From: Escherichia coli
GTDB taxonomy: Bacteria > Pseudomonadota > Gammaproteobacteria > Enterobacterales > Enterobacteriaceae
Assembly: GCF_022846255.1 (NCBI RefSeq)
Contig: NZ_AP025682.1
Reading direction: 5' to 3' (one strand)
DNA: 64,000 nucleotides
Shown here: piece after piece, positions 1 to 64,000 of the stretch
How positions within the stretch are numbered: position 1 is the stretch's first letter
How the letters are laid out: every line of letters starts with the position of its first letter
Notes under the pieces: model-generated
Databases searched by the model: none
What the model was told of the DNA's origin: nothing
Seen by the model: the letters and a program-made list of their open reading frames with translations, nothing else
Made by a program: the position numbers and the translations under genes

Positions 1-554
1 TGTATCTTCTCTGCAATATCTTTCTGGCAACCCATCGCATCAGTTGTGATGATTTTTCCTTTAATATCCAGCATGTTAAGAAGTTCAGGGATAGCTGTAA
101 TTTCATTGGATTTCTCATCCGTCCTGATCTGTCCGATGACCAGACTGTGCATTGTTGAGAACGCACTAATGACATGAATCGCTCCCCTGCGGCGACTCTT
201 GTCATAAGAATGTCGGAGCGTTTTTCCATCAATTGCAATAACGTCTTTATCATCTGAAGAATGGCAGTCACGCATCCAGTTAATAAAGCACTCGTGAAAT
301 TTTGCAGGACTGATACAGGATACAACTCTGGCAATGGTATCGTGAACAGGAATACCATTTTCAAAATCACCATATTGCTTCAAAAAATCGAGATGTGTTT
401 CCCCAAAACCCTCTATATCTTCCCAGCCTTCTGCACCAGAAATAACGGCACAAATAGTCAACAGTAGAATATCCGATAATTTATGTTCCACTTTCCAGGC
501 TTGTCTGTAATCGGGGATAATAGAAATATGTTCCATCAATTTTTTAAGTACCAT
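1..554 (-). CDS. ISAs1-family (H-repeat-associated) transposase, N-terminal part; CDS runs off the window start
   Basis: Reverse-strand translation from the ATG at 554-552 gives [32 protein letters not shown]..., matching H-rpt/ISAs1 transposases; AAGGAG RBS just upstream. Confidence 0.85.
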
Positions 555-661
555 TTTGTTCTCCTTAATTATGTAAGGAGTATTTGATCATGTATAAGCA
601 ATAAAAAACAGCTTCAGGTAATAAGGAATATCTCAATTTTTAAACATAAAATGCGAATTAT

Positions 662-871
662 TTAGTACAAAAAAGCAGCGTTACGTGATCTTTCCCTGGT
701 TATCGCTGTTCTTTCCCCTTGACCAGGCAAATATTTTTCATTATGGATCCATACCTTGCTATAATCAATTGTATTCTCAAAAATCGATCTGGCCAATGTT
801 AATTCACCAGATGTCATTCTCCTTAATGACATATCCTTTCCCCTGGAAATAATATCTTTCAGATAAAACAC
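662..871 (-). CDS. small hypothetical protein (69 aa), possibly YncH-like
   Basis: ORF track; sits between the H-rpt transposase and ansP where yncH lies in K-12; no recognisable domain. Confidence 0.4.
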   Translation of the reverse strand: MFYLKDIISRGKDMSLRRMTSGELTLARSIFENTIDYSKVWIHNEKYLPGQGERTAITRERSRNAAFLY

Positions 872-1769
872 AAACGCTCTTTGATGTTCAACATTCCCAC
901 TTTATACAGTATTGATGGCATCATCTTCATAGAAAATGAAATCAAAGCAAGTTATCAACGTTTCCCATTACGATTTCTTAACATTAATTCTCAGCATTTT
1001 TATTAATCTATTTTCAATATCAATAACCGATGCAAATGATTACGCAGTTAACATAATCCTTATCAATTGATTAATATCTGTAAACGCTACCGCCCCACCC
1101 TGATATCTTAATCTGCACATAGCAATCTTAACGTTATGCCCCATACATTAGTAATGTAAATTAAGAATTCGGAATATATCAAATTCACTTCATAAATTAA
1201 TATCGGGAATGATATACACATTAATTATATTGAAGTAATGGTTTAAGAGTTGTAATGACCATGGAACAGGACTAATTCCAGAAACTCCTGTTGGGCAATA
1301 GCGCGTTTATCATCCTACATGCCTCTTACATTTTTTAGCCTTTTCTTTAACGTCAGCAATTGGCTCATTTAATCAGCAATGGTATTGGTATTTGGCGTAT
1401 TACCCCTGAAACCCGTCATGTGCTAGCACCTCACTATTCAATGAGCCAACCACGCCAGTGTCCACTGCAACCACTGGCGTTCAGAGCGACGAACGAGTGG
1501 CGCAAGAGTAGGACTGCCGTCGGGCATCATCAAACCAATAGTTGTTGTTTCCGTCAAAATTTCATCAGGTTGCTATTTGGTTGCCGGCCGCCTTTATCCC
1601 CACATATTTATAGCGGGATTATTTTGCATCGTTACACGATAAAAGGTAGGATTCTGCGCCGACAGTTATACCCATAAAGAATAATGGTGAATCTTGTCAT
1701 CGCCAGGATGAATAAACATTGTTCATGGCAACTTATATGACTTTTTCATTAAAGCAATCAGGGAGAGCA

Positions 1770-3269
1770 ATGAGTAAACACGACACCGACACTTCAGATC
1801 AACACGCCGCGAAACGCCGCTGGCTTAATGCCCACGAAGAGGGGTATCACAAAGCGATGGGCAATCGCCAGGTACAGATGATCGCCATTGGCGGCGCGAT
1901 TGGCACCGGCTTGTTTTTAGGTGCAGGAGCCCGACTGCAAATGGCGGGGCCAGCACTGGCACTGGTCTATTTAATCTGCGGCCTGTTTTCATTTTTTATT
2001 CTGCGTGCATTGGGTGAGCTGGTGCTACACCGCCCTTCCAGTGGCAGTTTTGTCTCTTATGCCCGTGAGTTTTTAGGAGAGAAAGCCGCTTACGTTGCAG
2101 GCTGGATGTACTTCATCAACTGGGCGATGACGGGGATTGTCGATATTACCGCCGTCGCTCTGTATATGCATTACTGGGGTGCGTTTGGCGGCGTGCCGCA
2201 GTGGGTCTTTGCGCTCGCTGCGCTGACCATCGTTGGTACCATGAATATGATTGGTGTGAAATGGTTTGCGGAGATGGAGTTCTGGTTTGCGCTTATTAAA
2301 GTGCTCGCCATCGTGACCTTTTTGGTCGTGGGTACAGTGTTCCTCGGTAGCGGTCAGCCGCTGGATGGCAACGCCACTGGCTTTCATTTAATTACCGATA
2401 ACGGCGGCTTTTTCCCCCACGGTTTGCTGCCTGCGCTGGTGTTGATTCAGGGCGTAGTGTTTGCTTTTGCCTCCATTGAAATGGTGGGTACAGCGGCCGG
2501 AGAATGTAAAGATCCGCAGACCATGGTGCCTAAAGCGATTAACAGTGTGATTTGGCGTATTGGTCTGTTTTACGTCGGCTCCGTGGTGTTGCTGGTTATG
2601 TTATTGCCGTGGAGCGCGTATCAGGCGGGGCAAAGTCCGTTCGTGACGTTTTTCTCTAAACTGGGTGTGCCATATATCGGCAGCATTATGAACATTGTGG
2701 TGCTGACCGCTGCCCTCTCCAGCCTGAATTCAGGTCTGTACTGCACCGGGCGTATTCTGCGCTCGATGGCGATGGGCGGTTCCGCACCGAGTTTTATGGC
2801 GAAAATGAGTCGTCAGCATGTGCCGTATGCCGGGATTCTGGCGACACTGGTTGTGTATGTCGTCGGCGTATTCCTCAACTATCTGGTGCCGTCGCGCGTA
2901 TTTGAGATTGTGTTGAACTTCGCGTCGCTGGGAATCATCGCTTCATGGGCGTTTATCATCGTGTGCCAGATGCGCCTGCGTAAAGCGATTAAAGAAGGCA
3001 AAGCAGCGGATGTCAGTTTTAAACTGCCTGGCGCGCCCTTCACTTCCTGGCTGACATTACTGTTTTTACTGAGTGTCCTTGTGCTGATGGCGTTCGATTA
3101 CCCGAACGGGACTTATACTATCGCGGCGCTGCCGTTTATCGGTATTCTGCTGGTTATAGGCTGGTTTGGTGTGCGCAAACGCGTTGCTGAAATTCACAGC
3201 ACTGCGCCAGTCGTCGAGGAAGATGAAGAACAACAGGAAATTGTGTTTAAGCCTGAAACGGCGAGTTAA
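1770..3269 (+). CDS. ansP: L-asparagine permease (amino acid permease family), 499 aa
   Basis: ORF track 1719..3269; start placed at MSKHDTDTSDQ (ATG 1770) preceded by GGGAGAG RBS; characteristic APC-family transmembrane sequence. Confidence 0.93.
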   Translation: MSKHDTDTSDQHAAKRRWLNAHEEGYHKAMGNRQVQMIAIGGAIGTGLFLGAGARLQMAGPALALVYLICGLFSFFILRALGELVLHRPSSGSFVSYAREFLGEKAAYVAGWMYFINWAMTGIVDITAVALYMHYWGAFGGVPQWVFALAALTIVGTMNMIGVKWFAEMEFWFALIKVLAIVTFLVVGTVFLGSGQPLDGNATGFHLITDNGGFFPHGLLPALVLIQGVVFAFASIEMVGTAAGECKDPQTMVPKAINSVIWRIGLFYVGSVVLLVMLLPWSAYQAGQSPFVTFFSKLGVPYIGSIMNIVVLTAALSSLNSGLYCTGRILRSMAMGGSAPSFMAKMSRQHVPYAGILATLVVYVVGVFLNYLVPSRVFEIVLNFASLGIIASWAFIIVCQMRLRKAIKEGKAADVSFKLPGAPFTSWLTLLFLLSVLVLMAFDYPNGTYTIAALPFIGILLVIGWFGVRKRVAEIHSTAPVVEEDEEQQEIVFKPETAS

Positions 3270-3321
3270 TTGCAAAACTGCCCGGCTACGTGCCGGGCAA
3301 ATTCAGACTACTGACGAAGGT

Positions 3322-3345
3322 GCCGGATGCGGCGTGATAAAAGTC
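3322..3345. repeat. REP (repetitive extragenic palindrome) element
   Basis: GCCGGATGCGGCGTGA motif in the ansP/yncE convergent intergenic region. Confidence 0.6.
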
Positions 3346-3381
3346 AGGCAAGTCTCTCCATTTTCACCCTCGCCATATCTA

Positions 3382-4443
3382 TTACAGCGCAATACGAATC
3401 ACATCGTCCGGCTGGGTAGCTTCCTGCTGTTTAGTGGATTTTTGTTTCACACTGACATACAGCGTTTTGCCATCGGCAGACAGCGCCAGGCTGTTCGGAT
3501 GAGTCGGCGTATCGAACGTTTTCACCACTTTATAGCTTTTCGCGTCAATCACACTGACTTTACCTGCCTGACGATGCGTCACGTAGGCTTCATTACGCGC
3601 GGGGTTAAACAGCACAGCCAGTGATTCCGGTGCCGCAACCTTCGCCAGAATATTGCCATTACGGGTATCGACCACTAACACTTCTGCCGCTTTAGAATCG
3701 GTGATAAATGCACGCTGCCTGGCGGTATCAAGGCTAATGTTGATAAAGAAGTGCTCTTTGCCGTCATCCAGCAGCTTTTTACGGCTGAGGATTTTATTGT
3801 CGGCGGTGTCGATGGTAATCAATTCGCCGTCAGCGTTAGTGGTGTAAAGACGTTTGCCTTTGCTATCCAGCGCCAAACCGGTACTCATTTTACCGGTGTT
3901 CTGGATGGCGGTTTTCAGTTTGATATTCTCGCCATCAACGACCCAAATCACGCTCTCTTTACCAATACCACTGATGTAAACGGTGTTCGTGGCATCATCA
4001 GTTACCAGCTCACGCGGCTGCAACGGACGCACTTCTTCGGTACGTTTACGCTCATCAAGCACCAGACGTCCTTTCACTTCGCCCGTTTTGGCATCTATCG
4101 CCGTGACCGCACTATTTACGGTGTTACCAAACCACAACGTCTGAGTCGTGTTATTGATGGTGGCACCAAACGACTTGAGATCGTTATGGATCGCCTGCGT
4201 CACTTCCAGAGTAACCGGATCAAGACGATAAACCACACCGCCTTTATCCAGTTTGCGGCTTTGCGAAGTGGCGAGCCACAGCGCGTTTTCTTGCTGGCTA
4301 TAAGCCATTTCGTAGGCACCTTTACCTACCGCTTTACGCAGCATTTCTTCTGCGGCCTGCGTACTGAATGATGAAGCAACGAGCAATGAACCTAACAGTA
4401 ATGAACCACGCAGGCGCGATGAAAACAGATGACGTAAATGCAT
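3382..4443 (-). CDS. yncE: YncE beta-propeller protein (353 aa)
   Basis: ORF track; sequence matches YncE; N-terminal signal-like segment. Confidence 0.9.
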   Translation of the reverse strand: MHLRHLFSSRLRGSLLLGSLLVASSFSTQAAEEMLRKAVGKGAYEMAYSQQENALWLATSQSRKLDKGGVVYRLDPVTLEVTQAIHNDLKSFGATINNTTQTLWFGNTVNSAVTAIDAKTGEVKGRLVLDERKRTEEVRPLQPRELVTDDATNTVYISGIGKESVIWVVDGENIKLKTAIQNTGKMSTGLALDSKGKRLYTTNADGELITIDTADNKILSRKKLLDDGKEHFFINISLDTARQRAFITDSKAAEVLVVDTRNGNILAKVAAPESLAVLFNPARNEAYVTHRQAGKVSVIDAKSYKVVKTFDTPTHPNSLALSADGKTLYVSVKQKSTKQQEATQPDDVIRIAL

Positions 4444-4685
4444 GACGACTCCCTTTGATGAACCGATATTTTTGCTGCTTCACAATGCTTCGCTAAGCGT
4501 AATCATCGTTACGCCCTTGTTATAAATGGGAATGGTAATCATTATTTTCTCAAATGTGGAGCATTTCTTACCGTTACGACTACAATTTTCTCAATTACTT
4601 AACGTATTGTGCCGTTTCGTTTTCCATAATTTTACAATTTTATTACTATGACGGTGTTTTCCCCATTCTTAACCTGGCTTTTTTC

Positions 4686-6788
4686 ATGAAGATTTTTTCC
4701 GTCCGACAAACCGTTTTGCCCGCACTGCTTGTCCTTTCCCCCGTTGTTTTTGCCGCTGATGAACAGACCATGATTGTCAGTGCCGCACCGCAGGTGGTTT
4801 CAGAACTGGATACCCCAGCAGCCGTGAGCGTGGTGGATGGCGAGGAGATGCGCCTGGCAACACCGCGCATTAACTTGTCTGAATCACTGACTGGCGTGCC
4901 TGGTTTGCAGGTACAAAACCGGCAGAACTATGCGCAAGATTTACAGCTGTCGATTCGCGGATTTGGCTCCCGCTCCACTTACGGAATTCGTGGTATTCGC
5001 CTGTATGTGGACGGTATTCCCGCCACCATGCCCGACGGACAAGGGCAAACATCTAACATCGATTTAAGCAGTGTGCAAAATGTGGAAGTGCTGCGTGGCC
5101 CCTTCTCTGCTCTGTATGGCAACGCGTCTGGCGGTGTAATGAATGTCACCACCCAGACCGGACAACAGCCACCAACCATTGAAGCCAGTAGTTACTACGG
5201 CAGTTTTGGCAGCTGGCGCTATGGGCTGAAAGCTACGGGCGCAACGGGCGACGGCACACAGCCTGGCGATGTCGATTACACCGTCTCAACCACACGTTTT
5301 ACGACCCACGGCTATCGTGACCATAGTGGCGCACAGAAAAATTTAGCCAATGCCAAACTGGGCGTTCGCATTGATGACGCCAGCAAATTAAGCCTGATTT
5401 TCAATAGTGTGGATATCAAAGCAGATGACCCAGGTGGGCTAACCGAAGCAGAATGGAAGGCGAATCCACAACAAGCGCCTCGTGCAGAACAGTACGACAC
5501 GCGAAAAACCATCAAGCAAACTCAGGCTGGGTTGCGCTATGAGCGTAGCCTGAGCGCGCAAGATGATATGAGTGTGATGATGTATGCCGGAGAGCGAGAA
5601 ACGACCCAGTACCAGTCAATCCCGATGGCCCCCCAACTTAACCCGTCGCATGCGGGCGGCGTGATTACTCTGCAACGCCATTACCAGGGGATAGACAGCC
5701 GCTGGACACACCGTGGTGATCTGGGCGTTCCGGTCACGTTCACTACCGGCCTGAACTATGAAAACATGAGTGAAAACCGCAAGGGCTACAATAACTTCCG
5801 CCTGAATAGCGGCGTGCCGGAATACGGGCAAAAAGGTGAGTTGCGCCGCGACGAACGCAATCTGATGTGGAACGTCGATCCCTATTTACAGACGCAGTGG
5901 CAGCTGAGCGAAAAACTGTCGCTGGATGCTGGCGTGCGCTACAGCTCCGTGTGGTTTGATTCCAACGACCATTACGTTACTCCGGGTAACGGCGATGACA
6001 GCGGTGATGCCAGTTATCACAAATGGCTACCTGCCGGTTCGTTAAAATATGCAATGACCGATGCCTGGAATATCTATCTGGCAGCCGGGCGAGGTTTTGA
6101 AACGCCGACGATTAATGAGCTGTCTTATCGTGCTGATGGACAAAGCGGTATGAACTTTGGGTTAAAACCCTCCACCAACGATACAATTGAGATCGGCAGT
6201 AAAACGCGTATTGGTGATGGGCTGCTTAGTCTCGCATTGTTCCAGACCGACACCGATGATGAAATTGTTGTCGATAGCAGTAGCGGTGGGCGTACGACTT
6301 ACAAAAATGCCGGAAAGACCCGTCGTCAAGGCGCTGAACTGGCATGGGCTCAACGTTTCGCGGGAGATTTTCGCGTAAAAGCGTCCTGGACCTGGCTTGA
6401 TGCGACCTATCGCAGCAATGTGTGCAATGAACAGGATTGTAACGGTAACCGGATGCCAGGGATCGCCCGTAATATGGGCTTTGCGTCGATAGGTTATATA
6501 CCGGAAGATGGTTGGTATGCAGGCACGGAAGCGCGTTATATGGGCGATATTATGGCAGATGATGAAAATACGGCCAAAGCGCCTTCTTATACACTCGTCG
6601 GCTTATTCACCGGGTATAAATACAATTACCACAATTTTACCGTGGATTTATTTGGTCGTGTCGATAATTTATTCGATAAAGAATACGTTGGCTCTGTCAT
6701 TGTCAATGAGTCAAACGGGCGATATTACGAACCTGCGCCCGGACGAAATTATGGTGTCGGCATAAATATTGCGTGGCGATTTGAGTGA
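4686..6788 (+). CDS. yncD: TonB-dependent outer membrane receptor YncD (700 aa)
   Basis: ORF track 4554..6788; start placed at MKIFSVRQTVLPALLVLSPVVFA signal peptide (ATG 4686); C-terminal ...AWRFE typical of TonB-dependent receptors. Confidence 0.9.
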   Translation: MKIFSVRQTVLPALLVLSPVVFAADEQTMIVSAAPQVVSELDTPAAVSVVDGEEMRLATPRINLSESLTGVPGLQVQNRQNYAQDLQLSIRGFGSRSTYGIRGIRLYVDGIPATMPDGQGQTSNIDLSSVQNVEVLRGPFSALYGNASGGVMNVTTQTGQQPPTIEASSYYGSFGSWRYGLKATGATGDGTQPGDVDYTVSTTRFTTHGYRDHSGAQKNLANAKLGVRIDDASKLSLIFNSVDIKADDPGGLTEAEWKANPQQAPRAEQYDTRKTIKQTQAGLRYERSLSAQDDMSVMMYAGERETTQYQSIPMAPQLNPSHAGGVITLQRHYQGIDSRWTHRGDLGVPVTFTTGLNYENMSENRKGYNNFRLNSGVPEYGQKGELRRDERNLMWNVDPYLQTQWQLSEKLSLDAGVRYSSVWFDSNDHYVTPGNGDDSGDASYHKWLPAGSLKYAMTDAWNIYLAAGRGFETPTINELSYRADGQSGMNFGLKPSTNDTIEIGSKTRIGDGLLSLALFQTDTDDEIVVDSSSGGRTTYKNAGKTRRQGAELAWAQRFAGDFRVKASWTWLDATYRSNVCNEQDCNGNRMPGIARNMGFASIGYIPEDGWYAGTEARYMGDIMADDENTAKAPSYTLVGLFTGYKYNYHNFTVDLFGRVDNLFDKEYVGSVIVNESNGRYYEPAPGRNYGVGINIAWRFE

Positions 6789-6823
6789 TTATCTTGATGC
6801 CCGGTATTTGCTGGGCATTTAAT

Positions 6824-7489
6824 TTAACGATTATATTGCTGGTATAACATAGCAACATTTTGTTGCATAATTTCAGCAAGACAATGTCTGCATCCCTCTT
6901 TGTCTTTTACTTTTAACGCGGCGAGTAGTTCATGATAGCTTTCTATACGCTCACGTAATTCCGCTGGGTTAATCGCTTCATAAAGATAATGTAAACCAGG
7001 TCCCATCCTGATCCACAGTTGCTCAATCATTTCACACAGGATGGGCATATTTGAACGATGATAAATCGCTAAGCGAAATAGTCTGTTCGCATTAATGATT
7101 TGTTCCATGTCGCCCTTTTCTTGCGCCTGCTGTAATTTCTCGAGCAATTCCTCGAGTTCCGCCAGGTCTGGCGGGGTGAGGTTTTCAAGAGCCAGAGTAA
7201 CTGCCATTAATTCCAGTTCGTAGCGAATCCGATTGATTTCGTCTAATTGACGTTTCCCCACTTCCGGAACTGTAAATGCTTGCGCTGGTGCGACAGAAAG
7301 CGCATTCACCGAAACCAGACGTAATAATGCTTCACGCACGGGTGTAATACTCATACCTAATTGCTCCGCCAGATTTTTAGTAATCAGGCGTGCGCCAGGT
7401 TTTAATGCGCCAATACTAAGCTGATGTTTCAGGTCGTTCTCAACCTGCATAGTCAAACTGATATGCGGTATTTTTTCCGTTCCAGGCAT
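6824..7489 (-). CDS. mcbR: GntR/FadR-family transcriptional regulator McbR (221 aa)
   Basis: ORF track; N-terminal HTH (MSITPVREALLRL) and FadR-type C-terminal domain. Confidence 0.9.
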   Translation of the reverse strand: MPGTEKIPHISLTMQVENDLKHQLSIGALKPGARLITKNLAEQLGMSITPVREALLRLVSVNALSVAPAQAFTVPEVGKRQLDEINRIRYELELMAVTLALENLTPPDLAELEELLEKLQQAQEKGDMEQIINANRLFRLAIYHRSNMPILCEMIEQLWIRMGPGLHYLYEAINPAELRERIESYHELLAALKVKDKEGCRHCLAEIMQQNVAMLYQQYNR

Positions 7490-7687
7490 GTTATTTCCTT
7501 CACGTGTATTCGTTCTAACTCTGCCGGTATAGCAGAAGTTGTTTACCTGGCGTATGAAGCTGAATAATCATTATCCACTCATCTTTATTGTTATTAGCCG
7601 TCGAACAGTGATGTAGTTAGTTAATTAAAGCTGGAAATAAGATTTTTGCCTGGATTTTTGTGGCGGCTTTACGCCGCCGTCGTATCT

Positions 7688-8725
7688 TTAGTCATCACCC
7701 GCGACGCGAATAACAACTTTACCGAAGTTTTTGCCGTTCAGCAGGCCAATAAACGTCTGTGGGGCGTTCTCCAAACCGTTGGTAACTTGTTCACGATAGT
7801 GAATTTTTCCCTCTTTTACCCACTGCCCCATCTCTTGCTGAAACTCATGGATGCGGTGACCATAATCCTGACTAATAATAAACCCTTGCAAGCGAATGCG
7901 TTTTTTCAGCACCGTTGCCATCAACAGGGGTAAACGATCCGGACCGGGTGGTAGCTCTGTAGCGTTATAGCTGCTCACTAAGCCACAAACGGGAATGCGC
8001 GCAGATGTATTAAGTAATGGTAGCACTGCATCAAATACCTTACCGCCCACGTTTTCATAATAGATATCAATACCTTTTGGGCACGCTTTCGCCAGTTGTT
8101 CGGCAAAATCGTCCGCGTGGTGATCAAGGCAAACATCGAAGCCTAACACCTCGGTAGCATGGCGGCATTTTTCCGCGCCACCGGCTACCCCCACCACTCT
8201 GCAACCTTTAAGTTTGCCGATTTGCCCCACCGTCGCCCCTACTGGTCCTGTCGCCGCCGCAACCACCAGCGTTTCGCCCTCTTTAGGCTGACCGATATCC
8301 AGTAGGCCCATATAAGCAGTAAAGCCTGGCATCCCCAGCACACCCAGCGACCACGATGGATTTTGCGGATGATCGCCAAGTTTCACCAGTTCATCACCAC
8401 TGGATATGTCATAGTCCTGCCATCCACTGTAGCCCAGCACCCAGTCGCCAGGCTGATAATCAGGATGATTCGACTCCACGACACGGCTCACCGTGCCGCC
8501 GACCATCACGCCGCCAATATCAACAGGCGGTGAATAAGATGGCTCATCGCTCATACGTCCACGCATATACGGGTCCAGTGACAAATAAACTGTGCGCAGT
8601 AACACCTGTCCTTCACCCGGTGTGGCGACATCATCTTCTTCAAGACGGAAATTCTCCGGAACCGGTGCGCCATGCGGACGCGAGGCCAGAACCCAACGGC
8701 GGTTACGCTGCTTTTGTTGCCCCAT
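7688..8725 (-). CDS. curA: NADPH-dependent curcumin/dihydrocurcumin reductase (345 aa)
   Basis: ORF track 7688..8818; start placed at MGQQKQRNRR (ATG 8725-8723) with AGGAGAG RBS; medium-chain dehydrogenase fold. Confidence 0.9.
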   Translation of the reverse strand: MGQQKQRNRRWVLASRPHGAPVPENFRLEEDDVATPGEGQVLLRTVYLSLDPYMRGRMSDEPSYSPPVDIGGVMVGGTVSRVVESNHPDYQPGDWVLGYSGWQDYDISSGDELVKLGDHPQNPSWSLGVLGMPGFTAYMGLLDIGQPKEGETLVVAAATGPVGATVGQIGKLKGCRVVGVAGGAEKCRHATEVLGFDVCLDHHADDFAEQLAKACPKGIDIYYENVGGKVFDAVLPLLNTSARIPVCGLVSSYNATELPPGPDRLPLLMATVLKKRIRLQGFIISQDYGHRIHEFQQEMGQWVKEGKIHYREQVTNGLENAPQTFIGLLNGKNFGKVVIRVAGDD

Positions 8726-8905
8726 AATGCTCTCCTGTGCTTTTAGCATGAATCCATCAATAGTAGCAGGCTCACAGGATTGGTTTTGTTTGCAGCCGTC
8801 ACATCCCCTCTGCAACACGCAATAATTTCATAGAGGAATCCGTTGCTTCGGGCTGTTTTCGATAGTATTGATAACATCATCATCATTATTTTATCGAGGC
8901 CAGAC

Positions 8906-9424
8906 ATGTCCATCCGTTTTGCCCGCAAAGCCGACTGTGCTGCAATTGCGGAAATTTATAACCACGCCGTGTTGTATACGGCGGCTATCTGGAATGACCA
9001 AACGGTGGATGCGGATAACCGCATTGCCTGGTTTGAAGCGCGGACCATAGCAGGTTATCCGGTGCTGGTGAGTGAAGAAGATGGCGTAGTGACGGGATAT
9101 GCCTCGTTTGGCGACTGGCGTAGTTTTGATGGTTTTCGCCATACCGTGGAACATTCGGTTTATGTCCATCCCGATCATCAGGGGAAAGGTCTGGGGCGTA
9201 AATTGTTAAGCCGATTGATTGATGAAGCGCGGGATTGCGGGAAGCATGTCATGGTCGCCGGGATCGAATCGCAAAATCAGGCCTCGCTGCATCTGCACCA
9301 GTCGCTGGGATTTGTCGTCACCGCGCAAATGCCGCAGGTAGGCACTAAATTTGGGCGCTGGCTGGATCTGACATTTATGCAGTTGCAACTCGACGAGCGC
9401 ACTGAACCGGACGCGATTGGATGA
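8906..9424 (+). CDS. mnaT: GNAT N-acyltransferase MnaT (172 aa)
   Basis: ORF track 8843..9424; start at MSIRFARKADC (ATG 8906); GNAT motifs. Confidence 0.9.
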   Translation: MSIRFARKADCAAIAEIYNHAVLYTAAIWNDQTVDADNRIAWFEARTIAGYPVLVSEEDGVVTGYASFGDWRSFDGFRHTVEHSVYVHPDHQGKGLGRKLLSRLIDEARDCGKHVMVAGIESQNQASLHLHQSLGFVVTAQMPQVGTKFGRWLDLTFMQLQLDERTEPDAIG

Positions 9425-9870
9425 ATCAGTCACTTACCCTTGCCTTTTTGATTGCAGCCGGGATTGGTCTGGTAGTCCAGAACACGCTGATGGTGCGCAT
9501 CACCCAGACCTCCTCTACCATTCTCATCGCCATGTTGCTGAACTCACTGGTGGGGATTGTGCTCTTTGTTTCTATTTTATGGTTTAAACAAGGCATGGCG
9601 GGGTTTGGCGAACTGGTGTCCAGCGTGCGCTGGTGGACACTTATACCTGGCTTGCTGGGATCGTTTTTTGTCTTCGCCAGTATCAGCGGATATCAGAATG
9701 TGGGAGCGGCGACAACTATTGCAGTACTGGTCGCCAGCCAGCTGATTGGCGGTCTGGTGCTGGATATCTTCCGCAGCCATGGCGTACCACTTCGGGCGTT
9801 GATCGGCCCAATTTGTGGCGCAATTTTACTTGTGGTTGGCGCCTGGCTGGTGGCCAGACGCTCATTTTAA
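9421..9870 (+). CDS. ydcZ: DMT-superfamily inner membrane protein YdcZ (149 aa)
   Basis: ORF track; hydrophobic multi-TM sequence; start overlaps mnaT stop. Confidence 0.88.
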   Translation: MNQSLTLAFLIAAGIGLVVQNTLMVRITQTSSTILIAMLLNSLVGIVLFVSILWFKQGMAGFGELVSSVRWWTLIPGLLGSFFVFASISGYQNVGAATTIAVLVASQLIGGLVLDIFRSHGVPLRALIGPICGAILLVVGAWLVARRSF

Positions 9871-10104
9871 TCAGAGGATGGTACCGCCTTTGGTTAACTG
9901 TTCGTGGCGCGCTTCCATATCTTCTTTATGTTTGCGACCGTGATGAGCAATAGCGGTGCGCAAACGCTGCTGCTGGGTGTAGCGATCTTCCCGACTTAAC
10001 TCCGCGTCATCGCTCAGGGCGATTAATAATTCGTTCATATGGGCAATGACGCTCTCTTCAATCGCGGCATCCACGCGCGCGATGACTTCATCCAGATGCG
10101 ACAT
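9871..10104 (-). CDS. ydcY: YdcY, uncharacterised 77-aa protein
   Basis: ORF track; matches YdcY. Confidence 0.85.
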   Translation of the reverse strand: MSHLDEVIARVDAAIEESVIAHMNELLIALSDDAELSREDRYTQQQRLRTAIAHHGRKHKEDMEARHEQLTKGGTIL

Positions 10105-10189
10105 ACTTTCTCCTTAGCCACTTGTGAAATTTATCGATTCATCCAAATGATATAAGTCTGCGTGGTGCCGTCAAGCCAGTGCATAAGAT

Positions 10190-10363
10190 TTAAAACAGAG
10201 AAAACAACAGCGCCACCGGGAAACTCATCGGCCATGTTGCCCCCACCAGAAAGGCGCTTAAGAAACGGATGCGTTTCTTATCGTGAGAAAGAAACCAGGT
10301 GATAAGAAATGCGATTGCTGCCATAACCGCATAAAAAACAAGCATATGTTGATAGAGAGACAT
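10190..10363 (-). CDS. ortT: OrtT (YdcX) small membrane toxin, 57 aa
   Basis: ORF track 10190..10429; start placed at MSLYQHMLVFYAVMAAIAF... (ATG 10363-10361). Confidence 0.85.
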   Translation of the reverse strand: MSLYQHMLVFYAVMAAIAFLITWFLSHDKKRIRFLSAFLVGATWPMSFPVALLFSLF

Positions 10364-10558
10364 GTACGGGCGTCCAGCCAGATGAATAAAACGCGCGCAA
10401 ATATGCGTCATTTTTTTGACGTGCATCAAGTTTTTTCACCAGTTAGAGAAAAAATCATCAAACAGCAACTTGCCCTTCTCTATCTTCAGAATGAGTATTA
10501 TTGCGGATTTTCTTAACCCGTACTATACACATAGGGGCAATGATAAAAGGTGGCAAAA

Positions 10559-10654
10559 ATGAATGTTTCCAGTAGAACTGTAGTACTGATAAATGTCTTT
10601 GCTGCTGTTGGTTTGTTTACTCTTATCTCTATGAGATTTGGCTGGTTTATTTGA
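10559..10654 (+). CDS. yncL: YncL small membrane protein (31 aa)
   Basis: Hand translation: ATG at 10559 gives MNVSSRTVVLINVFAAVGLFTLISMRFGWFI then stop; AAGGTGG RBS upstream; below ORF-track size cut-off. Confidence 0.7.
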   Translation: MNVSSRTVVLINVFAAVGLFTLISMRFGWFI

Positions 10655-10750
10655 TGTTGTGATTTTGCACGCAGCACGTACTGTCAGAGAAATCAGTGCT
10701 CTGACAGTACGCAAGATCATCTCATACTCTTACGATCTGCAATATTATCC

Positions 10751-12175
10751 TTAATGTTTAACCATGACGTGGCGGACGACGGTGTAATCCTCCAGCCCAT
10801 AAAGTGACATATCCTTGCCGTAACCAGAAAGTTTCTGCCCACCGTGCGGCATTTCACTTACCAGCATGAAATGGGTATTGACCCAGGTACAACCATATTG
10901 CAGCCGCGCGCTGACGCGATGCACCCTGCCCACATCTTTCGTCCATACCGAAGATGCAAGTCCGTACTGGCTGTCATTCGCCCAGTTCACCACCTGTTCT
11001 TCGTTGTCGAAGAGCGTAACACTCACTACCGGACCAAATACCTCTTTTTGCACGATGGCATCGTCCTGTAATGCGCCAGCCAGCAGCGTCGGCGCATAGT
11101 AATAGCCATTACCCTTGCGCTTTTCACCGCCAGTGATCACTTTGATGTGCCCTGTCGCTTTCGCCTCTTCTACCGCCTTGCTGACGCGTTCGAGATGCGC
11201 CAGCGAGCTTAAAGGTCCAAGCTCCGTAGACTCGTCATCCGGCGAACCCGATTTTAACGTTGCCACCGCAGCACCGAGTTTTTCCACCAGCGTATCGTAA
11301 ATGCCTTTTTGCGCGTAGATCCGACAAGCCGCAGTACAATCCTGTCCGGCATTGTAATAGCCAAAAGTACGTACACCTTCGACCACTGCTTCAATATCCG
11401 CATCATCAAAAACAATCACTGGCGCTTTGCCACCAAGTTCCATATGAGTACGCTTAATGGACGGCGCGGTATGGCTGATGATGTGTTCCCCAGTGGCGAT
11501 AGAACCCGTCAGCGACACCATCCGCACTTTGGGATGTCCGGTCAGCGGATCGCCCACCGTTTTGCCTCTGCCAAACAGCACGTTAATCACGCCAGCCGGG
11601 AAGATATCTTTCGCCAGCTCTGCCAACTTCAACGCGGTCAGCGGGGTAATTTCTGATGGTTTAAGCACTACGCAGTTCCCTGCCGCCAGCGCCGGAGCCA
11701 GTTTCCACGCAGCCATCATCAGCGGATAATTCCACGGTGCGATAGAAGCCACGACCCCCAACGGATCGCGACGGATCATCGAAGTATGACCTTCAAGATA
11801 TTCACCTGCCGCCAGACCATTCAGGCAGCGCGCCGCACCGGCGAAAAAGCGAAAGACATCGACAATCGCCGGAATTTCATCATTGAACGCGCGATGCAGC
11901 GGTTTGCCACAATTACGGGACTCCAGTTCGGCAAAAACCTGACCATTTTCTTCAATAACATCAGCCAGTTTCAGCAGGCATTCCGCACGCGCTTTTGGCG
12001 TGGTTTGCCCCCATTCGGCAAATGCTGCATCTGCCGCGCGAACAGCAGCATTGACCTGCTCTGCGGATGCCTCGGCAATCTCCAGTAAAACGTCCCCCGT
12101 TGCCGGATTATAGACAGGCTGTTTTTCCCCTTCGCCGCTAACCAGTTCTCCGTTAATCAGTAACTTATGTTGCAT
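10751..12175 (-). CDS. patD: gamma-aminobutyraldehyde dehydrogenase (474 aa)
   Basis: ORF track; aldehyde dehydrogenase family sequence with catalytic Cys region. Confidence 0.93.
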
Positions 12176-12196
12176 AGCATATTCCTGTATCAGTGG

Positions 12197-12991
12197 TTAT
12201 TGACCATTGTCGCCTTCGCGGGTTAGCCACCAGGCCCCCAGGATCGGCAAGGTTGTTACCAACATAACCAGCAGTGCCACCACGTTGGTTACCGGGACAT
12301 CACGCGGTCGCCCAAGCTGATTGAGCAACCACAACGGTAACGTTCGTTCATGACCTGCCGTAAAAGTCGTCACGATGATTTCATCGAACGACAAGGCAAA
12401 CGCCAGCATTCCTCCAGCCAGTAACGCCGAACTGAGATTCGGCAACACTACGTAGCGGAAGGTTTGCCAGCCATTGGCCCCAAGATCCATTGACGCCTCA
12501 ACCAGACTCCACGAGGTGCGGCGAAAACGGGCGATGACATTGTTAAACACCACCACTACGCAAAAAGTCGCATGACCGACTACGATGGTGAAAAATCCCG
12601 GCTCCAGATTGATGGTTTTAAAAGCGGTTAATAGCGCCAGACCAGTGACAATGCCCGGCAGCGCAATGGGCAGCAGCAGTAACAACGAAATGGCGTTTTT
12701 ACCGAAAAAGTCTCGTCGCCACAGCGCGGCAGCGGCCAGCGTCCCTAACACCAGCGCGATTAATGTCGCCAGCGCCGCCACTTTAAGTGACAGTGTCACG
12801 GCATCAAGAATATCACTACGCTGTGCTGCCACGCTAAACCAGCGCAGCGTCAGGCCTTGCGGTGGAAAACTAAACGCCGCATCTTCAGTGTTAAACGCAT
12901 AAACGGCGATAATCAGAATGGGAAAATGTAAGAAAACCACGCCGCCCCAGGCCGCCAGTTTGAGGAAAAACGGTGCGCGTTCAGAGTGCAT
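12197..12991 (-). CDS. ydcV: ABC transporter permease YdcV (264 aa)
   Basis: ORF track; polyamine-type ABC permease; last gene before patD on the same strand. Confidence 0.9.
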
Positions 12992-13922
12992 CGAACGCTC
13001 CCAGACGTTTCACGAACGCCAGGTAAAGTGCGATGAGAACAATCGGCACCAGGGTGAATGCCGCCGCCATCGGCATATTGCCAATCGCCCCCTGCTGGGA
13101 ATAAACCATATTGCCGATAAAATATCCTGGAGGGCCAACCAGCTGCGGGACAATAAAATCGCCCAGCGTGAGTGAGAAGGTAAAGATAGAGCCAGCGGCA
13201 ATACCCGGGATTGCCAGCGGCAGCACCACATAGCGAAAGGTTTGTCGTGGACGTGCGCCAAGATCAGCCGACGCCTGCAACAATGACGGCGGCAAACGCT
13301 CAAGCGCCGCCTGCACCGGGAGGATCATGAACGGCAACCAGATATAGAGAAACACCAGAAAGCGCCCCAGCCCGGAAGTTGACAGCGTATTGCCGCCCAC
13401 CGCCGGTAGCGTGAGGAACGCAGTCAGCAGTGGTTCCAGCCCCAGATGTTGTAAAAACCACTGCGCCACGCCATCTTTTGCCAGCAATAACGTCCAGGCA
13501 TAGGCTTTAACAATGTAGCTCGCCCACATCGGCAACATTACCGCGATATAAAAAAACGCTTTCATTTTTCCGCTGGTATAGCGCGCCATATACCACGCCA
13601 TTGGAAAAGCCAGAATGGCGCTGGCGATAGTGACTGCCACAGCCATGGTCAGCGTGCGGAGAATGATGTCGTAATTCGCCGGATTAAACAGCGCACGGAT
13701 ATTCGCCAGCGTCAGTTCCGGCGTTACCGACATGGTGAAATCGTCAAAGGTATAAAAGCCCTGCCACAACAGCGTCAGCAGCGAGCCGAAATAGACAATG
13801 CCAAACCACATTAGCGGGCCAAGCAGCAGCAAAAACAGCCCCAGCCCCGGATTACGCCAGAAGAAACCGGACACCTTACCCAGACCTGGACGTGAAGGTG
13901 ATTGCAATACGTTCATCGCCAT
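12981..13922 (-). CDS. ydcU: ABC transporter permease YdcU (313 aa)
   Basis: ORF track; overlaps ydcV start, consistent with operon. Confidence 0.9.
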
Positions 13923-14936
13923 TCACCTCTCCTCAACCAGCGCCACCATCACATCACGCGACCAGGAAACCATCACCTGTTGTCCGGGCGTGAGCGTGGC
14001 AGGCAGTTCTTCGCCTGTCATATTGGCCTGACTCACCAGCAGTTTTTCACCGCCGCTCAGTGTCAGTTCAAAACGAGTTGCCGCGCCCTGATACTGCACC
14101 GCCTGGATCGTGCCATTAGCCTGCATTTCGCCAGGGGTGTTGAGGCGGATATGTTCCGGTCGTAGTGCGAAGCTTCCCGTCATGCCACAAAGTTTCTCTG
14201 CCATCAGTCCATCAAAAACATTCGATGTCCCAACGAATCCCGCAACAAACGGCGTGCGCGGGCGCATATAGAGATCGCGCGGAGAATCGACCTGTTCAAT
14301 GCGTCCATTATTGAAAACCGCCACCCGATCGGACATCGATAACGCTTCGCCCTGATCGTGGGTAACGAAGATAAAAGTGATACCGAGAGACTGTTGCAGC
14401 TTTTTCAGCTCAAGCTGCATTTGCTCTCGCAATTTGAGATCCAGCGCGCCGAGCGGTTCATCCAGCAACAACACACGCGGTTCGTTCACCAGTGCTCTGG
14501 CGATGGCGACTCGCTGGCGCTGACCACCAGAAAGTTGTGACGGTTTACGTTGCTGTACAAACCCCAACGCCACTTTCTCAAGCGCCTCTTGCGCCATTGC
14601 ATGCCGCTGCTTTTTATTCACGCCTTTGACCATCAGCCCGTAGGCTACGTTGTCAAGAATCGACATATGCGGAAATAGCGCGTAGTCCTGGAAGACAGTA
14701 TTCACGTCCCGCTCCCACGGTGGCAGATTGCTGGCGGGCGTACCAAAAATAGAGATAGCCCCGCCGGAAAGCTGTTCGAATCCAGCAATCAGGCGCAGGC
14801 AAGTGGTTTTGCCGGAGCCGGACGGCCCCAGCATAGAGAAGAACTCACCATCTTTTATCGCAATACTGACGCCATCTACTGCGCGCACGTCACCGTACAA
14901 CCGTGAGACGTTGTCAAACTCCACTGCGTACGTCAT
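13923..14936 (-). CDS. ydcT: ABC transporter ATP-binding protein YdcT (337 aa)
   Basis: ORF track; Walker A GPSGSGKTT and ABC signature LSGGQRQR. Confidence 0.93.
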   Translation of the reverse strand: MTYAVEFDNVSRLYGDVRAVDGVSIAIKDGEFFSMLGPSGSGKTTCLRLIAGFEQLSGGAISIFGTPASNLPPWERDVNTVFQDYALFPHMSILDNVAYGLMVKGVNKKQRHAMAQEALEKVALGFVQQRKPSQLSGGQRQRVAIARALVNEPRVLLLDEPLGALDLKLREQMQLELKKLQQSLGITFIFVTHDQGEALSMSDRVAVFNNGRIEQVDSPRDLYMRPRTPFVAGFVGTSNVFDGLMAEKLCGMTGSFALRPEHIRLNTPGEMQANGTIQAVQYQGAATRFELTLSGGEKLLVSQANMTGEELPATLTPGQQVMVSWSRDVMVALVEER

Positions 14937-14953
14937 AAAACACCCCAGCGAAG

Positions 14954-16099
14954 TTAGCGACCGCCCATAATGGCAATGTAATCCTGCGTCCAGCGACTGT
15001 AGGGAACAAACTTGCCCCCTTCTGCTATAGGCGTTTTCCAGAAGGCGATTTTATCGAAATAGTTAAAACCGTTTGTTTCACAACCTTTCTCGCCTAATAA
15101 CGGACTGGCTTTACACCCTTGCGGCACTACTGGTAACGAGCCAAACCAGGCCGCCACATCGCCCTGCACTTTTGGGGTTAATGACCAGTTCATCCATTTG
15201 TAGGCGCAAACCGGATGTTTCGCTTCGCTATGTAGCATGGTGGTGTCAGCCCAACCGGTAACGCCCTCCTTCGGGAAAACGGTAGCGACAGGCTGGCCTT
15301 CGGCTTTCAGGGCGTTGGCCTGATAGGGCCATGCACTGGAAGCCACCACACCCTCGTTTTTGAAATCGCTCATTTGCACGGTAGTGTCATGCCAGTAGCG
15401 ATGGATCAAATTATGTTGATCGCGCAGCACTTTCAGCACCGCCTGATACTGTTCTTCGGTGAGTTGATACGGATCACTGATGCCCAACTGTGGCTGCGTG
15501 GCTTTGACGAACAACGCGGCATCCGCAATGTAGATAGGGCCATCATAAGCCTGTACCCGGCCTTTATTGCTCTTGCCGTCCGGCAGATTCTGCTCAACAA
15601 AAACCACTTGCCAGCTATCCGGCGGCGTCGGGAAGGTTTTAGTGTTGTACATCAGCAGGTTCGGCCCCCATTGGTAAGGTGTGCCGTAAACTTTGCCACC
15701 AACGTTAAACCAGTCGCCTTTAACCACGCGCGGATCGAGCGCTTTCCAGTTGGGAATCAAGGCGGTATTAATTGGCTGCACGCGTTTGCCCATAATCAAA
15801 CGCAGCGAGGCATCGCCGGATGCCGTAACCAGATCGTAACCCCCTTTGGCCATCAGACTGACCATTTCATCGGAAGTCGCGGCGGTTTTAACATTCACCG
15901 CGCAGCCTGTCTCTTTTTCGAATTGCGTTACCCAGTCGTACTGTTTATCAGTTTGTCCGCGTTCGATGTATCCCGGCCAGGCGATAATATCCAGTCGCCC
16001 TTCCGGATTCTCTAAATTGGTAGGCGGTTCGGCGGCGTGAGCGGTCATTATTGTCATGCTGAGCGCACACAGGCTGCTGCGGGCAAATGTCTTGCTCAT
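14954..16099 (-). CDS. ydcS: periplasmic substrate-binding protein YdcS (381 aa)
   Basis: ORF track; signal peptide then PotD/PotF-like binding protein. Confidence 0.9.
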   Translation of the reverse strand: MSKTFARSSLCALSMTIMTAHAAEPPTNLENPEGRLDIIAWPGYIERGQTDKQYDWVTQFEKETGCAVNVKTAATSDEMVSLMAKGGYDLVTASGDASLRLIMGKRVQPINTALIPNWKALDPRVVKGDWFNVGGKVYGTPYQWGPNLLMYNTKTFPTPPDSWQVVFVEQNLPDGKSNKGRVQAYDGPIYIADAALFVKATQPQLGISDPYQLTEEQYQAVLKVLRDQHNLIHRYWHDTTVQMSDFKNEGVVASSAWPYQANALKAEGQPVATVFPKEGVTGWADTTMLHSEAKHPVCAYKWMNWSLTPKVQGDVAAWFGSLPVVPQGCKASPLLGEKGCETNGFNYFDKIAFWKTPIAEGGKFVPYSRWTQDYIAIMGGR

Positions 16100-16343
16100 A
16101 AGGTCTTACTCCTGTCGTAATTAATTGTTCAGCCGCCGTGCCGTAAAAATATCTCCTTGTTTAACCATAGACGGCGGCTTGCAGGCACACCTTCGGCCCT
16201 GAGAAAATTTAATCAGGTTGTGAGCTACCGCGCATTATGCCGTCTGTAAGGTTATCTTCTGGAGTATAGACAAGGAGTTAGGATATATGACTGCTATTCG
16301 AAATTCATATTACCCAACCTGAGAGGAATTAAATTAAACGCTA

Positions 16344-17750
16344 TTACAGCCGTTCTTGAATAAGTTTGCCTAATTGTTTTACCGCCTGTTCTTCACGTTC
16401 TCCCCACTGCCACGCGGTATTAAAACGAAAAAAACGTGACCAGTTTTCACCGGTAGAAAACATATTACCCGGCGCAATACTGATATGATGCGTCAGTGCC
16501 ACCAGGCTTAATTCTCCTGCATCTAACGGCTCGGGGAGCTCCAGCCAGAGAAAATAACCGCTGTCATTGTGATGAATTTTGACTTCCGCAGGCAGATAAC
16601 GCAGCAAAGCCTGCCAGGCGCGTTGTTTACGTTCCGCAAGCTGGCGACGCAGGCGACGAAGATGAGCATCGTATCGGCGAGTAGAAAGGTAATCCACCAG
16701 CGCAAGCTGCATCGGTGAGCTGGTGGAAAGCGTACTCATCAACTGCAAGCGTTGAATTTTACGTGCATGTTTTCCGGCGGCGACCCAACCAATACGAAAA
16801 CCAGGCACCAGACATTTCGAAAACGAAGAGCAATGCAAAACACCATCGTGGCGATCCCACGCTTTCGCAGGCAGCGGTTTTTCCCGTCCAAAATAAAGTT
16901 CGCTATAAACGTCATCTTCAATCAGCGTTACGTTGTACTGATTGAGCAACGCTACCAGCCGCACTTTTTTCTGCGGCGTTAAGGTAAATCCAAGTGGGTT
17001 CTGGCTATTAGTCATCAGCCAGCACGCTTTCACCGGATACTCCTGCAACGCCAGTTCCAGCGCCTGAAGATCGATCCCTTCTTTAATATCCGTCGCTACC
17101 GATAACGCCTTCAGCCGTAACCGCTCCAGCGCCTGCAACGCGCCGTAGAAACAAGGATTCTCTACTATCACCCAATCGCCCGGTTCAGTGACCGCTTGCA
17201 AACTGAGGTTTAATGCCTCTAACGCCCCGGCGGTAATGACAATTTCATCAGGAGAAATGGTGATGCCCTGTAAGGCATAGCGACGAGCAATAGCCTGACG
17301 CAGTTCTACGTTTCCTGGCGGTAAGTTTTCAATCACGCTCATCGCCGTGGCGGTTTTGCTTACCTGCGCCAGCGAGCGGTTTAGTTGTTGGAGGGGGAAA
17401 AGTCGCGGGTCGGGAAAGGCCGAGGCAAACGGAACTACCGACGGATCACGACTGGCCTGCAACATATCAAAAATATAGGTGTTGATATCGACTGCTTCAT
17501 CTCGTGTGACTGGAATGACTGTCGCTTTCGGCATTTTTATTGCCTGTGGCGCAACGTAATAACCCGATTGCGGTCGCGCGATAATATATCCCTGACTTTC
17601 GAGCAACTGATAGGCATGGCTGACAGTCATAAAGCTCATGCCAGAAAGCGCCACCTGGTCACGCAACGAAGGCAAACGATCGCCGGGTTGCCAGATACCC
17701 GACGCAATCTGCTCGCGTAATTGTTCTGCAAGCTGCTGGTATTTTTTCAT
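16344..17750 (-). CDS. ydcR: MocR-family (GntR HTH plus aminotransferase-like domain) transcriptional regulator YdcR (468 aa)
   Basis: ORF track; N-terminal GntR HTH and C-terminal fold-type I PLP domain. Confidence 0.9.
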   Translation of the reverse strand: MKKYQQLAEQLREQIASGIWQPGDRLPSLRDQVALSGMSFMTVSHAYQLLESQGYIIARPQSGYYVAPQAIKMPKATVIPVTRDEAVDINTYIFDMLQASRDPSVVPFASAFPDPRLFPLQQLNRSLAQVSKTATAMSVIENLPPGNVELRQAIARRYALQGITISPDEIVITAGALEALNLSLQAVTEPGDWVIVENPCFYGALQALERLRLKALSVATDIKEGIDLQALELALQEYPVKACWLMTNSQNPLGFTLTPQKKVRLVALLNQYNVTLIEDDVYSELYFGREKPLPAKAWDRHDGVLHCSSFSKCLVPGFRIGWVAAGKHARKIQRLQLMSTLSTSSPMQLALVDYLSTRRYDAHLRRLRRQLAERKQRAWQALLRYLPAEVKIHHNDSGYFLWLELPEPLDAGELSLVALTHHISIAPGNMFSTGENWSRFFRFNTAWQWGEREEQAVKQLGKLIQERL

Positions 17751-17828
17751 TATCGAATCGTAATTATGTGCAGATGATTCGGCAGTCTATATCAGTTGTT
17801 AAAAATGACAACTTTTCATTAACTGTAA

Positions 17829-18068
<240 letters not shown>

Positions 18069-18243
18069 TTACCTCCGTGTGTAATGTGCTCGAAAATAGC
18101 ACTAAATCGCCGCAACGGCAGAATGCAATGCAAAATCAGGAAGGAAGATTCCAGAATTTCTTTGCTCTAATTTGCAAAACTGAATAATAACCTCAAGAAA
18201 CGATCGGCATCATAGCGGCAAAAGGTTAGAAAAAGGTGGCGGG

Positions 18244-18474
18244 ATGTTTTCGAAGGCGTTATCGGTTGTCTTATTAACGTGTGCACTGTTCTCAGGACAA
18301 CTCATGGCAGGGCACAAAGGACATGAATTTATGTGGGTAAAGAATGTGGATCATCAGCTGCGTCATGAAGCGGACAGCGATGAATTGCGTGCTGTGGCGG
18401 AAGAGTCGGCGGAAGGTTTGCGCGAGCATTTTTACTGGCAAAAATCGCGCAAACCAGAAGCGGGACAGCGTTGA
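18244..18474 (+). CDS. yncJ: YncJ (DUF2554), secreted 76-aa protein
   Basis: ORF track; signal peptide MFSKALSVVLLTCALFSGQLMA. Confidence 0.88.
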   Translation: MFSKALSVVLLTCALFSGQLMAGHKGHEFMWVKNVDHQLRHEADSDELRAVAEESAEGLREHFYWQKSRKPEAGQR

Positions 18475-18484
18475 GTCGTGTGTT

Positions 18485-18515
18485 GCCGGATGCGGCGTGA
18501 CACCTTACCCGGCAG
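18485..18515. repeat. REP element
   Basis: GCCGGATGCGGCGTGACACCTTACCCGGCA in the yncJ/rlhA convergent intergenic region. Confidence 0.6.
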
Positions 18516-18565
18516 GCAATATCATGCAGATTTGATGAGTGGTGAGTAACCCGAAAACTGGCGTT

Positions 18566-20527
18566 TTACCCTTTTCGCTTCGGCAATGTTTTCAGCAGAT
18601 CATCCGGACTTACGGATGCCACTACGCTTCCCGGTAACGGCATTTTCAGTATGTGATTTTTGATTTTGCCAATGACGTGCATCTCGCATGGGCGGCAATC
18701 AAACTTTAGCGTTAATACTTCATCGCCGTTAACCAGTTGCATTGGCGTCGCCTTCCAGCTTTTGATATTGCCTTTCGCCTGTTTCGGGCACAGATTGAAG
18801 GCAAAGCGCAGACAATGCTTGGTGATCATCACCGGGACTTCGCCCTTCTCTTCATGTGCCTCATACGCCGCGTCAATCAGTTGCACACCATAGCGATGAT
18901 AAAATTCACGCGCTTTCTGGTTGTATACGTTCGCGAGGAAACTCAGATGCGTTTGCGGATAAACCGGCGCAGGATCAGCAACCGGTTTACGGCTGCCGCG
19001 CTGGTAACTGGCAAGACGCGCAGCATCAAGCATATCGGCGGCTTCACGGCGGAACTGGTTTAACAGACTGTTTGGTACAAACAGCGCCCCCGGCAAATTA
19101 ATTTGCACATTGCGGGCGTAATAGATGGTTTGCCCCAGTTTTGCCAGACCATCCTTCAGATTGTTCATTGCTTTTTCGGCGTTATTGGCTTCGTCGAACT
19201 GCCCGTCCAGCGTATGTGTGATGCTGACACCCTCTTCACTGGTGAGGGTCAGAATCAGTTGTTCCTGCCAGCCGCCCAGTTCAATGTCTACCGCCACCCG
19301 GCGTTCGCTGGAGGTTTTTGTCAGTGCCTGCTGCCAGTTATGATCAAGATTTCGGTTTAGTGGGTGATGCGGGCGAATTTTGTGCAAATCTGCTGGCATT
19401 TCATTGGGCCAGACGCGGTACTGATTTTCTCCGGTTTTCTCTACCGTATTAGCACGAAAACCGACGACTTCACGTTTAATCATCACGTTCAGGCCATCGC
19501 CATTTGCCAGTGGCTCGGTAACGGCAACATCAATATGATCTTTCGCTACTTTCAATACTTCGCCCACCGGCAGGCCGATAAATTTCGGCGAATCGAACGC
19601 GCCAATATCGCCTTTACGGGCATTCACAAAATAATCTGTGCTACCACGGTGGAAAGTCTTTTCCGTCGATGGAACAAAGAAATGTTCAGTACGACCTGAT
19701 GAAGCGCGCGCCAGATCGCCACGTTCTTCAATAATGGCATCCAGCATCTGACGATAATGGGCGGTGATATTCTTCACGTAGCTCATATCTTTGTAACGCC
19801 CTTCAATCTTGAAGGAGCGTACGCCAGCATCAATCAGCGCGCCGAGGTTGGCAGTCTGATCGTTATCTTTCATCGACAGCAGATGTTTTTCATAGGAAAC
19901 CACCCGCCCCTGATCGTCTTTCAATGTGTATGGCAAACGGCACGCCTGCGAGCAATCGCCACGGTTGGCGCTACGCCCTGTTTGCGCATGAGAAATGTAG
20001 CACTGACCCGAATAGGCCACGCACAATGCGCCATGAATAAAGAATTCAATGGTCGCGTCCGTGGCCTGGTGAATCGCGCGGATCTGCTCAAGATTCAGCT
20101 CTCGCGCCAGCACAATCTGCGTGAAGCCAACATCAGAGAGGAACTTCGCTTTTTCTACTGTACGAATATCGCACTGCGTACTGGCGTGCAGTTCAATCGG
20201 CGGAATATCAAGTTCCAGAATCCCCATATCCTGAACAATCAGCGCATCGACACCGATCTGGTAGAGGTCAGTAATCAGCCGTTGCGCGGGTTCCAGCTCA
20301 TCATCATGCAAAATGGTGTTAAGCGTGACGAAAATTTTTGCACCATAACGATGGGCAAACGGCACCAACTCGGCAATATCTTTCAGGCTATTACTGGCAT
20401 TATGACGGGCACCAAAACCAGGGCCGCCGATATAAACAGCATCGGCACCGTGCAAAATAGCTTCGCGGGCAATGGCGGCATCGCGTGCCGGGCTTAACAG
20501 TTCAAGACGATGAGAAGATACGGTCAC
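18566..20527 (-). CDS. rlhA: peptidase U32-family protein RlhA/YdcP (653 aa, GTG start)
   Basis: ORF track 18566..20569; U32 peptidase signature; start inferred at the in-frame GTG 14 codons in (MTVSSHRLELLSPARD). Confidence 0.85.
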   Translation of the reverse strand: MTVSSHRLELLSPARDAAIAREAILHGADAVYIGGPGFGARHNASNSLKDIAELVPFAHRYGAKIFVTLNTILHDDELEPAQRLITDLYQIGVDALIVQDMGILELDIPPIELHASTQCDIRTVEKAKFLSDVGFTQIVLARELNLEQIRAIHQATDATIEFFIHGALCVAYSGQCYISHAQTGRSANRGDCSQACRLPYTLKDDQGRVVSYEKHLLSMKDNDQTANLGALIDAGVRSFKIEGRYKDMSYVKNITAHYRQMLDAIIEERGDLARASSGRTEHFFVPSTEKTFHRGSTDYFVNARKGDIGAFDSPKFIGLPVGEVLKVAKDHIDVAVTEPLANGDGLNVMIKREVVGFRANTVEKTGENQYRVWPNEMPADLHKIRPHHPLNRNLDHNWQQALTKTSSERRVAVDIELGGWQEQLILTLTSEEGVSITHTLDGQFDEANNAEKAMNNLKDGLAKLGQTIYYARNVQINLPGALFVPNSLLNQFRREAADMLDAARLASYQRGSRKPVADPAPVYPQTHLSFLANVYNQKAREFYHRYGVQLIDAAYEAHEEKGEVPVMITKHCLRFAFNLCPKQAKGNIKSWKATPMQLVNGDEVLTLKFDCRPCEMHVIGKIKNHILKMPLPGSVVASVSPDDLLKTLPKRKG

Positions 20528-20599
20528 TTTCTTATCCAGTAGCTGAAAAATGGCGGCTATTTTAGCCACAAGCGCGACGTTGCGAAATAGTTTTCCCGC

Positions 20600-21136
20600 T
20601 TAACTGCGCGGGTAATGGATGAGGGAATGAAAATGTACGGTTTGCTCCCCACCATTACGATAGACATGCGTGACGTCTGCAGCAAATCGAACGCCTTCCC
20701 CACAATTAAGGCTCTGCCATTCACCATCAACACACAGATCAAGTTGTCCATCAATGACGACGACATGTTCGATTACCCCCTTTTCATGGGGCGTCGATTC
20801 GCTTATTGCACCGGGTGCCATCTGAATCGAGAAGTGTTCAAAGCAGAGTTGTGGATCATAAGGAAACAGCGAAGTGATCACCATCGCCTGCCGTTGTGGA
20901 TCATAAACTGAAGGCGTAGAGGACTGCGGCGGAGAAATAAATGTTGAAAATGGCACGTTCAACCCGGTGGCAATTTTCCATAATGTCGCGACCGTCGGGC
21001 TGGATTCATTACGCTCAATCTGCCCTAACATCGCTTTAGAAACGCCCGTCGCTTCTGCCAGTCGCGAAAGACTCCAGCCGCGCTGCTGACGTAGTTGTTT
21101 AAGTGTGGTGGATAAAAAGCGAGCGAGATTTTCCAT
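20600..21136 (-). CDS. sutR: XRE-HTH plus cupin transcriptional regulator SutR/YdcN (178 aa)
   Basis: ORF track; N-terminal HTH (LRQQRGWSLSRLAEATGVSKAMLGQIER) with C-terminal cupin. Confidence 0.9.
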   Translation of the reverse strand: MENLARFLSTTLKQLRQQRGWSLSRLAEATGVSKAMLGQIERNESSPTVATLWKIATGLNVPFSTFISPPQSSTPSVYDPQRQAMVITSLFPYDPQLCFEHFSIQMAPGAISESTPHEKGVIEHVVVIDGQLDLCVDGEWQSLNCGEGVRFAADVTHVYRNGGEQTVHFHSLIHYPRS

Positions 21137-21227
21137 GCGACTCCTCCGGCAAAACGGAAGTTTATCACTTGTGCGTTATAACGGACAAATGCTACGGTAC
21201 CTGTACGTTATAACGCACGAGGTGACT

Positions 21228-22403
21228 ATGCGTCTGTTTTCTATTCCTCCACCCACGCTACTGGCGGGGTTTCTGGCGGTATTAATTGGCTACGCCAGTT
21301 CAGCGGCAATAATCTGGCAAGCAGCGATTGTCGCCGGAGCCACCACTGCACAAATCTCTGGCTGGATGACGGCGCTGGGGCTGGCAATGGGCGTCAGTAC
21401 GCTGACTCTGACATTATGGTATCGCGTACCTGTTCTCACCGCATGGTCAACGCCTGGCGCGGCTTTGTTGGTCACCGGATTACAGGGACTAACACTTAAC
21501 GAAGCCATCGGCGTTTTTATTGTCACCAACGTGTTAATAGTCCTCTGCGGCATAACGGGACTCTTTGCTCGTCTGATGCGCATTATTCCGCACTCGCTTG
21601 CGGCGGCAATGCTTGCCGGGATTTTATTACGTTTTGGTTTACAGGCGTTTGCCAGTCTGGATGGTCAATTTACGTTGTGTGGCAGTATGTTGCTGGTATG
21701 GCTGGCAACCAGGGCCGTTGCGCCGCGCTATGCGGTAATTGCCGCGATGATTATTGGGATCGTGATCGTTATCGCGCAAGGTGACGTTGTCACAACTGAT
21801 GTTGTCTTTAAACCCGTTCTCCCCACTTATATTCCCCCTGATTTTTCGTTTGCTCACAGTCTGAGCGTTGCACTCCCCCTTTTTCTGGTGACGATGGCAT
21901 CGCAAAACGCACCGGGTATCGCAGCAATGAAAGCAGCCGGATATTCGGCTCCTGTTTCGCCATTAATTATATTTACTGGATTGCTGGCACTGGTTTTTTC
22001 CCCTTTCGGCGTTTATTCCGTCGGTATTGCGGCAATCACCGCGGCTATTTGCCAAAGCCCGGAAGCGCATCCGGATAAAGATCAACGTTGGCTGGCAGCT
22101 GCCGTTGCAGGCATTTTCTATTTGCTCGCAGGTCTGTTTGGTAGTGCCATTACCGGGATGATGGCTGCCCTGCCCGTAAGTTGGATCCAGATGCTGGCAG
22201 GTCTGGCGCTGTTGAGTACCATTGGCGGCAGTTTGTATCAGGCGCTGCATAATGAGCGTGAGCGCGACGCGGCGGTGGTGGCATTTCTGGTAACGGCAAG
22301 TGGATTGACGCTGGCCGGGATTGGTTCTGCGTTTTGGGGATTAATTGCCGGAGGCGTTTGTTACGTGGTGTTGAATTTAATCGCTGACAGAAACCGATAT
22401 TGA
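21228..22403 (+). CDS. ydcO: BenE-family inner membrane transporter YdcO (391 aa)
   Basis: ORF track 21105..22403; start placed at MRLFSIPPPTLLAG (ATG 21228) with GAGGTG RBS. Confidence 0.88.
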   Translation: MRLFSIPPPTLLAGFLAVLIGYASSAAIIWQAAIVAGATTAQISGWMTALGLAMGVSTLTLTLWYRVPVLTAWSTPGAALLVTGLQGLTLNEAIGVFIVTNVLIVLCGITGLFARLMRIIPHSLAAAMLAGILLRFGLQAFASLDGQFTLCGSMLLVWLATRAVAPRYAVIAAMIIGIVIVIAQGDVVTTDVVFKPVLPTYIPPDFSFAHSLSVALPLFLVTMASQNAPGIAAMKAAGYSAPVSPLIIFTGLLALVFSPFGVYSVGIAAITAAICQSPEAHPDKDQRWLAAAVAGIFYLLAGLFGSAITGMMAALPVSWIQMLAGLALLSTIGGSLYQALHNERERDAAVVAFLVTASGLTLAGIGSAFWGLIAGGVCYVVLNLIADRNRY

Positions 22404-22442
22404 CATCCTCCACGCCCTGAAGGACGTGGATCCCTGCTACGT

Positions 22443-23651
22443 TCAGGCTGTCGCCTGAATCATTTCGGTGGGTTCCTGCTTCAACGGGCGGCCTGACTGC
22501 ACCATCTCTCCACAGGCAAGAACGGCGTGCCCCGCCGCTAAAATGTTACGAGCGCCATTTACATCGGCGTTCGCTGTATATCCACATACCTGGCATCTGA
22601 ATTTACTTTGTGACAGGCGGTTCTCTTTCGCTGTATGACCACAGTACGCGCAACGCTGGCTTGTATACGCTGGCGGAACAGCAAGCACCTGACCGCCACG
22701 CCAGAGCTGCTTGTACTCAAGCTGGCGGCGCATTTCATACCAGCCCTGATCCAGTATCGAACGGTTTAAACCTGATTTTGCCCGGACATTGCGCCCCGGC
22801 TGGCTGACCGTACCCGCTGCTGACTTTGACATGTTGCTGACCTTCAAATCCTCAATGACTATCATTGCGTGGTTTTTGCTGACGGCCGTTGTGACTTTGT
22901 GAAGGTAGTCCCTGCGGATATTTGCGATACAGGAATGCAGTCGCTGTATTTTGCGTTTCTGCTTCTGCCAGTTGTTGCTGAATTTGACCTTGCGGCTTAA
23001 CTGTCGCTGAAGTCTCGCCAGCGTCTTCTGGTTTTTCTGAAAACTGTTTACAGGCTCAAAGACTGTGCCATCTGACAGCGTGGCGAGTTTAGCCACGCCA
23101 GCATCCAGCCCGACCATTGATGCTGAAGGGTGAGCCGGAGTGGATACTTCACTTTCTGTCTGAATACTGATGTACCACTTACCGCAGGACTGGCTGACAG
23201 TGACATTTTTCACAACACCCGTGACCTGACGGCTATTCCGGTAGCGCATCCAGCCCAGTTTCGGCAGAAAAATACGGCTGTTTTCCTGATCGAGCTTAAC
23301 GCCCTGCGGGTAGCGGAATGCATCATTCTGTCCCCGCTTTTTGAATCGGGGAAAAGCAGCCCGCTTCCGGAAGAAGTTTTTGTAAGCCCGCTCAAGGTCT
23401 TTCAGTGACTGTTGCAATGGCTGTGAGGGAGAATCTTTAAGCCATTGCGTTTCAGTGGCGTTTTTCCACTCAACCAGCCAGGAAGCCATTTTCCCGTAAG
23501 GGATGTATTTATTACCGGCCTCATGATTCTCATTCTGAAGCGCCAGAGCACGATTGAAAACGAAACGACATGCGCCTGCGAAGCGCCTCATTTCACACTC
23601 CTGTTGACCACCTGGTCTTAACTGGAATTTAAATGCCTGTAATCGTTTCAC
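22443..23651 (-). CDS. insQ: TnpB (IS605 OrfB-family RuvC-like RNA-guided nuclease), 402 aa, apparently intact
   Basis: ORF track; N-terminal KFQLRP...NRALAL, C-terminal zinc-finger CAYCGH...CQVCG and RuvC-like segments. Confidence 0.9.
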
Positions 23652-23658
23652 AGGTCAA

Positions 23659-24164
23659 ATGATACTTTGGTCTGTGAAAAAAGAAACCGATATCCGGCGT
23701 GGAAGGCATTGTGTTTTCCTGATGCATGTTCAGCTGGTCTTTGTCCCAAATACCGACGCCAGATTTTTGACCATGACGCGACAGAAAAACTACGCACTTA
23801 CTATTCAAATGTATGTGCTGATTTTGAAGCTGAACTGGTTGAAATGGATGGCGAACCAGATCACGTCCATTTGTTAATTAACTATCCTCCCAAACTGGCG
23901 ATATCCAGTCTGGTAAACAGCCTCAAAGGCGTATCGGGTAGGTGACTGCGACGAGATCGACCAGATATTGCAGTCAGGTATTACTACAAAGGCGTTTTGT
24001 GGAGTCCTGGCTATTTTGCCAGTAGCTGCGGAGGTGCGCCAATATCCGTCATCCGCCAATACATTGAACAACAGCAAACACCTGGTCAGGTGGAAAACCG
24101 CGCCTTATATCCCCGCCCTGAAGGACGGGGTTTTACGGCGCACCGGATAAAAAGCGCCATCTAA
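23659..24164 (+). pseudogene. IS200/IS605 Y1 (HUH) transposase TnpA, disrupted
   Basis: Motifs split across frames: ...HVQLVFVP then KYRRQIF...DHVHLL...LKGVSGR, in-frame TGA at 23943-23945, then YYKGVLWSPGYFASSCGGAPISVIRQYIEQQ. Confidence 0.7.
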
Positions 24165-24181
24165 CGATGGCGCGTCTGGAA

Positions 24182-24850
24182 CTACTTTTTGTTAACGTCA
24201 AACATGGTGGCATCGGTCGCCATGTCATCAATAACTTGTTTAATATTTTCGAAAGCCATTGGCGTACTTTCGTTATTCAGGTCTTTACCTTCGCCCTGAC
24301 GAACGACTTTGATAACCGGTTTATTAGTCGCTGCATCAATCAGCTCACCTTCAAAATACAAGCGAGTATCCATGGTTCGGTGGCCTGTAGCCATTTGCGT
24401 CCCCGCTACCACTAATGCAACAGGAACCACTTCATAGAATTGCAGCCCTTCTTTACTGGTATCTACACCGGTAATGGCCCCACGGAAAATCAGACTACGC
24501 GGCCCAGCGGTGGTAACCAGTGGTTTACGCTGCGCTATCGCTTCTTTCATTTCGGTGTTGGTATAGTTCAAAATTTTATCCAGAACTTTCTGCCCTACCT
24601 GGGTAGAAGGTTTCGGTACCGGATAATAAGTGATTGGGTTCCAGACGATGCTGTCATATTTGCTTTGATCAAAACTCGGGTCTACCCAACGTAAAACAGG
24701 TTTACCTGTTGCCGAGGTTGTTTCTTTTAAATCAGAGTAATTGTTTAAAAAACCAGAATATTTATCTGGCTGGGTGATTTTAGAGGCACAACCAGACAGA
24801 GCCAACAAGCCGCATAAAGCTGCAACTTTCGCAAATGATGTGGTACGCAT
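24182..24850 (-). CDS. ydcL: lipoprotein YdcL (222 aa)
   Basis: ORF track; lipobox LALSGC. Confidence 0.9.
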   Translation of the reverse strand: MRTTSFAKVAALCGLLALSGCASKITQPDKYSGFLNNYSDLKETTSATGKPVLRWVDPSFDQSKYDSIVWNPITYYPVPKPSTQVGQKVLDKILNYTNTEMKEAIAQRKPLVTTAGPRSLIFRGAITGVDTSKEGLQFYEVVPVALVVAGTQMATGHRTMDTRLYFEGELIDAATNKPVIKVVRQGEGKDLNNESTPMAFENIKQVIDDMATDATMFDVNKK

Positions 24851-25152
24851 GAATAGTTTCCTGAGATGATTATATTACTTTCTAAGTTATAGCAAAAAGC
24901 GCCGCTTCGTGTTGTGGCAAAAAAAGTGTTGGTGAAAATAAATTTTTTAGCCCCTTTTCAGACGACATAGTCAATGCCGAAAAAGGGGCTAAGTCAATCA
25001 TCAGTAGTTAAATTTCAGTAAGTTAAGCGGCTAAAAAACTTCGACTACTGTGATTAATTTCACATCCCTTCGATAAAAAATATGCTTACCGAAAAGAAGA
25101 ACAGTAAACCATCTCAGCGTGGGGAATTTTCACGCGCTTTGTTCTTACCGGA

Positions 25153-25746
25153 TCATTTTTTACGTGCCAGCATCGTGGCGAAACGCAGTTTAATACGATT
25201 ACCGTTGGCGTCGGTGCGGTGCAGTTCGCCGACGTCTTCATTGTATTTCACCATCTCCCAGCCTTCGTAATATCGACGTAATTCCCCCTCTTTGAAGGCA
25301 AACGGGAAGCCGACGGTACATGGATAATCAGCGGTATCCATCGCCGCCACAATCAGGTTGTAACCACCAGGTTTCGTGCAACGTTGCATATTGGCAATCA
25401 GCCCTGGGATGGTTTTAGCCTCAAGGAACATCAGCACCACAGTCGAAAGAATAAAATCGTATTTCCCATCAAATGTGAGGTTATTCAGATCAACGACCCG
25501 GGTGTGTAAATTATCCAGATTTTCAATGGATTTAATGCGCTCGACGTTGGCGATACTCATGGCATTTTTATCCCATGCGTCAACATCATAACCATTGGCT
25601 GCCAGGTAGAGACTGTTACGACCATTGCCACAGCCCAGATCCAGCGTTTTACCCGGTTTAACCACTTTCACCGCTTCCAGTACTTCAGAGTGTGTGCGAG
25701 TTAATTCATATTTATCAGTAAAATAGTTTTCGTCACGAATGATCAT
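25153..25746 (-). CDS. tehB: tellurite methyltransferase TehB (197 aa)
   Basis: ORF track; SAM-methyltransferase motif [11 protein letters not shown]. Confidence 0.93.
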
Positions 25747-26735
25747 TCTTTGTCCTCTGCTTTCATTAAAACGGCGCGCTCGGTTCTGATTAACAATTTT
25801 CCCTGCATCAGAAGCGCAAAAGTACGGATGAGCAGTATTGCAATAATAAAATTGGTAAAGATAAACAGCGGCACCGCCAGCGTATGGAAAAATCCATTAT
25901 CGCTGCTACTCCCCAGATGCAAACCGGTGGTTGCCAGTGCAGATACACCGAACGAGAAACTCCAGAATGAAGCATTAAATGGCTGGGAGAGATACCATGG
26001 CATCAGACGTAGCATAAACAGCAGTTGCAGCAGTCCATAACCGAAAAGCATTTTCGCCAGCGTGTCACCCTCGCCGCCGTTGACGCTCAGCCAGGCACTA
26101 CAGGCCACCAGCGCAGGAGCGAGCTGAATGCCGAGTGATGTCCGCAGTGCCGTGGGTAATTCTCCCGAACTGCGCAGACGCTGCAAGATCACCGGTTCCA
26201 GGCTTAGCCATGAGAAAACGCCTGCGCCTAAAAACACCAGACCGGCGTCGGTGTAGCCCAACGCACCACAGGCCATTGCGCTGATAAAGTTGTTGGCAAC
26301 TGTCGGCAGATACAGTCCAGGCGTGGTAGCTTCTTCAGGGTGAGATCCGCGCCATAATCCCGCAGTTTGCCAGGCGGCATAAGCCAACTGAACCACGACA
26401 CCAAAACTGAACAGGCACACCGCCAGTGGGCGAAACCACGGAACAAAACCAATCGCCACCAGCATCGTCGTTGCCGGAAACAAACTCACAAAACTGCTCA
26501 GCACTGGATGGCGCACTTCTGCCAGCACGCTATGCGGAAAGCGTATGAGTCGGGTAATAAATGCGCCAGTCAATAATCCCCAGATGATCATCGCCAGAAT
26601 CACCAGCCCATCACCCAACCAGTGGCTGACCTGCCAAACCTGGCTGGCATAGCGCCAGGCAAATCCCATCCCTATCGTCCCCAACACAATACCAAAGTAG
26701 CCTGCCGGCAAATTGAGCACTTTATCGCTCTGCAT
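25743..26735 (-). CDS. tehA: tellurite-resistance / dicarboxylate-exporter family membrane protein TehA (330 aa)
   Basis: ORF track 25743..26843; start placed at [19 protein letters not shown] (ATG 26735-26733); overlaps tehB start. Confidence 0.9.
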
Positions 26736-26858
26736 CTTCTTACTCATTTTGTTTAATTTATAAAGTATATTTGAAATGCATTTTATGGAATTTTCTCGAG
26801 CATAGCCAGAGCCGCAGAATTTGCTACGGTTATAGTAAGTCACCTGTGGGAAAACGCT

Positions 26859-27839
26859 ATGCGTAAATATCGTCTAAGTGAAGAACAGCGAGCCTTTAGT
26901 TATCAGGAAGATGGCACTAAAAAAAGTGTGTTATTACGGCAAATTATCGCCATGAGCGATTTTAACGATGTGATAGCAGGAAGCGCTGGCGGCTGGATCG
27001 ATCGCGAAACGGTGTTAGCACAGGAAGGAAATTGCTGGATTTACGACCAGAATGCTATTGCGTTCGGCGGAACGGTGATTTCCGGGAATACGCGTATCAC
27101 CGGCACCAGCGTGCTGTGGGGAGAGGTTTACGCAACGGATAATGTCTGGATCGATAATAGTGAAATCAGCCAGGGGGCATATATAAGTGACAGCGTCACC
27201 ATTCGTGACTCATTAGTTTGCGGTCAATGTAGAATATTTGGTCACGCCTTAATTGATCAACATTCTATGATCGTCGCCGCACAAGGCTTAACGCCCGAAC
27301 ATCAACTCCTGCTACAAATTTATGATCGCGCGAGGGTTAGCGCCTCGCGTATTGTCCACCAGGCACAAATTTATGACGATGCCGTCGTCCGGTATGCTTT
27401 TATTGAACATCGCGCCGAAGTTTTTGATTTTGCCAGTATTGAAGGTAATGAAGAGAACAACGTCTGGCTATGCGATTGCGCTAAAGTTTACGGTCACGCG
27501 CAGGTGAAATCTGGCATAGAAGAAGATGCCATTCCGACGATTCATTACAGTTCACAGGTGGCGGAATATGCCATTGTGGAAGGTAATTGTGTGTTAAAAC
27601 ATCATGTCTTGATTGGCGGAAATGCCGTGGTACGTGGCGGACCGATTCTGCTCGACGAGCACGTTGTCATACAAGGTGAGAGCCGTATTACAGGTGCGGT
27701 GATAATTGAAAACCATGTGGAGTTAACTGACCACGCCGTCGTTGAAGCCTTTGATGGCGACACGATTCATATCCGTGGTCCAAAAGTCATTAACGGCGAG
27801 GAGCGCATTACGCGAACGCTGCTGGCAGGGTTATTGTGA
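26859..27839 (+). CDS. ydcK: YdcK, hexapeptide-repeat (left-handed beta-helix) protein, 326 aa
   Basis: ORF track; repeated [LIV]-G-x4 hexapeptide pattern. Confidence 0.88.
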
Positions 27840-28370
27840 ATCGATAATACGCGCGTATAAGTTCACATCATCATAGGCATCATTCAGGAACTCAGCCTGT
27901 TTAAGGCAACCTTCAAGGATAAAACCATTGCGCAACGCTACCTGGTTGCTTTGCGGATTGTCCACCCGACATTTGATCACGAAGCGTCTAAGTTCACCAG
28001 ACTGAGCGTAATGATGAATCAATGCCTGCAGCGCCTGAGAAATGATCCCCTGCCCCTGATGAGATTCGTCCAGCCAGTAGCCGATTTCAGCGGTTTTATT
28101 CAGTGGTTCAATACGATTAAACGAGATAACGCCGATAAGTTCATCTTCTTTGAAAATCATGAACATTTTGGCATAGCCGCGTTGATGCAACATTACATTG
28201 CCCTGCACTGTTTTTCGCGTGTCCTCTTCACTTTGAACAAACTGCGGCCAGTTTAGCGACTGCTGTAACCAGGTTCTATTTTTACAGATTAACTGATAAA
28301 GAGGTGTGACATGACTTTCTGCAACAGCATGTAATTCAAGTGATTCGCTTACTTTTATCGTTTCGGTCAT
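27831..28370 (-). CDS. rimL: ribosomal protein L7/L12 serine acetyltransferase RimL (179 aa)
   Basis: ORF track 27831..28385; start placed at [16 protein letters not shown]; GNAT motifs. Confidence 0.9.
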
Positions 28371-28432
28371 CTTATCTCCAGTCAATCCATGCAGTTGTTA
28401 AAAAAGCCGCCTGGCTGGCGGCTTAGGAAAGT

Positions 28433-28657
28433 TTACACCTCTTTGACGCTCTCCTGCTGCAGGATTTTGAGCATCTCATCTTTTAACTGTAGCTTTTGTT
28501 TTTTCATGCGGACCACTTCCGCATTGTACCCTCGACCGTTGGAACCTTCCTTTCTGGCAATTTCATGATCAAGTTTATTGTGTTTATCGAACAAGGACAT
28601 AAAGCGAGGATTTTCGTTTTTCAGACGGGATATTAAATCTCGATATTCTGGAAACAT
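28433..28657 (-). CDS. ydcH: YdcH (DUF465) small protein, 74 aa
   Basis: ORF track 28433..28663; start placed at MFPEYRDLISRL. Confidence 0.85.
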   Translation of the reverse strand: MFPEYRDLISRLKNENPRFMSLFDKHNKLDHEIARKEGSNGRGYNAEVVRMKKQKLQLKDEMLKILQQESVKEV

Positions 28658-28796
28658 ACGCACTCCCTGTTAGTGGCTGACAAGGTGTATCTGAAATACA
28701 CACCATCAGATTACTCATTTAACTTAGGGAAAAATGCGAGCGGGATCGTGTTTAACCAGACGGCACCTCCCGAAGAAGATGCCGAAGAAAAAACGA

Positions 28797-30452
28797 TTAA
28801 CTCATCACGCGGTCATCAACATACTGACGTTTATCCGGCGCTGGCGGGAAATACTGATACAGCCATGTTTCACTGATAGCGTCGCCCTGACAACGCAGAT
28901 ACATCCGCATATCGACCGGATCAGTGGAGTCCGAAGTCGGATACCAGTCAAACTGAATACGATAACCATCAATGGGTTCAATATAGAGAATTTCGATTTG
29001 CTTCGCTTCCCCACTGGAAAGCGTAATCACCGGCTCAATGCCTTTTGGCGCGGCAGCTTTCAGATCACCACCAACGAAATCGACGGCAAAACGACGCGCC
29101 CATTTTTCGGGATAGTGTTCACCTGGAGCCCAACCTTCCGGGAAACCACCCATGCCGGTACGCGTCGCCATAACGCGCGCTAATGGGCAATGAACAGGCG
29201 GTTGCGCACTCCAGTACAGACGATACTGGAATGCAAACTCATCACCCGCTTTTACAGCTTTTTCTGGCTGCCAGAAGCAGACAATGTTATCCAGCGTTTC
29301 GCCCGTTGTTGGGATTTCCATCAGGCCGATGGTGCCCTTACCCCACTTGTTACGCGGTTCCACCCACAGACTTGGGCGTTTGTTATACCAGCCCATAATG
29401 TCCTGATAATGGGAGAAATCACGATCCAGTTGCAATAAACCAAACCCTTTCGGGTTGTTGTCGGTGTAAGCATTGAACTGCAATTTTTGCGGATTGTTCA
29501 GCGGACGACAAATCCACTCGCCGTTGCCCCGCCACATGGACAAACGATCAGAGTCATGGATTTGCGGATGAATGGTGTCGCACATCCGACGTTCATTAGT
29601 ACCGCAGCTGAACATACTGGTCATCGGCGCAATGCCCAGCTGTTTAATGTCTTTGCGCGCATACAGGTGATTTTCCACATCCATAATCACCTGACTTTTC
29701 TCGCAATGGATAGTGAACTTATAGGCACCAGTAATGCTGGCGCTATCGAGCAACGCATAAACGGTAAAGGTGGTTGCCCCCGGTTTTACCGTATCAAACC
29801 AGAAGGCGGTAAAGTCGGGGAACTCTTCTTTACTGTCGGTGTAAGTGTCGATCGCCAGGCCGCGAGCCGATAGACCGTATTGATATGTGTCGTCAACGGC
29901 GCGGAAATAACTCGCACCGAGGAATGATACTACATCACGGCGCGCCAGTTCGGGGGCTTTAAACACGCGAAAACCGGCAAAACCGAGATCGCTTTGCCCT
30001 TCTAATTGTTTGGTATCCACACCCGCATCGTTGTATTTGAACAACTCCGGGCGAAAGTGAATTTCACGCGCCAGATGTGTTGCGGGATCAACAGAAAACA
30101 TACGAACGCGGCGACGGAATCCCATTCCCATATGGAAAAACTGAGCGTCCAGTTGACGGTTCTCAACGTTATGCCAGAGCGATTTTTCGGCGTCGTATTG
30201 AATACTGTTATAAGCCTGCGGCGTCATTGTCGCCAGCGTGTCAGGTAACGGACGCGGCGCACCACGCCACGCTGTTTGCGCTAAGTCGTGCGCCATTGAC
30301 TGTAGAATGGAGAAGTCAAAACGCTGGGTTTGCCCGTCGGCAATATCAGAATCTGCCGCGAATGCCGCCTGAGAAAAAAGAGAAACAATGCCGCTGGTAC
30401 CGCACACGGCGGCCATAGCCATTGAACCTTTAATAAATCGTCTACGATCCAT
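28797..30452 (-). CDS. opgD: glucans biosynthesis protein D (periplasmic, Tat signal), 551 aa
   Basis: ORF track; twin-arginine signal [16 protein letters not shown]; MdoG/MdoD family. Confidence 0.93.
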
Positions 30453-30676
30453 ACCTGAAAGTGAGTCCTTCTGGTGTTGTGAATGGTCCCGCGCTGGTCG
30501 TTTTCAGCGGCAAGAAAGTGCTTATTTATGACCGCTCACTCTAGACAATATTTATTAATAATCCAATTGTTGAACTGAGAGAATATGCATAAATCGGCAA
30601 TTTTTTTATGTCGATGGGATGAGCCTGATTCGTTTGTAAAATCAGGCAAATTTTTGCAAAGGCGGATGGTCAGAAT

Positions 30677-32020
30677 TTAAAGCAAACCACAGCGACGTTT
30701 ACTGCGTTCTTCCGCTTCCTGATAAAGCTGGAACTCATCCAAAACCGGGCAGCCCAACGCCTGCTCAAATGCTTCGCGACTGGCATTACCGTGACTGCGT
30801 GCCTGCGTTTCATTACCCAGATTTGACTGGAAGATCCCCGCCGCGCTAACGGGCAAGAAATCTTCATAGGTAATGGGTTGCGCCACTACCCAACCACGTT
30901 CAATTAAGGGCTGTGGATCGTCTCCGGGATGAATCGCCTGACGATGCGCCTCACCCGAAGGCGTCAGACGGTACCGGAACCATGCCAACCCTTGCTGACG
31001 CATTAAAAACTCACTGTCAGGAAAAGTGCGGAAGGTTTCCTGTAAATGCATTTGGTGAGTGAGATTATCCTGCCCGGTTCCAGCGTTACGCAGAAGATCA
31101 TCATACAGTTGTCGCCCTTTCGGCGTTAATGCCACACCACGCTGCTCTATTTCACCAAAGCGCGCGGTATGCGTACCCTGTTTCTGCCCTGCAAACAACA
31201 CCGTCTCTTCCAGTGCTTTAAAGCTGGTCTGGCGTAGTAAAATCGGTACCTCGCGGCGCGGCGGCCCTTCGATCAGAATTTTGGGTTCAATCCCGCATTC
31301 AGGCATCATCGACTGCACCCGGTCAATATCCAGCGTACGTGGCGTCAGGTGGTTGATATGGCATCCAGGAAAACAGACCACATCAGCAATCAACCGATGT
31401 TCGTTGTGCAAGGCGCGATAGGTTTCTTCATCTACCGTTGCTGACTGGTGCCAACGAAACGTTTCCAGGGCTTCCTGCACAAACTCCTGTGCCTGTGTTT
31501 CGTTAAAACCGCCCCGCTGCTCATACTCCTCTAACAGTTGTCGACAACGTGGGGTGAAGATATCGCGCTGACGCAGAATCTCCGCCGCTTTCTGGCGCAA
31601 AAATTCGTTCTCGATAAGCTCAAGGCGGAGTAATGAGGTAAAAACGCGGAAGGGATTACGCGCCAGAGAAGCATCATCAATGGGCCGAAATGCTGTGGAA
31701 TGTACCGGCACTCCCGCCTGCGAGAGATCGTAATAGCTCACCGGGTACATCCCCATAATGGTAAACATCCGCCGAAGAGTAGCAAGCTCTTGTGCAGTCC
31801 CAACACGAATCGCCCCATGACGTTCAACATTCAGTCGCGCCAGCTCGTCTGCATTTACCATTTTTTCGTGCAGTTGAGGATTGTTTTCCAGCACAGCCAG
31901 ATTCACATCAGCTACCAGTTCCAGCAGCGTGCCATATTGCGGAACTTCTTGCTGGTACATGGCTGACATTGCCTGCGAAAACTGTTCCCGAATCTCATCC
32001 GCCGTGATGCTGTTCGCCAT
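30677..32020 (-). CDS. ydcJ: YdcJ (DUF1338, metal-dependent dioxygenase-like), 447 aa
   Basis: ORF track; matches YdcJ. Confidence 0.88.
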   Translation of the reverse strand: MANSITADEIREQFSQAMSAMYQQEVPQYGTLLELVADVNLAVLENNPQLHEKMVNADELARLNVERHGAIRVGTAQELATLRRMFTIMGMYPVSYYDLSQAGVPVHSTAFRPIDDASLARNPFRVFTSLLRLELIENEFLRQKAAEILRQRDIFTPRCRQLLEEYEQRGGFNETQAQEFVQEALETFRWHQSATVDEETYRALHNEHRLIADVVCFPGCHINHLTPRTLDIDRVQSMMPECGIEPKILIEGPPRREVPILLRQTSFKALEETVLFAGQKQGTHTARFGEIEQRGVALTPKGRQLYDDLLRNAGTGQDNLTHQMHLQETFRTFPDSEFLMRQQGLAWFRYRLTPSGEAHRQAIHPGDDPQPLIERGWVVAQPITYEDFLPVSAAGIFQSNLGNETQARSHGNASREAFEQALGCPVLDEFQLYQEAEERSKRRCGLL

Positions 32021-32236
32021 AGTGTCTGCCTCCAGTGGTCAGTAATCTGGAGTGTAGGTAACCGCATTCACTCCGGCGGGAAGAATTTACAAACTGTGAT
32101 CTCGCCGCGAAAACATCAATATTATCCATTTTGCTGTAACATAATTGCTTTAATTGTTAATAATATTTTGCAATCAAGTTATCATAATCAAACAACTTCA
32201 CTTGTCAGCGACACCGCTTCGTTTTTAACATCGCTT

Positions 32237-33160
32237 ATGGAAAAAAATAGTCTGTTTAGTCAGCGCATCCGTTTGCGCCACCTTCATACATTCGTAGCTG
32301 TCGCACAACAAGGAACTTTGGGGCGCGCGGCTGAAACCCTTAATTTGAGTCAACCTGCGCTCTCTAAGACATTGAATGAACTGGAGCAGCTGACGGGCGC
32401 TCGCTTGTTTGAGCGTGGTCGTCAGGGGGCGCAACTTACCTTACCCGGCGAACAATTTTTAACGCATGCAGTCAGAGTACTTGACGCCATCAACACTGCC
32501 GGACAGTCGCTTCATCGTAAAGAAGGTCCTAATAATGATATCGTCAGGGTTGGTGCACTACCTACTGCGGCACTAGGGATATTACCTTCGGTTATAGGTC
32601 AGTTTCATCAGCAACAAAAAGAGACGACCTTGCAAGTTGCGACAATGAGTAACCCTATGATTCTGGCGGGTTTAAAAACCGGGGAAATCGATATCGGCAT
32701 TGGTCGGATGTCAGATCCTGAACTGATGAACGGGCTTAATTACGAACTGCTGTTTCTTGAATCGCTGAAGCTGGTTGTCCGCCCTAATCACCCGCTACTT
32801 CAGGAGAACGTAACGCTAAGCCGGGTGCTGGAATGGCCGGTCGTTGTATCACCAGAAGGCACTGCGCCACGCCAGCATTCAGATGCATTAGTGCAGAGCC
32901 AGGGATGTAAAATTCCTTCGGGTTGTATCGAAACGCTGTCTGCTTCGCTATCTCGTCAACTTACGGTTGAATACGACTACGTGTGGTTTGTCCCTTCTGG
33001 CGCTGTAAAAGACGACCTGCGTCATGCCACGCTGGTGGCCCTGCCTGTTCCGGGACATGGTGCAGGCGAACCGATTGGAATACTGACCCGCGTAGATGCG
33101 ACGTTCTCTTCTGGTTGCCAGTTGATGATTAACGCTATTCGAAAATCAATGCCGTTCTGA
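32237..33160 (+). CDS. ydcI: LysR-family transcriptional regulator YdcI (307 aa)
   Basis: ORF track 32096..33160; start placed at MEKNSLFSQRIRLRHLHTFVAVAQQGTLGRAAETL (ATG 32237). Confidence 0.9.
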   Translation: MEKNSLFSQRIRLRHLHTFVAVAQQGTLGRAAETLNLSQPALSKTLNELEQLTGARLFERGRQGAQLTLPGEQFLTHAVRVLDAINTAGQSLHRKEGPNNDIVRVGALPTAALGILPSVIGQFHQQQKETTLQVATMSNPMILAGLKTGEIDIGIGRMSDPELMNGLNYELLFLESLKLVVRPNHPLLQENVTLSRVLEWPVVVSPEGTAPRQHSDALVQSQGCKIPSGCIETLSASLSRQLTVEYDYVWFVPSGAVKDDLRHATLVALPVPGHGAGEPIGILTRVDATFSSGCQLMINAIRKSMPF

Positions 33161-33197
33161 AAGGTGAAGGGATCTGTCGATCCCTCCTTTAACATTT

Positions 33198-34838
33198 TCA
33201 CACCGTAGCGAAACTAACTGGTTCACCCGCTCCGCGAGGTACTGCCGACACGGAATGTTTGTTCAGACGGAATACGTCCACCGCCTCAGTTAATCGTGCA
33301 GCCTGTTCTTCAAGGGACACCGCCGCTGCTGAGGCTTCTTCTACCAGAGAAGCATTCTGTTGCGTCACCTTATCCATTTCAGAAATCGCCTGGCTAACCT
33401 GCGTTATGCCTCTACTTTGTTCATCCGAGGCGGCGGCGATTTCCTGCATGATATGTGTGACACTCGCGACGGCATCAACAATAGTGCTCATGGTTTTCCC
33501 TGCCGTTGCCACCTCATCCGACCCCAGGTCAATTAACCTGACTGATTCACTGATCAAGCCTTCAATCTCTTTCGCCGCCTGAGCGCTGCGGCTTGCGAGT
33601 GTCCGTACTTCGCTGGCGACAACGGCAAATCCACGCCCTTGCTCACCCGCTCGCGCGGCTTCAACGGCAGCATTCAGTGCCAGAATATTCGTCTGGAAAG
33701 CAATACTGTTGATGACGGCGGTGATCTCAGAAATTTTCTTCGAACTCGTGGAGATAGCGCCCATCGTTTTTACTACACCGGAAACCGTCTGCCCGCCATT
33801 GCAGGCTTTAATAGAAGCCTCTTGCGCCAGTTTGCTGGCATGATGCGCGTTATCCGCATTCTGTTTCACCGTCGCAGTGAGTTGCTCCATGCTGGCGGCA
33901 GTTTGTTCAATTGCCGCCGCTTGTTCTTCAGTGCGAGATGAAAGGTCCGCATTGCCAGCGGAAATTTCGCTGGTGCCACGATAAATCTCTTCCGCGCCCT
34001 GTCGAACGGTCCCTACAGTCATCCCCAGTGAATGCTGCATTTGCTGTAAATGACGACTTAAGCGACCGATTTCATTACGACCCGCCGGTTCATCATTCAT
34101 CGTCAGATCGCCACTGGCGATTTTTTCAATCCGTTGTGCGGCATGTTGCAGTGGACGAATGACGATCCGACGTAGCACTATAAATGTTATCAGCGTCATG
34201 ACCAGGGCAAGCACAAACGCGCCAATCATGAACATCCCACCCAGGCGGGTGCGCTGATGGGCCAGTTCCGCCAGTTGGTTGGCTCTGGTGCTACGTATCT
34301 TAACGGCTTTGTTCAAAATATCGGTATAAGCATTATCCAGCGGTCGGATCTGCTCACTTTCATGATTGATAATCGCTTCAAACATGCCATTTTTGGCATA
34401 TTTCAACATCGGTTGCATACCCGTGATATAAGCCTGGAAGCGTTGATTTAATTCAGTGTCGAGGGCTTCATCAGCAGGTGTTTTCACCGACCGATTCTGA
34501 TAAGCACGATAACCTTGCTGCGACTGTTTAATCTCCGATTCGGCTTGCGCAATATTTCGCTTCATTGCTTCCATTTCCGCAATACGACTCGCTGCCCCGG
34601 CCTGAATCATATTGATCCGGGCTGAACGCAAAAAATCTGAACTGTTCGCTAACCCGGTCCGAATCTCAATCTCCGCAGTAACATCACGCTGATCGCGATC
34701 GGCCTGCCAGAGGAAATAGCCAGCCAGAGCAGAACTTAATGCGAATAGAACTAAGATACCGCCAAGAATGCAGGCAAATAACGGAACCAGCCTGATGTGA
34801 TGCAAAAAACCTAATCGCTGTGAGGGAGTTGTATTCAT
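33198..34838 (-). CDS. trg: methyl-accepting chemotaxis protein III (ribose/galactose), 546 aa
   Basis: ORF track; periplasmic sensor, HAMP and highly conserved MCP signalling domain. Confidence 0.93.
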
Positions 34839-35133
34839 TACCGTTGTCTCTCGTCCAGGTTTACTCCTGATAGAAAGTCATCGGCACTTGACGGTAATTA
34901 CTTATGACCAAAAACCTCTTTGCGTCACATTTTTACAACAATTATGGCAGAGAAGAATAATGCCATTGGAATGAAGAGAGTAACGAATGATTAAACTGGC
35001 AAACCCGAATGACGAAAAATTCTGGAAAACAGCACGCAATTTCGTCAGGTGATTATTTTCGTCCCTAAGGAAACCACATAGGATGCTCACGGGTGCCTGA
35101 GACTTTCTGTTTTCAGGCTAACCGGGAATCAGA

Positions 35134-35178
35134 AAGACGAAGGCCCCGACCGATATTTCTATCAACCGAGGCCAACGA

Positions 35179-35189
<11 letters not shown>
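35134..35189 (-). ncRNA. sokB: SokB antisense RNA of the hokB/mokB type I toxin locus (position approximate)
   Basis: Placed antisense across the mokB start by analogy with hok/sok loci and remembered K-12 layout; ends not determined from sequence. Confidence 0.3.
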
Positions 35190-35386
<197 letters not shown>

Positions 35387-35457
35387 GGGCAAGCGCGGGG
35401 ATTTTCCCCGCGCATCTGACTAGCAGATTCATTTTCTCATGGCACCCCTTTTACACT

Positions 35458-35631
35458 TCAGTTAGTGCATGTTTTTTTCGATGCACTAATAGAACCATCA
35501 TTACAGACAAATTTGCCGCCTGCCGTACAGTGTGAGATCCCCCCTTTCGAACCAGAACAGGGTTTGCGCCCGGCATCGGCATAAAAGGAAACAAGCGTTC
35601 CCATAACCAGGATAAGCGCCAGTTTTTTCAT
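35458..35631 (-). CDS. ydcA: YdcA small secreted Cys-containing protein (57 aa)
   Basis: Hand translation from ATG 35631-35629 with GGAGG RBS: MKKLALILVMGTLVSFYADAGRKPCSGSKGGISHCTAGGKFVCNDGSISASKKTCTN; below ORF-track cut-off. Confidence 0.8.
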   Translation of the reverse strand: MKKLALILVMGTLVSFYADAGRKPCSGSKGGISHCTAGGKFVCNDGSISASKKTCTN

Positions 35632-35801
35632 ATAACCTCCATGATTTATCGAATCTTATGTTCGATTTGAACGTTATACGCTGGTTTATTTTGATACCGT
35701 TGATGAGATCAAAGATCGGGTGAATTGATTAAAGATAAGCCAGATGGACGTATAGACAAGGATTATGGTTTTATTTGTCATACAAATAAATATAATAGGC
35801 G

Positions 35802-35865
35802 CTTCCGATGTAGGCCCGTATTCTTCGCCTGTACCACGGGTCGGTTTTAGTACAGGCGTTTTCTT
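35802..35865 (+). ncRNA. rydC: RydC Hfq-dependent small RNA
   Basis: CTTCCGATGTAGGCCCGTATTCTTCGCCTGTACCACGGGTCGGTTTTAGTACAGGCGTTTTCTT matches the RydC pseudoknot sRNA; TATAAT -10 box at 35791-35796; lies between ydcA and cybB. Confidence 0.85.
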
Positions 35866-35875
35866 TAAATATCCT

Positions 35876-36406
35876 TCAGGAACGTTTACGCGGCATCATG
35901 CGTAGAAGTGTGTTGTCCTTCCAGAAATAGTGGTGTGCCAGTGCAGCCGCAGCGTGCAACCCGATGACAAAATATCCCAGATTCGCCAGCGTTTCATGCC
36001 ACGACTTTAAGCTATCAACCCGTTCGAAATTGGCCTCTGAAGCGTAAGGCATCGTCAAACCAAACGCAAACCACGGGTTGCCCCGGTTATACATCATCAC
36101 CAAACCAATCACTGGCAGCGCAATAAACAGGAGATAAATCACCAAATGGCCCAAATGCGCCAGTCCCGTCATCATCGGTTTTGGCTTAGGTATAATCGGC
36201 GGGGTTGGGCATTTCAGCCTTAACAAAAGACGAACCACCATCAGTACGAGAATTGAGATGCCACAGGAAACATGAATCATGTTGATGAGGGGCCGATCGC
36301 TACGTGGGAAGAAACCACGAAACTCCATTGCGCAATACGCTACGATAACCAGCAAAAAGACCAGCCAGTGAATGCTGATTTGTAACCTTGAGTATTTATT
36401 TCCCAT
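35876..36406 (-). CDS. cybB: cytochrome b561 (176 aa)
   Basis: ORF track 35876..36442; start placed at M(G/E)NKYSRLQISIHWLVFLL; conserved His ligands. Confidence 0.9.
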   Translation of the reverse strand: MGNKYSRLQISIHWLVFLLVIVAYCAMEFRGFFPRSDRPLINMIHVSCGISILVLMVVRLLLRLKCPTPPIIPKPKPMMTGLAHLGHLVIYLLFIALPVIGLVMMYNRGNPWFAFGLTMPYASEANFERVDSLKSWHETLANLGYFVIGLHAAAALAHHYFWKDNTLLRMMPRKRS

Positions 36407-36594
36407 AACATTTCCTGCTTTAACATAATTTGCCGTTAACATAACGGGCTTTTCTTAAAATTTCATTAAATATTGTTCACCTGTTTTCAGTACGTTACGT
36501 TTCGCTGCAAGAATGTAGATTGCCCATCCCGCCATCCTGGTCTAAGCCTGGAAAGGATCAATTTTCATCCGAACGTTCCTGACAGGAGAAGACC

Positions 36595-37596
36595 ATGAGT
36601 AAAGTTGGTATTAATGGTTTTGGTCGTATCGGTCGACTGGTGTTGCGTCGATTACTTGAAGTCAAAAGCAACATAGACGTTGTCGCTATTAATGATCTCA
36701 CTTCCCCAAAAATTCTCGCCTACCTGCTGAAACATGATTCAAACTACGGACCGTTCCCCTGGAGCGTTGATTATACGGAAGATTCACTTATCGTTGATGG
36801 GAAAAGTATCGCGGTTTACGCCGAAAAAGAGGCTAAAAATATTCCGTGGAAAGCGAAAGGCGCAGAAATCATTGTCGAATGTACAGGCTTTTATACCTCC
36901 GCCGAGAAATCGCAGGCGCATCTTGATGCTGGCGCGAAGAAGGTGTTGATTTCCGCCCCTGCCGGTGAAATGAAAACCATCGTTTATAACGTCAATGACG
37001 ACACTCTGGATGGCAACGACACCATTGTTTCCGTGGCGTCATGCACCACTAACTGCCTTGCGCCGATGGCCAAAGCCTTGCATGACAGTTTCGGGATAGA
37101 AGTCGGCACGATGACAACCATTCATGCCTATACCGGCACCCAGTCACTGGTGGATGGCCCACGTGGTAAAGATTTACGTGCTTCACGCGCAGCGGCAGAA
37201 AATATCATTCCCCACACTACGGGGGCGGCAAAAGCCATTGGTCTGGTGATCCCGGAACTGAGCGGCAAACTGAAAGGTCATGCGCAACGCGTGCCGGTGA
37301 AAACAGGTTCGGTCACTGAACTGGTGTCGATTCTCGGAAAAAAAGTGACTGCCGAAGAGGTGAACAACGCGCTTAAAAAGGCGACAAACAATAACGAGTC
37401 ATTTGGTTATACTGATGAAGAAATAGTCTCTTCCGATATCATTGGCAGCCATTTCGGTTCGGTGTTTGATGCCACGCAAACGGAAATTACCGCCGTGGGC
37501 GATTTACAACTGGTGAAAACGGTCGCCTGGTACGATAACGAATATGGCTTCGTCACACAGCTTATTCGCACCCTCGAAAAATTCGCTAAACTCTGA
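36595..37596 (+). CDS. gapC: glyceraldehyde-3-phosphate dehydrogenase C, intact (333 aa)
   Basis: ORF track; uninterrupted GAPDH with [12 protein letters not shown] motif and catalytic [10 protein letters not shown]. Confidence 0.92.
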
Positions 37597-37637
37597 CGCG
37601 CACAGGCGGAGGAAAAAACCTCCGCCTCTTTCACTCA

Positions 37638-39077
37638 TTACGACTGTAAATAAACCACCTGGGTCTGCAGATATTCATGCAAGCCATGTTTACCATCTGC
37701 GCCGCCAATACCGGATTTACGCCATCCAGCGTGGAAGCCTTGCATAGCTTCGAAGTTTTCACGGTTGATGTAAGTTTCACCAAACTTCAGCCCTTTAATG
37801 GCTTTCATCGCGACGTTCAGATTTTGGGTATAGATTGATGAGGTCAGGCCGTAATCACTGTCATTAGCCATTGAGATAGCCTCTTCCAGCGTGTCAAATG
37901 CGACCACCGGCAGAACCGGGCCAAAGGTTTCCTCATGCATAATCGACATTTCCTGGCGAACATCCAGCAGCAATGTCGGCGGATAATAATATCCTTTCCC
38001 CTCTACCGCTTTGCCACCCAACGCCACTCTCGCCCCTTCTTCTACTGCGCGCGCCACTTTTTGCTCAACCCTTTCCAGCGCCGCGGCGTTAATCAACGGT
38101 CCCATCGCAATGTCGTTGCGTTCAGCAGGGTTACCAAATTGAACCGCCTGCATCGCTTCACCCAGCCGATTGACGAACTGATCATAAATGCTTTTCTGTA
38201 CATAAACACGTTCTGCACAGTTACACACTTGCCCACTATTAATGACGCGTGAATCAACGATGGCTTTGACTGCCAGTTCAAGATCGGCATCGTCCATTAC
38301 GATAGCCGGTGCTTTACCCCCCAATTCCAGGCACACTTTGGTGATGTTTTTCGCCGCAGTCGCCATAATCTTTTCACCTGCAGAGACGCTGCCTGTCATA
38401 CTGACCATTGCGACCTTTGGGTTACCCGCCAGTTCTTGCCCAACGGTTTCACCACGCCCGAGTACAAGGTTAAACACGCCGCGCGGAAGGCCTATTTCAT
38501 CAACGATTTTGGCGAATGCAATCGCATTGTTTGGCGTAAATTCACTGGGTTTAATGACGATGGTATTACCGGTCAAAAGAGCGGGAGCCATTTTGCGGGC
38601 AATGAGGAAGAACGGAAAGTTCCACGGCAGAATGCCGGTAGTCACGCCAAGCGCACGTTTAAACAGAAGAATATTTTCTCCTGGACGATCGCTTTGAATA
38701 ATCTCGCCCTCGTAACGCCGTGCCCACTCCGCCATATAATCGATATAGTCCGCAGTAAAAGCCACTTCGACTTCAGCCAACTGCTGGATCTTGCCCCCTT
38801 CTTCGACAATCAGCGCACTGATTTCACTGGCACGTTCCCGGATCCCGGCGGAGATTTTGCGCAACCAACTGGCGCGTTCAATAGCAGGCAACGCTTCCCA
38901 TTCTGGTTGTGCACGTTCTGCTGCATCGATTGCCTTACGGGCATCCTCGGCCTGACCATCGGGAATGCGGGAAATGACAGCCTCTGTAGCAGGGTTTTCC
39001 ACATCAATCCATGCGTCTCCACGCCAGGTAACAAACTGTCCATCGATATACATAGGATGTTGAACGGGTACTGACAT
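37638..39077 (-). CDS. aldA: lactaldehyde dehydrogenase (479 aa)
   Basis: ORF track; aldehyde dehydrogenase family. Confidence 0.93.
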   Translation of the reverse strand: MSVPVQHPMYIDGQFVTWRGDAWIDVENPATEAVISRIPDGQAEDARKAIDAAERAQPEWEALPAIERASWLRKISAGIRERASEISALIVEEGGKIQQLAEVEVAFTADYIDYMAEWARRYEGEIIQSDRPGENILLFKRALGVTTGILPWNFPFFLIARKMAPALLTGNTIVIKPSEFTPNNAIAFAKIVDEIGLPRGVFNLVLGRGETVGQELAGNPKVAMVSMTGSVSAGEKIMATAAKNITKVCLELGGKAPAIVMDDADLELAVKAIVDSRVINSGQVCNCAERVYVQKSIYDQFVNRLGEAMQAVQFGNPAERNDIAMGPLINAAALERVEQKVARAVEEGARVALGGKAVEGKGYYYPPTLLLDVRQEMSIMHEETFGPVLPVVAFDTLEEAISMANDSDYGLTSSIYTQNLNVAMKAIKGLKFGETYINRENFEAMQGFHAGWRKSGIGGADGKHGLHEYLQTQVVYLQS

Positions 39078-39273
39078 GGGCGACTCCTGTGATTTACATG
39101 TTTGTTTTTGGTAAATTTATTGTTAATTAACATCAATTATCAGAGAGACGGCATCGTGAAAGGACAATTCTGTGAAGGGCTTCATAAAAACAAGTGTAAA
39201 AGGAATTAAAGGCAGAAATAAAAGTCAGAAGTCATGCCCGTTTGCAAACAATTGGTTCACGAACGGGCAATTT

Positions 39274-40074
39274 TTAACGTAACGAGCGACTTTCCATCGC
39301 CTCGATGAGCACCGCATCGTGTTTCAGCGTTTGCCATGCCTGGATGACTTCTGCCGGAAAATCAACGTGAACGATAAAATCTCGCCCGCGGGGGCCGTAG
39401 CCATCGCTATCATCGCGTAAACGCGGCAGCTCGCCAGTGAGTAGCGATAGATAACGCTCAACCGGCCATAATCCTTGCAACGGATTAACAAAGATTACAC
39501 TGTCTGCGTTATTTCCTAACTGAGGAACGAATCCGGGATAACTTAACCAGCGTGGTGCATCGGGATTATCCCCGGTTATACGGCGGAACGTCGCCATCGT
39601 GCGCCGCTGCATGGTGGGGTCCTGAACAACGATAGCCGTATGAACTCGTTCTACGGCCTGATTCAATAGCGCGATGCTAAAGCGTGCGTTTTCACCGCAG
39701 TTTGTTGACTGGTCTTCAATCCAGATTTTTTCATGCGGAATATGCCAGAACTGATGAGCGATATCCGCCAGGATGGTAGCTTCAGCTCTGCCAGTGGTGC
39801 GGATAGTGTTGTAGTGTGGATGCTGTGCGATGGCGCTATACAAAAAAGTTGTCGAGTGACCGATACCACCACTAATCAGTAAAGGAATTTGCTGATCGCG
39901 GGCAATCTTACATGCCGCATCGATAGTCGGCATAACCGCATTGCCTGCAAGGATCACGCAATCGGCCTGATACGGCACCTCACCGGAGAAATCATCCTGC
40001 GCCAGCCACTGTCCGATAACATTTATGGCATCTATGGTTGCCGGCGAAAGCGTCGGAAACGGGGTAATATTCAT
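39274..40074 (-). CDS. ydcF: YdcF (DUF218), 266 aa
   Basis: ORF track; matches YdcF. Confidence 0.9.
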
Positions 40075-40289
40075 GGTTCCTCCTTATCGTTCCCTTAAGA
40101 ATACTGCGTGAGATAATAGTGAGAAGCGGAGCACTCTGAAAGGAGGAAGTCGTATTTCCTTAACTGCCACTCCGCAAGCCTGACATATTTTTTAAGGAAA
40201 TGCTGTAGATAAACATTATTCATCTTGCAGCAGAGAATTGTATTTTTCTGAACTCCTGAATTTTTTCCCTTATCGTTTTTAGAATTAAT

Positions 40290-40320
40290 AAAAAACCCGG
40301 CGCTAAATGCTTACCGGGTT
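40290..40320 (-). terminator. rho-independent terminator downstream of hrpA
   Basis: On the minus strand a CCCGGTAAGCATTTAGCGCCGGG hairpin is followed by a T-run, immediately after the hrpA stop. Confidence 0.55.
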
Positions 40321-40346
40321 TTAGATTTATCAGGCAAATAGCAGTG

Positions 40347-43300
40347 TTAACCGCTAATCTGCTCCATCGCCTGCAAAATACGCTTATCCGAAATCGGATA
40401 AGGCGTGCCAAGTTGTTGAGCGAAGTAACTAACGCGCAGCTCTTCTATCATCCAGCGGACCTCTTTCACGTCTTCATCCTCACGACGTGCAGGCGGTAGT
40501 TTGTTGATCCATTGCTGCCACGCCTGCTGGACGTTTTCGACTTTCAGCATCTGAGCACGGTCGCGATGTGGATCAATCGCCAGTTTTTCCAGTCGTTTTT
40601 CAATCGCCTGCAAATAACGCAGCGTGTCGCCCAGCCGTTTGAAGCCGTTACCAGTGACAAAACCGCGATACACCAGCCCGCCCATCTGCGCTTTAATGTC
40701 AGAAAGCCCCAGCGCCATGGTCATATCCACCCGCCCTTTCAGACGTTTGTTGATATTGAACACCGCAGTGAGGATTTGCTCGACCTGCTTCGCAATATCC
40801 ACCACTGTGTCGTTCAGTTCAGCGCGGACTTTTTCATGCAGCGCAGCAAAGCCTTCTTCCGTCCAGACCGGGCCACCATTGGCGTCGATCAGTTGATCCA
40901 CACCGCAGGAGATACAGTCGTCGATCAGCTCCAGCACTTTGCCATACGGGTTAAAGTACAGCCCCAGCTTGGCTTTGTTTGGCAACTTCTCATGCAAATA
41001 TTTGATTGGCGAGGGAATATTCAGCAGCAGTAAACGGCGAAGACCGTTCCACATTGCCTGCTTCTGTTCCAGCGGGTTATCAAACAGTTTGATCGCTACG
41101 CTGTCACGCTCATCCACCAGCGCCGGCCACGCCTTCACTTTGTAGTTGCCGCGCTTCTGCTCGTAGCTTTCCGGCAGTTGACCAAAACTCCAGATATGTA
41201 AACCGCTCTGCTCGATACCGTCATCCGCCACGGCAGACAGCGTTTCCTGCACTTTGCCTTTCAGGGCGTCTTTCAGATCCTGTAATGAGCGCCCTTCTTT
41301 TAGCTTCTTGTTTTTGTCATCCACCACGCGGAAAGTGATTTTCAGGTGATCGGGCACCTGATCCCAGTGCCAGTCTTCGCGGTCAACGGTGACGCCAGTC
41401 ATCCGCCGTAACTCTCGTTCAAGGCTGTCGAGCAACGGCAATTCCAGCGGTGTGACGCGGCCTAAAAACGCTTCGGCGTAGTTTGGCGCGGGCACAAAAT
41501 TACGGCGTACCGGCTTCGGCAGCGATTTAATCAGGGCGATGATCAGCTCACGACGCAGACCGGGGATCTGCCACTCAAACCCACTCTCCTCAACCTGGTT
41601 AAGTAACGGCAGCGGGATATGCACGGTCACACCGTCAGCATCCGCACCGGGCTCAAACTGATAGCTCAAACGCAGTTTGAGATTGCCCTGATGCCAGAAG
41701 TTCGGGTAATCCAGTTTGCTGATTTTTTCCGCCCCTTCTTTGATCAACATGCTCTTTTCAAAGTTGAGCAAATCAGGCGTTTCGCGGCTGACTTTTTTCC
41801 ACCAGCTGTCGAAGTGACGTGCGGAAATCACATCGTGGCTGATGCGCTGGTCGTAGAACTCAAACAGCGTTTCGTCATCCACCAGAATATCGCGGCGACG
41901 TGATTTGTGTTCCAGCTCTTCTACTTCCGCCCGTAGTTTCAGGTTTTCACGGAAGAATGCGTGACGCGTCTGCCAGTCACCTTCCACCAGCGCGTGGCGA
42001 ATAAAGAGTTCACGACATAACGCCGGATCGATCTGGCTGTAGTTGACCTTACGCGCAGCAACAATCGGCAACCCGTAAACAGTGACTTTTTCCGTTGCCA
42101 TCACCGCGCCCTGCGCCCGTTCCCAGTGCGGTTCGCTGTAGGTGCGTTTGATTAAATGCTGAGCGACAGGTTCCACCCATTCTGGATCGATGCGTGCCGC
42201 AATGCGCCCCCACAGGCGGCTGGTTTCTACCAGTTCCGCCACCATTACCCATTTCGGCGGCTTTTTGAATAAACCAGAACCGGGGAAGATGGAGAAACGC
42301 GCGTTACGTGCGCCGGTATATTCTTGTTTATCGGCATCTTTCATGCCGATATGCGAAAGCAAACCGGTCAGCAACGCAATGTGAATTTCGCGATAATCCG
42401 CCGGTTCGCTGTTAACCGGAATGCCAAGTTCTTTCACCACCTGGCGCAACTGGGTGTAGATATCCTGCCATTCGCGCACGCGCAGATAGTTGAGATAATC
42501 AGTACGACACAGGCGACGGAAGGCGTTTGAAGAAAGCGCCTTTTGCTGCTCGCCAAGATAATTCCACAGATTCACAAATGCCAGGAAGTCAGACTCTTTG
42601 TCGTGGAAGCGACGATGTTTTTCGTCAGATGCCTGCTGTTTATCCATCGGACGCTCACGCGGATCCTGAATGGAGAGCGCGGACGTGATAATCATCGCCT
42701 CACGCACGCAGCCATGTTTTTGCGCTTCCAGCACCATTCGCGCCAGACGAGGATCGACTGGCAGTTGCGAGAGCTGGCGACCGAGCGGCGTCAGTTTATA
42801 GGCGCTGGCCTGTTCATCAGTGGTGATCGCGCCCAGCTCTTCGAGCAGACGCACGCCATCCTGGATATTGCGTTTATCCGGTGCTTCGACAAACGGGAAT
42901 GCGGCGATATCGCCCAAGCCCAGTGCGGTCATCTGCAAAATAACCGAGGCCAGGTTAGTACGCAGAATTTCTGGGTCGGTAAACTCCGGGCGCGAGAGGA
43001 AATCGTCTTCGGAATAGAGACGAATACAGATCCCTTCTGACACACGACCGCAGCGGCCTTTACGCTGATTAGCTGAAGCCTGCGAAATTGGCTCAATCGG
43101 CAAACGCTGCACTTTGGTGCGATAGCTGTAGCGGCTGATACGCGCCGTACCTGGGTCGATAACGTATTTAATCCCCGGTACGGTCAGCGAGGTTTCCGCG
43201 ACGTTAGTCGCCAGCACAATGCGCCGTCCGCTGTGCGACTGGAAGACGCGGTTCTGCTCGCTGTTGGAAAGCCGTGCATAAAGCGGAAGAATTTCCGTAT

Positions 43301-44249
43301 GGCGTAAGTTCAGCTTGTTCAGCGCATCGGCGGTATCGCGAATTTCTCGCTCGCCGCTCATAAAAATCAGAATGTCGCCAGGGCTTTCCTGGCTCAGTTC
43401 ATCTACGGCATCGAAAATCGCCTGCAACTGGTCGCGCTCGGTGTCATCAGCTTCTTCAACAATCGGGCGATAGCGCACTTCCACCGGATAGGTCCGACCG
43501 GAGACTTCGATAATCGGCGCATTATTAAAGTGGCGCGAAAAGCGTTCCGGGTCGATAGTCGCGGAGGTGATAATAATTTTTAGGTCAGGACGCCGCGGCA
43601 GCAACTCTTTCAAATAGCCGAGGAGAAAATCGATATTCAGGCTGCGTTCGTGCGCTTCGTCAATAATGATGGTGTCGTACTGCATCAGCAGGCGGTCTTG
43701 CTGGATCTCTGCCAGCAGGATGCCGTCGGTCATCAGCTTGACCATCGTGTTATCACTGACGTGATCGCTGAAACGCACTTTGTAACCGATGCAACCGCCC
43801 GGCTCCGTTTTCAGCTCTTCCGCAATACGGTTCGCCACCGTTCTTGCCGCCAGGCGACGCGGCTGGGTATGGCCGATCAGCCCTTTAATCCCGCGCCCCA
43901 GCTCCATACAGATTTTCGGTAGCTGAGTCGTTTTACCGGAACCCGTTTCCCCGGCGACGATCACCACCTGGTGGTCACGAATCGCTTCGAGAATGTCCTG
44001 CTTTTTCTGACTAACCGGCAAATTGTCCGGGTAAGTAATCTCCGGTCGTGCCGCTTCACGCAGCAGGACTTTCCCTGCCGCATGGTCAATCTCTTTCGCC
44101 ATCTCCTGGAAAATGGCTTGTTGTGCATCAGGATTTTTAACCTTCTTCACACCGTGCAGACGGCGTAAAAAACGCTGTCTGTCGCGCAGCATCAGCGAAT
44201 CCAGCCGCTGCTGCAAGTCAGCAAAGGTCAATTTTTGTTGTTCTGTCAT
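40347..44249 (-). CDS. hrpA: ATP-dependent RNA helicase HrpA (DEAH-box), 1300 aa
   Basis: ORF track; Walker A GETGSGKTTQ, DEAH box. Confidence 0.95.
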   Translation of the reverse strand: MTEQQKLTFADLQQRLDSLMLRDRQRFLRRLHGVKKVKNPDAQQAIFQEMAKEIDHAAGKVLLREAARPEITYPDNLPVSQKKQDILEAIRDHQVVIVAGETGSGKTTQLPKICMELGRGIKGLIGHTQPRRLAARTVANRIAEELKTEPGGCIGYKVRFSDHVSDNTMVKLMTDGILLAEIQQDRLLMQYDTIIIDEAHERSLNIDFLLGYLKELLPRRPDLKIIITSATIDPERFSRHFNNAPIIEVSGRTYPVEVRYRPIVEEADDTERDQLQAIFDAVDELSQESPGDILIFMSGEREIRDTADALNKLNLRHTEILPLYARLSNSEQNRVFQSHSGRRIVLATNVAETSLTVPGIKYVIDPGTARISRYSYRTKVQRLPIEPISQASANQRKGRCGRVSEGICIRLYSEDDFLSRPEFTDPEILRTNLASVILQMTALGLGDIAAFPFVEAPDKRNIQDGVRLLEELGAITTDEQASAYKLTPLGRQLSQLPVDPRLARMVLEAQKHGCVREAMIITSALSIQDPRERPMDKQQASDEKHRRFHDKESDFLAFVNLWNYLGEQQKALSSNAFRRLCRTDYLNYLRVREWQDIYTQLRQVVKELGIPVNSEPADYREIHIALLTGLLSHIGMKDADKQEYTGARNARFSIFPGSGLFKKPPKWVMVAELVETSRLWGRIAARIDPEWVEPVAQHLIKRTYSEPHWERAQGAVMATEKVTVYGLPIVAARKVNYSQIDPALCRELFIRHALVEGDWQTRHAFFRENLKLRAEVEELEHKSRRRDILVDDETLFEFYDQRISHDVISARHFDSWWKKVSRETPDLLNFEKSMLIKEGAEKISKLDYPNFWHQGNLKLRLSYQFEPGADADGVTVHIPLPLLNQVEESGFEWQIPGLRRELIIALIKSLPKPVRRNFVPAPNYAEAFLGRVTPLELPLLDSLERELRRMTGVTVDREDWHWDQVPDHLKITFRVVDDKNKKLKEGRSLQDLKDALKGKVQETLSAVADDGIEQSGLHIWSFGQLPESYEQKRGNYKVKAWPALVDERDSVAIKLFDNPLEQKQAMWNGLRRLLLLNIPSPIKYLHEKLPNKAKLGLYFNPYGKVLELIDDCISCGVDQLIDANGGPVWTEEGFAALHEKVRAELNDTVVDIAKQVEQILTAVFNINKRLKGRVDMTMALGLSDIKAQMGGLVYRGFVTGNGFKRLGDTLRYLQAIEKRLEKLAIDPHRDRAQMLKVENVQQAWQQWINKLPPARREDEDVKEVRWMIEELRVSYFAQQLGTPYPISDKRILQAMEQISG

Positions 44250-44440
44250 AACGTTAGTGGGCAGTAGGCTGCCTGATTAATTTTCTTTTAAATGATAGAT
44301 ATAGAGTACCACATCGCGGCTTTCTATGCGTTGTTCAATAAATTCGAACATAGGCTTCGATTTATTGCGCTATCTCTGTGGCAGGATTGTGAATAAAGTG
44401 TCAACAAGCAACGGGGCATTGCCCATTCAAATATCTATAA

Positions 44441-45055
<615 letters not shown>

Positions 45056-45066
45056 GATTTATGATG

Positions 45067-45093
45067 CCTCCCACGAAAGTGGGAGGTTTTTTT
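45067..45093 (+). terminator. rho-independent terminator of azoR
   Basis: CCTCCCAC-GAAA-GTGGGAGG hairpin followed by TTTTTTT, 12 nt after the azoR stop. Confidence 0.65.
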
Positions 45094-45095
45094 AT

Positions 45096-45962
45096 TTAAC
45101 CCGCCTTTTGCGCAATACTGTCCAGCGTTGCCAGCACGTCATCCGTTAGCACTAATTCATCGGACGCCATATTCTCCCGCAGATGCCCCACCGAAGAGGT
45201 GCCAGGAATCAACAAAATATTCGGTGAACGTTGTAACAGCCACGCCAGCGCCACCTGCATTGGTGTTGCACCCAGGCTCGTAGCAACATCGGAAAGCGTG
45301 GAGGATTGCAGCGGCGTAAAGCCCCCGAGCGGGAAGAACGGCACGTAGGCAATGCCATCACGAGCCAAAGCATCAATCATTGCGTCATCAGCACGGTGGG
45401 CAATGTTGTATTCGTTCTGCACGCAGACGATTTCGGCAATCTTTCGCGCCTCTGCAACCTGCGTCGGTGTGACGTTACTCAGGCCAATATGTTTTACCAG
45501 GCCTTGTTGTTGCATCTCCGCCAGCACTGTCAGGCTGGCCTCAATCGATCCTTCCGCTGGGCCATGACCATCCCCCATCATAACGCGCAGGTTAACCACA
45601 TCCAGTACGTCCAGGCCGAGATTACGTAGATTATCGTGTACCGCTTTTTGCAGCTCTGCCGGAGAAAATGCGGGTAACCAGGAAGCGTCCTCTCCACGCC
45701 GCGCACCAATTTTAGTGACAATTGTCAGGTCGTCAGAGTAAGGATAAAGCGCTTCGCGGATAATCTGATTGGTGACGTGCGGACCATAAAAGTCGCTGGT
45801 ATCAATATGATTGACGCCCAATGCCAGCGCCTCGCGCAGCACGGTTATAGCGACGTGGCGATCTCTTGGGGGGCCAAAAACCCCAGAACCAGCCAGTTGC
45901 ATCGCGCCATAACCAAGACGGTTAACGGATTTTGTACCGAGAGTAAATGTGTTGCTGCTCAT
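45096..45962 (-). CDS. ydbC: putative NAD(P)-dependent oxidoreductase YdbC (aldo-keto reductase family), 288 aa
   Basis: ORF track; AKR-family sequence. Confidence 0.85.
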   Translation of the reverse strand: MSSNTFTLGTKSVNRLGYGAMQLAGSGVFGPPRDRHVAITVLREALALGVNHIDTSDFYGPHVTNQIIREALYPYSDDLTIVTKIGARRGEDASWLPAFSPAELQKAVHDNLRNLGLDVLDVVNLRVMMGDGHGPAEGSIEASLTVLAEMQQQGLVKHIGLSNVTPTQVAEARKIAEIVCVQNEYNIAHRADDAMIDALARDGIAYVPFFPLGGFTPLQSSTLSDVATSLGATPMQVALAWLLQRSPNILLIPGTSSVGHLRENMASDELVLTDDVLATLDSIAQKAG

Positions 45963-46087
45963 CGCACCCTGCCCTGTAATAAAACGGATTAAGAAAAATC
46001 AGTATAGGAATGAATAGAGATAAATAATGCGAGGGTGTAAACAAGATTACTGGATGAGTAGCTCTAATATCCTGAAAGACACCAAAA

Positions 46088-46149
46088 CAAGACGCGTCAA
46101 GTACCGCATCCGGCAATAAAAAACCGCAACCTGTATCAGCGTTGCGGTT
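46088..46149. repeat. REP-like palindromic unit plus hairpin with T-run (likely paaY terminator on the minus strand)
   Basis: GACGCGTCAAGTACCGCATCCGGCA REP-like motif; AACCGCAAC...GTTGCGGTT hairpin followed on the minus strand by TTTTTTATT. Confidence 0.5.
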
Positions 46150-46162
46150 AAGGTATCACATG

Positions 46163-46783
46163 CTAAAAATTAGAACGTTCAGCATCTGGACGTGACTGTT
46201 TCGGTCGCAGATTCTCATCAAATACCAGACGCTGCCTGCCAGGTTCAACTTCCCGCAATGGCTCGACTTGATGCAACGTCTGCTTACAACGTGTCACCAG
46301 CACCTGATACTCATGCGTGCCCTGCTTTTTCCATGCCAGCTCCTGCTCACTAAGTTCACGAATCGCTTTTGCCGGGCTGCTGACAATCAGATAATTAGCA
46401 GGCATTTCTGCTTTGGCTTTCACAAATGCGGATGCGCCAACAATACTGTTCTCACCAATCACCGCACCGTCCATCACTACCGCGTTCATTCCCACTAACG
46501 CATTGCGGCGGATAATGCAGCCGTGAAGGATAGCGCTATGACCAATATGCCCATCTTCTTCAACGACAGTATCCTGCCCGGGAAAGCCGGGCATAACGCA
46601 ATTATCCTGAATGTTCGCGCCATCTTTCACCACGATACGACTAAAATCACCTCGCAGGCTGGCATTTGGTCCAACGTAAACGCCCTTGCCGAGAATAACA
46701 TCGCCGATCAATACCGCTGTCGGATGAACAAAACTCTCTTCTGTTACAATCGGAGTCAGACCGTCTATCTGATAAATTGGCAT
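46163..46783 (-). CDS. paaY: hexapeptide-repeat thioesterase / gamma-carbonic-anhydrase-like protein, PaaY-type (206 aa)
   Basis: ORF track; [11 protein letters not shown]... with left-handed beta-helix repeats; GGAGG RBS; the rest of the paa operon is absent from this window. Confidence 0.75.
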
Positions 46784-46818
46784 AACACCTCCTGTTCAAT
46801 ATTCAAACCGCCAAAACG

Positions 46819-47124
46819 TTGAAAATACAGGCTACCCGGCGAAGGCTGCTCACCGACCGAGGTTTCACCTTTTTCACTAACGAACGCTACAGCAGCAGGC
46901 GCTACGCGCTGATAAAATTTGCCGATAAAGGTTTGGTGGTCGCGCAATATATTCGTAACCGTCGTCTCGATTTTTGTGCAGATGCGATTCGCCATGCCGC
47001 AGATGATGAAAAACTGGCAGGCATTGGCTTTCATTGGGGATTTTCCGACCAGAGTCATTTTTCAACGGTATTTAAACAACGCTTTGGGATGACGCCAGGC
47101 GAGAATCGGCGTAAATTCCGCTAA
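46819..47124 (+). pseudogene. feaR: AraC-family regulator, C-terminal HTH fragment (likely feaR remnant)
   Basis: 101-codon ORF ending in an AraC-type second HTH (GFHWGFSDQSHFSTVFKQRFGMTPGENRRKF); no N-terminal domain; adjacent to ydbL as feaR is in K-12. Confidence 0.5.
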
Positions 47125-47161
47125 CTAATTCGCGTTGCATGTACAGCAACGCGAATTAGTT
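47123..47161. repeat. perfect 16-bp inverted repeat (hairpin) spanning the feaR-fragment stop
   Basis: AACTAATTCGCGTTGC-ATGTACA-GCAACGCGAATTAGTT; no flanking U-tract on either strand. Confidence 0.6.
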
Positions 47162-47295
47162 AAAACAGATATTTGACTATGCATTTTTCAGGGCAAAAGA
47201 CAATTTGGCAGGAATTTTTGAATAATCATCTTATTTCCGGAAAATAGATTAATCGCCTTCTCCTGTAGCGTTATCCCGATATTGCGGTTTTGCTA

Positions 47296-47622
47296 TTAAA
47301 ATTTTCGCACCCATTTACCGTTTATCCCTTGTACATATTCCCCGGGTTTGGCCCGTTCTACGAGCTTTTGCCCGGCGAGTTTCGCGATATCATCCACCGA
47401 CACATTATTTTGCTTTGCCAGTTGTTGATAGCTCGCTTTACGTTCGGCATTGATGTCGGTTACTAATTTCTCAGTTTCAGCATCTGTTTTCAGCGCAACC
47501 AGATAACCATAAAATGTTTCGCCTACCCGCCCCTGAGTTCTGGCTTCATCCAGAGTCAATGCCATTACATTGCTGCTTACCAAGCCAACAAGAAATGCAC
47601 AAAGAAGTAATGTTCTTTTCAT
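47296..47622 (-). CDS. ydbL: YdbL (DUF1318) periplasmic protein, 108 aa
   Basis: ORF track 47296..47703; start placed at MKRTLLLCAFLVGLVSSNVMA signal peptide with GAGGTG RBS. Confidence 0.88.
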   Translation of the reverse strand: MKRTLLLCAFLVGLVSSNVMALTLDEARTQGRVGETFYGYLVALKTDAETEKLVTDINAERKASYQQLAKQNNVSVDDIAKLAGQKLVERAKPGEYVQGINGKWVRKF

Positions 47623-47629
47623 CATCACC

Positions 47630-47815
47630 TCAAAAAAGATCGCTACGGGTCTCAAGCAGCTCTTCGACATCTTTGTCTGCCTTGATGATGATCTCATGCT
47701 CAATTTTAACGTTCATATTGATAGTGATCGGTTCCTTAGGTGCAGCGACTTCAATGCGAGGCGTACAGCCAACCAGCATAAAAGATGACGTCAACGCAGC
47801 CAGTAAAATTTTCAT
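47630..47815 (-). CDS. ynbE: YnbE lipoprotein (61 aa)
   Basis: ORF track; lipobox LVGC. Confidence 0.88.
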   Translation of the reverse strand: MKILLAALTSSFMLVGCTPRIEVAAPKEPITINMNVKIEHEIIIKADKDVEELLETRSDLF

Positions 47816-50451
47816 TGTTTATCCTCACACTCTTTTCCTTGCGGACAGTCATTTCCCGGTAGACGCGCGTTCTGCTCCAGCCATGCCTGGAGATTATCGC
47901 CAAAGCGTAAACTGCGCCACAGCGTAAAAATATTCTCTTCATGATGGTAATTAATATTTACCGTACCGCTTTTACCATCAACGCGACTGGTACCTGTAAT
48001 ATTGGCCTGCATGGTTAATAAACCGAGATTATCTAAATTAATTTTTGTCGATGAACGGCTAATTTCCATATAGCGCAACCAGTTAATTGCTGAACCCGCG
48101 GTCATATTGTCTTTCACCACCGCATCTGCGGTGTCTTTATCCAGCCGCAAGGTCATCGGCCCGCTATTTGCCAGCCAGCCGTCTTTCACAATCCATTTTT
48201 CGTTGTTTAGCCATAACGGCAATGCACCACTAAATGCCCCGGACATGGCGAATTGTTTCGGATTGACGGCGCTAACCAGTTCGCTGGAGGAAAGATTATT
48301 CAGCCGCAACAGCGCCGGGTCATGTTGCGGCATACGTAATTGTTTCATCAGCACGTTACCGCCTAACACATCGACGCTAACATCAGTCAACAGCAATGGT
48401 TCTTCTTCAGTCCACGGATAACGCCCTTGCAAATCAGCCGTAATATTTTTCGCTGTAACCAGATTAATCACTTCGGCAATTCGCAACGTAACGGGACCGC
48501 GAGTCCCCAGATGCCAGGCTCCATCGGCAAAACGGAAAGGCAGGACAAAATCGACACCGTTAACCTGATTATCTGGCATCCAGGCACTACCGCCTTTCAA
48601 CACGCCGTGCCCTCCCGCGCGGAATCCTTGTTCGGGCGCTGCTGAAAATGCAACCTGAGCATACAGTTCACCATCGCGTAAGTTCATCTTCCAGTCGGGT
48701 GGCACCAACGGCTGGAATACAGTCAGTGATTGTTTAGGCCACCAGGCGTTACCGCGCAGACGAATACCGTCCCAGCGACCATTTACCCGAACCGGGCCAA
48801 TCTCACCAGCATGTAAATCGCCTTTAAAGAGGAAATACGTCGGATCGCGCCCATCGACGCTAAATTTTAAGGTTGATGGCGGTAACACACTGCCGCCAGT
48901 GAACAGCGTTTGCCCGGCGTCCAGTGACAGCGCGCCGCTGAAGGAGGGATGCTGTGCGTCACGTCCCCAGACGACGGGCTTGTCGAGAATTAATCGCGGC
49001 TTTTCTACCGTCATCGTACCGTATTGTAACTGGTCGAAACCGGTGGAGAGATCGGTCAGCGTAATCGTGCTGTCATGCCACTCACCTTTTCCTGCGACAT
49101 CCCAGGTGGCATTCATCGGTGTAAAACTCCCTTTTCCCCAGTAGCGCCACTGCCAGCGGCCAGCGTCAGGGAGAAAATCATTCGCCAGCCCATCCATATG
49201 CAGCACGAAATCGCCCAGTTCATTTTCATGCGCCTGCAAAATGGCCTGCAAACGTCCGTCAACACCACGTTGGGTGACTTTTACACCCGCTAAAGGCCAG
49301 CGGATTTCATCGATGTCCAGCGAATCAATGACTCTTCCCTTTGAACGAAGTAACGCGCCAGGCTCAAAGGTCAGCGTTGGGTCAGACAGACTTCCACTTA
49401 GCTGCGCAGGTAAACGGGCATATAAAATGAGGTCCGCCTGTTTCGCTTCACCGGTCAGCTGCAGAGGCAGCTGGCTGTTATCCATGCTTAATTTTCCTGG
49501 GCCAAAATTTAACACCGCGTTGCCTTTACCCGCTTGCCCCTGGGTCAGCACACTCAGTCGCCCGCTGACCAGAGCGTTCTCGAGCCCTGCCTGCCAGTTG
49601 TCGACTTTAACACCCAGTCGGCCACTCAAAGGAAAACCTGCATACGGCCAGCTCCAGCGACCATCGCTTACGGTCAATTGTTGACGAGTAATTTGCCACG
49701 GCAAATCGAGCAACGGATCGCCGTTATCCCGTGCCAGCACAATCAATTGCCCGCTATTTTCCTGCCAGTCCAGCTCGGCATCCACCAGTGACGGTTCCTG
49801 CGGCAAGTTTAACGTCGCAGTAGCATGACCACTTACCGGAAGTCCATCCGGCACGAGCGGCATAGTAAATTCCCCCACCAGTTTTACCGGCGGCTGATTT
49901 TCAAACGCGGCGACATCCAGTTCGCTGACTGTAAGTTGTTGCCCTTTCAGCTGGCCTTGAAATTTAACTTTTTCGCCCTGATAACGCAGTTGCTGGATAT
50001 CGGAGGTTAATGCGAGAGAGAGTTTTCCCTGCCATTCCTGCCAGGGAGAAAAAATCAGTTTATCGATATTGATCCAGGTGTTAGGCAGCATGGACTGCCA
50101 CTGCGCGAGGGTTTTTGGAGCGGCTGGCGATTGTTCCGCCTGCGGCAATTTCGCCAGACAAGCAGAATCAAGTTCTACCGTGCCGACGTTCAATAACCAG
50201 CGGCTGGGATGTGAAAGGCTGGCGTTGGTGATATGCGCAAGCTGACAATCTCCCACCAGATAACGGAGATCGGGGATGATTAAACCTTTACGCGTAATGC
50301 GTGGGCTTTCATCTAATGCAATACGTGTCCCGAGCGGTAGCCAGATGCCCGCCAGCGTGGGAACCCACAGCCCGAGCGTCATCAGCAGCGTCAACGGCAC
50401 AAGAATAATCAGTAATAACAGCGCGAGAACGGCTTTATATTTACCCAGCAT
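47812..50451 (-). CDS. ydbH: YdbH, AsmA-like large envelope protein (879 aa)
   Basis: ORF track; N-terminal membrane anchor; operon with ynbE-ydbL. Confidence 0.9.
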   Translation of the reverse strand: MLGKYKAVLALLLLIILVPLTLLMTLGLWVPTLAGIWLPLGTRIALDESPRITRKGLIIPDLRYLVGDCQLAHITNASLSHPSRWLLNVGTVELDSACLAKLPQAEQSPAAPKTLAQWQSMLPNTWINIDKLIFSPWQEWQGKLSLALTSDIQQLRYQGEKVKFQGQLKGQQLTVSELDVAAFENQPPVKLVGEFTMPLVPDGLPVSGHATATLNLPQEPSLVDAELDWQENSGQLIVLARDNGDPLLDLPWQITRQQLTVSDGRWSWPYAGFPLSGRLGVKVDNWQAGLENALVSGRLSVLTQGQAGKGNAVLNFGPGKLSMDNSQLPLQLTGEAKQADLILYARLPAQLSGSLSDPTLTFEPGALLRSKGRVIDSLDIDEIRWPLAGVKVTQRGVDGRLQAILQAHENELGDFVLHMDGLANDFLPDAGRWQWRYWGKGSFTPMNATWDVAGKGEWHDSTITLTDLSTGFDQLQYGTMTVEKPRLILDKPVVWGRDAQHPSFSGALSLDAGQTLFTGGSVLPPSTLKFSVDGRDPTYFLFKGDLHAGEIGPVRVNGRWDGIRLRGNAWWPKQSLTVFQPLVPPDWKMNLRDGELYAQVAFSAAPEQGFRAGGHGVLKGGSAWMPDNQVNGVDFVLPFRFADGAWHLGTRGPVTLRIAEVINLVTAKNITADLQGRYPWTEEEPLLLTDVSVDVLGGNVLMKQLRMPQHDPALLRLNNLSSSELVSAVNPKQFAMSGAFSGALPLWLNNEKWIVKDGWLANSGPMTLRLDKDTADAVVKDNMTAGSAINWLRYMEISRSSTKINLDNLGLLTMQANITGTSRVDGKSGTVNINYHHEENIFTLWRSLRFGDNLQAWLEQNARLPGNDCPQGKECEDKQ

Positions 50452-50658
50452 GGGTAGTTAATATCCTGATTTAGCGAAAAATTAAGCATTCAATACGGGT
50501 ATTGTGGCATGTTTAACCGTTCAGTTGAAGGTTGCGCCTACACTAAGCATAGTTGTTGATGAATTTTTCAATATCGCCATATCTTTCAATTATATTTGAA
50601 ATTTTGTAAAATATTTTTAGTAGCTTAAATGTGATTCAACATCACTGGAGAAAGTCTT

Positions 50659-51648
50659 ATGAAACTCGCCGTTTATAGCACAAAACAGTACGACAAGAAG
50701 TACCTGCAACAGGTGAACGAGTCCTTTGGCTTTGAGCTGGAATTTTTTGACTTTCTGCTGACGGAAAAAACCGCTAAAACTGCCAATGGCTGCGAAGCGG
50801 TATGTATTTTCGTAAACGATGACGGCAGCCGCCCGGTGCTGGAAGAGCTGAAAAAGCACGGCGTTAAATATATCGCCCTGCGCTGTGCCGGTTTCAATAA
50901 CGTCGACCTTGACGCGGCAAAAGAACTGGGGCTCAAAGTAGTCCGTGTTCCAGCCTATGATCCAGAGGCCGTTGCTGAACACGCCATCGGTATGATGATG
51001 ACGCTGAACCGCCGTATTCACCGCGCGTATCAGCGTACCCGTGACGCTAACTTCTCTCTGGAAGGTCTGACCGGCTTTACTATGTATGGCAAAACGGCAG
51101 GCGTTATCGGTACCGGTAAAATCGGTGTGGCGATGCTGCGCATTCTGAAAGGTTTTGGTATGCGTCTGCTGGCGTTCGATCCATATCCAAGTGCGGCGGC
51201 GCTGGAACTCGGTGTGGAGTATGTCGATCTGCCAACCCTGTTCTCTGAATCAGACGTTATCTCTCTGCACTGCCCGCTGACACCGGAAAACTACCATCTG
51301 TTGAACGAAGCCGCCTTCGATCAGATGAAAAATGGCGTGATGATCGTCAATACCAGTCGCGGTGCATTGATTGATTCTCAGGCGGCAATTGAAGCGCTGA
51401 AAAATCAGAAAATTGGTTCGTTGGGTATGGACGTGTATGAGAACGAACGCGATCTGTTCTTTGAAGATAAATCCAACGACGTGATCCAGGATGACGTATT
51501 CCGTCGCTTGTCTGCCTGCCACAATGTGCTGTTTACCGGGCACCAGGCATTCCTGACAGCAGAAGCTCTGACCAGTATTTCTCAGACTACGCTGCAAAAC
51601 TTAAGCAATCTGGAAAAAGGCGAAACCTGCCCGAACGAACTGGTTTAA
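50659..51648 (+). CDS. ldhA: fermentative D-lactate dehydrogenase (329 aa)
   Basis: ORF track; D-2-hydroxyacid dehydrogenase NAD motif GVIGTGKIG. Confidence 0.95.
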   Translation: MKLAVYSTKQYDKKYLQQVNESFGFELEFFDFLLTEKTAKTANGCEAVCIFVNDDGSRPVLEELKKHGVKYIALRCAGFNNVDLDAAKELGLKVVRVPAYDPEAVAEHAIGMMMTLNRRIHRAYQRTRDANFSLEGLTGFTMYGKTAGVIGTGKIGVAMLRILKGFGMRLLAFDPYPSAAALELGVEYVDLPTLFSESDVISLHCPLTPENYHLLNEAAFDQMKNGVMIVNTSRGALIDSQAAIEALKNQKIGSLGMDVYENERDLFFEDKSNDVIQDDVFRRLSACHNVLFTGHQAFLTAEALTSISQTTLQNLSNLEKGETCPNELV

Positions 51649-51655
51649 TCTTCCC

Positions 51656-51683
51656 GCTCCCCTGCATTCCAGGGGAGCTTATT
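51656..51683 (+). terminator. putative terminator of ldhA
   Basis: GCTCCCCTG-CATTC-CAGGGGAGC hairpin followed by TTATT. Confidence 0.5.
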
Positions 51684-51758
51684 CAGATAATCCCCAAAGA
51701 CCTTTCATCCTCTATTCTTAAAATAGTCCTGAATCAGAAACAGTAATTGAGAACCACA

Positions 51759-52181
51759 ATGAAGAAAGTAGCCGCGCTTGTTGCGCTAAGCCTGCTGATG
51801 GCGGGATGTGTAAGTAGTGACAAAATTGCTGTAACGCCAGAACAGCTACAGCATCATCGCTTTGTGCTGGAAAGCGTAAACGGTAAGCCCGTGACCAGCG
51901 ATAAAAATCCGCCAGAAATCAGCTTTGGTGAAAAGATGATGATTTCCGGCAGCATGTGTAACCGCTTTAGCGGTGAAGGCAAACTGTCTAATGGTGAACT
52001 GACCGCCAAAGGGCTGGCAATGACCCGTATGATGTGCGCTAACCCGCAGCTTAATGAACTCGATAACACCATTAGCGAAATGCTGAAAGAAGGTGCACAA
52101 GTGGATCTGACCGCGAACCAGTTAACGCTGGCGACCGCGAAACAGACATTAACTTATAAGCTGGCGGATTTAATGAATTAA
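51759..52181 (+). CDS. hslJ: heat-shock lipoprotein HslJ (140 aa)
   Basis: ORF track 51747..52181; start placed at MKKVAALVALSLLMAGC. Confidence 0.9.
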   Translation: MKKVAALVALSLLMAGCVSSDKIAVTPEQLQHHRFVLESVNGKPVTSDKNPPEISFGEKMMISGSMCNRFSGEGKLSNGELTAKGLAMTRMMCANPQLNELDNTISEMLKEGAQVDLTANQLTLATAKQTLTYKLADLMN

Positions 52182-52444
52182 TAGCTGCCACAGCTCCCGG
52201 CGGCAAGTGACTGTTCGCTACAGCGTTTGCCGTTGGGTAATGCACACATCCCAATCGCCGTACCATCCAGTTGGCGGGCAACAGAAAGCGAACCGCCGAT
52301 CATTGCACAATTTGCTTCTCCACTACTGGACATCGACGCTTTTAAACCTGGCGCTACGTGCGCCGCAGTCGCCTGCTGAACAGGTTCACTACTACACGCC
52401 GACAACAATAAAGCGGCACACCCTACCCAAAACGCTGCTCGCAT
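52178..52444 (-). CDS. ydbJ: YdbJ (DUF333) lipoprotein, 88 aa
   Basis: ORF track; lipobox LLSACS. Confidence 0.88.
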   Translation of the reverse strand: MRAAFWVGCAALLLSACSSEPVQQATAAHVAPGLKASMSSSGEANCAMIGGSLSVARQLDGTAIGMCALPNGKRCSEQSLAAGSCGSY

Positions 52445-52717
52445 CTTTTCTTCCTCTGATCTTCAAGCCAAACGACACCGCCATAAATAATAGGCAGCAC
52501 AGAGGGCGGCGTCGAGAGCTGTCCTGCGCGTTGCCCCGCATTTTTACTTTTTTATGGCTATTTTTTTGCCCTCTGTTTGATCAAAACATTCATTACGCTG
52601 ATGTGGGGGACACAAAAGCGAAAATGCAGAAGAAAGCCATTTGCTAAAATTGAACGATTACTACTGGGCGCGCAGCAATTTCGTGCGCCCCTCATTTGCG
52701 CAATGTAAGGGTGTCAT

Positions 52718-55700
52718 ATGATTACTATTGACGGTAATGGCGCGGTTGCTTCGGTGGCGTTTCGCACCAGTGAAGTTATCGCCATCTACCCTATTACCCC
52801 CAGTTCCACGATGGCAGAACAGGCTGATGCATGGGCCGGAAACGGCTTGAAAAACGTTTGGGGAGACACACCACGCGTGGTTGAAATGCAGTCGGAAGCG
52901 GGTGCTATCGCTACCGTGCATGGTGCTTTGCAAACTGGTGCCCTCTCAACATCGTTTACGTCATCGCAGGGTTTGCTGCTGATGATCCCGACGCTGTACA
53001 AACTGGCAGGCGAACTCACACCGTTTGTCCTGCATGTTGCGGCACGTACCGTTGCCACACATGCACTCTCTATTTTTGGCGATCATTCCGACGTTATGGC
53101 GGTGCGCCAGACGGGTTGCGCGATGTTGTGTGCAGCAAACGTCCAGGAAGCGCAAGACTTTGCTCTCATTTCGCACATCGCGACGCTGAAAAGCCGCGTG
53201 CCATTTATTCATTTCTTTGATGGTTTCCGCACATCCCACGAAATCAATAAAATTGTCCCGCTGGCCGATGACACGATTCTTGAACTGATGCCGCAGGCAG
53301 AAATTGATGCTCATCGCGCCCGGGCACTCAACCCGGAACATCCGGTGATCCGCGGTACGTCCGCCAATCCTGACACTTATTTCCAGTCTCGCGAAGCCAC
53401 CAACCCATGGTACAACGCGGTCTATGACCATGTTGAACAGGCGATGAATGATTTCGCTGCCGCGACAGGTCGTCAGTATCAGCCGTTTGAGTATTACGGG
53501 CATCCGCAAGCGGAACGGGTGATTATCCTGATGGGCTCAGCCATTGGCACATGTGAAGAAGTGGTTGATGAATTGCTGACCCGTGGCGAAAAAGTCGGCG
53601 TGCTGAAAGTTCGCCTGTACCGCCCCTTCTCCGCCAAACACTTGCTGCAAGCTCTGCCGGGATCCGTGCGCAACGTGGCGGTACTGGACAGAACCAAAGA
53701 GCCTGGTGCCCAGGCAGAACCGCTCTATCTGGATGTGATGACCGCACTGGCAGAAGCCTTTAATAATGGCGAGCGTGAAACCCTGCCCCGTGTCATTGGT
53801 GGGCGCTATGGTCTTTCATCCAAAGAATTTGGCCCGGACTGTGTACTGGCGGTATTTGCCGAGCTCAACGCGGCTAAACCGAAAGCGCGCTTTACGGTTG
53901 GTATTTACGATGATGTAACCAATCTGTCACTGCCGTTGCCGGAAAACACCCTACCAAACTCGGCGAAACTGGAAGCCTTGTTTTATGGCCTTGGTAGTGA
54001 TGGCAGCGTTTCCGCGACCAAAAACAATATCAAGATTATCGGAAATTCCACGCCGTGGTACGCACAGGGCTATTTTGTTTACGACTCCAAAAAGGCGGGC
54101 GGCCTGACGGTTTCTCACCTTCGCGTGAGCGAACAGCCGATTCGTTCCGCTTATCTCATTTCCCAGGCTGATTTTGTTGGCTGCCACCAGTTGCAGTTTA
54201 TCGATAAATATCAGATGGCTGAGCGTTTAAAACCTGGCGGCATTTTCCTGCTCAACACGCCGTACAGCGCAGCTGAAGTGTGGTCGCGCTTGCCGCAGGA
54301 AGTTCAGGCCGTGCTAAACCAGAAAAAAGCGCGCTTCTATGTGATTAACGCGGCGAAAATCGCCCGCGAATGTGGCCTGGCGGCTCGTATTAATACCGTC
54401 ATGCAGATGGTTTTTTTCCATCTGACGCAGATTCTGCCTGGCGATAGCGCCCTGGCAGAATTGCAGGGTGCGATTGCCAAAAGTTACAGTAGCAAAGGCC
54501 AGGATCTGGTGGAACGCAACTGGCAGGCTCTGGCGCTAGCACGTGAATCCGTAGAAGAAGTTCCACTGCAGCCAGTTAATCCGCATAGCGCCAATCGACC
54601 GCCAGTGGTTTCCGATGCCGCTCCTGATTTCGTGAAAACCGTAACCGCTGCGATGCTCGCGGGGCTTGGCGACGCCCTCCCCGTTTCGGCACTGCCGCCA
54701 GACGGCACCTGGCCGATGGGCACCACGCGCTGGGAAAAACGCAATATCGCCGAAGAGATCCCCATCTGGAAAGAGGAACTCTGTACGCAATGTAACCACT
54801 GTGTCGCCGCTTGCCCACACTCAGCTATTCGCGCAAAAGTGGTACCGCCTGAAGCGATGGAAAACGCCCCTGCCAGCCTGCATTCGCTGGATGTGAAATC
54901 GCGTGATATGCGCGGGCAGAAATATGTCTTGCAGGTGGCTCCGGAAGATTGCACCGGTTGTAACTTGTGCGTCGAAGTTTGCCCGGCGAAAGACCGTCAG
55001 AATCCAGAGATTAAAGCCATCAATATGATGTCGCGCCTGGAACATGTCGAAGAAGAGAAAATCAATTACGATTTCTTCCTCAACCTGCCAGAAATCGACC
55101 GTAGCAAACTGGAACGTATTGATATTCGTACATCGCAGCTGATTACACCGCTGTTTGAATATTCAGGTGCTTGCTCCGGTTGTGGCGAGACGCCGTATAT
55201 TAAATTGCTGACTCAGCTCTATGGCGACCGGATGTTGATCGCTAATGCCACTGGCTGTTCTTCAATATACGGCGGTAACCTGCCTTCAACACCATATACC
55301 ACCGATGCCAATGGTCGTGGACCGGCATGGGCGAACTCGCTGTTTGAAGATAACGCCGAATTTGGCCTTGGTTTCCGCCTGACGGTCGATCAACATCGTG
55401 TCCGCGTGCTGCGTCTGCTCGATCAATTTGCCGATAAAATCCCGGCAGAATTACTGACTGCGTTGAAATCAGACGCCACGCCAGAGGTTCGTCGTGAACA
55501 GGTTGCAGCTTTACGCCAGCAACTCAACGATGTTGCTGAAGCACATGAACTGCTGCGTGACGCAGATGCCCTGGTGGAAAAATCAATCTGGCTGATTGGT
55601 GGCGATGGCTGGGCTTACGATATCGGCTTTGGCGGTCTGGATCATGTATTGAGTTTGACGGAAAACGTCAACATTCTGGTGCTGGATACGCAATGCTATT

Positions 55701-56242
55701 CCAACACCGGTGGTCAGGCGTCGAAAGCGACACCGCTGGGTGCAGTAACTAAGTTTGGCGAGCACGGCAAACGTAAAGCGCGTAAAGATCTTGGCGTCAG
55801 TATGATGATGTACGGTCATGTTTATGTGGCGCAGATTTCTCTCGGCGCGCAGCTGAACCAGACGGTGAAAGCGATTCAGGAAGCGGAAGCGTATCCGGGG
55901 CCATCGCTGATCATCGCTTATAGCCCATGTGAAGAGCATGGTTACGATCTGGCACTCAGCCACGATCAGATGCGCCAACTCACTGCTACCGGCTTCTGGC
56001 CGTTATATCGCTTCGATCCTCGTCGTGCCGATGAAGGCAAACTGCCGCTGGCGCTGGATTCACGCCCGCCGTCAGAAGCACTGGAAGAAACGTTACTTCA
56101 CGAGCAGCGTTTCCGTCGTCTGAATTCGCAGCAGCCAGAAGTGGCAGAACAGTTATGGAAAGATGCTGCAGCTGATTTGCAAAAGCGCTATGACTTCCTG
56201 GCACAAATGGCCGGAAAAGCGGAAAAAAGCAACACCGATTAA
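52718..56242 (+). CDS. ydbK: pyruvate:flavodoxin/ferredoxin oxidoreductase (1174 aa)
   Basis: ORF track; two 4Fe-4S ferredoxin CxxCxxCxxxCP motifs and TPP-binding domain. Confidence 0.95.
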   Translation: MITIDGNGAVASVAFRTSEVIAIYPITPSSTMAEQADAWAGNGLKNVWGDTPRVVEMQSEAGAIATVHGALQTGALSTSFTSSQGLLLMIPTLYKLAGELTPFVLHVAARTVATHALSIFGDHSDVMAVRQTGCAMLCAANVQEAQDFALISHIATLKSRVPFIHFFDGFRTSHEINKIVPLADDTILELMPQAEIDAHRARALNPEHPVIRGTSANPDTYFQSREATNPWYNAVYDHVEQAMNDFAAATGRQYQPFEYYGHPQAERVIILMGSAIGTCEEVVDELLTRGEKVGVLKVRLYRPFSAKHLLQALPGSVRNVAVLDRTKEPGAQAEPLYLDVMTALAEAFNNGERETLPRVIGGRYGLSSKEFGPDCVLAVFAELNAAKPKARFTVGIYDDVTNLSLPLPENTLPNSAKLEALFYGLGSDGSVSATKNNIKIIGNSTPWYAQGYFVYDSKKAGGLTVSHLRVSEQPIRSAYLISQADFVGCHQLQFIDKYQMAERLKPGGIFLLNTPYSAAEVWSRLPQEVQAVLNQKKARFYVINAAKIARECGLAARINTVMQMVFFHLTQILPGDSALAELQGAIAKSYSSKGQDLVERNWQALALARESVEEVPLQPVNPHSANRPPVVSDAAPDFVKTVTAAMLAGLGDALPVSALPPDGTWPMGTTRWEKRNIAEEIPIWKEELCTQCNHCVAACPHSAIRAKVVPPEAMENAPASLHSLDVKSRDMRGQKYVLQVAPEDCTGCNLCVEVCPAKDRQNPEIKAINMMSRLEHVEEEKINYDFFLNLPEIDRSKLERIDIRTSQLITPLFEYSGACSGCGETPYIKLLTQLYGDRMLIANATGCSSIYGGNLPSTPYTTDANGRGPAWANSLFEDNAEFGLGFRLTVDQHRVRVLRLLDQFADKIPAELLTALKSDATPEVRREQVAALRQQLNDVAEAHELLRDADALVEKSIWLIGGDGWAYDIGFGGLDHVLSLTENVNILVLDTQCYSNTGGQASKATPLGAVTKFGEHGKRKARKDLGVSMMMYGHVYVAQISLGAQLNQTVKAIQEAEAYPGPSLIIAYSPCEEHGYDLALSHDQMRQLTATGFWPLYRFDPRRADEGKLPLALDSRPPSEALEETLLHEQRFRRLNSQQPEVAEQLWKDAAADLQKRYDFLAQMAGKAEKSNTD

Positions 56243-56270
56243 ATGCTCTGGATAAGGATCATCCAATTCT

Positions 56271-56380
56271 AAAAAAAAGCCCGGACGACTGTTCGGGCTT
56301 GTCTTCTTATATGTTGGAAAATCAGTAGCAATGCAATGGCCCAACAGAAAATAAAATCTGTGACAATAAAGGCATATAAC
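56271..56380 (-). ncRNA. micC: MicC Hfq-dependent small RNA (ompC/ompD repressor)
   Basis: Minus strand reads GTTATATGCCTTTATTGTCACAGATTTTATTTTCTGTTGGGCCATTGCATTGC...AGCCCGAACAGTCGTCCGGGCTTTTTTTT; divergent from ompN as in K-12. Confidence 0.85.
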
Positions 56381-56607
56381 CCGCGCAGAATAACGTATAG
56401 AAAATTAAAAGTATAATTTTTATTTTGTATGTGTTATCTCCAATACATTCACCAGACTTATTATCATTTCTGAAGAATTATTTAATTAAGGTTTTACTTA
56501 AGGCGTAACAAATGATATTTATCGGCTAACTGAACTTCTCCTTTAGGATGTTTTCACTCCCCAAAATGGGGATGAAAGGCAAATAAAATAACTAAAGGAT
56601 TTATTCA

Positions 56608-57741
56608 ATGAAAAGCAAAGTACTGGCACTCTTAATTCCTGCCCTGCTCGCTGCAGGTGCTGCACATGCAGCCGAAGTTTATAATAAAGACGGCAACAAA
56701 TTAGATCTGTATGGCAAAGTTGATGGCCTGCATTATTTTTCTGATAATTCAGCGAAAGATGGCGACCAGAGCTATGCTCGTCTGGGTTTTAAAGGCGAAA
56801 CCCAAATTAACGATCAACTCACTGGCTACGGTCAATGGGAATACAATATTCAGGCAAACAACACCGAATCTTCAACAAACCAGTCATGGACCCGTCTGGC
56901 ATTTGCCGGACTGAAATTTGCAGATTACGGTTCTTTCGATTACGGACGTAATTATGGCGTAATGTACGACATCGAAGGCTGGACTGATATGCTACCTGAA
57001 TTTGGCGGTGACTCTTATACCAATGCAGACAACTTTATGACTGGTCGTGCCAATGGCGTCGCGACTTATCGTAATGCTGATTTCTTCGGTCTGGTAAATG
57101 GTCTGAACTTCGCGGTGCAGTATCAAGGTAACAACGAAGGTGCCAGTAATGGTCAGGAAGGCACCAACAACGGACGTGATGTTCGCCATGAAAACGGTGA
57201 CGGCTGGGGTCTTTCCACAACATATGATTTAGGCATGGGCTTTAACGCTGGTGCGGCATACACCTCTTCTGACCGCACCAATGACCAGGTTAACCATACT
57301 GCGGCGGGTGGTGATAAAGCAGACGCGTGGACTGCTGGGCTAAAATACGATGCTAACAATATTTACCTGGCAACCATGTATTCAGAAACGCGTAATATGA
57401 CCCCGTTTGGCGACAGCGATTATGCTGTTGCAAACAAAACCCAGAACTTTGAAGTCACTGCACAGTACCAGTTTGATTTTGGTCTGCGTCCGGCAGTCTC
57501 TTTCCTGATGTCTAAAGGCCGTGACCTGCACGCTGCCGGTGGTGCAGACAACCCAGCAGGTGTTGATGATAAAGATCTGGTTAAATACGCCGATGTTGGC
57601 GCGACTTACTATTTCAATAAAAACATGTCCACCTATGTTGACTATAAAATCAACCTGTTGGATGAAGATGACAGTTTCTACGCTGCCAACGGCATCTCTA
57701 CCGATGATATCGTCGCTTTAGGTCTGGTTTATCAGTTCTAA
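56608..57741 (+). CDS. ompN: outer membrane porin OmpN (377 aa)
   Basis: ORF track; signal peptide, general-porin family, C-terminal ...LVYQF. Confidence 0.93.
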
Positions 57742-57749
57742 ATCCCCCT

Positions 57750-57773
57750 GCCCGCTGTTTTGGCGGGCTTTTT
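57750..57773 (+). terminator. rho-independent terminator of ompN
   Basis: GCCCGC...GCGGGC hairpin followed by TTTTT just after the ompN stop. Confidence 0.6.
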
Positions 57774-57800
57774 CTGCCTATTCATCCTCCTTTGATCTAA

Positions 57801-58316
<516 letters not shown>

Positions 58317-58323
58317 CACTAAC

Positions 58324-58348
58324 GCCCGCACATTGCTGCGGGCTTTTT
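58324..58348 (+). terminator. rho-independent terminator of uspF
   Basis: GCCCGCA-CATTGC-TGCGGGC followed by TTTTT. Confidence 0.65.
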
Positions 58349-58502
58349 GATTCATTTCGCAAATGTGCTGACATTTTCCCCTCTAATCATTACAATTTAA
58401 ATTTATGAATTATGCATTGATAATCGCTATTATAATATCGTTCCCTGTGCATTATTATCAGTTTTTCTGGTATTAAAAGACTGGGCGCTAATAGGAGATG
58501 CA

Positions 58503-59004
58503 ATGAACCACGCAATGTTTCCTGGCATAGTTCTAGCCTGGATTATAGGTATGCCGCTGGGAATTGGTGCATTTATTGTAGGACTGTCTTGTGCAATTGC
58601 AACTGGCTATCTGAAAGATAATAGCATCATAAAGAAAGATACCATTATAGGTATCGTTTTTTCAGGAATTTTTGTCTTGACTATCAACAGGCACAAGTCA
58701 GCGGATTACAGATATCATTATTACATTACAGTTTACTCTGCATGGTATCGCCTACCATTTTTGCCACATTAAAAGCAGTCGGAATTATTCTGTCTATATA
58801 CTATTAACAGCTCCAGGGTCTATTGCTGTCCTCACCACGCGTCGCTTTCATAAGGCATTACTTATCGCCGTAACGATATCAATAACAATATCAGGCGTAT
58901 GGTTATTATATTTTCTCGACAGAGCCCCAGCGCCGACAATCGTCCTCTTATTTGCTGTAGCATTTCTTTTCGCGCTGATAATAATCAATTTTCGGAAACA
59001 ATAA
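58503..59004 (+). pseudogene. membrane protein remnant resembling the C-terminal half of an ABC-3 family (ZnuB/MntB/SitD-type) metal-transport permease; two frameshifts
   Basis: AGGAG-ATG start, then hydrophobic reading continues through three frames; final frame ends ...FLDRAPAPTIVLLFAVAFLFALIIINFRKQ, like the conserved ABC-3 permease C-terminus; AT-rich codon usage. Confidence 0.45.
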
Positions 59005-59283
59005 TCTCAACAGTAGAATAAAGAGGCAAATCAATCATTACATATATAAGATGGTGCTAATATTGTACCGCCTTTAAATTGAATTTTATCCTTTCACCCT
59101 TACACAATTTAAGGAATGCAGATGACTATTTTATCAGCTCCCAGCCTTTTTCCTGGTAATCGAAAACTTGAAAATCATTAACTCTAAGAAATTCTGCCAA
59201 ATCGTTGAAATTACTTTAAATTAGACTCGAACAAATCAACCCCTGATGGGGCTTTTACTTATCAATTTAATCGTGTAGATATC

Positions 59284-59331
59284 GACCTCCATCTGCCCGC
59301 CTCAGATTCGTACCTGGTGGAGGTCTTTTTT
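59284..59331 (+). terminator. orphan terminator-like hairpin with U-tract in the AT-rich remnant region
   Basis: GACCTCCA...TGGAGGTC 8-10 bp stem followed by TTTTTT; a second small hairpin (CCCCTGATGGGG) lies about 40 nt upstream; no annotated gene ends here. Confidence 0.4.
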
Positions 59332-59392
59332 CGTTGCCTCTTTCCCCCTTTAGTTCAGTATAAAATCATCAAACTAATGCTGTTCACACTAT

Positions 59393-59572
59393 TTACCTCC
59401 AGCATTCTATATAAATAATAGAAATAAAAACCCCAATACATAGTGCATTGGCATGACCAAACATCAATGCCATTATACTCGCCTCTGTTAAATACTCGCT
59501 AGTTAATATGATAGGCACGCATGATATAACAATCCATATGCTAATACATAAATACACCAGTATTTTTCTCAT
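59393..59572 (-). CDS. candidate small membrane protein (59 aa), AT-rich, unknown function
   Basis: Hand translation: MRKILVYLCISIWIVISCVPIILTSEYLTEASIMALMFGHANALCIGVFISIIYIECWR; AGGGA RBS-like 7 nt upstream; two hydrophobic segments; below ORF-track cut-off. Confidence 0.3.
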   Translation of the reverse strand: MRKILVYLCISIWIVISCVPIILTSEYLTEASIMALMFGHANALCIGVFISIIYIECWR

Positions 59573-60279
59573 AGTCAGTCCCTGTGATTAACAACAAGGC
59601 ATAGTTAAACATATTTCACATTCAAACGTAAACATTATTAATAAAATTCTGTCAATCAAACTGACATCACGATTCAAGCCCTCTTCAAACTGAAGGTTAG
59701 AGCAGCGTAGAACATTTCAAAACAATACACTAAAAAAATACCCGAACAAAAAACTTAATTCTTTTTTATTGTGAACTTTAGTAATTTTGCCATGCAACTC
59801 TTTATTACATTTAGGCCTATCTTATTTCATGGCAACGCAGATACAGGACCATTTCTTGTGCTATGGATAAGTAATAAGCTAGTTACATCTTTTTAAGAGA
59901 ACCATTTTCACATATCAAGATATCATCACCACCCACAATGAATTAAGTATTTTTCTTATTCTTTAGATTAGATGCGTAATGAATCCCTAACTCCATTCGG
60001 GCGTTATGGCTCTTTCATTTGAAATACATTCATATCCAATGTAATATTTCCATGCGCAAATATAACTACCGACCATACTCATCATTTATTACAGAGAATT
60101 ATTTTATTCACCGAAAAGTTTCACAAAATATCCCCTGATAGAAAACTAAAAAACACTGCATAATATCGCTATTCTGGCACTTGCGAAAAATTATATTCTG
60201 CACCTGTTGTAGCGTTCTATTTCTCCGCCTGGCAACGAATGCACAATGTCCGCCACAGTTTCTGTTCTAATTTCTTCCT

Positions 60280-60588
60280 GTGTTACCGCATCCTGTACGG
60301 GTAGCGCAACACCAGCATGCTAAGCAAGGCTTTCCCATCAGATTTCACTACGACTATTTGGGAGCGAGATGGAATGCAGCAGTAAAACGTGCTGGTATTC
60401 GCCGCCGTAATCCGTACCATACGCGACATACTTTTGCCTGCTGGCTGTTGACGGCAGGAGCGAACCCGGCATTTATAGCCAGCCAGATGGGGCATGAAAC
60501 TGCGCAGATGGTGTATGAAATTTACGGTATGTGGATTGATGACATGAACGACGAACAGGTAGCCATGTTAAATGCGCGGTTATCGTAG
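60280..60588 (+). pseudogene. phage tyrosine integrase, C-terminal fragment (Rac-type integrase remnant)
   Basis: ORF carries the integrase C-terminal catalytic region (...HTRHTFACWLLTAGANPAFIASQMGHETAQMVYEIY...); no N-terminal or core-binding domain; directly upstream of ttcA. Confidence 0.7.
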
Positions 60589-60639
60589 TTGCAAAGTTTG
60601 CCCTCAATATGCCCCACTTAGTACCAGAGAACTGAAATA

Positions 60640-61575
60640 ATGCAAGAAAATCAACAAATTACAAAGAAAGAACAATACAACCTGAACAAATTACAAAAAC
60701 GTCTGCGTCGTAACGTGGGCGAAGCCATTGCTGACTTCAATATGATTGAAGAAGGCGATCGCATCATGGTTTGCCTCTCCGGGGGTAAAGACAGCTATAC
60801 CATGCTGGAGATTCTGCGCAATTTGCAGCAAAGCGCGCCAATCAATTTTTCGCTGGTGGCTGTTAACCTCGATCAAAAGCAACCGGGCTTCCCGGAACAC
60901 GTTCTGCCCGAGTATCTTGAAAAGCTGGGCGTTGAGTACAAGATTGTTGAAGAGAACACTTACGGTATCGTGAAAGAGAAGATTCCGGAGGGCAAAACCA
61001 CTTGCTCACTGTGTTCTCGCCTGCGTCGCGGTATCCTTTATCGTACCGCAACGGAACTAGGGGCGACGAAGATCGCACTGGGTCACCATCGTGACGATAT
61101 CCTGCAAACGCTGTTCTTAAATATGTTCTACGGTGGCAAGATGAAAGGTATGCCTCCGAAACTGATGAGCGATGATGGCAAACATATCGTGATCCGTCCG
61201 CTGGCCTACTGCCGCGAGAAAGATATTCAGCGCTTTGCCGATGCAAAAGCGTTCCCGATTATTCCGTGCAACCTGTGCGGTTCACAGCCTAACCTGCAAC
61301 GTCAGGTGATTGCTGACATGTTGCGTGACTGGGATAAACGTTATCCGGGGCGTATCGAGACGATGTTCAGCGCAATGCAGAATGTGGTGCCGTCGCATCT
61401 GTGCGATACCAACCTGTTCGATTTCAAAGGCATTACCCACGGTTCTGAAGTGGTTAACGGGGGTGATCTGGCGTTTGATCGCGAAGAGATCCCACTACAA
61501 CCAGCGGGCTGGCAGCCTGAAGAAGATGAAAATCAGTTGGATGAGTTACGGCTGAATGTGGTTGAAGTGAAATAA
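60640..61575 (+). CDS. ttcA: tRNA-cytidine(32) 2-sulfurtransferase TtcA (311 aa)
   Basis: ORF track; PP-loop motif SGGKDS and CxxC pairs. Confidence 0.93.
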
Positions 61576-61660
61576 CCCGGATAGCGCCCGATGCGCAAGC
61601 GTATCGGGCTACTCTTATGGAGGCCGGATAAGACGCGGCCAGCGTCACATCCGGCAATGC
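61576..61660. repeat. REP/BIME cluster between ttcA and dbpA
   Basis: Palindromic units CCCGATGCGCAAGCGTATCGGG and GGCCGGATAAGACGCGGCCAGCGTCACATCCGGCA in the convergent intergenic region. Confidence 0.6.
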
Positions 61661-61703
61661 CGAAGAAGATGTTTACTCTTGCACCCTGCAATTCAACATT
61701 TCA

Positions 61704-63077
61704 TTATTTTAATAACCGCACCCGGCACGTTTTTCCTTTAATCTTCCCACCCTGTAGCTGTTTCCATGCTTTATGAGCAACAGCCTGACGCACCGCGACA
61801 TAGACATGCGCCGGATGCACGGCAATTTTGCCAATATCTGCGCCATCAAGCCCGATGTCTCCTGTCAGCGCACCTAATACATCACCCGGGCGCATTTTGG
61901 CTTTTTTCCCGCCATCGATACACAACGTTGCCATTTCTGCTTTCAGCGGCACAATGGAACTATTTGCTGGCGGCGTTTGCCAGTTAAGTTTTATCTGCAA
62001 CATGTCAGAAATGATATTGGCCCGCTGTGCTTCTTCCGGGGCACAGAAACTGATCGCCAGACCGCTATTTCCTGCACGAGCTGTACGACCGATGCGATGT
62101 ACATGAACTTCAGGGTCCCACGCCAGCTCAAAGTTCACCACCAGCTCAAGCGATTTTATATCCAGACCACGCGCAGCAACATCAGTCGCGACCAGTACAC
62201 GGGCGCTACCGTTAGCAAAACGTACCAGGGTCTGATCGCGATCGCGTTGCTCCAGATCGCCGTGTAACGACAATGCACTTTGCCCTACTTCATTCAGCGC
62301 GTCACAGACAGCCTGGCAATCTTTTTTGGTATTGCAAAACACCACGCAAGAGGATGGCTGATGCAAGCTTAATAACCGTTGCAACAGAGGAATTTTGCCT
62401 TTGCTGGATGTCTCATAAAATTGTTGTTCAATAGGTGGCAGAGCATCTGTTGAGTCAATTTCAATCGCTAAAGGATCGCGTTGCACTCTTCCGCTGATTG
62501 CGGCAATGGCTTCCGGCCAGGTTGCCGAAAACAGAAGTGTCTGCCGAGATGCTGGCGCAAAACGGATGACATCATCAATGGCGTCACTAAATCCCATATC
62601 CAGCATGCGGTCGGCCTCATCCATCACCAGCGTATTCAACGCATCCAGTGATACAGTGCCTTTTTGCAGGTGATCCAGCAAACGGCCCGGCGTTGCCACG
62701 ATAATATGCGGCGCATGTTGCAACGAATCACGCTGCATACCGAACGGTTGACCACCGCACAACGTCAAAATTTTGGTATTTAGCAGAAAACGCGCCAGCC
62801 GACGCAATTCACCTGCCACCTGATCCGCCAGTTCACGCGTAGGACACAGCACTAAACCCTGGGTTTGAAATAGCGACACATCAATTTGCTGTAACAAGCC
62901 GAGGCCAAAAGCCGCCGTTTTGCCGCTGCCGGTTTTCGCCCGCACGCGAACATCTTTTCCGGCAAGGATCGCCGGAAGCGCGGCGGCCTGCACCGGCGTC
63001 ATGGTTAAATAACCCAACTCATTAAGGTTTGTGAGTTGGGCGGGAGGCAAAACATTCAGGGTAGAAAAAGCGGTCAC
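61704..63077 (-). CDS. dbpA: ATP-dependent RNA helicase DbpA (DEAD-box, 23S rRNA hairpin-92 specific), 457 aa
   Basis: ORF track; motifs AKTGSGKT, DEAD, SAT and C-terminal RNA-binding domain. Confidence 0.95.
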   Translation of the reverse strand: MTAFSTLNVLPPAQLTNLNELGYLTMTPVQAAALPAILAGKDVRVRAKTGSGKTAAFGLGLLQQIDVSLFQTQGLVLCPTRELADQVAGELRRLARFLLNTKILTLCGGQPFGMQRDSLQHAPHIIVATPGRLLDHLQKGTVSLDALNTLVMDEADRMLDMGFSDAIDDVIRFAPASRQTLLFSATWPEAIAAISGRVQRDPLAIEIDSTDALPPIEQQFYETSSKGKIPLLQRLLSLHQPSSCVVFCNTKKDCQAVCDALNEVGQSALSLHGDLEQRDRDQTLVRFANGSARVLVATDVAARGLDIKSLELVVNFELAWDPEVHVHRIGRTARAGNSGLAISFCAPEEAQRANIISDMLQIKLNWQTPPANSSIVPLKAEMATLCIDGGKKAKMRPGDVLGALTGDIGLDGADIGKIAVHPAHVYVAVRQAVAHKAWKQLQGGKIKGKTCRVRLLK

Positions 63078-63106
63078 AATCTATTCTCGTGGTCATCGAC
63101 GCAAAG

Positions 63107-63280
63107 TCAGCAGGCGCGTATCCTCGCAGATCTACGCTCACGATGCGACAATTTAATCGGTTCTTCATCGGGTGGTGGGTCAGGCATGGGTTGCGGGCGA
63201 GGGATCGGATCAGGTACTGGAACAGGATCGCCAGGAATCGGTTCAGGGACAGGAATTTGCAAATAAATAAGTGTCGTCAT
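63107..63280 (-). CDS. candidate proline-rich small protein (57 aa) immediately upstream of dbpA
   Basis: ATG at 63280-63278 preceded by GGAGGG; translation MTTLIYLQIPVPEPIPGDPVPVPDPIPRPQPMPDPPPDEEPIKLSHRERRSARIRAC; stop 29 nt before dbpA start; below ORF-track cut-off. Confidence 0.4.
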   Translation of the reverse strand: MTTLIYLQIPVPEPIPGDPVPVPDPIPRPQPMPDPPPDEEPIKLSHRERRSARIRAC

Positions 63281-63554
63281 ATTTCCCTCCGGTCATTGGG
63301 TGGACTCTTAAAGGGTAGACGCTGATAAATAACAGGCAAAAAAAAGCCGACTCATCAAAGTCGGCGTCGTACGAATCAATTGTGCTATGCAGTAATTCAA
63401 AAAAGGAAGTAAGACAATATGGAGCGCAACGCCCATCGCTTGACGTTGCATTCACCTGCAAGAGAGATATTGCCCTGAATGGGTAGAGAGTTTATTGACT
63501 TCGCTCAAACTTTACGGCGTTTTTGTATACAGATAGCCGGAAAAATTGCTTTTG

Positions 63555-64000
<446 letters not shown>

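Follow-up and report, generated by a model that had tools for sequence, protein, structure and literature searches.

The 0.9-kb gap upstream of ansP in an Escherichia coli chromosome, very probably a mosaic of an ansP control region, a yncG-family pseudogene and the front end of a vgrG/Rhs island

The intergenic gap upstream of ansP

The question raised by this locus is what occupies nearly a kilobase in front of ansP, the L-asparagine permease gene of E. coli, where no gene is evident. The gap extends from 872 to 1769 (898 bp) of the window, the term used here for the whole 64,000-nucleotide stretch that was analysed. It is bounded on one side by a 69-aa minus-strand ORF, the nearest upstream one, which ends at 871 (or at 832 with the start that PGAP annotates in relatives), and on the other by the ATG of ansP at 1770-1772. 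A preliminary description made from the sequence alone placed these limits correctly and named yncG and rhsE as the K-12 occupants of the site, as the K-12 record confirms. It took the stretch for an ORF-free deletion scar, possibly with a long ansP leader.

The gap is very likely a real non-coding mosaic of three parts: the control region of ansP, a yncG-family pseudogene and the front end of a vgrG/Rhs T6SS island. Composition, homologies, population distribution, junctions and identity to promoters mapped in K-12 form the basis of this reading. All parts belong to kinds that are already known, and the region is in that sense unremarkable; the only possibly new item is a conserved core found upstream of vgrG/Rhs islands. 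For annotation, no new gene, RNA or leader is needed, and three labels suffice: yncG-family pseudogene, front end of a truncated vgrG/Rhs island, and short ansP promoter region.

Base composition changes along the gap. The distal part is very AT-rich, as had been described (GC 32.5% for 872-1330, vs 49.3% for the whole window); GC is 46.9% for 1331-1620 and 37.6% for 1621-1769, and ansP itself stands at 52.7%. Mechanical ORF calling returns frames of 41, 44, 34, 37 and 39 aa, together with a TTG-start ORF of 105 aa at 1360-1677 (plus strand). The 105-aa frame was rejected as a gene: stop codons break it in E. whittamii, and in Escherichia sp. E1V33 it is frameshifted. The view that the gap holds no plausible ORF stands insofar as no ORF is conserved, but it overlooked a recognisable pseudogene, in which the 39-aa ORF (1438-1557, minus strand) is a hypothetical protein for PGAP and bears the product name "glutathione S-transferase" in nr.

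A covariance-model scan of 500-1900 against Rfam 15 (E <= 10) returned two matches, to snoR27 (E 0.35) and to Atu_C9 (E 5.6). Neither comes near its gathering score, which leaves no credible structured RNA in that interval. Literature searches on RhsE/vgrE and on yncG with ansP yielded nothing about this intergenic region, and in the plasmid collection only mislabelled E. coli chromosomal pieces matched.

The upstream end of a vgrG/Rhs island

Homology assigns 833-1330 to the region in front of an ansP-linked vgrG/Rhs T6SS island. Islands of this kind have long been known in E. coli as Rhs elements or vgrG-Rhs T6SS auxiliary islands (PMC2935791, PMC7216683). Where the present island is intact, it begins with genes of 176 and 118 aa, followed in order by vgrG, dcrB and a large RHS gene, and it is present beside the same stretch in AR_0077, APEC O2-211, E2348/69, CUWW06 and Escherichia sp. 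E1V33. DcrB and RHS genes are found where a locus extends far enough; two loci (L014, L016) show the set through DcrB. The homology of the upstream non-coding DNA is high (98.7-99.2% over 898 bp), whereas contiguity with vgrG, dcrB and rhs is missing in the window. Intact relatives carry the island genes; here only about 44 codons of the first one are left.

These first ~44 codons occupy 699-832 (minus strand), where the gene is truncated by H-rpt, and were recognised by alignment with AR_0077 (L004, 3431-3961). In its intact form the gene specifies a protein of 176 aa that has an HEMMH motif and is named "type IV secretion protein Rhs" by PGAP. The 118-aa lipoprotein-like ORF next to it matches NF045617 ("T6SS immunity periplasmic lipoprotein") only weakly, with a score under the curated cut-off. 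The 176-aa gene appears effector-like and the 118-aa lipoprotein immunity-like. The cusS-linked vgrG-dcrB-rhs island differs at this end, starting directly with vgrG, whereas the ansP-linked type starts with the 176-aa HExxH gene and the lipoprotein gene.

Between the first island gene and the conserved core lies an AT-rich spacer (833-1080, minus strand), presumed to be a 5' leader, with no conserved ORF and no Rfam match. Among Escherichia its conservation is no more than moderate; about 976-1125 is missing from E2348/69, and about 699-1102 from the AVS0747 type. The sci1 T6SS cluster of EAEC has a Fur-regulated promoter. In 872-1340 of the window, the best candidate for a Fur box agrees with the 19-bp consensus at 13/19 positions, a chance-level score that was reached or exceeded in 139 of 500 shuffles, and a Fur box was rejected here.

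The ISAs1 (H-rpt) element and the deletion junction

At the left edge of the window a transposase gene of the ISAs1 family (H-rpt, ISEc1-like) runs off the end, so that its 5' part alone is present (3-554, minus strand). Its product matches the Pfam domains DDE_Tnp_1_assoc (E 1.1e-33) and DDE_Tnp_1 (E 1.4e-11) and is homologous to the ydcC/ISEc1/ISEc5 transposases annotated in C11, AVS0747 and K-12. The non-coding H-rpt/ISAs1 end follows at 555-698 (minus strand), with the terminus ...GATCTTTCCCTG, and then the deletion junction. Both the transposase domains and the shared element end place the element in the ISAs1 family. ISAs1-family elements also stand beyond rhsE' and ydcD in K-12, a further likeness between the RhsE locus and the window with its H-rpt.

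Homology to the intact island ends at about 698/699, at the H-rpt terminus. This terminus, ...CTTTCCCTG, is common to five loci (the window, C11, AVS0747, E. whittamii and K-12), and the same end meets four different neighbouring sequences in the first four of these and a fifth in K-12. Measured on the window, the junction lies 4 bp further in for C11, at ~1103 for AVS0747 and at ~967 for E. whittamii. The AVS0747-type junction occurs in 552 of 5,426 complete genomes and the C11-type in four; the exact junction of the window is absent from this set. One fixed end with varied neighbours is the classical signature of one-ended IS-adjacent deletion. From the junction series we infer that the H-rpt junctions arose in this way, a pattern that independent insertions with later recombination between H-rpt copies would also give.

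A true deletion scar is thus present at about 698/699, to the left of 872-1769. The scar proposed in the preliminary description is borne out in part: the gap is relic DNA, a real scar is nearby and the pseudogene has internal deletions of its own, but the scar lies outside the interval, and what it removed was a set of vgrG/Rhs island genes, not a K-12-type yncG/rhsE segment. In this strain ISAs1 (H-rpt) abuts codon ~44 of the first island gene, and all island genes beyond it are gone. The conserved core described below is thereby orphaned and, if still active, could only read into the truncated gene and then into the transposase gene on the same strand. On the deletion account, the island end would have lost sequence to ISAs1 (H-rpt) elements repeatedly.

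The conserved non-coding core

The part of the island front end that is best retained is a non-coding core of ~145-160 bp at 1081-1240 (minus strand). Its most conserved segment, a sub-core at about 1083-1133 with the pattern CGTTAAGAT..GTGCAGAT..TATCAGGGTGGGGCGGTAGCGT, occurs once in the window, where none is expected by chance. By eye in the alignments, 1126-1240 is the best-conserved piece of the whole gap and nearly invariant across Escherichia, including E. whittamii. Most E. coli genomes have copies of the ~160-bp core, at 74-77% identity, in two further places. One is the cusS-linked vgrG-dcrB-rhs island, where the copy precedes vgrG by 340-480 bp; the other is the RhsE relic, where in K-12 it stands between yncH and the truncated rhsE (rhsE') and is 76.6% identical. 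The orientation relative to the downstream genes is always the same. Superficieibacter electus has the sub-core too, ahead of small unannotated ORFs and with no recognisable T6SS gene in the 11.5 kb covered there. A scan of the genome collection for exact sub-core matches reached three species only, too few for covariation work.

The core contains a sigma-70-like site, TTGATA-18-TACATT, at 1182..1153 (minus strand), a weak candidate promoter with 9 of 12 consensus matches; its candidate -10 element is poorly conserved in the paralogous copies (TCCACT). RNA structure is not evident in the core (consensus energy -5.3 kcal/mol, no covarying pairs, single-sequence z -1.15). A sigma-54 promoter considered by eye in the sub-core (GGGTGG-N5-TAGCG) is a poor match and was discarded.

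The most economical reading, which has about an even chance of being right, is that the core holds the promoter of the island and the beginning of the leader. Alternatively, it is simply the slowest-decaying part of a duplicated island end. A more ambitious reading, which is rather doubtful, makes the core a dedicated cis-regulatory cassette of Escherichia T6SS cargo islands, the sub-core being a putative regulator site or a recombination handle for cassette exchange. Such a cassette, if real, would be common to ansP-linked and cusS-linked islands and the K-12 RhsE relic, and in part to Superficieibacter; in the window and in ~10% of E. coli genomes it would have been captured beside an ISAs1 transposase gene, which it could drive.

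It has also to be considered whether the AT-rich part encodes an unannotated small protein or a small RNA, and this is very unlikely. The candidate is a 34-aa ORF at 1040-1144 (minus strand), in which the central peptide, CR..YQGGAVA(F/Y), coincides in part with the conserved sub-core. Its frame stays open in the window and in K-12, NCTC9088, S1-IND, E1V33 and L017, and both differences in NCTC9088 (GGG>GGA, GCG>GCA) are synonymous in it. The frame is nevertheless interrupted by a stop in L014, and Superficieibacter has stops and no start codon. The internal ATG is missing in E. whittamii, L017 has a non-synonymous G>R change, and the C-termini are wholly different in length and sequence. A 37-aa ORF at 1108-1221 (minus strand) is not retained in the paralogous copies. 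Both micro-ORFs over the core were accordingly rejected. Against a small RNA stand the lack of an RNA structure signal and of any Rfam match.

A yncG-family pseudogene

The middle of the gap, 1333-1572 (minus strand), is by its alignment a dead yncG-family glutathione S-transferase gene and the positional counterpart of K-12 yncG (b1454, putative glutathione S-transferase). With K-12 YncG as the tblastn query, two colinear blocks in one reading frame are recovered from the window: 1572..1444 corresponds to residues 59-101 (53% identity, E 9e-10), and 1410..1333, in the same frame, to residues 175-200 (42% identity, E 0.017). These matches overturn the preliminary description on this point, which implied that no yncG homolog was there. 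The remnant has several in-frame stop codons, with stops lying between the blocks. An in-frame internal deletion has taken roughly 50-70 codons, and the N-terminal ~58 codons are absent together with the promoter. Other parts of the K-12 segment have left no such trace: tblastn detected no remnants of yncH, rhsE or ydcD in the window.

Remnant variants from other strains and species strengthen the match (tblastn E down to 1.7e-11). The copies of CUWW06 and E1V33 keep extra colinear pieces, FADY (residues 109-113) and GPxHEWFQ (164-176). The internal deletion is common to all remnant copies examined, and the stop in the segment IAD* is present in every copy that retains this segment, E. whittamii excepted. 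Further, lineage-specific deletions are visible in the alignment.

A HMMER search of 1.84 billion representatives gave 15 hits, and the nine inspected were all YncG-family proteins or further remnant copies. Among these nine of the 15, no intact close relative of the remnant was found, the YncG-type proteins reaching at most ~69% identity. The conceptual translation had no Pfam or NCBIfam match at E <= 1, whereas the K-12 YncG control matched GST_N_2, GST_N_3 and GST_N. Similarity and synteny both agree with membership of the YncG family; an intact frame with GST_N and GST_C is lacking. Because of the stops, the deletion, the missing N-terminus and the absent domain match, the remnant was filed as a pseudogene and not as a member gene.

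In its position, its strand and its divergent arrangement relative to ansP, the remnant resembles K-12 yncG; it differs in no longer being a gene, and it is an old allele in its own right that did not arise by recent decay of the K-12 gene. Its presence in other Escherichia, including E. whittamii, indicates that the inactivation is old. The yncG-family gene would have been inactivated before the present Escherichia lineages diverged and later eroded by deletions. The remnant may go back to an ancestral allele, or it may have arrived together with the island.

The hairpin that had been noted at about 1453-1479 is real, and its 8-bp stem extends to 9 bp with an 11-nt loop (1452-1480, without strand assignment). 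It lies inside the pseudogene, over codons equivalent to YncG residues ~90-99. Its free energy of -15.8 kcal/mol does not exceed chance (z -1.86): of 200 shuffled sequences, 9 gave folds of equal or greater stability. Neither strand has a T-run after the stem and the terminator scan does not list the hairpin, which was rejected as a Rho-independent terminator: the stem is present, the T-run is not. Among the eight lineages compared, no pair shows compensatory changes; four pairs vary by unpairing only, and five of the eight lack pairing at the second G-C position. The hairpin is lost in Escherichia sp. E1V33 and weakened in E. whittamii, and the equivalent site of K-12 yncG has none (z = -0.04). 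It was rejected as a regulatory stem on its z-score, the lack of covariation, its absence from K-12 yncG and its degradation in other species, and is regarded as a chance product of decaying sequence.

Haplotypes at the ansP boundary

The population data separate two arrangements. The full 898 bp is present at 98.7-99.2% identity in 229 of 5,426 complete E. coli genomes, AR_0077 among them. The remnant alone is more widespread, with 786 of the 5,426 genomes (14.5%) at 81-99.7% identity, and K-12-type yncG is found in 4,607 (85%). Since the remnant and intact yncG together account for at most 5,393 of the 5,426 genomes, they almost never co-occur and behave as alternative alleles of one locus. 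Other Escherichia genomes carry the remnant as well, those of E. whittamii and Escherichia sp. E1V33 among them. Two of the remnant copies (P0003, P0004) adjoin ansP. Next to P0004, the same island genes follow in two of the three loci shown, the third (L015) having other ORFs; in the P0003 locus (L017), other ORFs take the place of the island genes.

Homology between K-12 and the window is limited to 1622-2000 (ansP and ~150 bp upstream) and to 1-715 (H-rpt). Taken with the sequence divergence described below, this distribution identifies the stretch as a separate, old haplotype and not a deletion derivative of the K-12 arrangement. The ansP/yncG boundary carries two old, almost mutually exclusive haplotypes: 85% of genomes have intact yncG, and 14.5% have a dead yncG beside a T6SS island. 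The two part abruptly, ~150 bp upstream of ansP.

That a K-12-type yncG-yncH-rhsE segment was simply deleted in recent time, as the preliminary description had supposed, is most improbable. The occupation of this site by yncG, yncH and rhsE' in K-12 agrees with it, as does the H-rpt at the left edge, which recalls the distal end of K-12 RhsE. A recent event is contradicted by the divergence of the remnant from yncG, 53-61% identity in protein and ~68% in DNA (over 102 bp, the only alignable stretch), beside a flanking ansP that is 96-100% identical. The same remnant with the same internal deletion is moreover found in E. whittamii, E1V33 and further Escherichia, and the island core is only 76.6% identical to the K-12 copy.

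The ansP control region

The ansP-proximal part of the gap, 1621-1769 (plus strand), is common to both haplotypes, homology to K-12 starting at ~1620. Within it, P2 has a -35 element TTGTCA (1694-1699), a -10 element CATTGTT (1717-1723) and a start at ~1730, and P1 a -10 element CAACTT (1729-1734) and a start at ~1739; a ribosome-binding site GGAGAG lies at ~1762-1767 (plus strand).

These assignments draw on K-12, where a ChIP-seq peak of sigmaS-RNA polymerase covers 1524000-1524199 and contains two validated ansP starts, 1524035 (P1) and 1524044 (P2), listed in Table 1 of Peano et al. 2015 (PMC4447067). Table S3 of the same study gives promoter strings (-20 to +1) that recur exactly at window positions 1721-1740 for P1 and 1709-1728 for P2 (PMC4447067). 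The published promoter strings are thus unchanged in the window, and the ends of the matched strings lie within 1-2 nt of the published start coordinates. Coordinates of ansP were taken from NC_000913.3 and converted with an offset of 1,976 bp between U00096.2 and U00096.3, which we take to be correct and with which the string positions agree. Projected onto the window, the K-12 starts, which were mapped under specific conditions, fall at ~1739 (P1) and ~1730 (P2) and give leaders of 31 and 40 nt; under other conditions a further, more distal ansP start may be used.

One difference from K-12 concerns the -35 region of P2, where five bases differ (AATCTTGTCA in the window, ATAACTATCA in K-12); the consensus is matched at 5/6 positions in the window (TTGTCA) vs 3/6 in K-12 (CTATCA). 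The final 78 bp before the ansP ATG show no differences among the six E. coli strains aligned. In the alignment, 1617-1690 is nearly constant even in the most divergent Escherichia loci and 1700-1760 is variable; 1617-1690 probably holds regulator binding sites. As one part of the three-part explanation, and with the high confidence that attaches to that explanation as a whole, 1621-1769 would serve ansP through P1 and P2, promoters of sigmaS/sigma70 type, with short leaders. A sigma-54 promoter considered by eye 5' of ansP (TGGCAA-N5-ATGAC) is a poor match, is not kept in other Escherichia genomes and was rejected.

The weakest of the rival explanations, that the stretch or its proximal 300-400 nt forms a long structured ansP leader (a riboswitch, an attenuator or an sRNA-target region) using the hairpin at 1452-1480, can point to a 9-bp G+C-rich hairpin, to good conservation of 1534-1690 inside the remnant haplotype and to an 18-codon upstream ORF (1684-1740) in E. 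coli, but is close to refuted: the mapped K-12 starts lie 31 and 40 nt from the ATG, both inside 50 nt and in sequence identical here, 85% of E. coli carry wholly different DNA above ~1620 (the yncG promoter and gene), the hairpin is within chance and without covariation, and Rfam gives no match. The possible long leader of the preliminary description falls with it. The upstream ORF was itself rejected, as hand translation of the alignment gives it no stop in CUWW06, where it runs in frame into ansP.

The ansP gene itself (1770-3269, plus strand, 499 codons) was taken from the ORF list and is annotated as ansP in all related records. It is followed by yncE, pqqU and mcbR, in the order seen in K-12.

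Junctions of the H-rpt element

The ansP-proximal island region has been fused, at no fewer than four different points that vary by lineage, to one and the same end of H-rpt, an ISAs1-family insertion sequence. This end (...CTTTCCCTG; window 555-700) is constant among the junction loci compared, L001, L003, L012 and L002. Of 5,426 complete E. coli genomes, 552 carry the junction type at about window 1103; none in this set has the exact junction of the window.

First genes of the island

In the intact island of AR_0077 (L004), the first gene (3431-3961, minus strand; window counterpart 699-832, minus strand) encodes a 176-aa product carrying an HEMMH (HExxH) motif. PGAP names it 'type IV secretion protein Rhs', and searches of Pfam and NCBIfam assigned the protein to no family. 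It is followed by a 118-aa lipoprotein-like ORF (L004 3078-3434, minus strand), whose match to NF045617, 'T6SS immunity periplasmic lipoprotein', is weak and scores under the curated cut-off (E 2.3e-7). Lying upstream of vgrG, these two genes look like an uncharacterised effector-immunity pair.

Sub-core occurrences and variants

The sub-core, the most conserved part of the non-coding core upstream of vgrG/Rhs islands, also occurs in Superficieibacter electus (L011 3860-3945, minus strand), with ynbABCD-like genes upstream of the motif and four small ORFs without a family match downstream; no T6SS gene was recognisable in the 11.5 kb examined. E2348/69 (L010) is a natural deletion variant of the element: it lacks about 150 bp equivalent to window ~976-1125, including the G-rich half of the sub-core, and despite this loss retains the first two island genes, together with a vgrG-like gene in truncated form and part of an rhs gene.

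Erosion of the yncG remnant

Additional internal deletions in the yncG remnant (window 1333-1572, minus strand) differ among Escherichia lineages, as seen when L014 and L015 are aligned with the window. In both loci 147 bp equivalent to window 1255-1401 are missing; in the lineage of the window, a deletion of about 25 bp lies in the remnant at 1443/1444. These lineage-specific deletions are those of an old pseudogene eroding stepwise.

The ansP promoter region

Five substitutions cluster at window 1690-1700 (AATCTTGTCA in the window versus ATAACTATCA in K-12), within the -35 region of the ansP promoter P2. The window haplotype carries a near-consensus -35 hexamer, TTGTCA, where K-12 has CTATCA; judging from these substitutions, ansP expression could differ between the haplotypes. 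An ATGAA-N9-TTCAT inverted repeat (ATGAATAAACATTGTTCAT; window 1709-1726) overlaps the P2 -10 element, is unchanged throughout E. coli and may serve as a repressor site. Table 1 of PMC4447067 labels ansP an 'arginine transporter'; the gene actually encodes the L-asparagine permease.

Follow-up and report, generated by a model that had tools for sequence, protein, structure and literature searches.

Identity of the insertion between ydcO and ydcL

Within the window (the whole stretch of 64,000 nucleotides that was analysed), the locus at 21105-24850 was examined. It consists of ydcO, an insertion with a tnpB gene and broken reading frames of tnpA, and ydcL. The genes and predicted features are listed in Table 1.

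Table 1. Positions of genes and predicted features at the ydcO-ydcL locus of the window
Feature	Position	Strand	Basis
ydcO	ends 22403	+	ORF list
Predicted 16-nt guide UAUCGGUUUCUGUCAG, antisense to the last ydcO codons	22384-22399	-	invariant right-end terminus
Complete IS609 copy, 1747 bp, no target-site duplication; tnpB sense is the minus strand	22400-24146	-	empty-site comparison
Right end (RE), downstream of tnpB: hairpin ~22409-22430, GGAT 5' of the hairpin, terminal TCAA 22403-22400	22400-22442	-	relatives
Predicted scaffold of the omega RNA, covering the right end and the 3' end of tnpB	22400-22537	-	50-relative alignment A1
Predicted omega RNA helix	22537-22533/22527-22523	-	
Predicted omega RNA helix	22516-22512/22479-22475	-	
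Predicted omega RNA helix	22503-22501/22489-22487	-	
Predicted omega RNA helix, spanning the tnpB stop codon	22459-22453/22448-22442	-	
Predicted omega RNA terminal hairpin	22430-22422/22417-22409	-	
Linker GGAUGUCAA after the terminal hairpin	reaching 22400	-	
tnpB (insQ), uninterrupted ORF of 402 aa	22443-23651	-	ORF list; Pfam, NCBIfam, ISDra2 alignment
Broken tnpA reading frames	23659-24164	+	ORF list
tnpA pseudogene (Y1/HUH transposase)	23659-24089	+	Pfam Y1_Tnp, comparison with intact O157 tnpA
Left end (LE): hairpin 24111-24130, AAAA 24134-24131 directly 5' of the hairpin	24090-24146	-	empty site, hairpin analysis
TAM TTTAT (core TTAT), outside the element	24147-24151	-	common to several insertion sites
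ydcL	24182-24850	-	ORF list

Judged by its sequence, the insertion is the known element IS609 of the IS200/IS605 family, in the K-12-type form with insQ and a tnpA pseudogene. With 22300-24300 as the query, a megablast search of 5426 complete E. coli genomes returned the same arrangement, both flanks included, at 98-99.5% identity. At this locus in other genomes, insQ is named 'RNA-guided endonuclease InsQ/TnpB family protein' by PGAP, and tnpA 'IS200/IS605 family transposase', a pseudogene. The copy at the same site in NEB5-alpha, a K-12 derivative, was 99.0% identical over 2 kb with both flanks, and a genome comparison found a single place matching IS609 in the K-12 derivative sampled. The K-12 and window copies represent the same insertion in the chromosome and show strain-level differences only; one of these is a 1-bp deletion in tnpA after 23745, present in the window and absent from K-12. 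Copies at other loci in O157:H7 were 97.9% identical across the whole element and contain an intact tnpA, which PGAP labels 'IS200/IS605-like element IS609 family transposase'. The name IS609 as used here follows this annotation of the O157:H7 copies; it is the ISfinder name, and the K-12 locus consists of insQ (b1432) and a tnpA pseudogene. The element, both genes and the functional class of TnpB are all present in standard annotation already, and the case is an ordinary one.

The element has a Y1 transposase gene, same-strand subterminal hairpins, no target duplication, a match between TAM and left-end guide, and near-identity to IS609. The family assignment made in an earlier note on this DNA is borne out by the annotation, the Pfam domains and the ends.

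Ends of the element and target site

In an empty-site allele (L001) the sequence reads ...CCGATA|ATAAAAAGCG; both junctions abut exactly and no base is duplicated. The empty site of strain 3-72 reads ...GACAGAAACCGATA|ATAAAAAGCGCC..., and the window is identical to it through 22399 and then again from 24147. Since the flanks of the empty allele abut exactly, the insert runs from 22400 to 24146. The similarity of the window to copies at four other chromosomal loci is confined to these bases plus ATAAA. The ends of the element, TTGACATCC... and ...GCGCACCGG, are not inverted repeats. The insert from 22404 to 24170 proposed in the earlier note is real, with boundaries that had to be moved: the left one lay 4 nt inside the element and the right one 24 nt outside, within the stem of the ydcL terminator (24154-24173).

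IS609 inserted 3' of TTTAT in the tail of the ydcL terminator and inside the ydcO stop codon, without target duplication. The stop codon was split by the insertion: CGA TAA in the empty allele became CGA TAT TGA in the filled allele, the TGA being provided by the right end of the element. YdcO encoded by the filled allele (22397-22403) has one extra residue (Tyr) and a stop codon supplied by the transposon. Five independent insertion sites have TTTAT next to the left end, among them ydcO, ytfB-TetR, yajI/DUF3251 and yfaV-yfaY; in the latter three, ATAAA on the plus strand is constant and the opposite flank differs per site. At the ydcO locus the TAM TTTAT is the end of the T-tract of the ydcL intrinsic terminator (stem 24173-24154, minus strand), and any read-through from ydcL would run into IS609 in the tnpB-sense direction.

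On the minus strand the RE hairpin (22410-22429) reads CCACGTCC-TTCA-GGGCGTGG and the LE hairpin (24111-24130) reads CCCCGTCC-TTCA-GGGCGGGG. Both are directly oriented on the same strand and share an identical TTCA (UUCA) loop, with one compensatory pair (A-T versus C-G). The stem is better on the minus strand; a plus-strand reading of the RE hairpin, as in the earlier note, contains a C/A mismatch. The two hairpins with identical loop and compensatory stem change were found where that note had placed them, and both lie inside the true ends of the element. Their description as covarying holds for an alignment of 50 sequences (see below); within the window copy it amounts to one compensatory pair.

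For comparison, 80 loci with related elements were fetched (TnpB identity 58-94%). A left end could be recognised in 23 relatives, and in 21 of these the fourth TAM base changes together with the base just 5' of the LE hairpin. The combinations of TAM and bases 5' of the hairpin were TTAT/AAAA (11 relatives), TTAC/AAAG (8), TGAC/CAAG (1) and TGAT/CAAA (1), with 2 exceptions. The AAAA of the window presumably acts as a DNA guide by pairing with the TAM. At the right end GAAT is found 5' of the hairpin in most relatives and GGAT in others, and the terminal TCAA is invariant. As a sequence pattern, the covariation of TAM and left-end guide is the signature of an IS608-type mechanism, in which a DNA guide beside the hairpin reads the cleavage site (summarised in PMC10055086).

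IS608 of Helicobacter pylori, with its 'peel and paste' model, resembles IS609 in its Y1 transposase, its same-strand subterminal hairpins and the lack of duplication. In addition, both elements insert 3' of TTAY, have a right end in TCAA and carry a tetranucleotide matching the cleavage site 5' of each hairpin; the TAM is TTAT in IS609 and TTAC in IS608. According to what Barabas and colleagues reportedly described in 2008, IS608 pairs TTAC with AAAG and TCAA with GAAT.

Being GC-rich stem-loops close to gene ends, the hairpins might also be taken for generic intergenic palindromes (REP-like sequences or terminators) with no tie to a transposon. However, they are missing from the empty allele, they move with the element to other loci, and an alignment of 50 relatives shows them to be conserved and covarying, which together rule this out. 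In addition they lack a T-tract, the true ydcL terminator being a separate stem (24154-24173). This leaves the palindrome explanation with practically no probability.

Two further observations were made on the RE hairpin. The O157:H7 copy with intact tnpA (L002) has a mismatch in it (CCACG...CTTGG) at its position 414, corresponding to 22413 of the window, whereas the window copy with its dead tnpA has a perfect stem. In approximately 19 relatives (L029, L035, L040, L041, L048, L050, L053, L057, L060, L066-L069, L072, L073, L075, L076, L080, L082) an insertion of ~37 nt inside the terminal hairpin forms an extra branched stem, with the outer stem and the GGAGGATGTCAA terminus kept.

Decay of tnpA and conservation of tnpB

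Two fragments of tnpA were recognised by Pfam Y1_Tnp (E=1.8e-21 and 8.4e-9), and the intact homologue in L002 scored 145.7 bits with NCBIfam transpos_IS200 (cutoff 55). A base-by-base comparison with L002 showed that the window tnpA lacks one base after 23745, resulting in a frameshift, that a T to G change at 23944 creates a premature TGA at 23943-23945, and that the normal TAG stop has become CAG at 24087. The frameshift and the in-frame TGA had both been reported in the earlier note.

The gene was dead in every ydcO-locus copy sampled (n=12). Seven distinct inactivating lesions were present in these copies: TGA at codons 96 and 33, TAA at codons 76 and 62, 1-bp deletions at 23700 and 23745, and a 5-bp deletion at 23769-23773. 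None was present in tnpB. The TGA at 23943-23945 could not be maintained as a lesion common to all ydcO-locus copies, as 4 of the 12 lack it and have other lesions instead. Pairwise dN/dS of tnpA was ~0.3-1.8, with noisy values.

Copies at unrelated loci likewise combine a dead tnpA with an intact insQ. Individual lesions are shared between loci too: the 1-bp deletion at 23745 was found in the ydcO copy of the window and in one yajI copy, and the TAA at codon 76 (23883) in two ydcO copies and one yajI copy (recurrence set: L089, L088, L084, L085). This suggests gene conversion between copies, or mobilisation in trans of copies that were already dead.

The GTG start of tnpB and the ATG start of tnpA (23651-23659) are divergent and 7 nt apart, whereas the two genes of IS608 are co-directional. 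With start codons so close together, the promoter of each gene must sit within the coding sequence of the other; a consensus scan for promoters yielded nothing above the expectation from shuffled sequences.

TnpB contains the Pfam domains HTH_OrfB_IS605, OrfB_IS605 and Cas12f1-like_TNB, and scored 381.7 bits with NCBIfam guided_TnpB (cutoff 100). Using phmmer against the PDB sequences, it matched ISDra2 TnpB (8bf8/8exa/8h1j) with E=2e-54. Its RuvC residues D183/E268/D363 align opposite D191/E278/D361 of ISDra2, and a CxxC...CxxC zinc finger is present, so that the protein has the HTH/WED-REC part, the RuvC domain with its D-E-D triad and the zinc finger of a TnpB. It differs from ISDra2 TnpB, a member of the same family with the same catalytic residues (Karvelis 2021, PMC8612924), by an insertion of ~15 aa after the catalytic Glu. 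The intact TnpB of 402 aa proposed earlier is confirmed by these results.

In all 12 ydcO-locus copies tnpB is an uninterrupted ORF of 402 codons with unchanged catalytic motifs; TldR proteins have lost the RuvC catalytic residues, whereas the window and each of the 12 copies retain the full triad. A frameshifted insQ was found in at least one copy at another locus (L091). Pairwise dN/dS of tnpB was ~0.14-0.5, and the polymorphic codons among the 12 copies comprised 25 with amino acid changes and 16 with synonymous changes only. Purifying constraint on TnpB is real but only moderate. A contig of 2057 bp labelled Streptomyces mutabilis (L017, NZ_BMTT01000064.1) encodes a TnpB with 81% identity to that of E. 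coli; the contig is a tiny one of an actinomycete assembly, and contamination or very recent transfer seems the likely source.

Literature searches for IS609, insQ and ydcM returned no functional study of the IS609 omega RNA. The available text of one paper lists an 'IS609' TnpB among nine candidates that were purified.

A predicted omega RNA at the tnpB 3' end

The last 230 nt of the element were aligned for 50 of the related loci (alignment A1). A consensus structure was obtained with RNAalifold, extended by one helix across the tnpB stop codon, and evaluated by counting pairs. In A1, 93.1% of the cells were paired, versus 39-55% in controls in which the partners were slid by 1-3 columns. 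Changes on both sides were seen in 22 of the 37 pairs, and none of 500 shuffles reached the observed values. The best-supported helices extend from 22537 to 22409. G-U pairs are frequent (22424/22415 in the window is one of them), and therefore the structure forms on the tnpB-sense strand.

The covariation across the 3' end of tnpB and the right end is consistent with a guide RNA of TnpB (omega RNA): a structured RNA that would end at the transposon boundary, as its covariation and invariant terminus indicate. Across the 12 ydcO-locus copies this region varies less than any other part of the element, with 2 of 141 sites varying, versus 42 of 1111 in the rest of tnpB and 25 of 433 in tnpA. A minimum free energy fold of the single omega region sequence gave z=-2.7; its 5' half disagrees with the consensus, and the structure from the alignment was preferred.

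In an Rfam scan of 21800-24800 at permissive E-values, no family reached its gathering score. Three sub-threshold matches, all on the tnpB-sense strand, are leads and do not indicate membership: HgcC (RF00062; 22.2 bits, gathering score 50, E=0.03), sot0042 (RF02656; 17 bits, gathering score 88, E=0.2) and RAGATH-18 (RF03064; 25.4 bits, gathering score 44.9, E=0.096). In the available text of Gomes-Filho et al. (2015, PMC4615843), sot0042 and HgcC are RNAs of tnpB 3' ends with a UUCA tetraloop; according to that text, RNA-seq data of E. coli K12 also contain transcripts that overlap the 3' ends of tnpB genes, possibly from insQ. Like the omega region of IS609, the sotRNA/HgcC RNAs overlap the tnpB 3' end and have a terminal stem with the UUCA tetraloop, and the hairpin and the GGAGGAnGUCA that follows it align nearly base for base. 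However, with scores of 17-22 bits against thresholds of 50 and 88, the IS609 RNA is not a member of these curated archaeal families. The RAGATH-18 consensus (cCUguGGAGuG...CaCGaUGAAgcAGgAA) corresponds in nearly every base to the omega helix CCUGUGGAGAG...CCCGUUGAAGCAGGAA at 22473-22516 on the minus strand, and RAGATH-18 may be a fragment of TnpB omega RNAs.

By homology with the TnpB proteins of ISDra2 and Geobacillus, the tnpB transcript would be processed to an omega RNA of ~140-180 nt. ISDra2 and, as predicted here, IS609 share an omega RNA made from the tnpB 3' end and RE, a guide derived from the flank, and a TAM that equals the target motif of the transposase; the TAM is TTAT in IS609 and TTGAT in ISDra2.

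Predicted guide and prevalence of its target

In 71 of the 80 related loci the element ends in GGAGGATGTCAA, with at most 2 substitutions. Directly beyond this terminus the loci have unrelated sequences, which is what one would expect of a guide taken from the flank. In the 64-kb window GGAGGATGTCAA occurs once. The guide is predicted to start at 22399, because the element includes 22400-22403 (minus-strand TCAA); its length of 16 nt was assumed by analogy with ISDra2. The earlier note had rightly looked for the guide in the ydcO-side flank, and the bounds given there (22388-22403) are shifted by 4 nt relative to the guide predicted here (22399 to 22384). The guide flank is identical in 12 of 12 ydcO-locus copies.

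The 3' portion of the omega RNA (22399 to 22384) would guide TnpB to cut TTAT followed by TATCGGTTTCTGTCAG. This predicted target, TTAT/TTTAT plus TATCGGTTTCTGTCAG, is the exact sequence of the element-free ydcO/ydcL allele. The sole match to the target in the window is the flank itself. As this match is preceded by GTCAA and not by a TAM, no self-cleavage is expected at the occupied site.

Using a 200-nt probe across the right-end junction, the filled allele was detected in 3264 of the 5426 complete E. coli genomes. The empty allele, with perfect TAM and target, was detected in 2044 of the 5426 with a 200-nt probe across the empty site. Genomes with an empty site include O157:H7 strains that carry IS609 elsewhere.

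A guide directed against the empty allele agrees with the model of donor-joint targeting put forward by Meers et al. (PMC10055086). With tnpA dead, we infer that this model could act only via TnpA provided in trans or on empty alleles that arrive by recombination. It speaks against such a mechanism that excision in cis does not take place in the absence of TnpA; the classical role in retention would be idle unless another IS609 copy of the genome encodes an intact TnpA.

Discussion

The locus very probably contains a non-autonomous IS609 with a dead tnpA, an intact TnpB and a predicted omega RNA whose guide, taken from the ydcO flank, would be directed against the empty allele. The window copy would have been inherited vertically.

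The retention of TnpB can be explained in different ways. Selection may be keeping InsQ, together with its omega RNA, as an active nuclease that exerts a drive independent of the transposase, by which empty alleles that come in or arise by recombination are cut and converted, or excluded (the empty allele is carried by ~38% of E. coli); we regard this as a tentative proposal, possible but not what we would expect. A different explanation is that the element is an inert relic, decaying as a whole, in which insQ has merely not been hit yet and no functional complex of omega RNA and TnpB is formed. The loss of tnpA in every sampled ydcO copy would agree with this, as would a TnpB dN/dS well above that of typical housekeeping genes, the frameshifted insQ in one copy elsewhere, and the inactivity of IS608 TnpB in the assays of PMC10055086. 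A relic is nevertheless unlikely, since the 7 disrupting lesions are all in the 432-bp tnpA and 0 are in the 1209-bp tnpB, a division with a chance of ~(432/1641)^7 or ~1e-4 if lesions are uniform per base. The low variability of the omega RNA region and the catalytic residues kept in all 12 copies also argue against simple decay.

It seems very improbable that InsQ and its RNA have been co-opted as a domesticated host factor, for example for RNA-guided repression as by TldR or for control of ydcO or ydcL. Such a role could account for the constant chromosomal position in 60% of the genomes, for a TnpB that is kept after the loss of tnpA, and for an omega RNA antisense to the 3' end of ydcO. 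However, the RuvC triad is intact, unlike that of TldR, the insertion is polymorphic and not fixed, and dead tnpA together with intact insQ is also found at unrelated loci. Furthermore, the guide is simply the flank, as it is in mobile copies.

For a non-autonomous IS609 with a predicted guided nuclease, the analysis provides the precise ends, the TAM TTAT, a predicted guide and a covariation-supported structure of the omega RNA, all for the resident TnpB of the main laboratory organism. Heterologous TnpB assays call for caution if the host is a K-12 derivative with its own insQ, for example NEB5-alpha. The 3264 filled and 2044 empty genomes, in which the empty allele is a perfect target, represent a natural experiment, with repeated loss of tnpA and tnpB kept. 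The case neatly illustrates a nuclease that outlives its transposase, and the question is directly testable in K-12. If the drive proposed above is true, it would mean allele drive in natural E. coli populations, K-12 laboratory strains included.

Follow-up and report, generated by a model that had tools for sequence, protein, structure and literature searches.

The spacer between tehB and ydcL of Escherichia coli carries a stable stem-loop that is probably the protective 3' stem-loop of the tehAB transcript, with the RNA end arising from termination further downstream or from cleavage, followed by trimming. The whole stem-loop occupies positions 24947 to 24992 on the minus strand of the 64-kb stretch of E. 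coli DNA that was analyzed (the window), as delimited by folding and by the inverted repeat that underlies it. A 3' end at this hairpin is already contained, uncommented, in a public table, and the structure is an ordinary one of a known kind.

Structure of the hairpin and its genomic context

tehB (25153 to 25746), which closes the tehAB operon and from which the transcripts ending at the hairpin presumably come, is encoded on the minus strand together with tehA (25743 to 26843) and ydcL (24182 to 24850). The latter gene specifies a DUF3313 lipoprotein and has its own promoters. The tehB-ydcL spacer measures 302 nt, with 160 nt between the tehB stop codon and the start of the hairpin, and 96 nt between the end of the hairpin and the ydcL ATG. 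RefSeq annotates nothing in this spacer in strain 7/2, RR1 or MG1655.

A first-pass annotation of the sequence had placed an inverted repeat at the 3' side of tehB and the 5' side of ydcL. The repeat is indeed present at that place, and the gene context, with both genes on the minus strand, is confirmed. The coordinates given, 24948 to 24991, were one base off: an inverted-repeat finder identifies perfect 12-nt arms, TTAGCCCCTTTT at 24947 to 24958 and AAAAGGGGCTAA at 24981 to 24992, with 22 nt in between. The arms of 12 and 13 nt that had been written out are not exactly complementary, and the supposed open loop of 19 nt holds a 6-bp inner stem, a 3-nt bulge and a 5-nt apical loop.

Folded as minus-strand RNA, which is sense for tehB and ydcL, the segment forms an outer stem of 13 bp and an inner one of 6 bp. 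The outer stem consists of the 5' arm UUAGCCCCUUUUU (24992 to 24980) and the 3' arm GAAAAGGGGCUAA (24959 to 24947), and its innermost pair is U-G. The inner stem pairs CGGCAU (24979 to 24974) with AUGUCG (24968 to 24963) and is capped by the apical loop UGACU (24973 to 24969), while the bulge, UCU, lies at 24962 to 24960 and interrupts a stem top that is rich in A-U pairs. The fold energy is -26.2 kcal/mol (z = -4.8), a value that none of 200 shuffled sequences attained. The plus strand folds more weakly (-22.3 kcal/mol, z = -4.0). An identical K-12 structure was folded by the authors of the TRS study, at -25.4 kcal/mol (PMC10687069).

Four distinct perfect inverted repeats with arms of at least 12 nt and a spacer of at most 40 nt occur in the 64-kb window, against a chance expectation of 0.17 hits per 64 kb on average in first-order Markov simulations, in which overlapping registers were counted separately. 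The remaining three lie at 10677 to 10711, 21171 to 21218 and 47122 to 47162, the last with 17-nt arms. No second copy of the arm pattern was found in the window, even when three mismatches were allowed. The hairpin region is present in 5,406 of 5,426 complete E. coli genomes (at least 95% identity), and megablast and blastn searches place it at a median of one site per genome among these 5,406, showing that it is single-copy. Five of the approximately 5,430 matches to the tehB-ydcL spacer fall on records labelled as plasmid. The 401 bases around the hairpin are 100% identical to strains such as 7/2 and APEC O1:K1:H7, and 97.8% identical to K-12. A search of positions 24000 to 26000 against Rfam 15 at a permissive threshold gave best overlapping hits of 17 to 20 bits, compared with family thresholds of 47 to 70.

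We considered and rejected several other origins and uses of the sequence. Derivation from a dispersed repeat (REP/BIME, ERIC or MITE) is incompatible with the single-copy status of the hairpin in the window and in E. coli genomes. Derivation from a mobile element was rejected because the hairpin is single-copy and lies outside the IS200/IS605-family element downstream of ydcL. This element (22443 to 24164), located just 3' of the ydcL terminator, contains a tnpB/insQ-like ORF of 402 codons and broken tnpA fragments; the insertion site differs in content between strains, K-12 having an IS609 remnant there and strain 7/2 having IS200C. A 39-codon ORF that runs across the hairpin (24882 to 25001, minus strand) is not coding, as 1-nt indels in O157, in E. 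albertii and in one further locus of our sample (L005) break its frame.

RNA 3' ends at the foot of the stem

In MG1655, the hairpin lies on the plus strand at 1502315 to 1502360, the latter coordinate being the last paired base. K-12 coordinates were transferred to the window via L083 and a gap-free alignment of the segment, and the sequence columns of the TRS tables were calibrated on the thrL attenuator. The first-pass annotation had suggested that transcript ends be looked for at the hairpin, and reproducible sense-strand 3' ends are found in K-12, 1 to 5 nt past the stem. TRS reports a plus-strand cluster of 3' termini at 1502359 to 1502368, in which three analyses find 1502361, 1502363 and 1502365 to be the dominant termini; a signal of 0.81 to 0.94 indicates low read-through, and adjusted p-values reach down to 1e-28 (Bar et al., 2023, PMC10687069). 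In the window, the TRS and RNAtag-seq termini correspond to 24942 to 24946, within an A-run. The dominant end in the LB RNAtag-seq sheet is located 1 nt past the last paired base.

These positions, at +1, +3 and +5, differ from those of the canonical terminators of thrL and ydcL (the latter at 24154 to 24173 according to a terminator scan), which in the same TRS table have their ends 6 to 8 nt into U-runs. The 3' flank of the hairpin, AAAAAAUUUAUUUUCACC (24929 to 24946), has no U-tract directly after the stem; the tails that follow the stem are AAAAAAUUUAUUUU on the minus strand and AGUCAAUC on the plus strand, and the terminator scan did not flag the hairpin on either strand. Intrinsic terminators combine a stable, co-oriented stem-loop downstream of a gene with a U-rich tract of 7 to 8 nt, and their 3' ends lie about 6 to 9 nt past the stem in that tract. 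The tehB-ydcL hairpin provides the stem-loop, but neither the tract nor ends at that distance. What it does present is a stable stem-loop without U-tract and a 3' end immediately downstream, the combination expected of a protective stem-loop.

TRS labels the end at the hairpin as premature and assigns it to the 5' UTR of ydcL, a label that is given to ends less than 100 nt away from a start codon when the preceding stop codon is more than 100 nt distant (PMC10687069). The label is therefore purely positional. The curated Term-seq list and the list of Rho regions of Adams et al. (2021) both contain no entry for tehB, ydcL or the coordinates 15020xx to 15025xx, a locus that is weakly expressed. 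The files of Ettwiller (2016) that were searched likewise contain no match for the locus.

Start sites and promoters of ydcL

SMRT-Cappable-seq (Yan et al., 2018, PMC6131387), a method applied to cells in glucose or rich medium and with RNAs below 1 kb removed, detected a tehAB unit starting at 1500535, but no unit comprising tehAB and ydcL. Supplementary Data 2 of the same study lists two start sites for ydcL, at 1502347 and 1502428 (PMC6131387). The distal one (1502347, within 1 nt) corresponds to 24959 to 24960 on the minus strand of the window, where the bulge meets the 3' arm. A putative -10 element, GACTAT (24967 to 24972), is situated in the apical region of the hairpin and ends 7 nt before this start site. 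Separated from it by 19 nt, a putative -35 element, TTGACT (24992 to 24997), adjoins the 5' arm and is invariant in Escherichia. The sequence around GACTAT, CATTGACTAT, is invariant in nine Escherichia sequences. A simple promoter scan did not call this distal promoter.

The main ydcL start site, 1502428 in K-12 and 24879 in the window, is located 81 nt 3' of the distal one and 68 nt past the hairpin. Its promoter (24879 to 24894, minus strand) has an extended -10 element, TGcTATAAC (24894 to 24886), which ends 7 nt before the start. A GCTAT core is found at -41 to -47 from ydcL in most of the 80 ydcL loci that we compared. A SELEX peak of the RpoS holoenzyme has been reported in the tehB-ydcL spacer (PMC5493296), which is consistent with the main ydcL promoter. 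Further motifs recur across genera in the ydcL upstream regions (L003 to L082; 24886 to 24946 in the window), namely TTTTnGnCACAACA and either AATTTGTGC or AAATTGTGC. The latter motif directly follows the hairpin and takes the form AAATTTATTTTCACC in E. coli. The recurring motifs may serve the ydcL promoter as UP elements or as sites for a regulator.

The start sites bear directly on the suggestion of the first-pass annotation that the hairpin might be a leader structure of ydcL. mRNA from the distal start contains only the 3' arm, and mRNA from the main start contains no part of the hairpin. As the starts lie inside and after the hairpin, ydcL mRNAs never carry it as a whole, and the leader reading does not hold up against the available data. 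RNA that begins at the inner start site (24960 to 24835) is, moreover, unstructured (z = +1.6 relative to shuffled sequence), and SMRT-Cappable-seq found no start site within the spacer upstream of the hairpin. Nor does the structure travel with ydcL: where ydcL has other upstream genes, unrelated canonical terminators usually occupy the slot.

Variation within Escherichia

Apart from E. coli, the hairpin is also kept in E. albertii and in the cryptic clades, and across these and the lineages of E. coli, 91% of cells remain paired. Two stem pairs show a graded series, from U-A through U-G to C-G in one case and from G-C through G-U to A-U in the other. Several single stem substitutions within Escherichia are compatible with G-U pairing. 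As G-U is a mismatch in DNA, these changes point to sense-strand RNA as the relevant molecule. Within Escherichia, the covariation does not reach significance (between 53 and 205 of 500 shuffles do equally well), and uncompensated mismatches occur in EPEC and O157. The search for compensatory changes proposed in the first-pass annotation yields too few of them in Escherichia for a verdict, and a strong signal only in the positionally equivalent hairpin of Citrobacter and Salmonella.

Some E. coli strains have tandem duplications in the 5' half of the hairpin, either of 21 nt (unit CTTTTTCGGCATTGACTATGT) or as a 36-nt compound. Carriers are strains 200164 (L086) and 22AR0750 (L087), and the hits H17 and H76. 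The duplications copy the promoter-like element TTGACTAT and enlarge the loop. Neither the loop nor the upstream ATTGACT varies in Escherichia, and both are better conserved than the stem, suggesting that part of the conservation is due to a function at the DNA level, as a promoter.

Hairpins at the same position in other Enterobacteriaceae

We compared 80 ydcL loci, using one genome per species. The upstream neighbour of ydcL is tehB in Escherichia, Citrobacter, Salmonella arizonae and diarizonae, Kluyvera, Klebsiella pneumoniae and others, while in most of the sampled Enterobacter, Leclercia, Lelliottia, Raoultella and remaining Klebsiella species another ORF, about 530 codons long, takes this place. 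A strong hairpin ending at about -95 to -110 from the ydcL ATG is present in most of the 80 loci. Canonical terminator-like sites, with a GC stem and a U-run, were found at 23 of the 35 loci with another upstream gene, compared with 6 of the 45 that have tehB upstream.

The hairpin of Citrobacter and Salmonella is unlike the Escherichia one in sequence. It has a U-rich loop and an A-rich tail without U-tract, and its covariation is strong: 10 of 12 pairs are changed on both sides, which none of 500 shuffles reaches, and slid controls score far lower. A covariance model trained on this hairpin did not hit the Escherichia hairpin, and the equivalence of the two is positional only. We also considered an upstream pairing that would turn the U-rich loop of Citrobacter into a terminator tail. 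It was rejected, because the pairing partner is the coding end of tehB and L024 does not retain it. In several genera, the hairpins that follow tehB lack a U-tract despite unrelated sequences (L008 to L027 and L068 to L078, comprising Citrobacter, Salmonella and Kluyvera), which suggests that the mode of tehAB 3'-end formation is itself conserved.

The remainder of the spacer

The spacer measures about 300 nt in Escherichia and about 165 nt in Citrobacter and Salmonella. Relative to the latter two, Escherichia has some 130 extra bases between the tehB stop codon and the hairpin (24993 to 25152), although they are missing from Escherichia sp. MOD1-EC7003 (L003). The full Escherichia spacer folds as three stem-loops (z = -4.84), while RNAalifold, run on the whole spacer, gave no net covariation support (+1.26). 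A perfect CRP-type core, TGTGA-N6-TCACA (TGTGATTAATTTCACA, 25049 to 25064), of which 0.05 are expected per window, lies 57 nt upstream of the 5' end of the hairpin. E. albertii and the cryptic clades retain its half-sites, and the 6-nt spacer between them varies. With respect to the mapped ydcL starts, the site is centered at about -95.5 and -176.5, positions that fit no standard class of CRP-dependent promoter. A literature search on CRP control of ydcL retrieved nothing relevant.

Discussion

Our data suggest a model in which the hairpin, on RNA of the tehAB sense, defines and protects the steady-state 3' end of transcripts that come from upstream. These transcripts are most likely tehAB mRNA, which would then have a 3' UTR of about 210 nt. 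RNA polymerase would read through the hairpin. Further downstream, in an unstructured, A/U-rich stretch with mildly more C than G, transcription would stop or the RNA would be cut, probably with the participation of Rho, and the 3'-to-5' exonucleases PNPase and RNase II would trim the RNA back to the stem. We favor this route of read-through and trimming because a U-tract is lacking and the mapped ends lie at the foot of the stem. A candidate Rho-loading region, judged by composition, extends from 24951 to 24861 on the minus strand and is mostly 3' of the hairpin. The C/G ratio is 1.6 to 1.8 in 78-nt windows at and just after the hairpin (24951 to 24861), which is a modest bias. The same DNA would also hold a weak distal ydcL promoter, with the putative -35 element abutting the 5' arm and the putative -10 element in the loop.

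The idea of a protective stem-loop reportedly originated with Peters et al. Dar and Sorek (2018, PMC6061677) described Rho-dependent transcripts that end right after stable stem-loops without U-rich tails, with PNPase and RNase II trimming the ends back from diffuse downstream termination sites, and with a mild enrichment of C over G after the structure. The tehB-ydcL hairpin resembles this class in being a stable, U-less stem-loop after a weakly expressed operon, with a 3' end at its foot; the unstructured RNA downstream, with mildly more C than G, may be a further likeness. It deviates in that the start site of the next gene lies inside the stem-loop, which is unusual, and in that the site is absent from the Rho-region list of Adams et al. 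(2021). With canonical intrinsic terminators, it shares the placement 3' of an operon's final gene, the stability of the stem and a discrete 3' end with low read-through, but not the tail (AAAAAAUUUAUUUU), the architecture of the long, bulged stem with its A-U-rich top, or the location of the ends. The proposal of the first-pass annotation that the hairpin is the tehAB terminator is therefore borne out as regards the outcome, judging by the 3' ends, the low read-through and the terminators in the same slot of other genera, but not as regards a terminator of canonical intrinsic type.

U-less intercistronic hairpins could block 3' exonucleases and thereby protect the upstream message. REP/BIME stabilizers, for example between malE and malF, are likewise U-less hairpins between co-oriented genes, but the hairpin studied here is single-copy, and tehAB and ydcL have been mapped as separate transcription units. 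Similarity to 5'-UTR attenuators is limited to the placement of the 3' end in the ydcL 5' UTR by the 100-nt rule of TRS; there is no mapped start in the spacer upstream of the hairpin, and the ydcL 5' UTR is unstructured.

Several other explanations have to be weighed against a protective stem-loop. The hairpin could be a non-canonical intrinsic terminator that acts directly, releasing the RNA without Rho, with the A-run and UUUAUUUU providing a weak hybrid and the ends being nibbled back by a few nucleotides. The stability of the hairpin, which equals that of real terminators, the low read-through, and the canonical terminators in the same slot of other genera would all fit, and U-poor hairpins may be inefficient intrinsic terminators backed by Rho (PMC6061677). 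We nevertheless regard this explanation as unlikely, since neither strand has a U-rich tract within 0 to 2 nt of the stem, the ends fall at +1 to +5 rather than at the +6 to +8 seen for thrL and ydcL, and the top of the stem is A-U rich and interrupted by a bulge. The RNA ends could also belong to a transcript born within the spacer, either a prematurely terminated ydcL leader, i.e., an attenuator, or a non-coding RNA of about 70 to 210 nt, from an unmapped promoter that could adjoin the CRP-type site. The perfection of this site and the preservation of its half-sites beyond E. coli speak for such a transcript, as do the unusual degree of structure of the Escherichia spacer and the 5'-UTR label of TRS, and the size cut and the media of SMRT-Cappable-seq would have made it escape detection. 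However, the label is positional, SMRT-Cappable-seq shows no start in the spacer upstream of the hairpin, and, on inspection of the sequence, no convincing -10 element is spaced from the CRP-type site as in class I or class II promoters, the candidates being unconserved. Such an RNA would also be without the U-tail of Hfq-type small RNAs, an Rfam match or net covariation support from RNAalifold. On balance, an origin within the spacer seems distinctly unlikely.

A function at the DNA level, in which the palindrome would belong to the distal ydcL promoter or serve some unknown dimeric regulator as its operator, with the RNA hairpin incidental, is in our judgment quite improbable. It would account for the start site within the hairpin, for the invariance of the CATTGACTAT loop and ATTGACT in Escherichia while stem positions vary, and for the RpoS-holoenzyme peak in the spacer. 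It does not sit well with 3' ends at the foot of the stem, which demonstrate in vivo that the RNA folds in this way and that the fold matters, with several substitutions that are tolerated as G-U pairs in RNA and would be mismatches in DNA, or with the unrelated hairpins that fill the same slot in other genera. Moreover, we know of no usual operator geometry that matches 12-nt arms with centers 34 bp apart. That the palindrome is due to chance or is neutral, for example a functionless relic of template switching, is extremely improbable, even though the Escherichia covariation falls short of significance and some strains have mismatches or duplications. Such repeats are rare in simulated sequence, this one is kept in almost all of the complete E. 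coli genomes as well as in E. albertii and the cryptic clades, and RNA ends map to it.

With little confidence, we also raise the possibility that the Escherichia-specific spacer, of about 300 nt, does more than serve as a 3' UTR. From a cAMP-CRP promoter adjoining the perfect CRP-type site, a short structured RNA ending at the hairpin might be made, and/or the hairpin and the distal ydcL promoter embedded in it might act as a switch that allows either read-through from upstream or firing of the promoter, but not both. If this were true, transcription of a tellurite-resistance gene, or the carbon status of the cell, would be coupled to expression of the YdcL lipoprotein.

Returning to the protective stem-loop that we favor, its identification matters little beyond annotation. 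It would give the tehAB transcript of E. coli a 3' boundary, and it would correct the positional label of a premature end in the ydcL 5' UTR in a published catalogue of 3' ends. The overlap between a 3'-end hairpin and the start site of the next gene represents a dual use of compact intergenic DNA that is tidy, but unsurprising. Dar and Sorek have suggested that terminators can switch type in evolution by U content alone (PMC6061677). The tehB-ydcL spacer would add one clear comparative example to this idea, as the same slot is filled by a U-tailed terminator or by a U-less protective stem-loop, depending on the genus.

Follow-up and report, generated by a model that had tools for sequence, protein, structure and literature searches.

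GapA (b1779 in MG1655) is the main glycolytic GAPDH of Escherichia coli. GapC is of the same family and fold but is encoded at another chromosomal locus, and alignment of the two proteins gives 47.4% identity (155 of 327 aligned residues), with a 10-residue active-site motif and a 13-residue motif in common. In 1990, Doolittle et al. reportedly regarded GapA as the 'eukaryote-like' enzyme and GapC as the typical bacterial type. The erythrose-4-phosphate dehydrogenase Epd (GapB) of E. coli belongs to the same GAPDH superfamily. The K-12 copy of gapC (b4493, formerly gapC_1/gapC_2, b1416/b1417) is annotated in MG1655 as a pseudogene of 1,001 bp, and the usual wording is that laboratory strains 'accumulated' mutations in this gene (PMC2949598). 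According to passages in two papers that both cite Espinosa-Urgel and Kolter 1998 (PMC2949598, PMC1796617), fresh water is the preferred setting for gapC expression and environmental isolates have intact genes. The gene also serves as an E. coli species marker in qPCR, with positive results for 258 of 261 culture-positive urines, and the GapC protein of O157:H7 is available as UniProt entry P58072 (PMC10614358).

Biochemical and structural information comes from EcGAPDH1, which was crystallised with NAD, G3P and BPG (PMC8615399). The wild type is an active NAD+-dependent enzyme with a Km of 0.73 mM for D-G3P. The C150A mutant was inactive and in the H177A mutant activity was down about 8,000-fold, while contacts with NAD+ are made by Arg11, Ile12, Asp34, Ser120 and Asn315 (PMC8615399). 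That study uses neither the name gapC nor the name of a source strain, and the equation of EcGAPDH1 with GapC follows from our sequence comparison (330 of 333 residues identical).

The window examined here, by which we mean the whole analysed stretch of 64,000 nucleotides, carries at positions 36595–37596 on the plus strand a single open reading frame of 333 codons, with an ATG start and a TGA stop. Both the ORF listing and a separate translation gave this result, and the terminal stop is the only one in the translated frame. The probability that a frame of 333 codons stays open by chance is (61/64)^333, or about 1e-7, so this is not a chance ORF. A preliminary description of the DNA had called the feature an intact 333-codon gapC gene with GAPDH catalytic and NAD-binding motifs, and its coordinates, length and integrity proved exact. 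Taking all observations together, the frame is almost certainly an intact allele of E. coli gapC that encodes a type I GAPDH, which is the best explanation of the data as a whole.

The position on the chromosome agrees with this assignment. To the left lies the divergent gene cybB (cytochrome b561 / superoxide oxidase, 35876–36406, minus strand; NF008566, 376.9 bits) and to the right the convergent gene aldA (aldehyde dehydrogenase A, 37638–39077, minus strand; NF007497, 1000 bits), which is intact and encodes 479 amino acids. Both profile scores are far above the equivalog cutoffs, and the assignments match the annotation in relatives. The same gene order is found in MG1655 and in every genome that was sampled. 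A 1.3-kb query covering gapC found a match in 5,417 of 5,426 complete E. coli genomes, in 5,406 of them at a coverage of at least 80%. Nearly every genome had a single match, which coincided with annotated cybB, 'gap' and aldA genes, and identity to the sampled full-length matches ranged from 96.2 to 99.9%. The matches in 5,417 of the 5,426 genomes, with this gene arrangement, establish that the window comes from the E. coli chromosome and includes the gapC locus, and detection of the gene in 258 of 261 urines by qPCR fits such a near-universal presence. Together with the end-to-end alignment with b4493 described below, the location between cybB and aldA confirms the gene name that had been proposed.

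A spacer of 41 bp separates gapC from the convergent aldA. It contains a hairpin at 37604–37627 with a G+C-rich stem of 9 bp and an AAAAAA loop, for which a folding energy of −18.3 kcal/mol was calculated (z = −4.09, with none of 200 shuffled sequences folding as well). The hairpin is identical in K-12 and is likely to serve as a shared terminator of gapC and aldA, as judged from sequence and predicted fold. A terminator consensus scan did not list the 37604–37627 hairpin, because its T-tract (TCTTTC) is weak. At the other end of the gene, a Shine–Dalgarno sequence AGGAG at 36584–36588 on the plus strand, 6 nt before the ATG and conserved in K-12, is a good ribosome-binding site for gapC.

The family assignment rests on profile scores and on conserved residues. 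The type I GAPDH equivalog TIGR01534 matches residues 3–325 over profile positions 1–330 of 330, with 447.7 bits against a cutoff of 367.2. Both Pfam GAPDH domains (PF00044 and PF02800) are present, with Gp_dh_N scoring 123.1 bits over residues 3–102 and Gp_dh_C 196.1 bits over residues 155–313. A motif search located the Rossmann-fold dinucleotide-binding motif GFGRIG at codons 8–13 (36616–36633, plus strand), the acidic residue Asp34 that specifies NAD+, the segment ASCTTNCL at 148–155 with the catalytic Cys150 (TGC, 37042–37044, plus strand), the catalytic His177 (CAT, 37123–37125, plus strand) and WYDNE at 312. Thr180, Thr182 and Arg232 are also in place. Thus, the signatures of a type I GAPDH, a GxGxxG motif and a SCTTNC cysteine followed by a histidine some 27 residues on, are found in a protein that has both domains and passes the curated cutoff. 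GFGRIG, D34, C150, H177, T180, T182 and R232 have counterparts among the NAD+-, G3P- and phosphate-binding residues of the EcGAPDH1 structures. The catalytic and cofactor-binding motifs that had been noticed from the sequence are therefore real.

Other members of the superfamily differ in substrate, cofactor or genetic context, and it can be considered that the ORF encodes an Epd/GapB-like enzyme, a GAPDH coupled to ArsJ in arsenate resistance, or an NADP-dependent paralogue. The scores against the corresponding models are significant, at 277.8 bits for TIGR01532 and 281.2 bits for NF010058 (both Epd/GapB models of erythrose-4-phosphate dehydrogenase) and 306.2 bits for the ArsJ-associated model NF033735, which is expected of any superfamily member. 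However, they are far below the respective cutoffs of 530.55, 539 and 450, and of these models and TIGR01534 only the latter is passed. The GapA-type model NF011954 also fails (300.8 bits, cutoff 662). Furthermore, the adjacent genes are cybB and aldA and not arsJ, Asp34 is present, and EcGAPDH1, at 99% identity, turns over G3P with NAD+ (PMC8615399). With scores so far under the curated thresholds and with the kinetics reported for EcGAPDH1, the Epd-like, ArsJ-linked and NADP-dependent readings were rejected, and we consider a different substrate or cofactor extremely unlikely.

A search of the PDB returned EcGAPDH1 ('type 1 GAPDH', PDB 7C5F) as the top match among solved structures. EcGAPDH1 and GapC (WP_000048688.1; common allele WP_000048667.1; PDB 7C5F–7C5R) represent the same gene and locus and share C150 and H177. 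The window protein is identical to RefSeq WP_000048688.1, which is annotated in strain 2547. At the DNA level the closest allele is that of strain MS20657, and a single residue (D68N) separates its product from the window protein. From the commonest allele and the crystallised sequence the window protein is distinguished by Tyr60, Lys262 and Asn265 (substitutions Y60F, K262Q and N265T). By analogy with EcGAPDH1 in the literature, the window GapC is expected to be active with G3P and NAD+. An intact gapC in E. coli other than K-12 is already known; the protein is in RefSeq and has in essence been crystallised.

Alignment with gapC of MG1655 is collinear from end to end, with 23 differences over 1,002 nt (97.7% identity). 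Two of the changes disable the K-12 gene. The first is an A to T change at window position 36709, which converts codon 39 from AAA (Lys) to TAA, and the second is loss of one A from the run of seven at 37338–37344, in the region of codons 248–250, which leaves A6 and causes a frameshift. The window has AAA at 36709–36711 and A7 at 37338–37344, both on the plus strand, and is in this respect unlike the K-12 gene, with which it is otherwise orthologous, flanked by the same genes and followed by the same hairpin. The statement that gapC is a pseudogene in K-12, made in the preliminary description, is thus in order: MG1655 is annotated accordingly, both lesions could be located, and in the K-12 derivative Origami2 the gene is flagged by PGAP as 'frameshifted; internal stop'. 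Realignment of the window to the K-12 pseudogene brought to light no other lesion, neither a stop nor a frameshift, in the window.

The frameshift site is a homopolymer (A7 versus A6) and hence a classic spot for sequencing errors, so that the apparent integrity could in principle reflect a miscall or assembly artefact in a strain that truly carries a pseudogene. Yet the independent TAA at codon 39 is absent from the window as well, and there are 21 further differences from K-12. Moreover, intact alleles of independently sequenced genomes are only 5 nt (strain 2547) or 1 nt (MS20657) away, and a 57-mer spanning the intact codon 39 is found exactly in 3,222 genomes. With two independent lesions both absent and near-identical intact alleles in other genomes, an artefact was rejected as an explanation; its probability is negligible.

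The differences from K-12 are unevenly distributed. Seven of the 23 are packed in 24 bp at 37365–37388 (codons 257–265), and the sampled alleles have K, Q or N at codon 262, which points to a short hypervariable or recombined stretch that lies apart from the catalytic residues.

The frequency of intact and broken alleles was examined over the 5,426 complete genomes. The window version of the codon-39 57-mer has exact matches in 3,222 of these and the K-12 version with TAA in 1,152, while a 37-mer with the K-12 A6 frameshift matched about 1,050 genomes. The placement of the A6 probe keeps A7 alleles from seeding hits, and allele frequencies are based on the A6 count, the codon-39 probes and direct sampling. 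The stop count exceeds the frameshift count by about 100 genomes (1,152 and about 1,050), which could be due to SNPs in the 37-mer or to genomes that have only the stop. From these numbers, lesions of the K-12 type are present in roughly 20% of complete genomes.

For direct sampling, 18 genomes were taken at even spacing down the similarity ranking, and the integrity of the fetched alleles was rechecked by translation. An intact 333-codon gapC was present in 15. The K-12-type lesion pair was found in two, Origami2 and a Korean urine isolate, and in the remaining one gapC and aldA are truncated by IS1. In this strain, SCPM-O-B-7615 (NZ_CP144926.1), IS1A has taken the place of the last four fifths of gapC and of the 3′ end of aldA, and the insertion is an independent route to gapC loss. 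We conclude that roughly four in five E. coli have an intact gapC. The earlier remark on its integrity in many other strains thereby finds support in the sampled genomes, the probe counts (3,222 versus 1,152) and the literature (PMC2949598). Matches to the K-12-type probes, among those listed, are mostly human clinical isolates. The K-12 lesions are thus a natural lineage variant and not a product of laboratory domestication, which modestly corrects the wording that mutations 'accumulated' in laboratory strains (PMC2949598). Because about 20% of complete genomes have the K-12-type loss and one genome has an IS1 loss, gapC must be dispensable, at least in some lineages.

An intact frame may still be cryptic, and it should be considered that gapC in the window is effectively silent and decaying towards the pseudogene state seen in K-12. 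At least two independent losses have occurred, by the K-12-type lesions (about 1,050–1,152 genomes) and by the IS1 truncation. Proteomes of EHEC show abundant GapA and do not mention GapC, but since the paper names GapA alone this is evidence neither for nor against GapC protein. Also, a strong sigma-70 promoter was not recognised: in the consensus scan for gapC, one weak sigma-70-like site was found (36400–36429), against 2.1 expected by chance.

The pattern of variation among intact alleles points the other way. Pairwise comparison of 16 intact alleles, which diverge by up to 36 nt (about 3.6%), gave a mean dS of 0.0835, a dN of 0.0039 and a dN/dS of 0.047. Of the 80 segregating sites, 67 are at third codon positions, with 10 and 3 at first and second positions. 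This is incompatible with long-term neutrality; gapC evolved under strong purifying selection and has the signature of a functional coding gene rather than that of a silent relic. There are also indications of transcription. The divergent cybB/gapC intergenic region (36407–36594, 188 bp), the presumed promoter region, is identical to K-12 at 179 of 188 positions. In K-12, where gapC itself is a pseudogene, this region has a ChIP-seq peak of sigma-S RNA polymerase (PMC4447067), and RpoS-dependent gapC transcripts were found that are up in slow-growing PTS− strains (PMC2759082). Expression in specific environments is mentioned in the part of the literature cited above (PMC2949598). On balance, we regard a cryptic gene as improbable and gapC in the window as most probably functional.

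If the enzyme works like EcGAPDH1, it would oxidise and phosphorylate D-glyceraldehyde-3-phosphate to 1,3-bisphosphoglycerate. In this reaction a thioacyl intermediate would form on Cys150, with His177 acting as the base. In the cell GapC may function as a secondary isozyme beside the main enzyme GapA. Its transcription probably starts from the cybB–gapC intergenic region and is under RpoS, slow-growth or environmental conditions.

Comparison of the rest of the window with the strains that have the closest gapC alleles revealed several further differences. Strain 2547 shares its GapC protein with the window and is collinear with it at 97–99% identity apart from a few indels. One of these is a segment of 1.75 kb (22399–24147) between ydcL and ydcO, which is missing in strain 2547 and contains an ORF for a TnpB-family RNA-guided endonuclease (22443–23651, minus strand, 402 amino acids; NF040570, 381.7 bits). 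The segment is at what we take to be the IS609 insQ/ydcM position of K-12. At 6824–8818 on the minus strand the window has an intact GntR-family regulator (PRK11414 equivalog, 221 amino acids) and a CurA-type NADPH curcumin reductase (an ORF of 376 amino acids), where strain 2547 has gene remnants over a stretch of 1.8 kb. The paaY gene is intact and stands alone at 46163–46783 (206 amino acids; TIGR02287, 364 bits), and no paaA–K cluster lies between the pdxI and ydbL sides of this part of the window (46163–46918). A gene of 8.5 kb for a 'hypothetical protein', which is located at the paaY site in strain 2547, is absent from the window.

Closer to gapC, the methyl-accepting chemotaxis gene trg (about 33198–34840, minus strand) appears full length in the window, in an open frame of 559 codons. 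A deletion of some 1.3 kb has removed the trg N-terminus in both MS20657 and 2547, and in MS20657 hokB is truncated too. The aldA gene of MS20657 (NZ_CP082077.1) is flagged as frameshifted, as opposed to the intact 479 codons in the window. Four small RNAs were found at their expected places, each at full length and at the Rfam gathering score: sok, the sokB antitoxin RNA of hokB (35091–35242, plus strand), RydC (35802–35865, plus strand), MicC (56263–56383, minus strand) and FnrS (63342–63459, minus strand).

Roughly 20% of the genomes may share one old lesion pair, and purifying selection on the other alleles is strong. One can tentatively suggest, as a possibility that we consider rather doubtful, that the split between intact and broken alleles is a lineage- or niche-linked polymorphism kept by selection. 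GapC would then be a condition-specific enzyme (RpoS, starvation, fresh water), of importance outside the gut and unnecessary to the lineage of K-12, and the window allele with Y60, K262 and N265 would be a functional variant of an environmental isozyme.

For the source strain, the annotation should read a functional second GAPDH (GapC) and not the K-12 pseudogene. Metabolic models and knock-out designs that are derived from K-12, for example those in which gapA is assumed to be essential, would miss GapC. The wider relevance is modest: the K-12 lesions occur naturally in about a fifth of complete genomes, and elsewhere in the species the gene is strongly conserved.

Follow-up and report, generated by a model that had tools for sequence, protein, structure and literature searches.

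The genomic region of Escherichia coli K-12 that carries azoR and pdxI is the closest described counterpart of the locus reported here. In strain MG1655, the genes are arranged in the order ydbA (a pseudogene), pdxI, ydbD, ynbA, ynbB, ynbC, ynbD, azoR, and hrpA, and the stop codons of pdxI and azoR are separated by 7,173 bp that comprise five genes. The enzymatic role of PdxI, formerly known as YdbC, was described by Ito and Downs (2020; as cited in PMC9997740). A second point of reference is provided by studies on transcription termination between convergent genes. The bidirectional terminators found between convergent E. coli gene pairs are often unlike intrinsic terminators; they act through head-on and trailing collisions of RNA polymerases, and the collision-driven termination of convergent genes requires a stem-loop, which fixes the site of the collision (bioRxiv 10.1101/2022.10.23.513370).

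We analyzed a stretch of 64,000 nucleotides of an E. coli genome (assembly GCF_022846255.1, contig NZ_AP025682.1), which is referred to as the window throughout, and in which azoR and pdxI are direct neighbors. In a literature search on ynbABCD, ydbD, ydbC, and pdxI in connection with phylogroup B2, we found no paper that discusses a polymorphism of the azoR-pdxI interval.

Architecture of the azoR-pdxI junction

The junction is formed by two protein-coding genes and the spacer between them.

44450-45055, plus strand: azoR, FMN-dependent NADH azoreductase, 201 amino acids (from the list of open reading frames; stop codon TAA at 45053-45055)
45056-45095, no strand: spacer of 40 bp between the two stop codons (from the list of open reading frames and the sequence)
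45096-45962, minus strand: pdxI (formerly ydbC), aldo-keto reductase/pyridoxal reductase, 288 amino acids (from the list of open reading frames; NF007695)

The two genes are convergent, and their stop codons bound a spacer of exactly 40 bp, the distance that had been given in the original prediction for azoR and ydbC. As in K-12, hrpA is located upstream of azoR. AzoR shares 99% amino acid identity with its K-12 counterpart (96.0% at the DNA level); because its scores against the NCBIfam azoreductase models fall below the cut-off (111 bits versus 188), its assignment is based on this identity. PdxI scored 552 bits against NCBIfam model NF007695 (cut-off 280) and is 94% identical, over 286 amino acids, to the 286-residue PdxI protein of K-12, with a DNA identity of 93%. 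An Rfam scan of positions 44200-46200 at E ≤ 1 returned zero matches, and the spacer is hence devoid of a known RNA family. Among the matches listed, PdxI proteins from Myxococcota, Rhizobiales, Burkholderiales, and other groups (L008-L082) share 72-80% amino acid identity with that of E. coli, values that are unusually flat across phyla. Again among the matches listed, the occurrence of pdxI within the Enterobacteriaceae is patchy, and the E. coli and E. albertii alleles are about 80% identical at the DNA level.

A BLASTN comparison of the window with K-12 showed that homology breaks off precisely with the azoR stop codon (45055) and is regained at about position 45110, inside pdxI. Neither ydbD nor any of the ynbABCD genes was found anywhere in the window; ydbA is missing as well, and paaY is located beyond pdxI. 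The K-12 locus (b1406-b1412) resembles that of the window in possessing hrpA, azoR, and pdxI as flanking genes in the same orientation. It differs in encoding a 286-amino-acid PdxI protein with another C-terminus, in the terminator of pdxI itself (a GGGAAA/TTTCCC stem with a long T-tract), and in the hairpin that follows azoR: K-12-type chromosomes carry at this site, in place of the hairpin found in the window, one with an 11-bp stem and no T-tract. The K-12 arrangement on which the original prediction had drawn, with ydbD and ynbABCD between the two genes and ydbA beyond ydbC, agrees with the MG1655 gene order, and K-12 with its 7,173 bp does not share the 40-bp spacing.

Predicted transcription termination between azoR and pdxI

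The spacer contains a single hairpin, which is followed by a T-tract in the direction of azoR transcription.

45066-45087, plus strand: predicted terminator hairpin, GCCTCCCAC, loop GAAA, GTGGGAGGT (fold and terminator scan)
45087-45097, plus strand: T-tract TTTTTTTATTT of the predicted azoR terminator (sequence read directly; terminator scan)

The stem of this hairpin starts 11 nt past the azoR stop codon. Its arms (45066-45074 and 45079-45087) form nine base pairs, six of which are G-C pairs, and enclose the GAAA loop. On the plus strand, the hairpin folds with -18.7 kcal/mol (z = -3.5), a value that was attained by none of 200 shuffled sequences, and a local scan of 2.5 kb ranked it first among terminator-like sites. 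A G+C-rich stem-loop, a U-tract right after the stem, and a conserved orthologous position are all present on the azoR strand, where the hairpin thus bears the full stem and U-tract signature of intrinsic terminators. The stop codon of pdxI, the complement of positions 45096-45098, lies inside this T-tract. We also compared the stem across four distinct sequences and found one double change from an A-U to a G-C pair, an outcome that 90 of 500 shuffles matched equally well.

The minus strand, which is that of pdxI, can still fold into an 8-bp stem (centroid -15.6 kcal/mol, z = -2.4). This stem is followed by CAUCAUAA and not by a U-tract, the plus strand being devoid of an A-tract upstream of the hairpin. 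When the hairpin was assessed as a bidirectional terminator, the sequence following the stem was read as CAUCAUAAAUCU, which does not represent a U-tract, and the terminator scan reported no minus-strand terminator at the azoR-pdxI spacer. Judged from these features, it is only in the azoR direction that the hairpin qualifies as a canonical intrinsic terminator. The claim that the two genes share one terminator hairpin therefore stands insofar as a single hairpin is located between both genes, and must be narrowed insofar as the terminator signature is confined to the azoR strand. The word shared describes the geometry of the site; a bidirectional role that includes pdxI is plausible. With its one stem-loop between converging genes, the site resembles the bidirectional terminators of Ju et al. 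(2019), as these are presented in bioRxiv 10.1101/2022.10.23.513370. It differs from bidirectional intrinsic terminators in its lack of a U-tract on the pdxI strand.

We infer that transcripts of azoR would be released by ordinary intrinsic termination at about positions 45094-45097, i.e., in the T-tract near the pdxI stop codon. The pdxI gene of the window appears to lack a terminator of its own, and transcripts of pdxI would enter the azoR hairpin from the far side, with no U-tract beyond it. They might be halted weakly at this point, or through the combination of a hairpin and polymerase collision that is known from convergent gene pairs.

A natural variant of this site is present in E. coli O127:H6 strain E2348/69. 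Its locus resembles that of the window in possessing the feaR'/'paaX scar (see below), paaY, pdxI, and azoR, with 98.9% identity over 8 kb, and differs in that an ISEc13 element of about 1,550 bp has inserted into the loop of the hairpin (L083, 2083-3632). The insertion is flanked by a 10-bp target duplication, CACGAAAGTG, which corresponds to positions 45072-45081 of the window, and it splits the sole terminator between azoR and pdxI. E2348/69 is thereby a natural mutant in which the use of a single hairpin by two converging genes could be studied.

Distribution of the junction among E. coli genomes

A survey of the azoR-ydbC interval across genomes had been proposed with the original prediction, and we carried it out on 5,426 complete E. 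coli genomes. azoR and pdxI are contiguous in 788 of them. The junction found in the window, scored as a match that covers 80% or more of a 160-bp probe, occurs in 642 genomes (about 12%, or about one in eight), several ST131 genomes among them. A different junction, first seen in strain FFFEB2 and named after it here, is present in about 143 genomes (match of at least 99%); together the two kinds amount to 785, which nearly equals the 788 genomes with contiguous genes. The K-12 ydbD-ynbD segment was found to an extent of at least 80% in 3,755 genomes and without any trace in 655, while roughly 870 genomes possess it in part, most of these being without ydbD and keeping a remnant of its 5' end. 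The ydbD-ynbABCD block thus shows the variable presence among strains that is expected of an island. Since the junction of the window recurs in 642 independent complete genomes, a misassembly or other artefact was ruled out.

Both genes are annotated as intact in three genomes that we compared individually. The junction of STEC299 (NZ_CP022279.1) and of strain 1105 (NZ_CP023388.1) is identical to that of the window, and that of an ST131 genome (NZ_CP103465.1) is one T shorter. All three differ from the window in what follows pdxI: a large ydbA/BigA autotransporter gene, whereas the window has paaY. Over the 24 kb from 20000 to 44000 of the window, the best identity to any of the 5,426 complete genomes is only 97.9%; by this measure, the lineage of the window is without a close complete relative in RefSeq.

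These data identify the junction as an ordinary presence/absence polymorphism of the accessory genome, already visible in hundreds of annotated RefSeq genomes. In any alignment of the pangenome, ydbD-ynbABCD would show up as accessory, and in this respect the junction has little import beyond bookkeeping. The four distinguishable states of the site (full block, ydbD-less, the junction of the window, and FFFEB2) could act as lineage markers.

Comparison with a second azoR-pdxI junction

The FFFEB2 junction (L085, 3607-3719) has a spacer of 113 bp, which consists of the K-12-type hairpin that follows azoR, about 70 nt of the 3' end of ynbD, and the K-12-type end of pdxI, joined at a TCG microhomology. 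By its composition, this junction is the product of a genuine loss of the K-12 block by deletion, and an independent second azoR-pdxI adjacency.

The 40-bp spacer of the window could be regarded in the same manner, as the scar left when a K-12-type chromosome recently lost ydbD-ynbABCD in a simple deletion; the K-12-type arrangement is, after all, the majority form, and the approximately 143 genomes of the FFFEB2 type demonstrate that such events occur at this site. We consider this origin highly improbable. The spacer of the window contains no K-12-derived sequence, its hairpin is missing from K-12 and present in Citrobacter rodentium and Pseudocitrobacter, the adjoining 3' end of pdxI is just 70% identical to that of K-12, and a genuine scar, namely that of FFFEB2, is recognizably different. 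The designation of the azoR-ydbC interval as a compact arrangement was thus correct in that the K-12 block is absent, with the caveat that the word compact should not be taken to mean that the K-12 form was shortened by deletion.

Mosaic pdxI and the conserved azoR hairpin

The divergence between the window and K-12 extends from the spacer into the end of the pdxI coding region.

45096-45202, minus strand: mosaic 3' end of pdxI, second allele class, with the protein ending in ...LDSIAQKAG (from segment identities)

When pdxI of the window was compared with that of K-12 in successive segments, the identities were 97.0, 97.5, 94.5, and 93.8%, and then 70.5% in the last segment of about 95 nt (coding nucleotides 761-855). 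In this last segment, the sequence of the window is closest to that of Pseudocitrobacter (85.3%), and the sequence of K-12 is closest to that of E. albertii (82.1%). The encoded proteins fall into two classes accordingly: a 288-amino-acid class ending in ...SIA(Q/K)(K/N)AG in the window, Escherichia sp. L003, and Pseudocitrobacter, and a 286-amino-acid class ending in ...GISRE in K-12 and E. albertii. From stop codon to stop codon, the junction can be aligned throughout between the window, the ST131 genome, STEC299, strain 1105, L003, and Pseudocitrobacter faecalis. Although L003 is labelled E. coli, its hrpA gene is only 92% identical to those of the window and of K-12, and we have treated it as a non-coli Escherichia.

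The azoR genes of Escherichia sp. L003, Pseudocitrobacter, and C. rodentium are followed by the same hairpin at the same position, and its recurrence at this position in other genera argues that it is more than a chance structure. In C. rodentium, the same CCTCCCGC/GCGGGAGG stem lies 8 nt past the azoR stop codon, and the stop codon of a convergent gene comes directly after it, as in the window; a related stem is present in C. portucalensis, and other genes lie beyond. The C. rodentium flank differs from the window in that the convergent gene is not pdxI but an open reading frame of the GFA family, which is followed by the ynb cluster, and in that its T-tract is degenerate. Because the stem follows azoR both in C. 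rodentium, with other neighbors, and in Pseudocitrobacter, the hairpin is by this comparison azoR's own putative terminator and older than the genus Escherichia.

Taking these data together, we regard the 40 bp, with a probability of roughly 0.8, as the island-free haplotype of a strain-variable pdxI/azoR site, which carries the ancestral terminator of azoR and is related to the K-12 type by recombinational replacement. The K-12 type would represent a second, equally deep haplotype that comprises ydbD-ynbABCD, another pdxI 3' end with a T-tract terminator of its own, and the hairpin after azoR that lacks a T-tract. We infer that the two haplotypes have been swapped by homologous recombination, with breakpoints at the azoR stop codon and within pdxI (at about 45200-45230); neither a clean insertion nor a clean deletion would suffice to relate them to each other. 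Seen in this light, the junction would be a clear case in which what looks like a deletion is an older haplotype, one of whose genes has a mosaic end. Beyond the listing of an accessory block, the analysis makes modest additions: the spacer appears to be the ancestral terminator of azoR, the compact form probably did not arise from the K-12 form by deletion, and a separate, independent type of deletion exists.

An extension of this reading, which we consider rather unlikely, holds that both forms are an old trans-species polymorphism of haplotypes (Pseudocitrobacter and non-coli Escherichia versus E. albertii) that selection has kept in E. coli, with the loss of the ynb genes having been reached twice independently, in the type of the window and in the FFFEB2 type. 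If this were true, loss of the ynb lipid-gene cluster would be adaptive for lineages like those of ST131 and E2348/69.

Polarity of the change and relatives of the ynb cluster

The base composition of the K-12 block is uneven. The G+C content amounts to 43.5% for ydbD, 46.5% for ynbA, and 43.6% for ynbB, to about 51% for ynbC and ynbD, and to 52-53% for the flanks. No mobility gene (integrase or transposase) is annotated in the block, and our inspection of its borders for direct or inverted repeats yielded a longest common word of 6 nt, against a mean of 6.7 nt in shuffled sequences, and hence no sign of site-specific insertion. In C. rodentium, C. portucalensis, and Salmonella bongori, the genes are arranged as ydbH-ynbE-ydbL-ynbA-ynbB-(acyltransferase)-ynbC-ynbD-(134-aa ORF)-azoR-hrpA, without pdxI. 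Among the matches listed, pdxI and azoR are convergent neighbors in Pseudocitrobacter, a Kluyvera species, and Enterobacter sp. ENT03. These pdxI loci of outgroups represent the matches listed, a sample outside which E. fergusonii, E. marmotae, the E. coli type strain, and most other relatives lie.

Two histories, both compatible with the preferred reading of a recombinational replacement, assign opposite polarities to it. The compact haplotype may have arisen by an ancient loss. The ancestor of Escherichia would have possessed ynbAB..CD, the ancestral terminator, and azoR in the manner of Citrobacter, with pdxI inserted upstream; an old deletion from the pdxI stop codon to just before the terminator would then have created the compact haplotype, which was maintained in Escherichia and Pseudocitrobacter or was passed on among them by homologous recombination. 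Such a past fits the finding that the ynb cluster adjoins azoR in the nearest genera (C. rodentium, C. portucalensis, and S. bongori), where its G+C content is native-like and matches that of the flanks, and that the ancestral terminator and the ynb genes coexist in C. rodentium. It also fits the order of pdxI followed by ydbD in E. albertii and the retention of ynb genes by about 85% of the E. coli genomes. Loss alone, however, does not explain the diverged 3' end of pdxI, and it leaves the low G+C content of ydbD, ynbA, and ynbB in E. coli unaccounted for, as it does the lack, in the E. coli cluster, of the acyltransferase and the 134-amino-acid open reading frame of the Citrobacter and Salmonella clusters.

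The same low G+C content and the mosaic structure of pdxI speak for the opposite view, in which the compact form would be the original state of E. coli, an empty site into which ydbD-ynbABCD was imported later, together with a foreign pdxI 3' end, in the lineage of most phylogroups. The loss of azoR's ancestral terminator from K-12-type genomes points in this direction, as does the occurrence of the compact form in non-coli Escherichia and Pseudocitrobacter and of the pdxI-azoR adjacency in Kluyvera and Enterobacter sp. ENT03. The ynb cluster is, moreover, mobile, being found in Vibrio fluvialis in another genomic context, and a later import is also favored by the close YnbC homologue of Snodgrassella and by the lack of the acyltransferase and the small open reading frame in the E. 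coli cluster. An ancestrally empty site is at odds with the ynb genes of Citrobacter and S. bongori, which adjoin azoR; the island, moreover, is annotated without an integrase, and its borders show no repeats beyond chance. The adjacency outside Escherichia is also sporadic, since other pdxI loci of Enterobacter and those of Serratia are not near azoR among the matches listed. We hold the two histories to be about equally likely, each falling somewhat short of an even chance.

Several features of the ynb genes and of the azoR-pdxI interval in other bacteria were noted in the course of this analysis. The ynb cluster of Citrobacter and S. bongori (L088, L089, L090) is located directly between ydbL and azoR, and it contains an extra acyltransferase gene (PF01553) between ynbB and ynbC and an open reading frame of about 134 amino acids past ynbD. 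That of V. fluvialis (L092) is shorter, has no acyltransferase gene, and is positioned near the atp operon. Snodgrassella encodes a close homologue of YnbC. The YnbC relatives with 80-92% identity (P0005, P0006, P0007) are E. coli variants with the K-12-type junction or are located on short contigs. In Enterobacter sp. ENT03 (L007, 10850-11190), the spacer between pdxI and azoR is made up of about five tandem palindromic REP-like units of about 57 bp, TATTTATGCCCGGCGGCGCT(A/G)CGCTTGCACGGGCC...

Neighboring K-12 segments absent from the window

The window lacks further segments of the K-12 chromosome in the vicinity of the junction. At positions 46180-46191, there are 12 bp where K-12 has 8.9 kb consisting of ynbG and the ydbA pseudogene, which is disrupted by an IS element. 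Other strains of the compact type carry an intact ydbA/BigA autotransporter gene of 5.5-8 kb at this site. Farther downstream (46768-47121), the last 68 codons of feaR and the last 49 codons of paaX are joined tail-to-tail at position 46917. At this scar, which is also present in E2348/69, 17.75 kb of the K-12 sequence are missing (the 5' part of feaR, feaB, tynA, paaZ, paaA-K, and the 5' part of paaX), and paaY is orphaned. With the azoR-pdxI site included, the ydbL-azoR interval of the window is about 34 kb shorter than that of K-12.

Follow-up and report, generated by a model that had tools for sequence, protein, structure and literature searches.

What remains at a chromosomal site when a catabolic pathway is lost, and does a single gene left standing there still have a function? 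The question is raised by a stretch of 64,000 nucleotides, referred to here as the window, in which a PaaY-type gene lies beside a C-terminal-only fragment of an AraC-family regulator that is followed in turn by ydbL. A sequence-only reading had taken this arrangement for a deletion scar that left paaY without its operon, given that in K-12 feaR, feaB, tynA and paaZ through paaX lie between ydbL and paaY. The K-12 MG1655 record indeed has this order, ydbL-feaR-feaB-tynA-paaZ-paaABCDEFGHIJK-paaXY-(ydbA)-pdxI (b1383-b1406), and the neighbourhood of the scar in the window, hrpA-azoR-pdxI on one side and ydbL-ynbE-ydbH-ldhA on the other, is that of an Escherichia coli-type chromosome. We consider it highly probable that the locus is the scar of a single inherited deletion of ~17.75 kb, and that the paaY gene left behind is a most likely non-functional, neutrally evolving relic. 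The scar is real and ordinary: it is widespread, already annotated and situated at a locus known to be variable. The additions made here are modest and consist of the precise junction, which falls inside paaX, a paaX 3′ stub within the scar, a second loss allele and evidence that paaY is decaying.

Identity of the genes flanking the scar

The open reading frame at 46163-46783 (minus strand, 206 aa) scored 364 bits on the NCBIfam equivalog model for PaaY, a 2-hydroxycyclohepta-1,4,6-triene-1-carboxyl-CoA thioesterase (TIGR02287, cutoff 319.6), whereas its second-best NCBIfam match, CaiE, reached 278.7 bits, under that model's own cutoff of 305; on the gamma-carbonic-anhydrase model the score was 134.8 bits, under 250. 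The protein has the hexapeptide repeats (Pfam PF00132 Hexapep, E = 7.5e-15) of a left-handed beta-helix, with 8gpm and 1v3w among its PDB homologues. It occupies the place of K-12 paaY: it directly follows paaX, which it overlaps by 19 bp, and precedes pdxI, with which it is collinear, and the DNA covering paaY and the 3′ part of paaX is 94.3% identical to K-12. Judged by the curated cutoffs and by synteny, the gene is the paaY orthologue and neither caiE nor yrdA.

The regulator fragment can be named as well. Residues 33-101 of the open reading frame at 46819-47124 (plus strand) match positions 235-303 of the 303 in the equivalog model NF007243 (E = 4e-34) for FeaR, the AraC-family activator of tynA and feaB, and the stretch also matches Pfam HTH_18 and HTH_AraC. 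The FeaR score of 118.4 bits lies below the cutoff of 199 and marks a fragment: the last 68 of 301 codons and the stop codon are left, at 46918-47124, and they cover only part of the AraC-type DNA-binding domain rather than a full-length FeaR. This stub differs from K-12 feaR at 6 of 207 bases within a block that is 96.2% identical to K-12. It has the same 3′ end and stop codon and keeps the convergent arrangement with ydbL (47296-47622, minus strand; DUF1318, Pfam PF07027), the intact right-hand flank, which is syntenic with K-12 and E2348/69. Identity and arrangement together indicate that the stub is the remnant of feaR itself and of no other regulator. The 101-aa 'AraC' open reading frame as a whole, which begins with TTG, is no gene; it is an antisense paaX/feaR chimera in which 33 antisense paaX codons stand in frame with the feaR stub.

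The sequence-only reading had allowed for a hexapeptide gene that is a CaiE or YrdA paralogue, or a stub that is the end of a different regulator, in which case their adjacency would be unrelated to paa and fea. Almost nothing is left of the probability of this scenario. CaiE is the second-best match, and the stub gives weak matches to other AraC-family models, but the PaaY score is above its cutoff while the CaiE score is below its own, the DNA is 94-97% identical to K-12 paaY and feaR in exact synteny, and a paaX stub lies between the two. On cutoffs, K-12 identity and synteny, both identities proposed at the outset stand and the scenario is already refuted.

Anatomy of the scar

BLAST alignment to K-12 gave two collinear blocks flanking one breakpoint. 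The first pairs window positions 46192-46916 with K-12 1465062-1464338 and contains paaY and the last part of paaX; the second pairs 46918-48500 with K-12 1446584-1445002 and contains the feaR 3′ end, ydbL, ynbE and ydbH. The breakpoint is thus at window 46916|46918, corresponding to K-12 1464338|1446584. The ~17.75 kb missing relative to K-12 extends from feaR codon ~233 to the last ~50 codons of paaX and comprises the 5′ part of feaR, feaB, tynA, paaZ, paaA-K and the 5′ part of paaX. The absence of the rest of the paa/fea/tynA region is thereby borne out, and the genes identified over the 64 kb of the window include no further paa gene.

The distance of ~35 bp first given between paaY and the AraC fragment is correct for the open reading frame boundaries but not for homology. 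The feaR homology starts at 46917/46918, which puts ~134 bp between it and the paaY start codon. This interval holds a paaX 3′ remnant (46765-46917, minus strand; last ~50 codons and stop) that aligns with K-12 up to 1464338. As in K-12, the remnant overlaps the paaY start by 19 bp. The paaY ATG is retained at 46781-46783; the paaX stub supplies its Shine-Dalgarno sequence, a perfect AGGAGG at a spacing of 5 nt. On the left, the flank is formed by intact pdxI (ydbC; 45096-45962, minus strand), 200 bp from the paaY stop codon. In addition to the operon, the window lacks two K-12 segments: ydbA, which with its IS2 and IS30 spans ~8.9 kb there, and ydbD-ynbABCD (~7.2 kb). The absence of the first brings paaY this close to pdxI, and that of the second makes azoR abut pdxI.

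The junction and its distribution

The truncated paaX and feaR stubs are joined at one point, which supports the proposed deletion scar and rules out an empty ancestral site at which the paa island was later inserted in K-12. The junction reads GATAAA|(G/A)TTTGCC, and at its base 46917 the window has A, where five aligned complete-genome carriers have G. The two K-12 breakpoints share an imperfect AATGTT microhomology (paaX ...GATAAATGTTGA..., feaR ...CCGAATGTTTGCC...), and a clean microhomology join would yield GATAAATGTTTGCC. The five aligned carriers, E2348/69, A25, 042, ST648 and 2012C-4221, share GATAAAGTTTGCC, which is one T short, and the window reads GATAAAATTTGCC, in which the same T is missing and position 46917 carries the further G-to-A change. 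A clean microhomology-mediated deletion is ruled out because the observed junction is one T short of its product; to judge from these bases, the join is imprecise or was modified afterwards. The G-or-A pattern matches all 11 carrier loci fetched, including six public contigs that encode the window's exact PaaY.

The frequency of this allele (allele 1) was assessed in 5,426 complete E. coli genomes with a 431-bp probe across the junction, consisting of the last 84 bp of paaY, the paaX 3′ end and the feaR 3′ end. The probe aligned contiguously in 259 genomes (~5%), including E2348/69, 042 and ST648, and 1,243 genomes match no part of it. The same junction is also present in 6 metagenome or read-archive contigs. 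An assembly artefact is ruled out by the contiguous junction in 259 complete genomes and by a contig from an independent run (Logan DRR322657) with 100% identity to 6.6 kb of the window. A scan of GTDB species representatives for the junction gave no matches. The best match of the window to any complete E. coli genome is 98.4-98.7% identical.

In EPEC E2348/69 (E2348C_RS08255, paaY; RS08250, partial PaaX; RS26835, partial HTH), the junction and scar are the same; the region is 98.4-99.1% identical to the window and shares its azoR-pdxI adjacency, although an ISEc13 element lies between azoR and pdxI. EAEC 042 (EC042_RS08085, RS27765) and ST648 have the same junction and scar anatomy but differ in a K-12-like flank and a normal 196-aa PaaY. 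The remnants are not new to annotation. In E2348/69, 042, ST648, A25 and 2012C-4221, RefSeq/PGAP lists a 153-bp 'PaaX, incomplete, missing N-terminus' and a 207-bp 'helix-turn-helix domain-containing protein, incomplete', both as partial pseudogenes, and PGAP calls paaY intact in every allele-1 genome among those listed.

A second loss allele was found at the same locus, for example in strain AVS0467 (NZ_CP124357.1). Its breakpoints are K-12 1464721|1446629, with ~18.09 kb lost and a 4-bp overlap, and it occurs in ~558 complete genomes (817 matched minus the 259 allele-1 carriers). The same pathway genes are gone and a feaR 3′ stub again lies next to ydbL. However, the breakpoints are independent, 252 bp of feaR are kept and paaY itself is cut to a ~329-bp 3′ stub. 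That the locus varies has been reported. According to Goldstone et al. (2016; PMC4951805), the paa locus forms a heterogeneous region that extends from ydbH-ynbE-ydbL to ynbCD-azoR and has undergone several internal deletions independently; Leimbach et al. (2017; PMC5422975) found the B2 and E strains in their panel to lack the paa determinant. The relevant passages of these two accounts do not describe the present paaX′|feaR′ junction or the condition of the orphan paaY, and searching the literature for the junction itself, or for an orphaned paaY, turned up no more than general accounts of locus variability.

Origin of the deletion

The course of events most consistent with these data is one illegitimate deletion of ~17.75 kb (K-12 ~1446586-1464337) that fused the paaX 3′ end to the feaR 3′ end. 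It removed the 5′ part of feaR, feaB, tynA, paaZ, paaABCDEFGHIJK, the 5′ part of paaX and, with it, the Px promoter that drives paaXY. The allele is inherited rather than private to the window strain. It leaves paaY as an intact open reading frame with a ribosome-binding site and without a recognisable promoter, most likely a neutral relic in the window lineage.

Could the identical junction instead have arisen repeatedly and independently, by a site-directed or microhomology-driven mechanism? The flanks give some reason to ask. Carriers fall into a rare flank haplotype (the window, E2348/69, A25 and CP090611) and a common one (042, ST648 and 2012C-4221), and the two are 5-6% divergent in either flank as far as the junction itself. 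In its paaX stub the 042 type is K-12-like, with 1 mismatch in 133 positions vs 7-8 in 133 for the window type. The imperfect AATGTT motif is moreover present at both K-12 breakpoints. Nevertheless, we give recurrence very little credence. All 11 of the carrier loci fit one junction pattern and the five aligned carriers share the missing T, a quirk whose recurrence would itself be improbable. A microhomology of 6 bp between sites 17.7 kb apart is no hotspot, and the other loss allele at this locus has different breakpoints. Mosaicism produced by recombination beside the junction is directly visible in A25, whose feaR-ydbL intergenic segment is identical to that of 042 while its paaY is E2348-like, and conversion of the flanks by intact-operon donors would naturally stop at the heterology boundary.

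Because the missing T is common to the carriers, one inherited or transferred event is favoured over recurrence, and an independent recurrent origin appears unlikely. A single origin implies that recombination converted the flanks as far as the heterology boundary. All six of the complete records that are at least 98.6% identical to the window-type paaY haplotype are deletion carriers; no intact-operon genome with that haplotype was found, the best being 96.4% identical. A more far-reaching version of the single-origin account, which we regard as doubtful, holds that allele 1 is one old deletion persisting as a polymorphism across deeply diverged backgrounds (E2348/69-like and 042/ST648-like), with flanks repeatedly converted up to the heterology boundary and with paaY kept in some backgrounds for an operon-independent thioesterase or gamma-carbonic-anhydrase-like role.

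Probable decay of the orphan PaaY protein

The condition of the gene was assessed against 120 PaaY cluster representatives (68-96% identical). Three substitutions in the window protein fall at positions without variation in this set: H65P (His in 119/119 representatives), G48S (Gly in 119/119) and G135S (Gly in 118/118). The first of these, at codon 65 (46589-46591, minus strand), is due to a mismatch at 46590 relative to E2348/69 and 042. His65 aligns without gaps to a histidine of PDB 8gpm, 8gpp and 1v3w, and the position also aligns to His65 of the Burkholderia pseudomallei gamma-carbonic anhydrase, in which His65, His82 and His87 bind the catalytic zinc (PMC9389205); PDB 7zw9 is among the structural homologues listed. 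The trimeric PaaY of E. coli contains both Zn and Ca (PMC9493321). The window protein shares with the gamma-carbonic-anhydrase/left-handed beta-helix family (PDB 8gpm, 1v3w and 7zw9, YrdA 3tio, CaiE) the fold, the hexapeptide repeats and the ligands His82 and His87, but has Pro in place of the third metal ligand, His65, which leaves the three-histidine metal site incomplete. The protein would thus be a PaaY orthologue by descent and probably not an active one.

A further change lies at the C-terminus. Alignment with K-12 and 042 reveals a 10-codon extension and new stop codon at 46163-46195 (minus strand), caused by a single-base stop-loss at 46194 (TAA to TCA); translation then continues into what is left of the 3′ end of ydbA, a deleted autotransporter gene, and gains 10 residues. 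E2348/69 and A25 share G48S, G135S and the stop-loss tail with the window. They differ in their paaY start, which is lost (ATG to AAG, M1K) where the window keeps ATG, and they carry A23E and D105V at invariant positions. The H65P substitution and the junction A are unique to the window relative to E2348/69, 042 and ST648. Since the exact 206-aa window protein is encoded on 19 public contigs, one of them the identical Logan contig, H65P is no sequencing error. In related metagenome contigs paaY and the scar are 100% identical throughout while the flanks differ.

The alleles of intact-operon genomes (K-12, B19374 and O169) have no changes at conserved PaaY positions, and the orphan PaaY of the 042/ST648-type carriers is nearly unchanged, with 0-1 substitutions at conserved sites. 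Within the window clade, paaY has accumulated 6 nonsynonymous and 2 synonymous substitutions, and dN/dS, based on these 8 substitutions only, is 0.9-1.5 vs ~0.1 between clades. With ~451 nonsynonymous and ~135 synonymous sites, the binomial probability of at least 6 nonsynonymous changes among 8 is ~0.004 if omega is 0.1. On the combined evidence of the loss of Px, of H65P, G48S, G135S and the stop-loss, of start-codon loss in the nearest relatives and of dN/dS ~1, the window paaY is most likely a promoterless relic whose product would be inactive or nearly so.

Expression and possible retention of paaY

The promoter that serves paaXY in E. coli, Px, is located upstream of paaX (PMC9493321). 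It is deleted in the window, together with the paa genes that normally accompany paaY. A consensus scan found no minus-strand sigma-70-like site between ydbL and paaY; the only minus-strand promoter-like site of the scan falls inside paaY itself. Transcription might still enter from the right, where ydbL is the last gene of ydbH-ynbE-ydbL and has the same direction as paaY. A perfect 17-bp inverted repeat with a 7-nt loop (47122-47162), which overlaps the feaR stop codon, is placed between these co-directional genes and paaY. The hairpin is strong on both strands, lacks a U-run and has a folding energy of -31.8 kcal/mol (z = -5.4) on the minus strand. Transcripts reading through from ydbL toward paaY would have to cross it before reaching the scar.

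One alternative, a role outside the operon, builds on such read-through. The orphan gene could have been kept as a general acyl-CoA thioesterase or for a gamma-carbonic-anhydrase-like function and be expressed from ydbH-ynbE-ydbL. Several observations agree with this: the reading frame is open and its Shine-Dalgarno sequence perfect, the upstream genes are co-directional and PaaY is almost unchanged in the 042/ST648-type orphans. The E. coli enzyme has broad acyl-CoA thioesterase activity and hydrolyses several CoA esters (PMC9493321), and gamma-carbonic-anhydrase activity is reported for Acinetobacter baumannii PaaY (PMC467105). An operon-independent role is thus conceivable, and in the 042/ST648-type carriers PaaY may be kept for some function, yet retention by selection seems improbable to us. 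The metal ligand lost through H65P is invariably present in 119/119 homologues, G48S and G135S alter invariant positions, the start codon is gone in sister lineages and dN/dS within the clade is ~1. The conservation in the 042 type is explicable by recent conversion of the flank from intact-operon alleles, as its paaX stub has 1 mismatch in 133 relative to K-12. Moreover, the gene is dispensable, given that the second deletion allele cuts it in half in ~558 genomes and that the probe has no match at all in 1,243 genomes.

Implications

The preferred account, one inherited deletion with paaY as its relic, has little significance beyond bookkeeping. With feaB, tynA and the paa catabolic genes gone, this locus should no longer allow the strain to break down 2-phenylethylamine or phenylacetate. 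In metabolic reconstructions, a phenylacetate pathway should not be deduced from a 'paaY' annotated as intact, since such a gene can be a relic that has lost its promoter and encodes a damaged active site. The locus also illustrates that E. coli has lost this pathway more than once: there are two or more independent deletion alleles, besides a class of genomes in which everything is missing. Finally, an identical junction within flanks that are 5-6% apart calls for caution against dating deletions by the divergence of their flanks.

Variation around the shared junction

The paa/fea deletion joining a paaX 3′ stub to a feaR 3′ stub (the scar) is shared by the window and the complete genomes of strains E2348/69, A25 and 042, and, as judged by sequence comparison, strain A25 is a recombination mosaic adjoining this scar. 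Its feaR–ydbL intergenic region (equivalent to window 47125–47295) has 0 mismatches in 171 positions to 042, against 7–8 to the window and E2348/69, while its paaY and paaX stub resemble those of E2348/69. Overlapping the feaR stop codon (window 47122–47162) is an inverted repeat with perfect 17-bp arms and a 7-nt loop, which forms a strong hairpin on either strand (z = −5.4 and −3.7), with no U-run. This hairpin may serve the convergent feaR and ydbL as a terminator in both directions or as an RNA-stabilizing element.

On the other side, further K-12 segments are missing from the window. Absence of ydbD–ynbABCD (K-12 ~1475018–1482254; window 45056–45165) leaves azoR abutting pdxI, whose final ~65 nt are divergent (~65% identity to K-12), and ydbA is missing together with its IS2 and IS30 (K-12 ~1465063–1474003; window 46170–46195). 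E2348/69 and A25 have both the missing segments and the divergent pdxI end in common with the window. In B19374 and O169:H41, ydbA is absent yet the paa operon is intact.

The public contig CBFFOQ010003094.1 (GCA_965643355.1; locus 1444–2866) carries the window's junction and an identical PaaY(H65P), the orphan PaaY with proline at a zinc-ligand histidine. Its feaR stub is shortened to 140 bp and is separated from ydbL by a 1.2-kb piece with 87% identity to K-12 ynbG–ydbA 5′, and ynbB′–ynbC follows pdxI in place of azoR. This arrangement could be a genuine rearrangement; the alternative is that the metagenome was misassembled here.

An independent loss allele

A second paa/fea deletion allele, independent of the window's, is carried by strain AVS0467 (NZ_CP124357.1, 2502–3080), where a 329-bp paaY 3′ stub is joined to a 252-bp feaR stub. 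The flank on the paaY side has only ~87% identity to K-12, and ydbL is split by IS1. The label ‘EntS/YbdA MFS transporter’ given to a neighbouring 8.6-kb ydbA-like gene appears to be an annotation error.

Lineage of the window

Across 18 kb of the window (e.g. 26000–44000), none of the 5,426 complete E. coli genomes exceeded 98.7% identity, so complete genomes sample the window's lineage poorly. Read archive run DRR322657 holds a contig identical to the window over 6.6 kb. Three stretches of the window (6869–8658, 22399–24147 and 33642–34976) are missing or IS-disrupted in E2348/69, which has IS-ridden remnants at these places. Among the sequence of this kind in the window are a complete gene for a GntR-type regulator, an ORF of 402 aa (22443–23651) and an intact trg (33198–34838).
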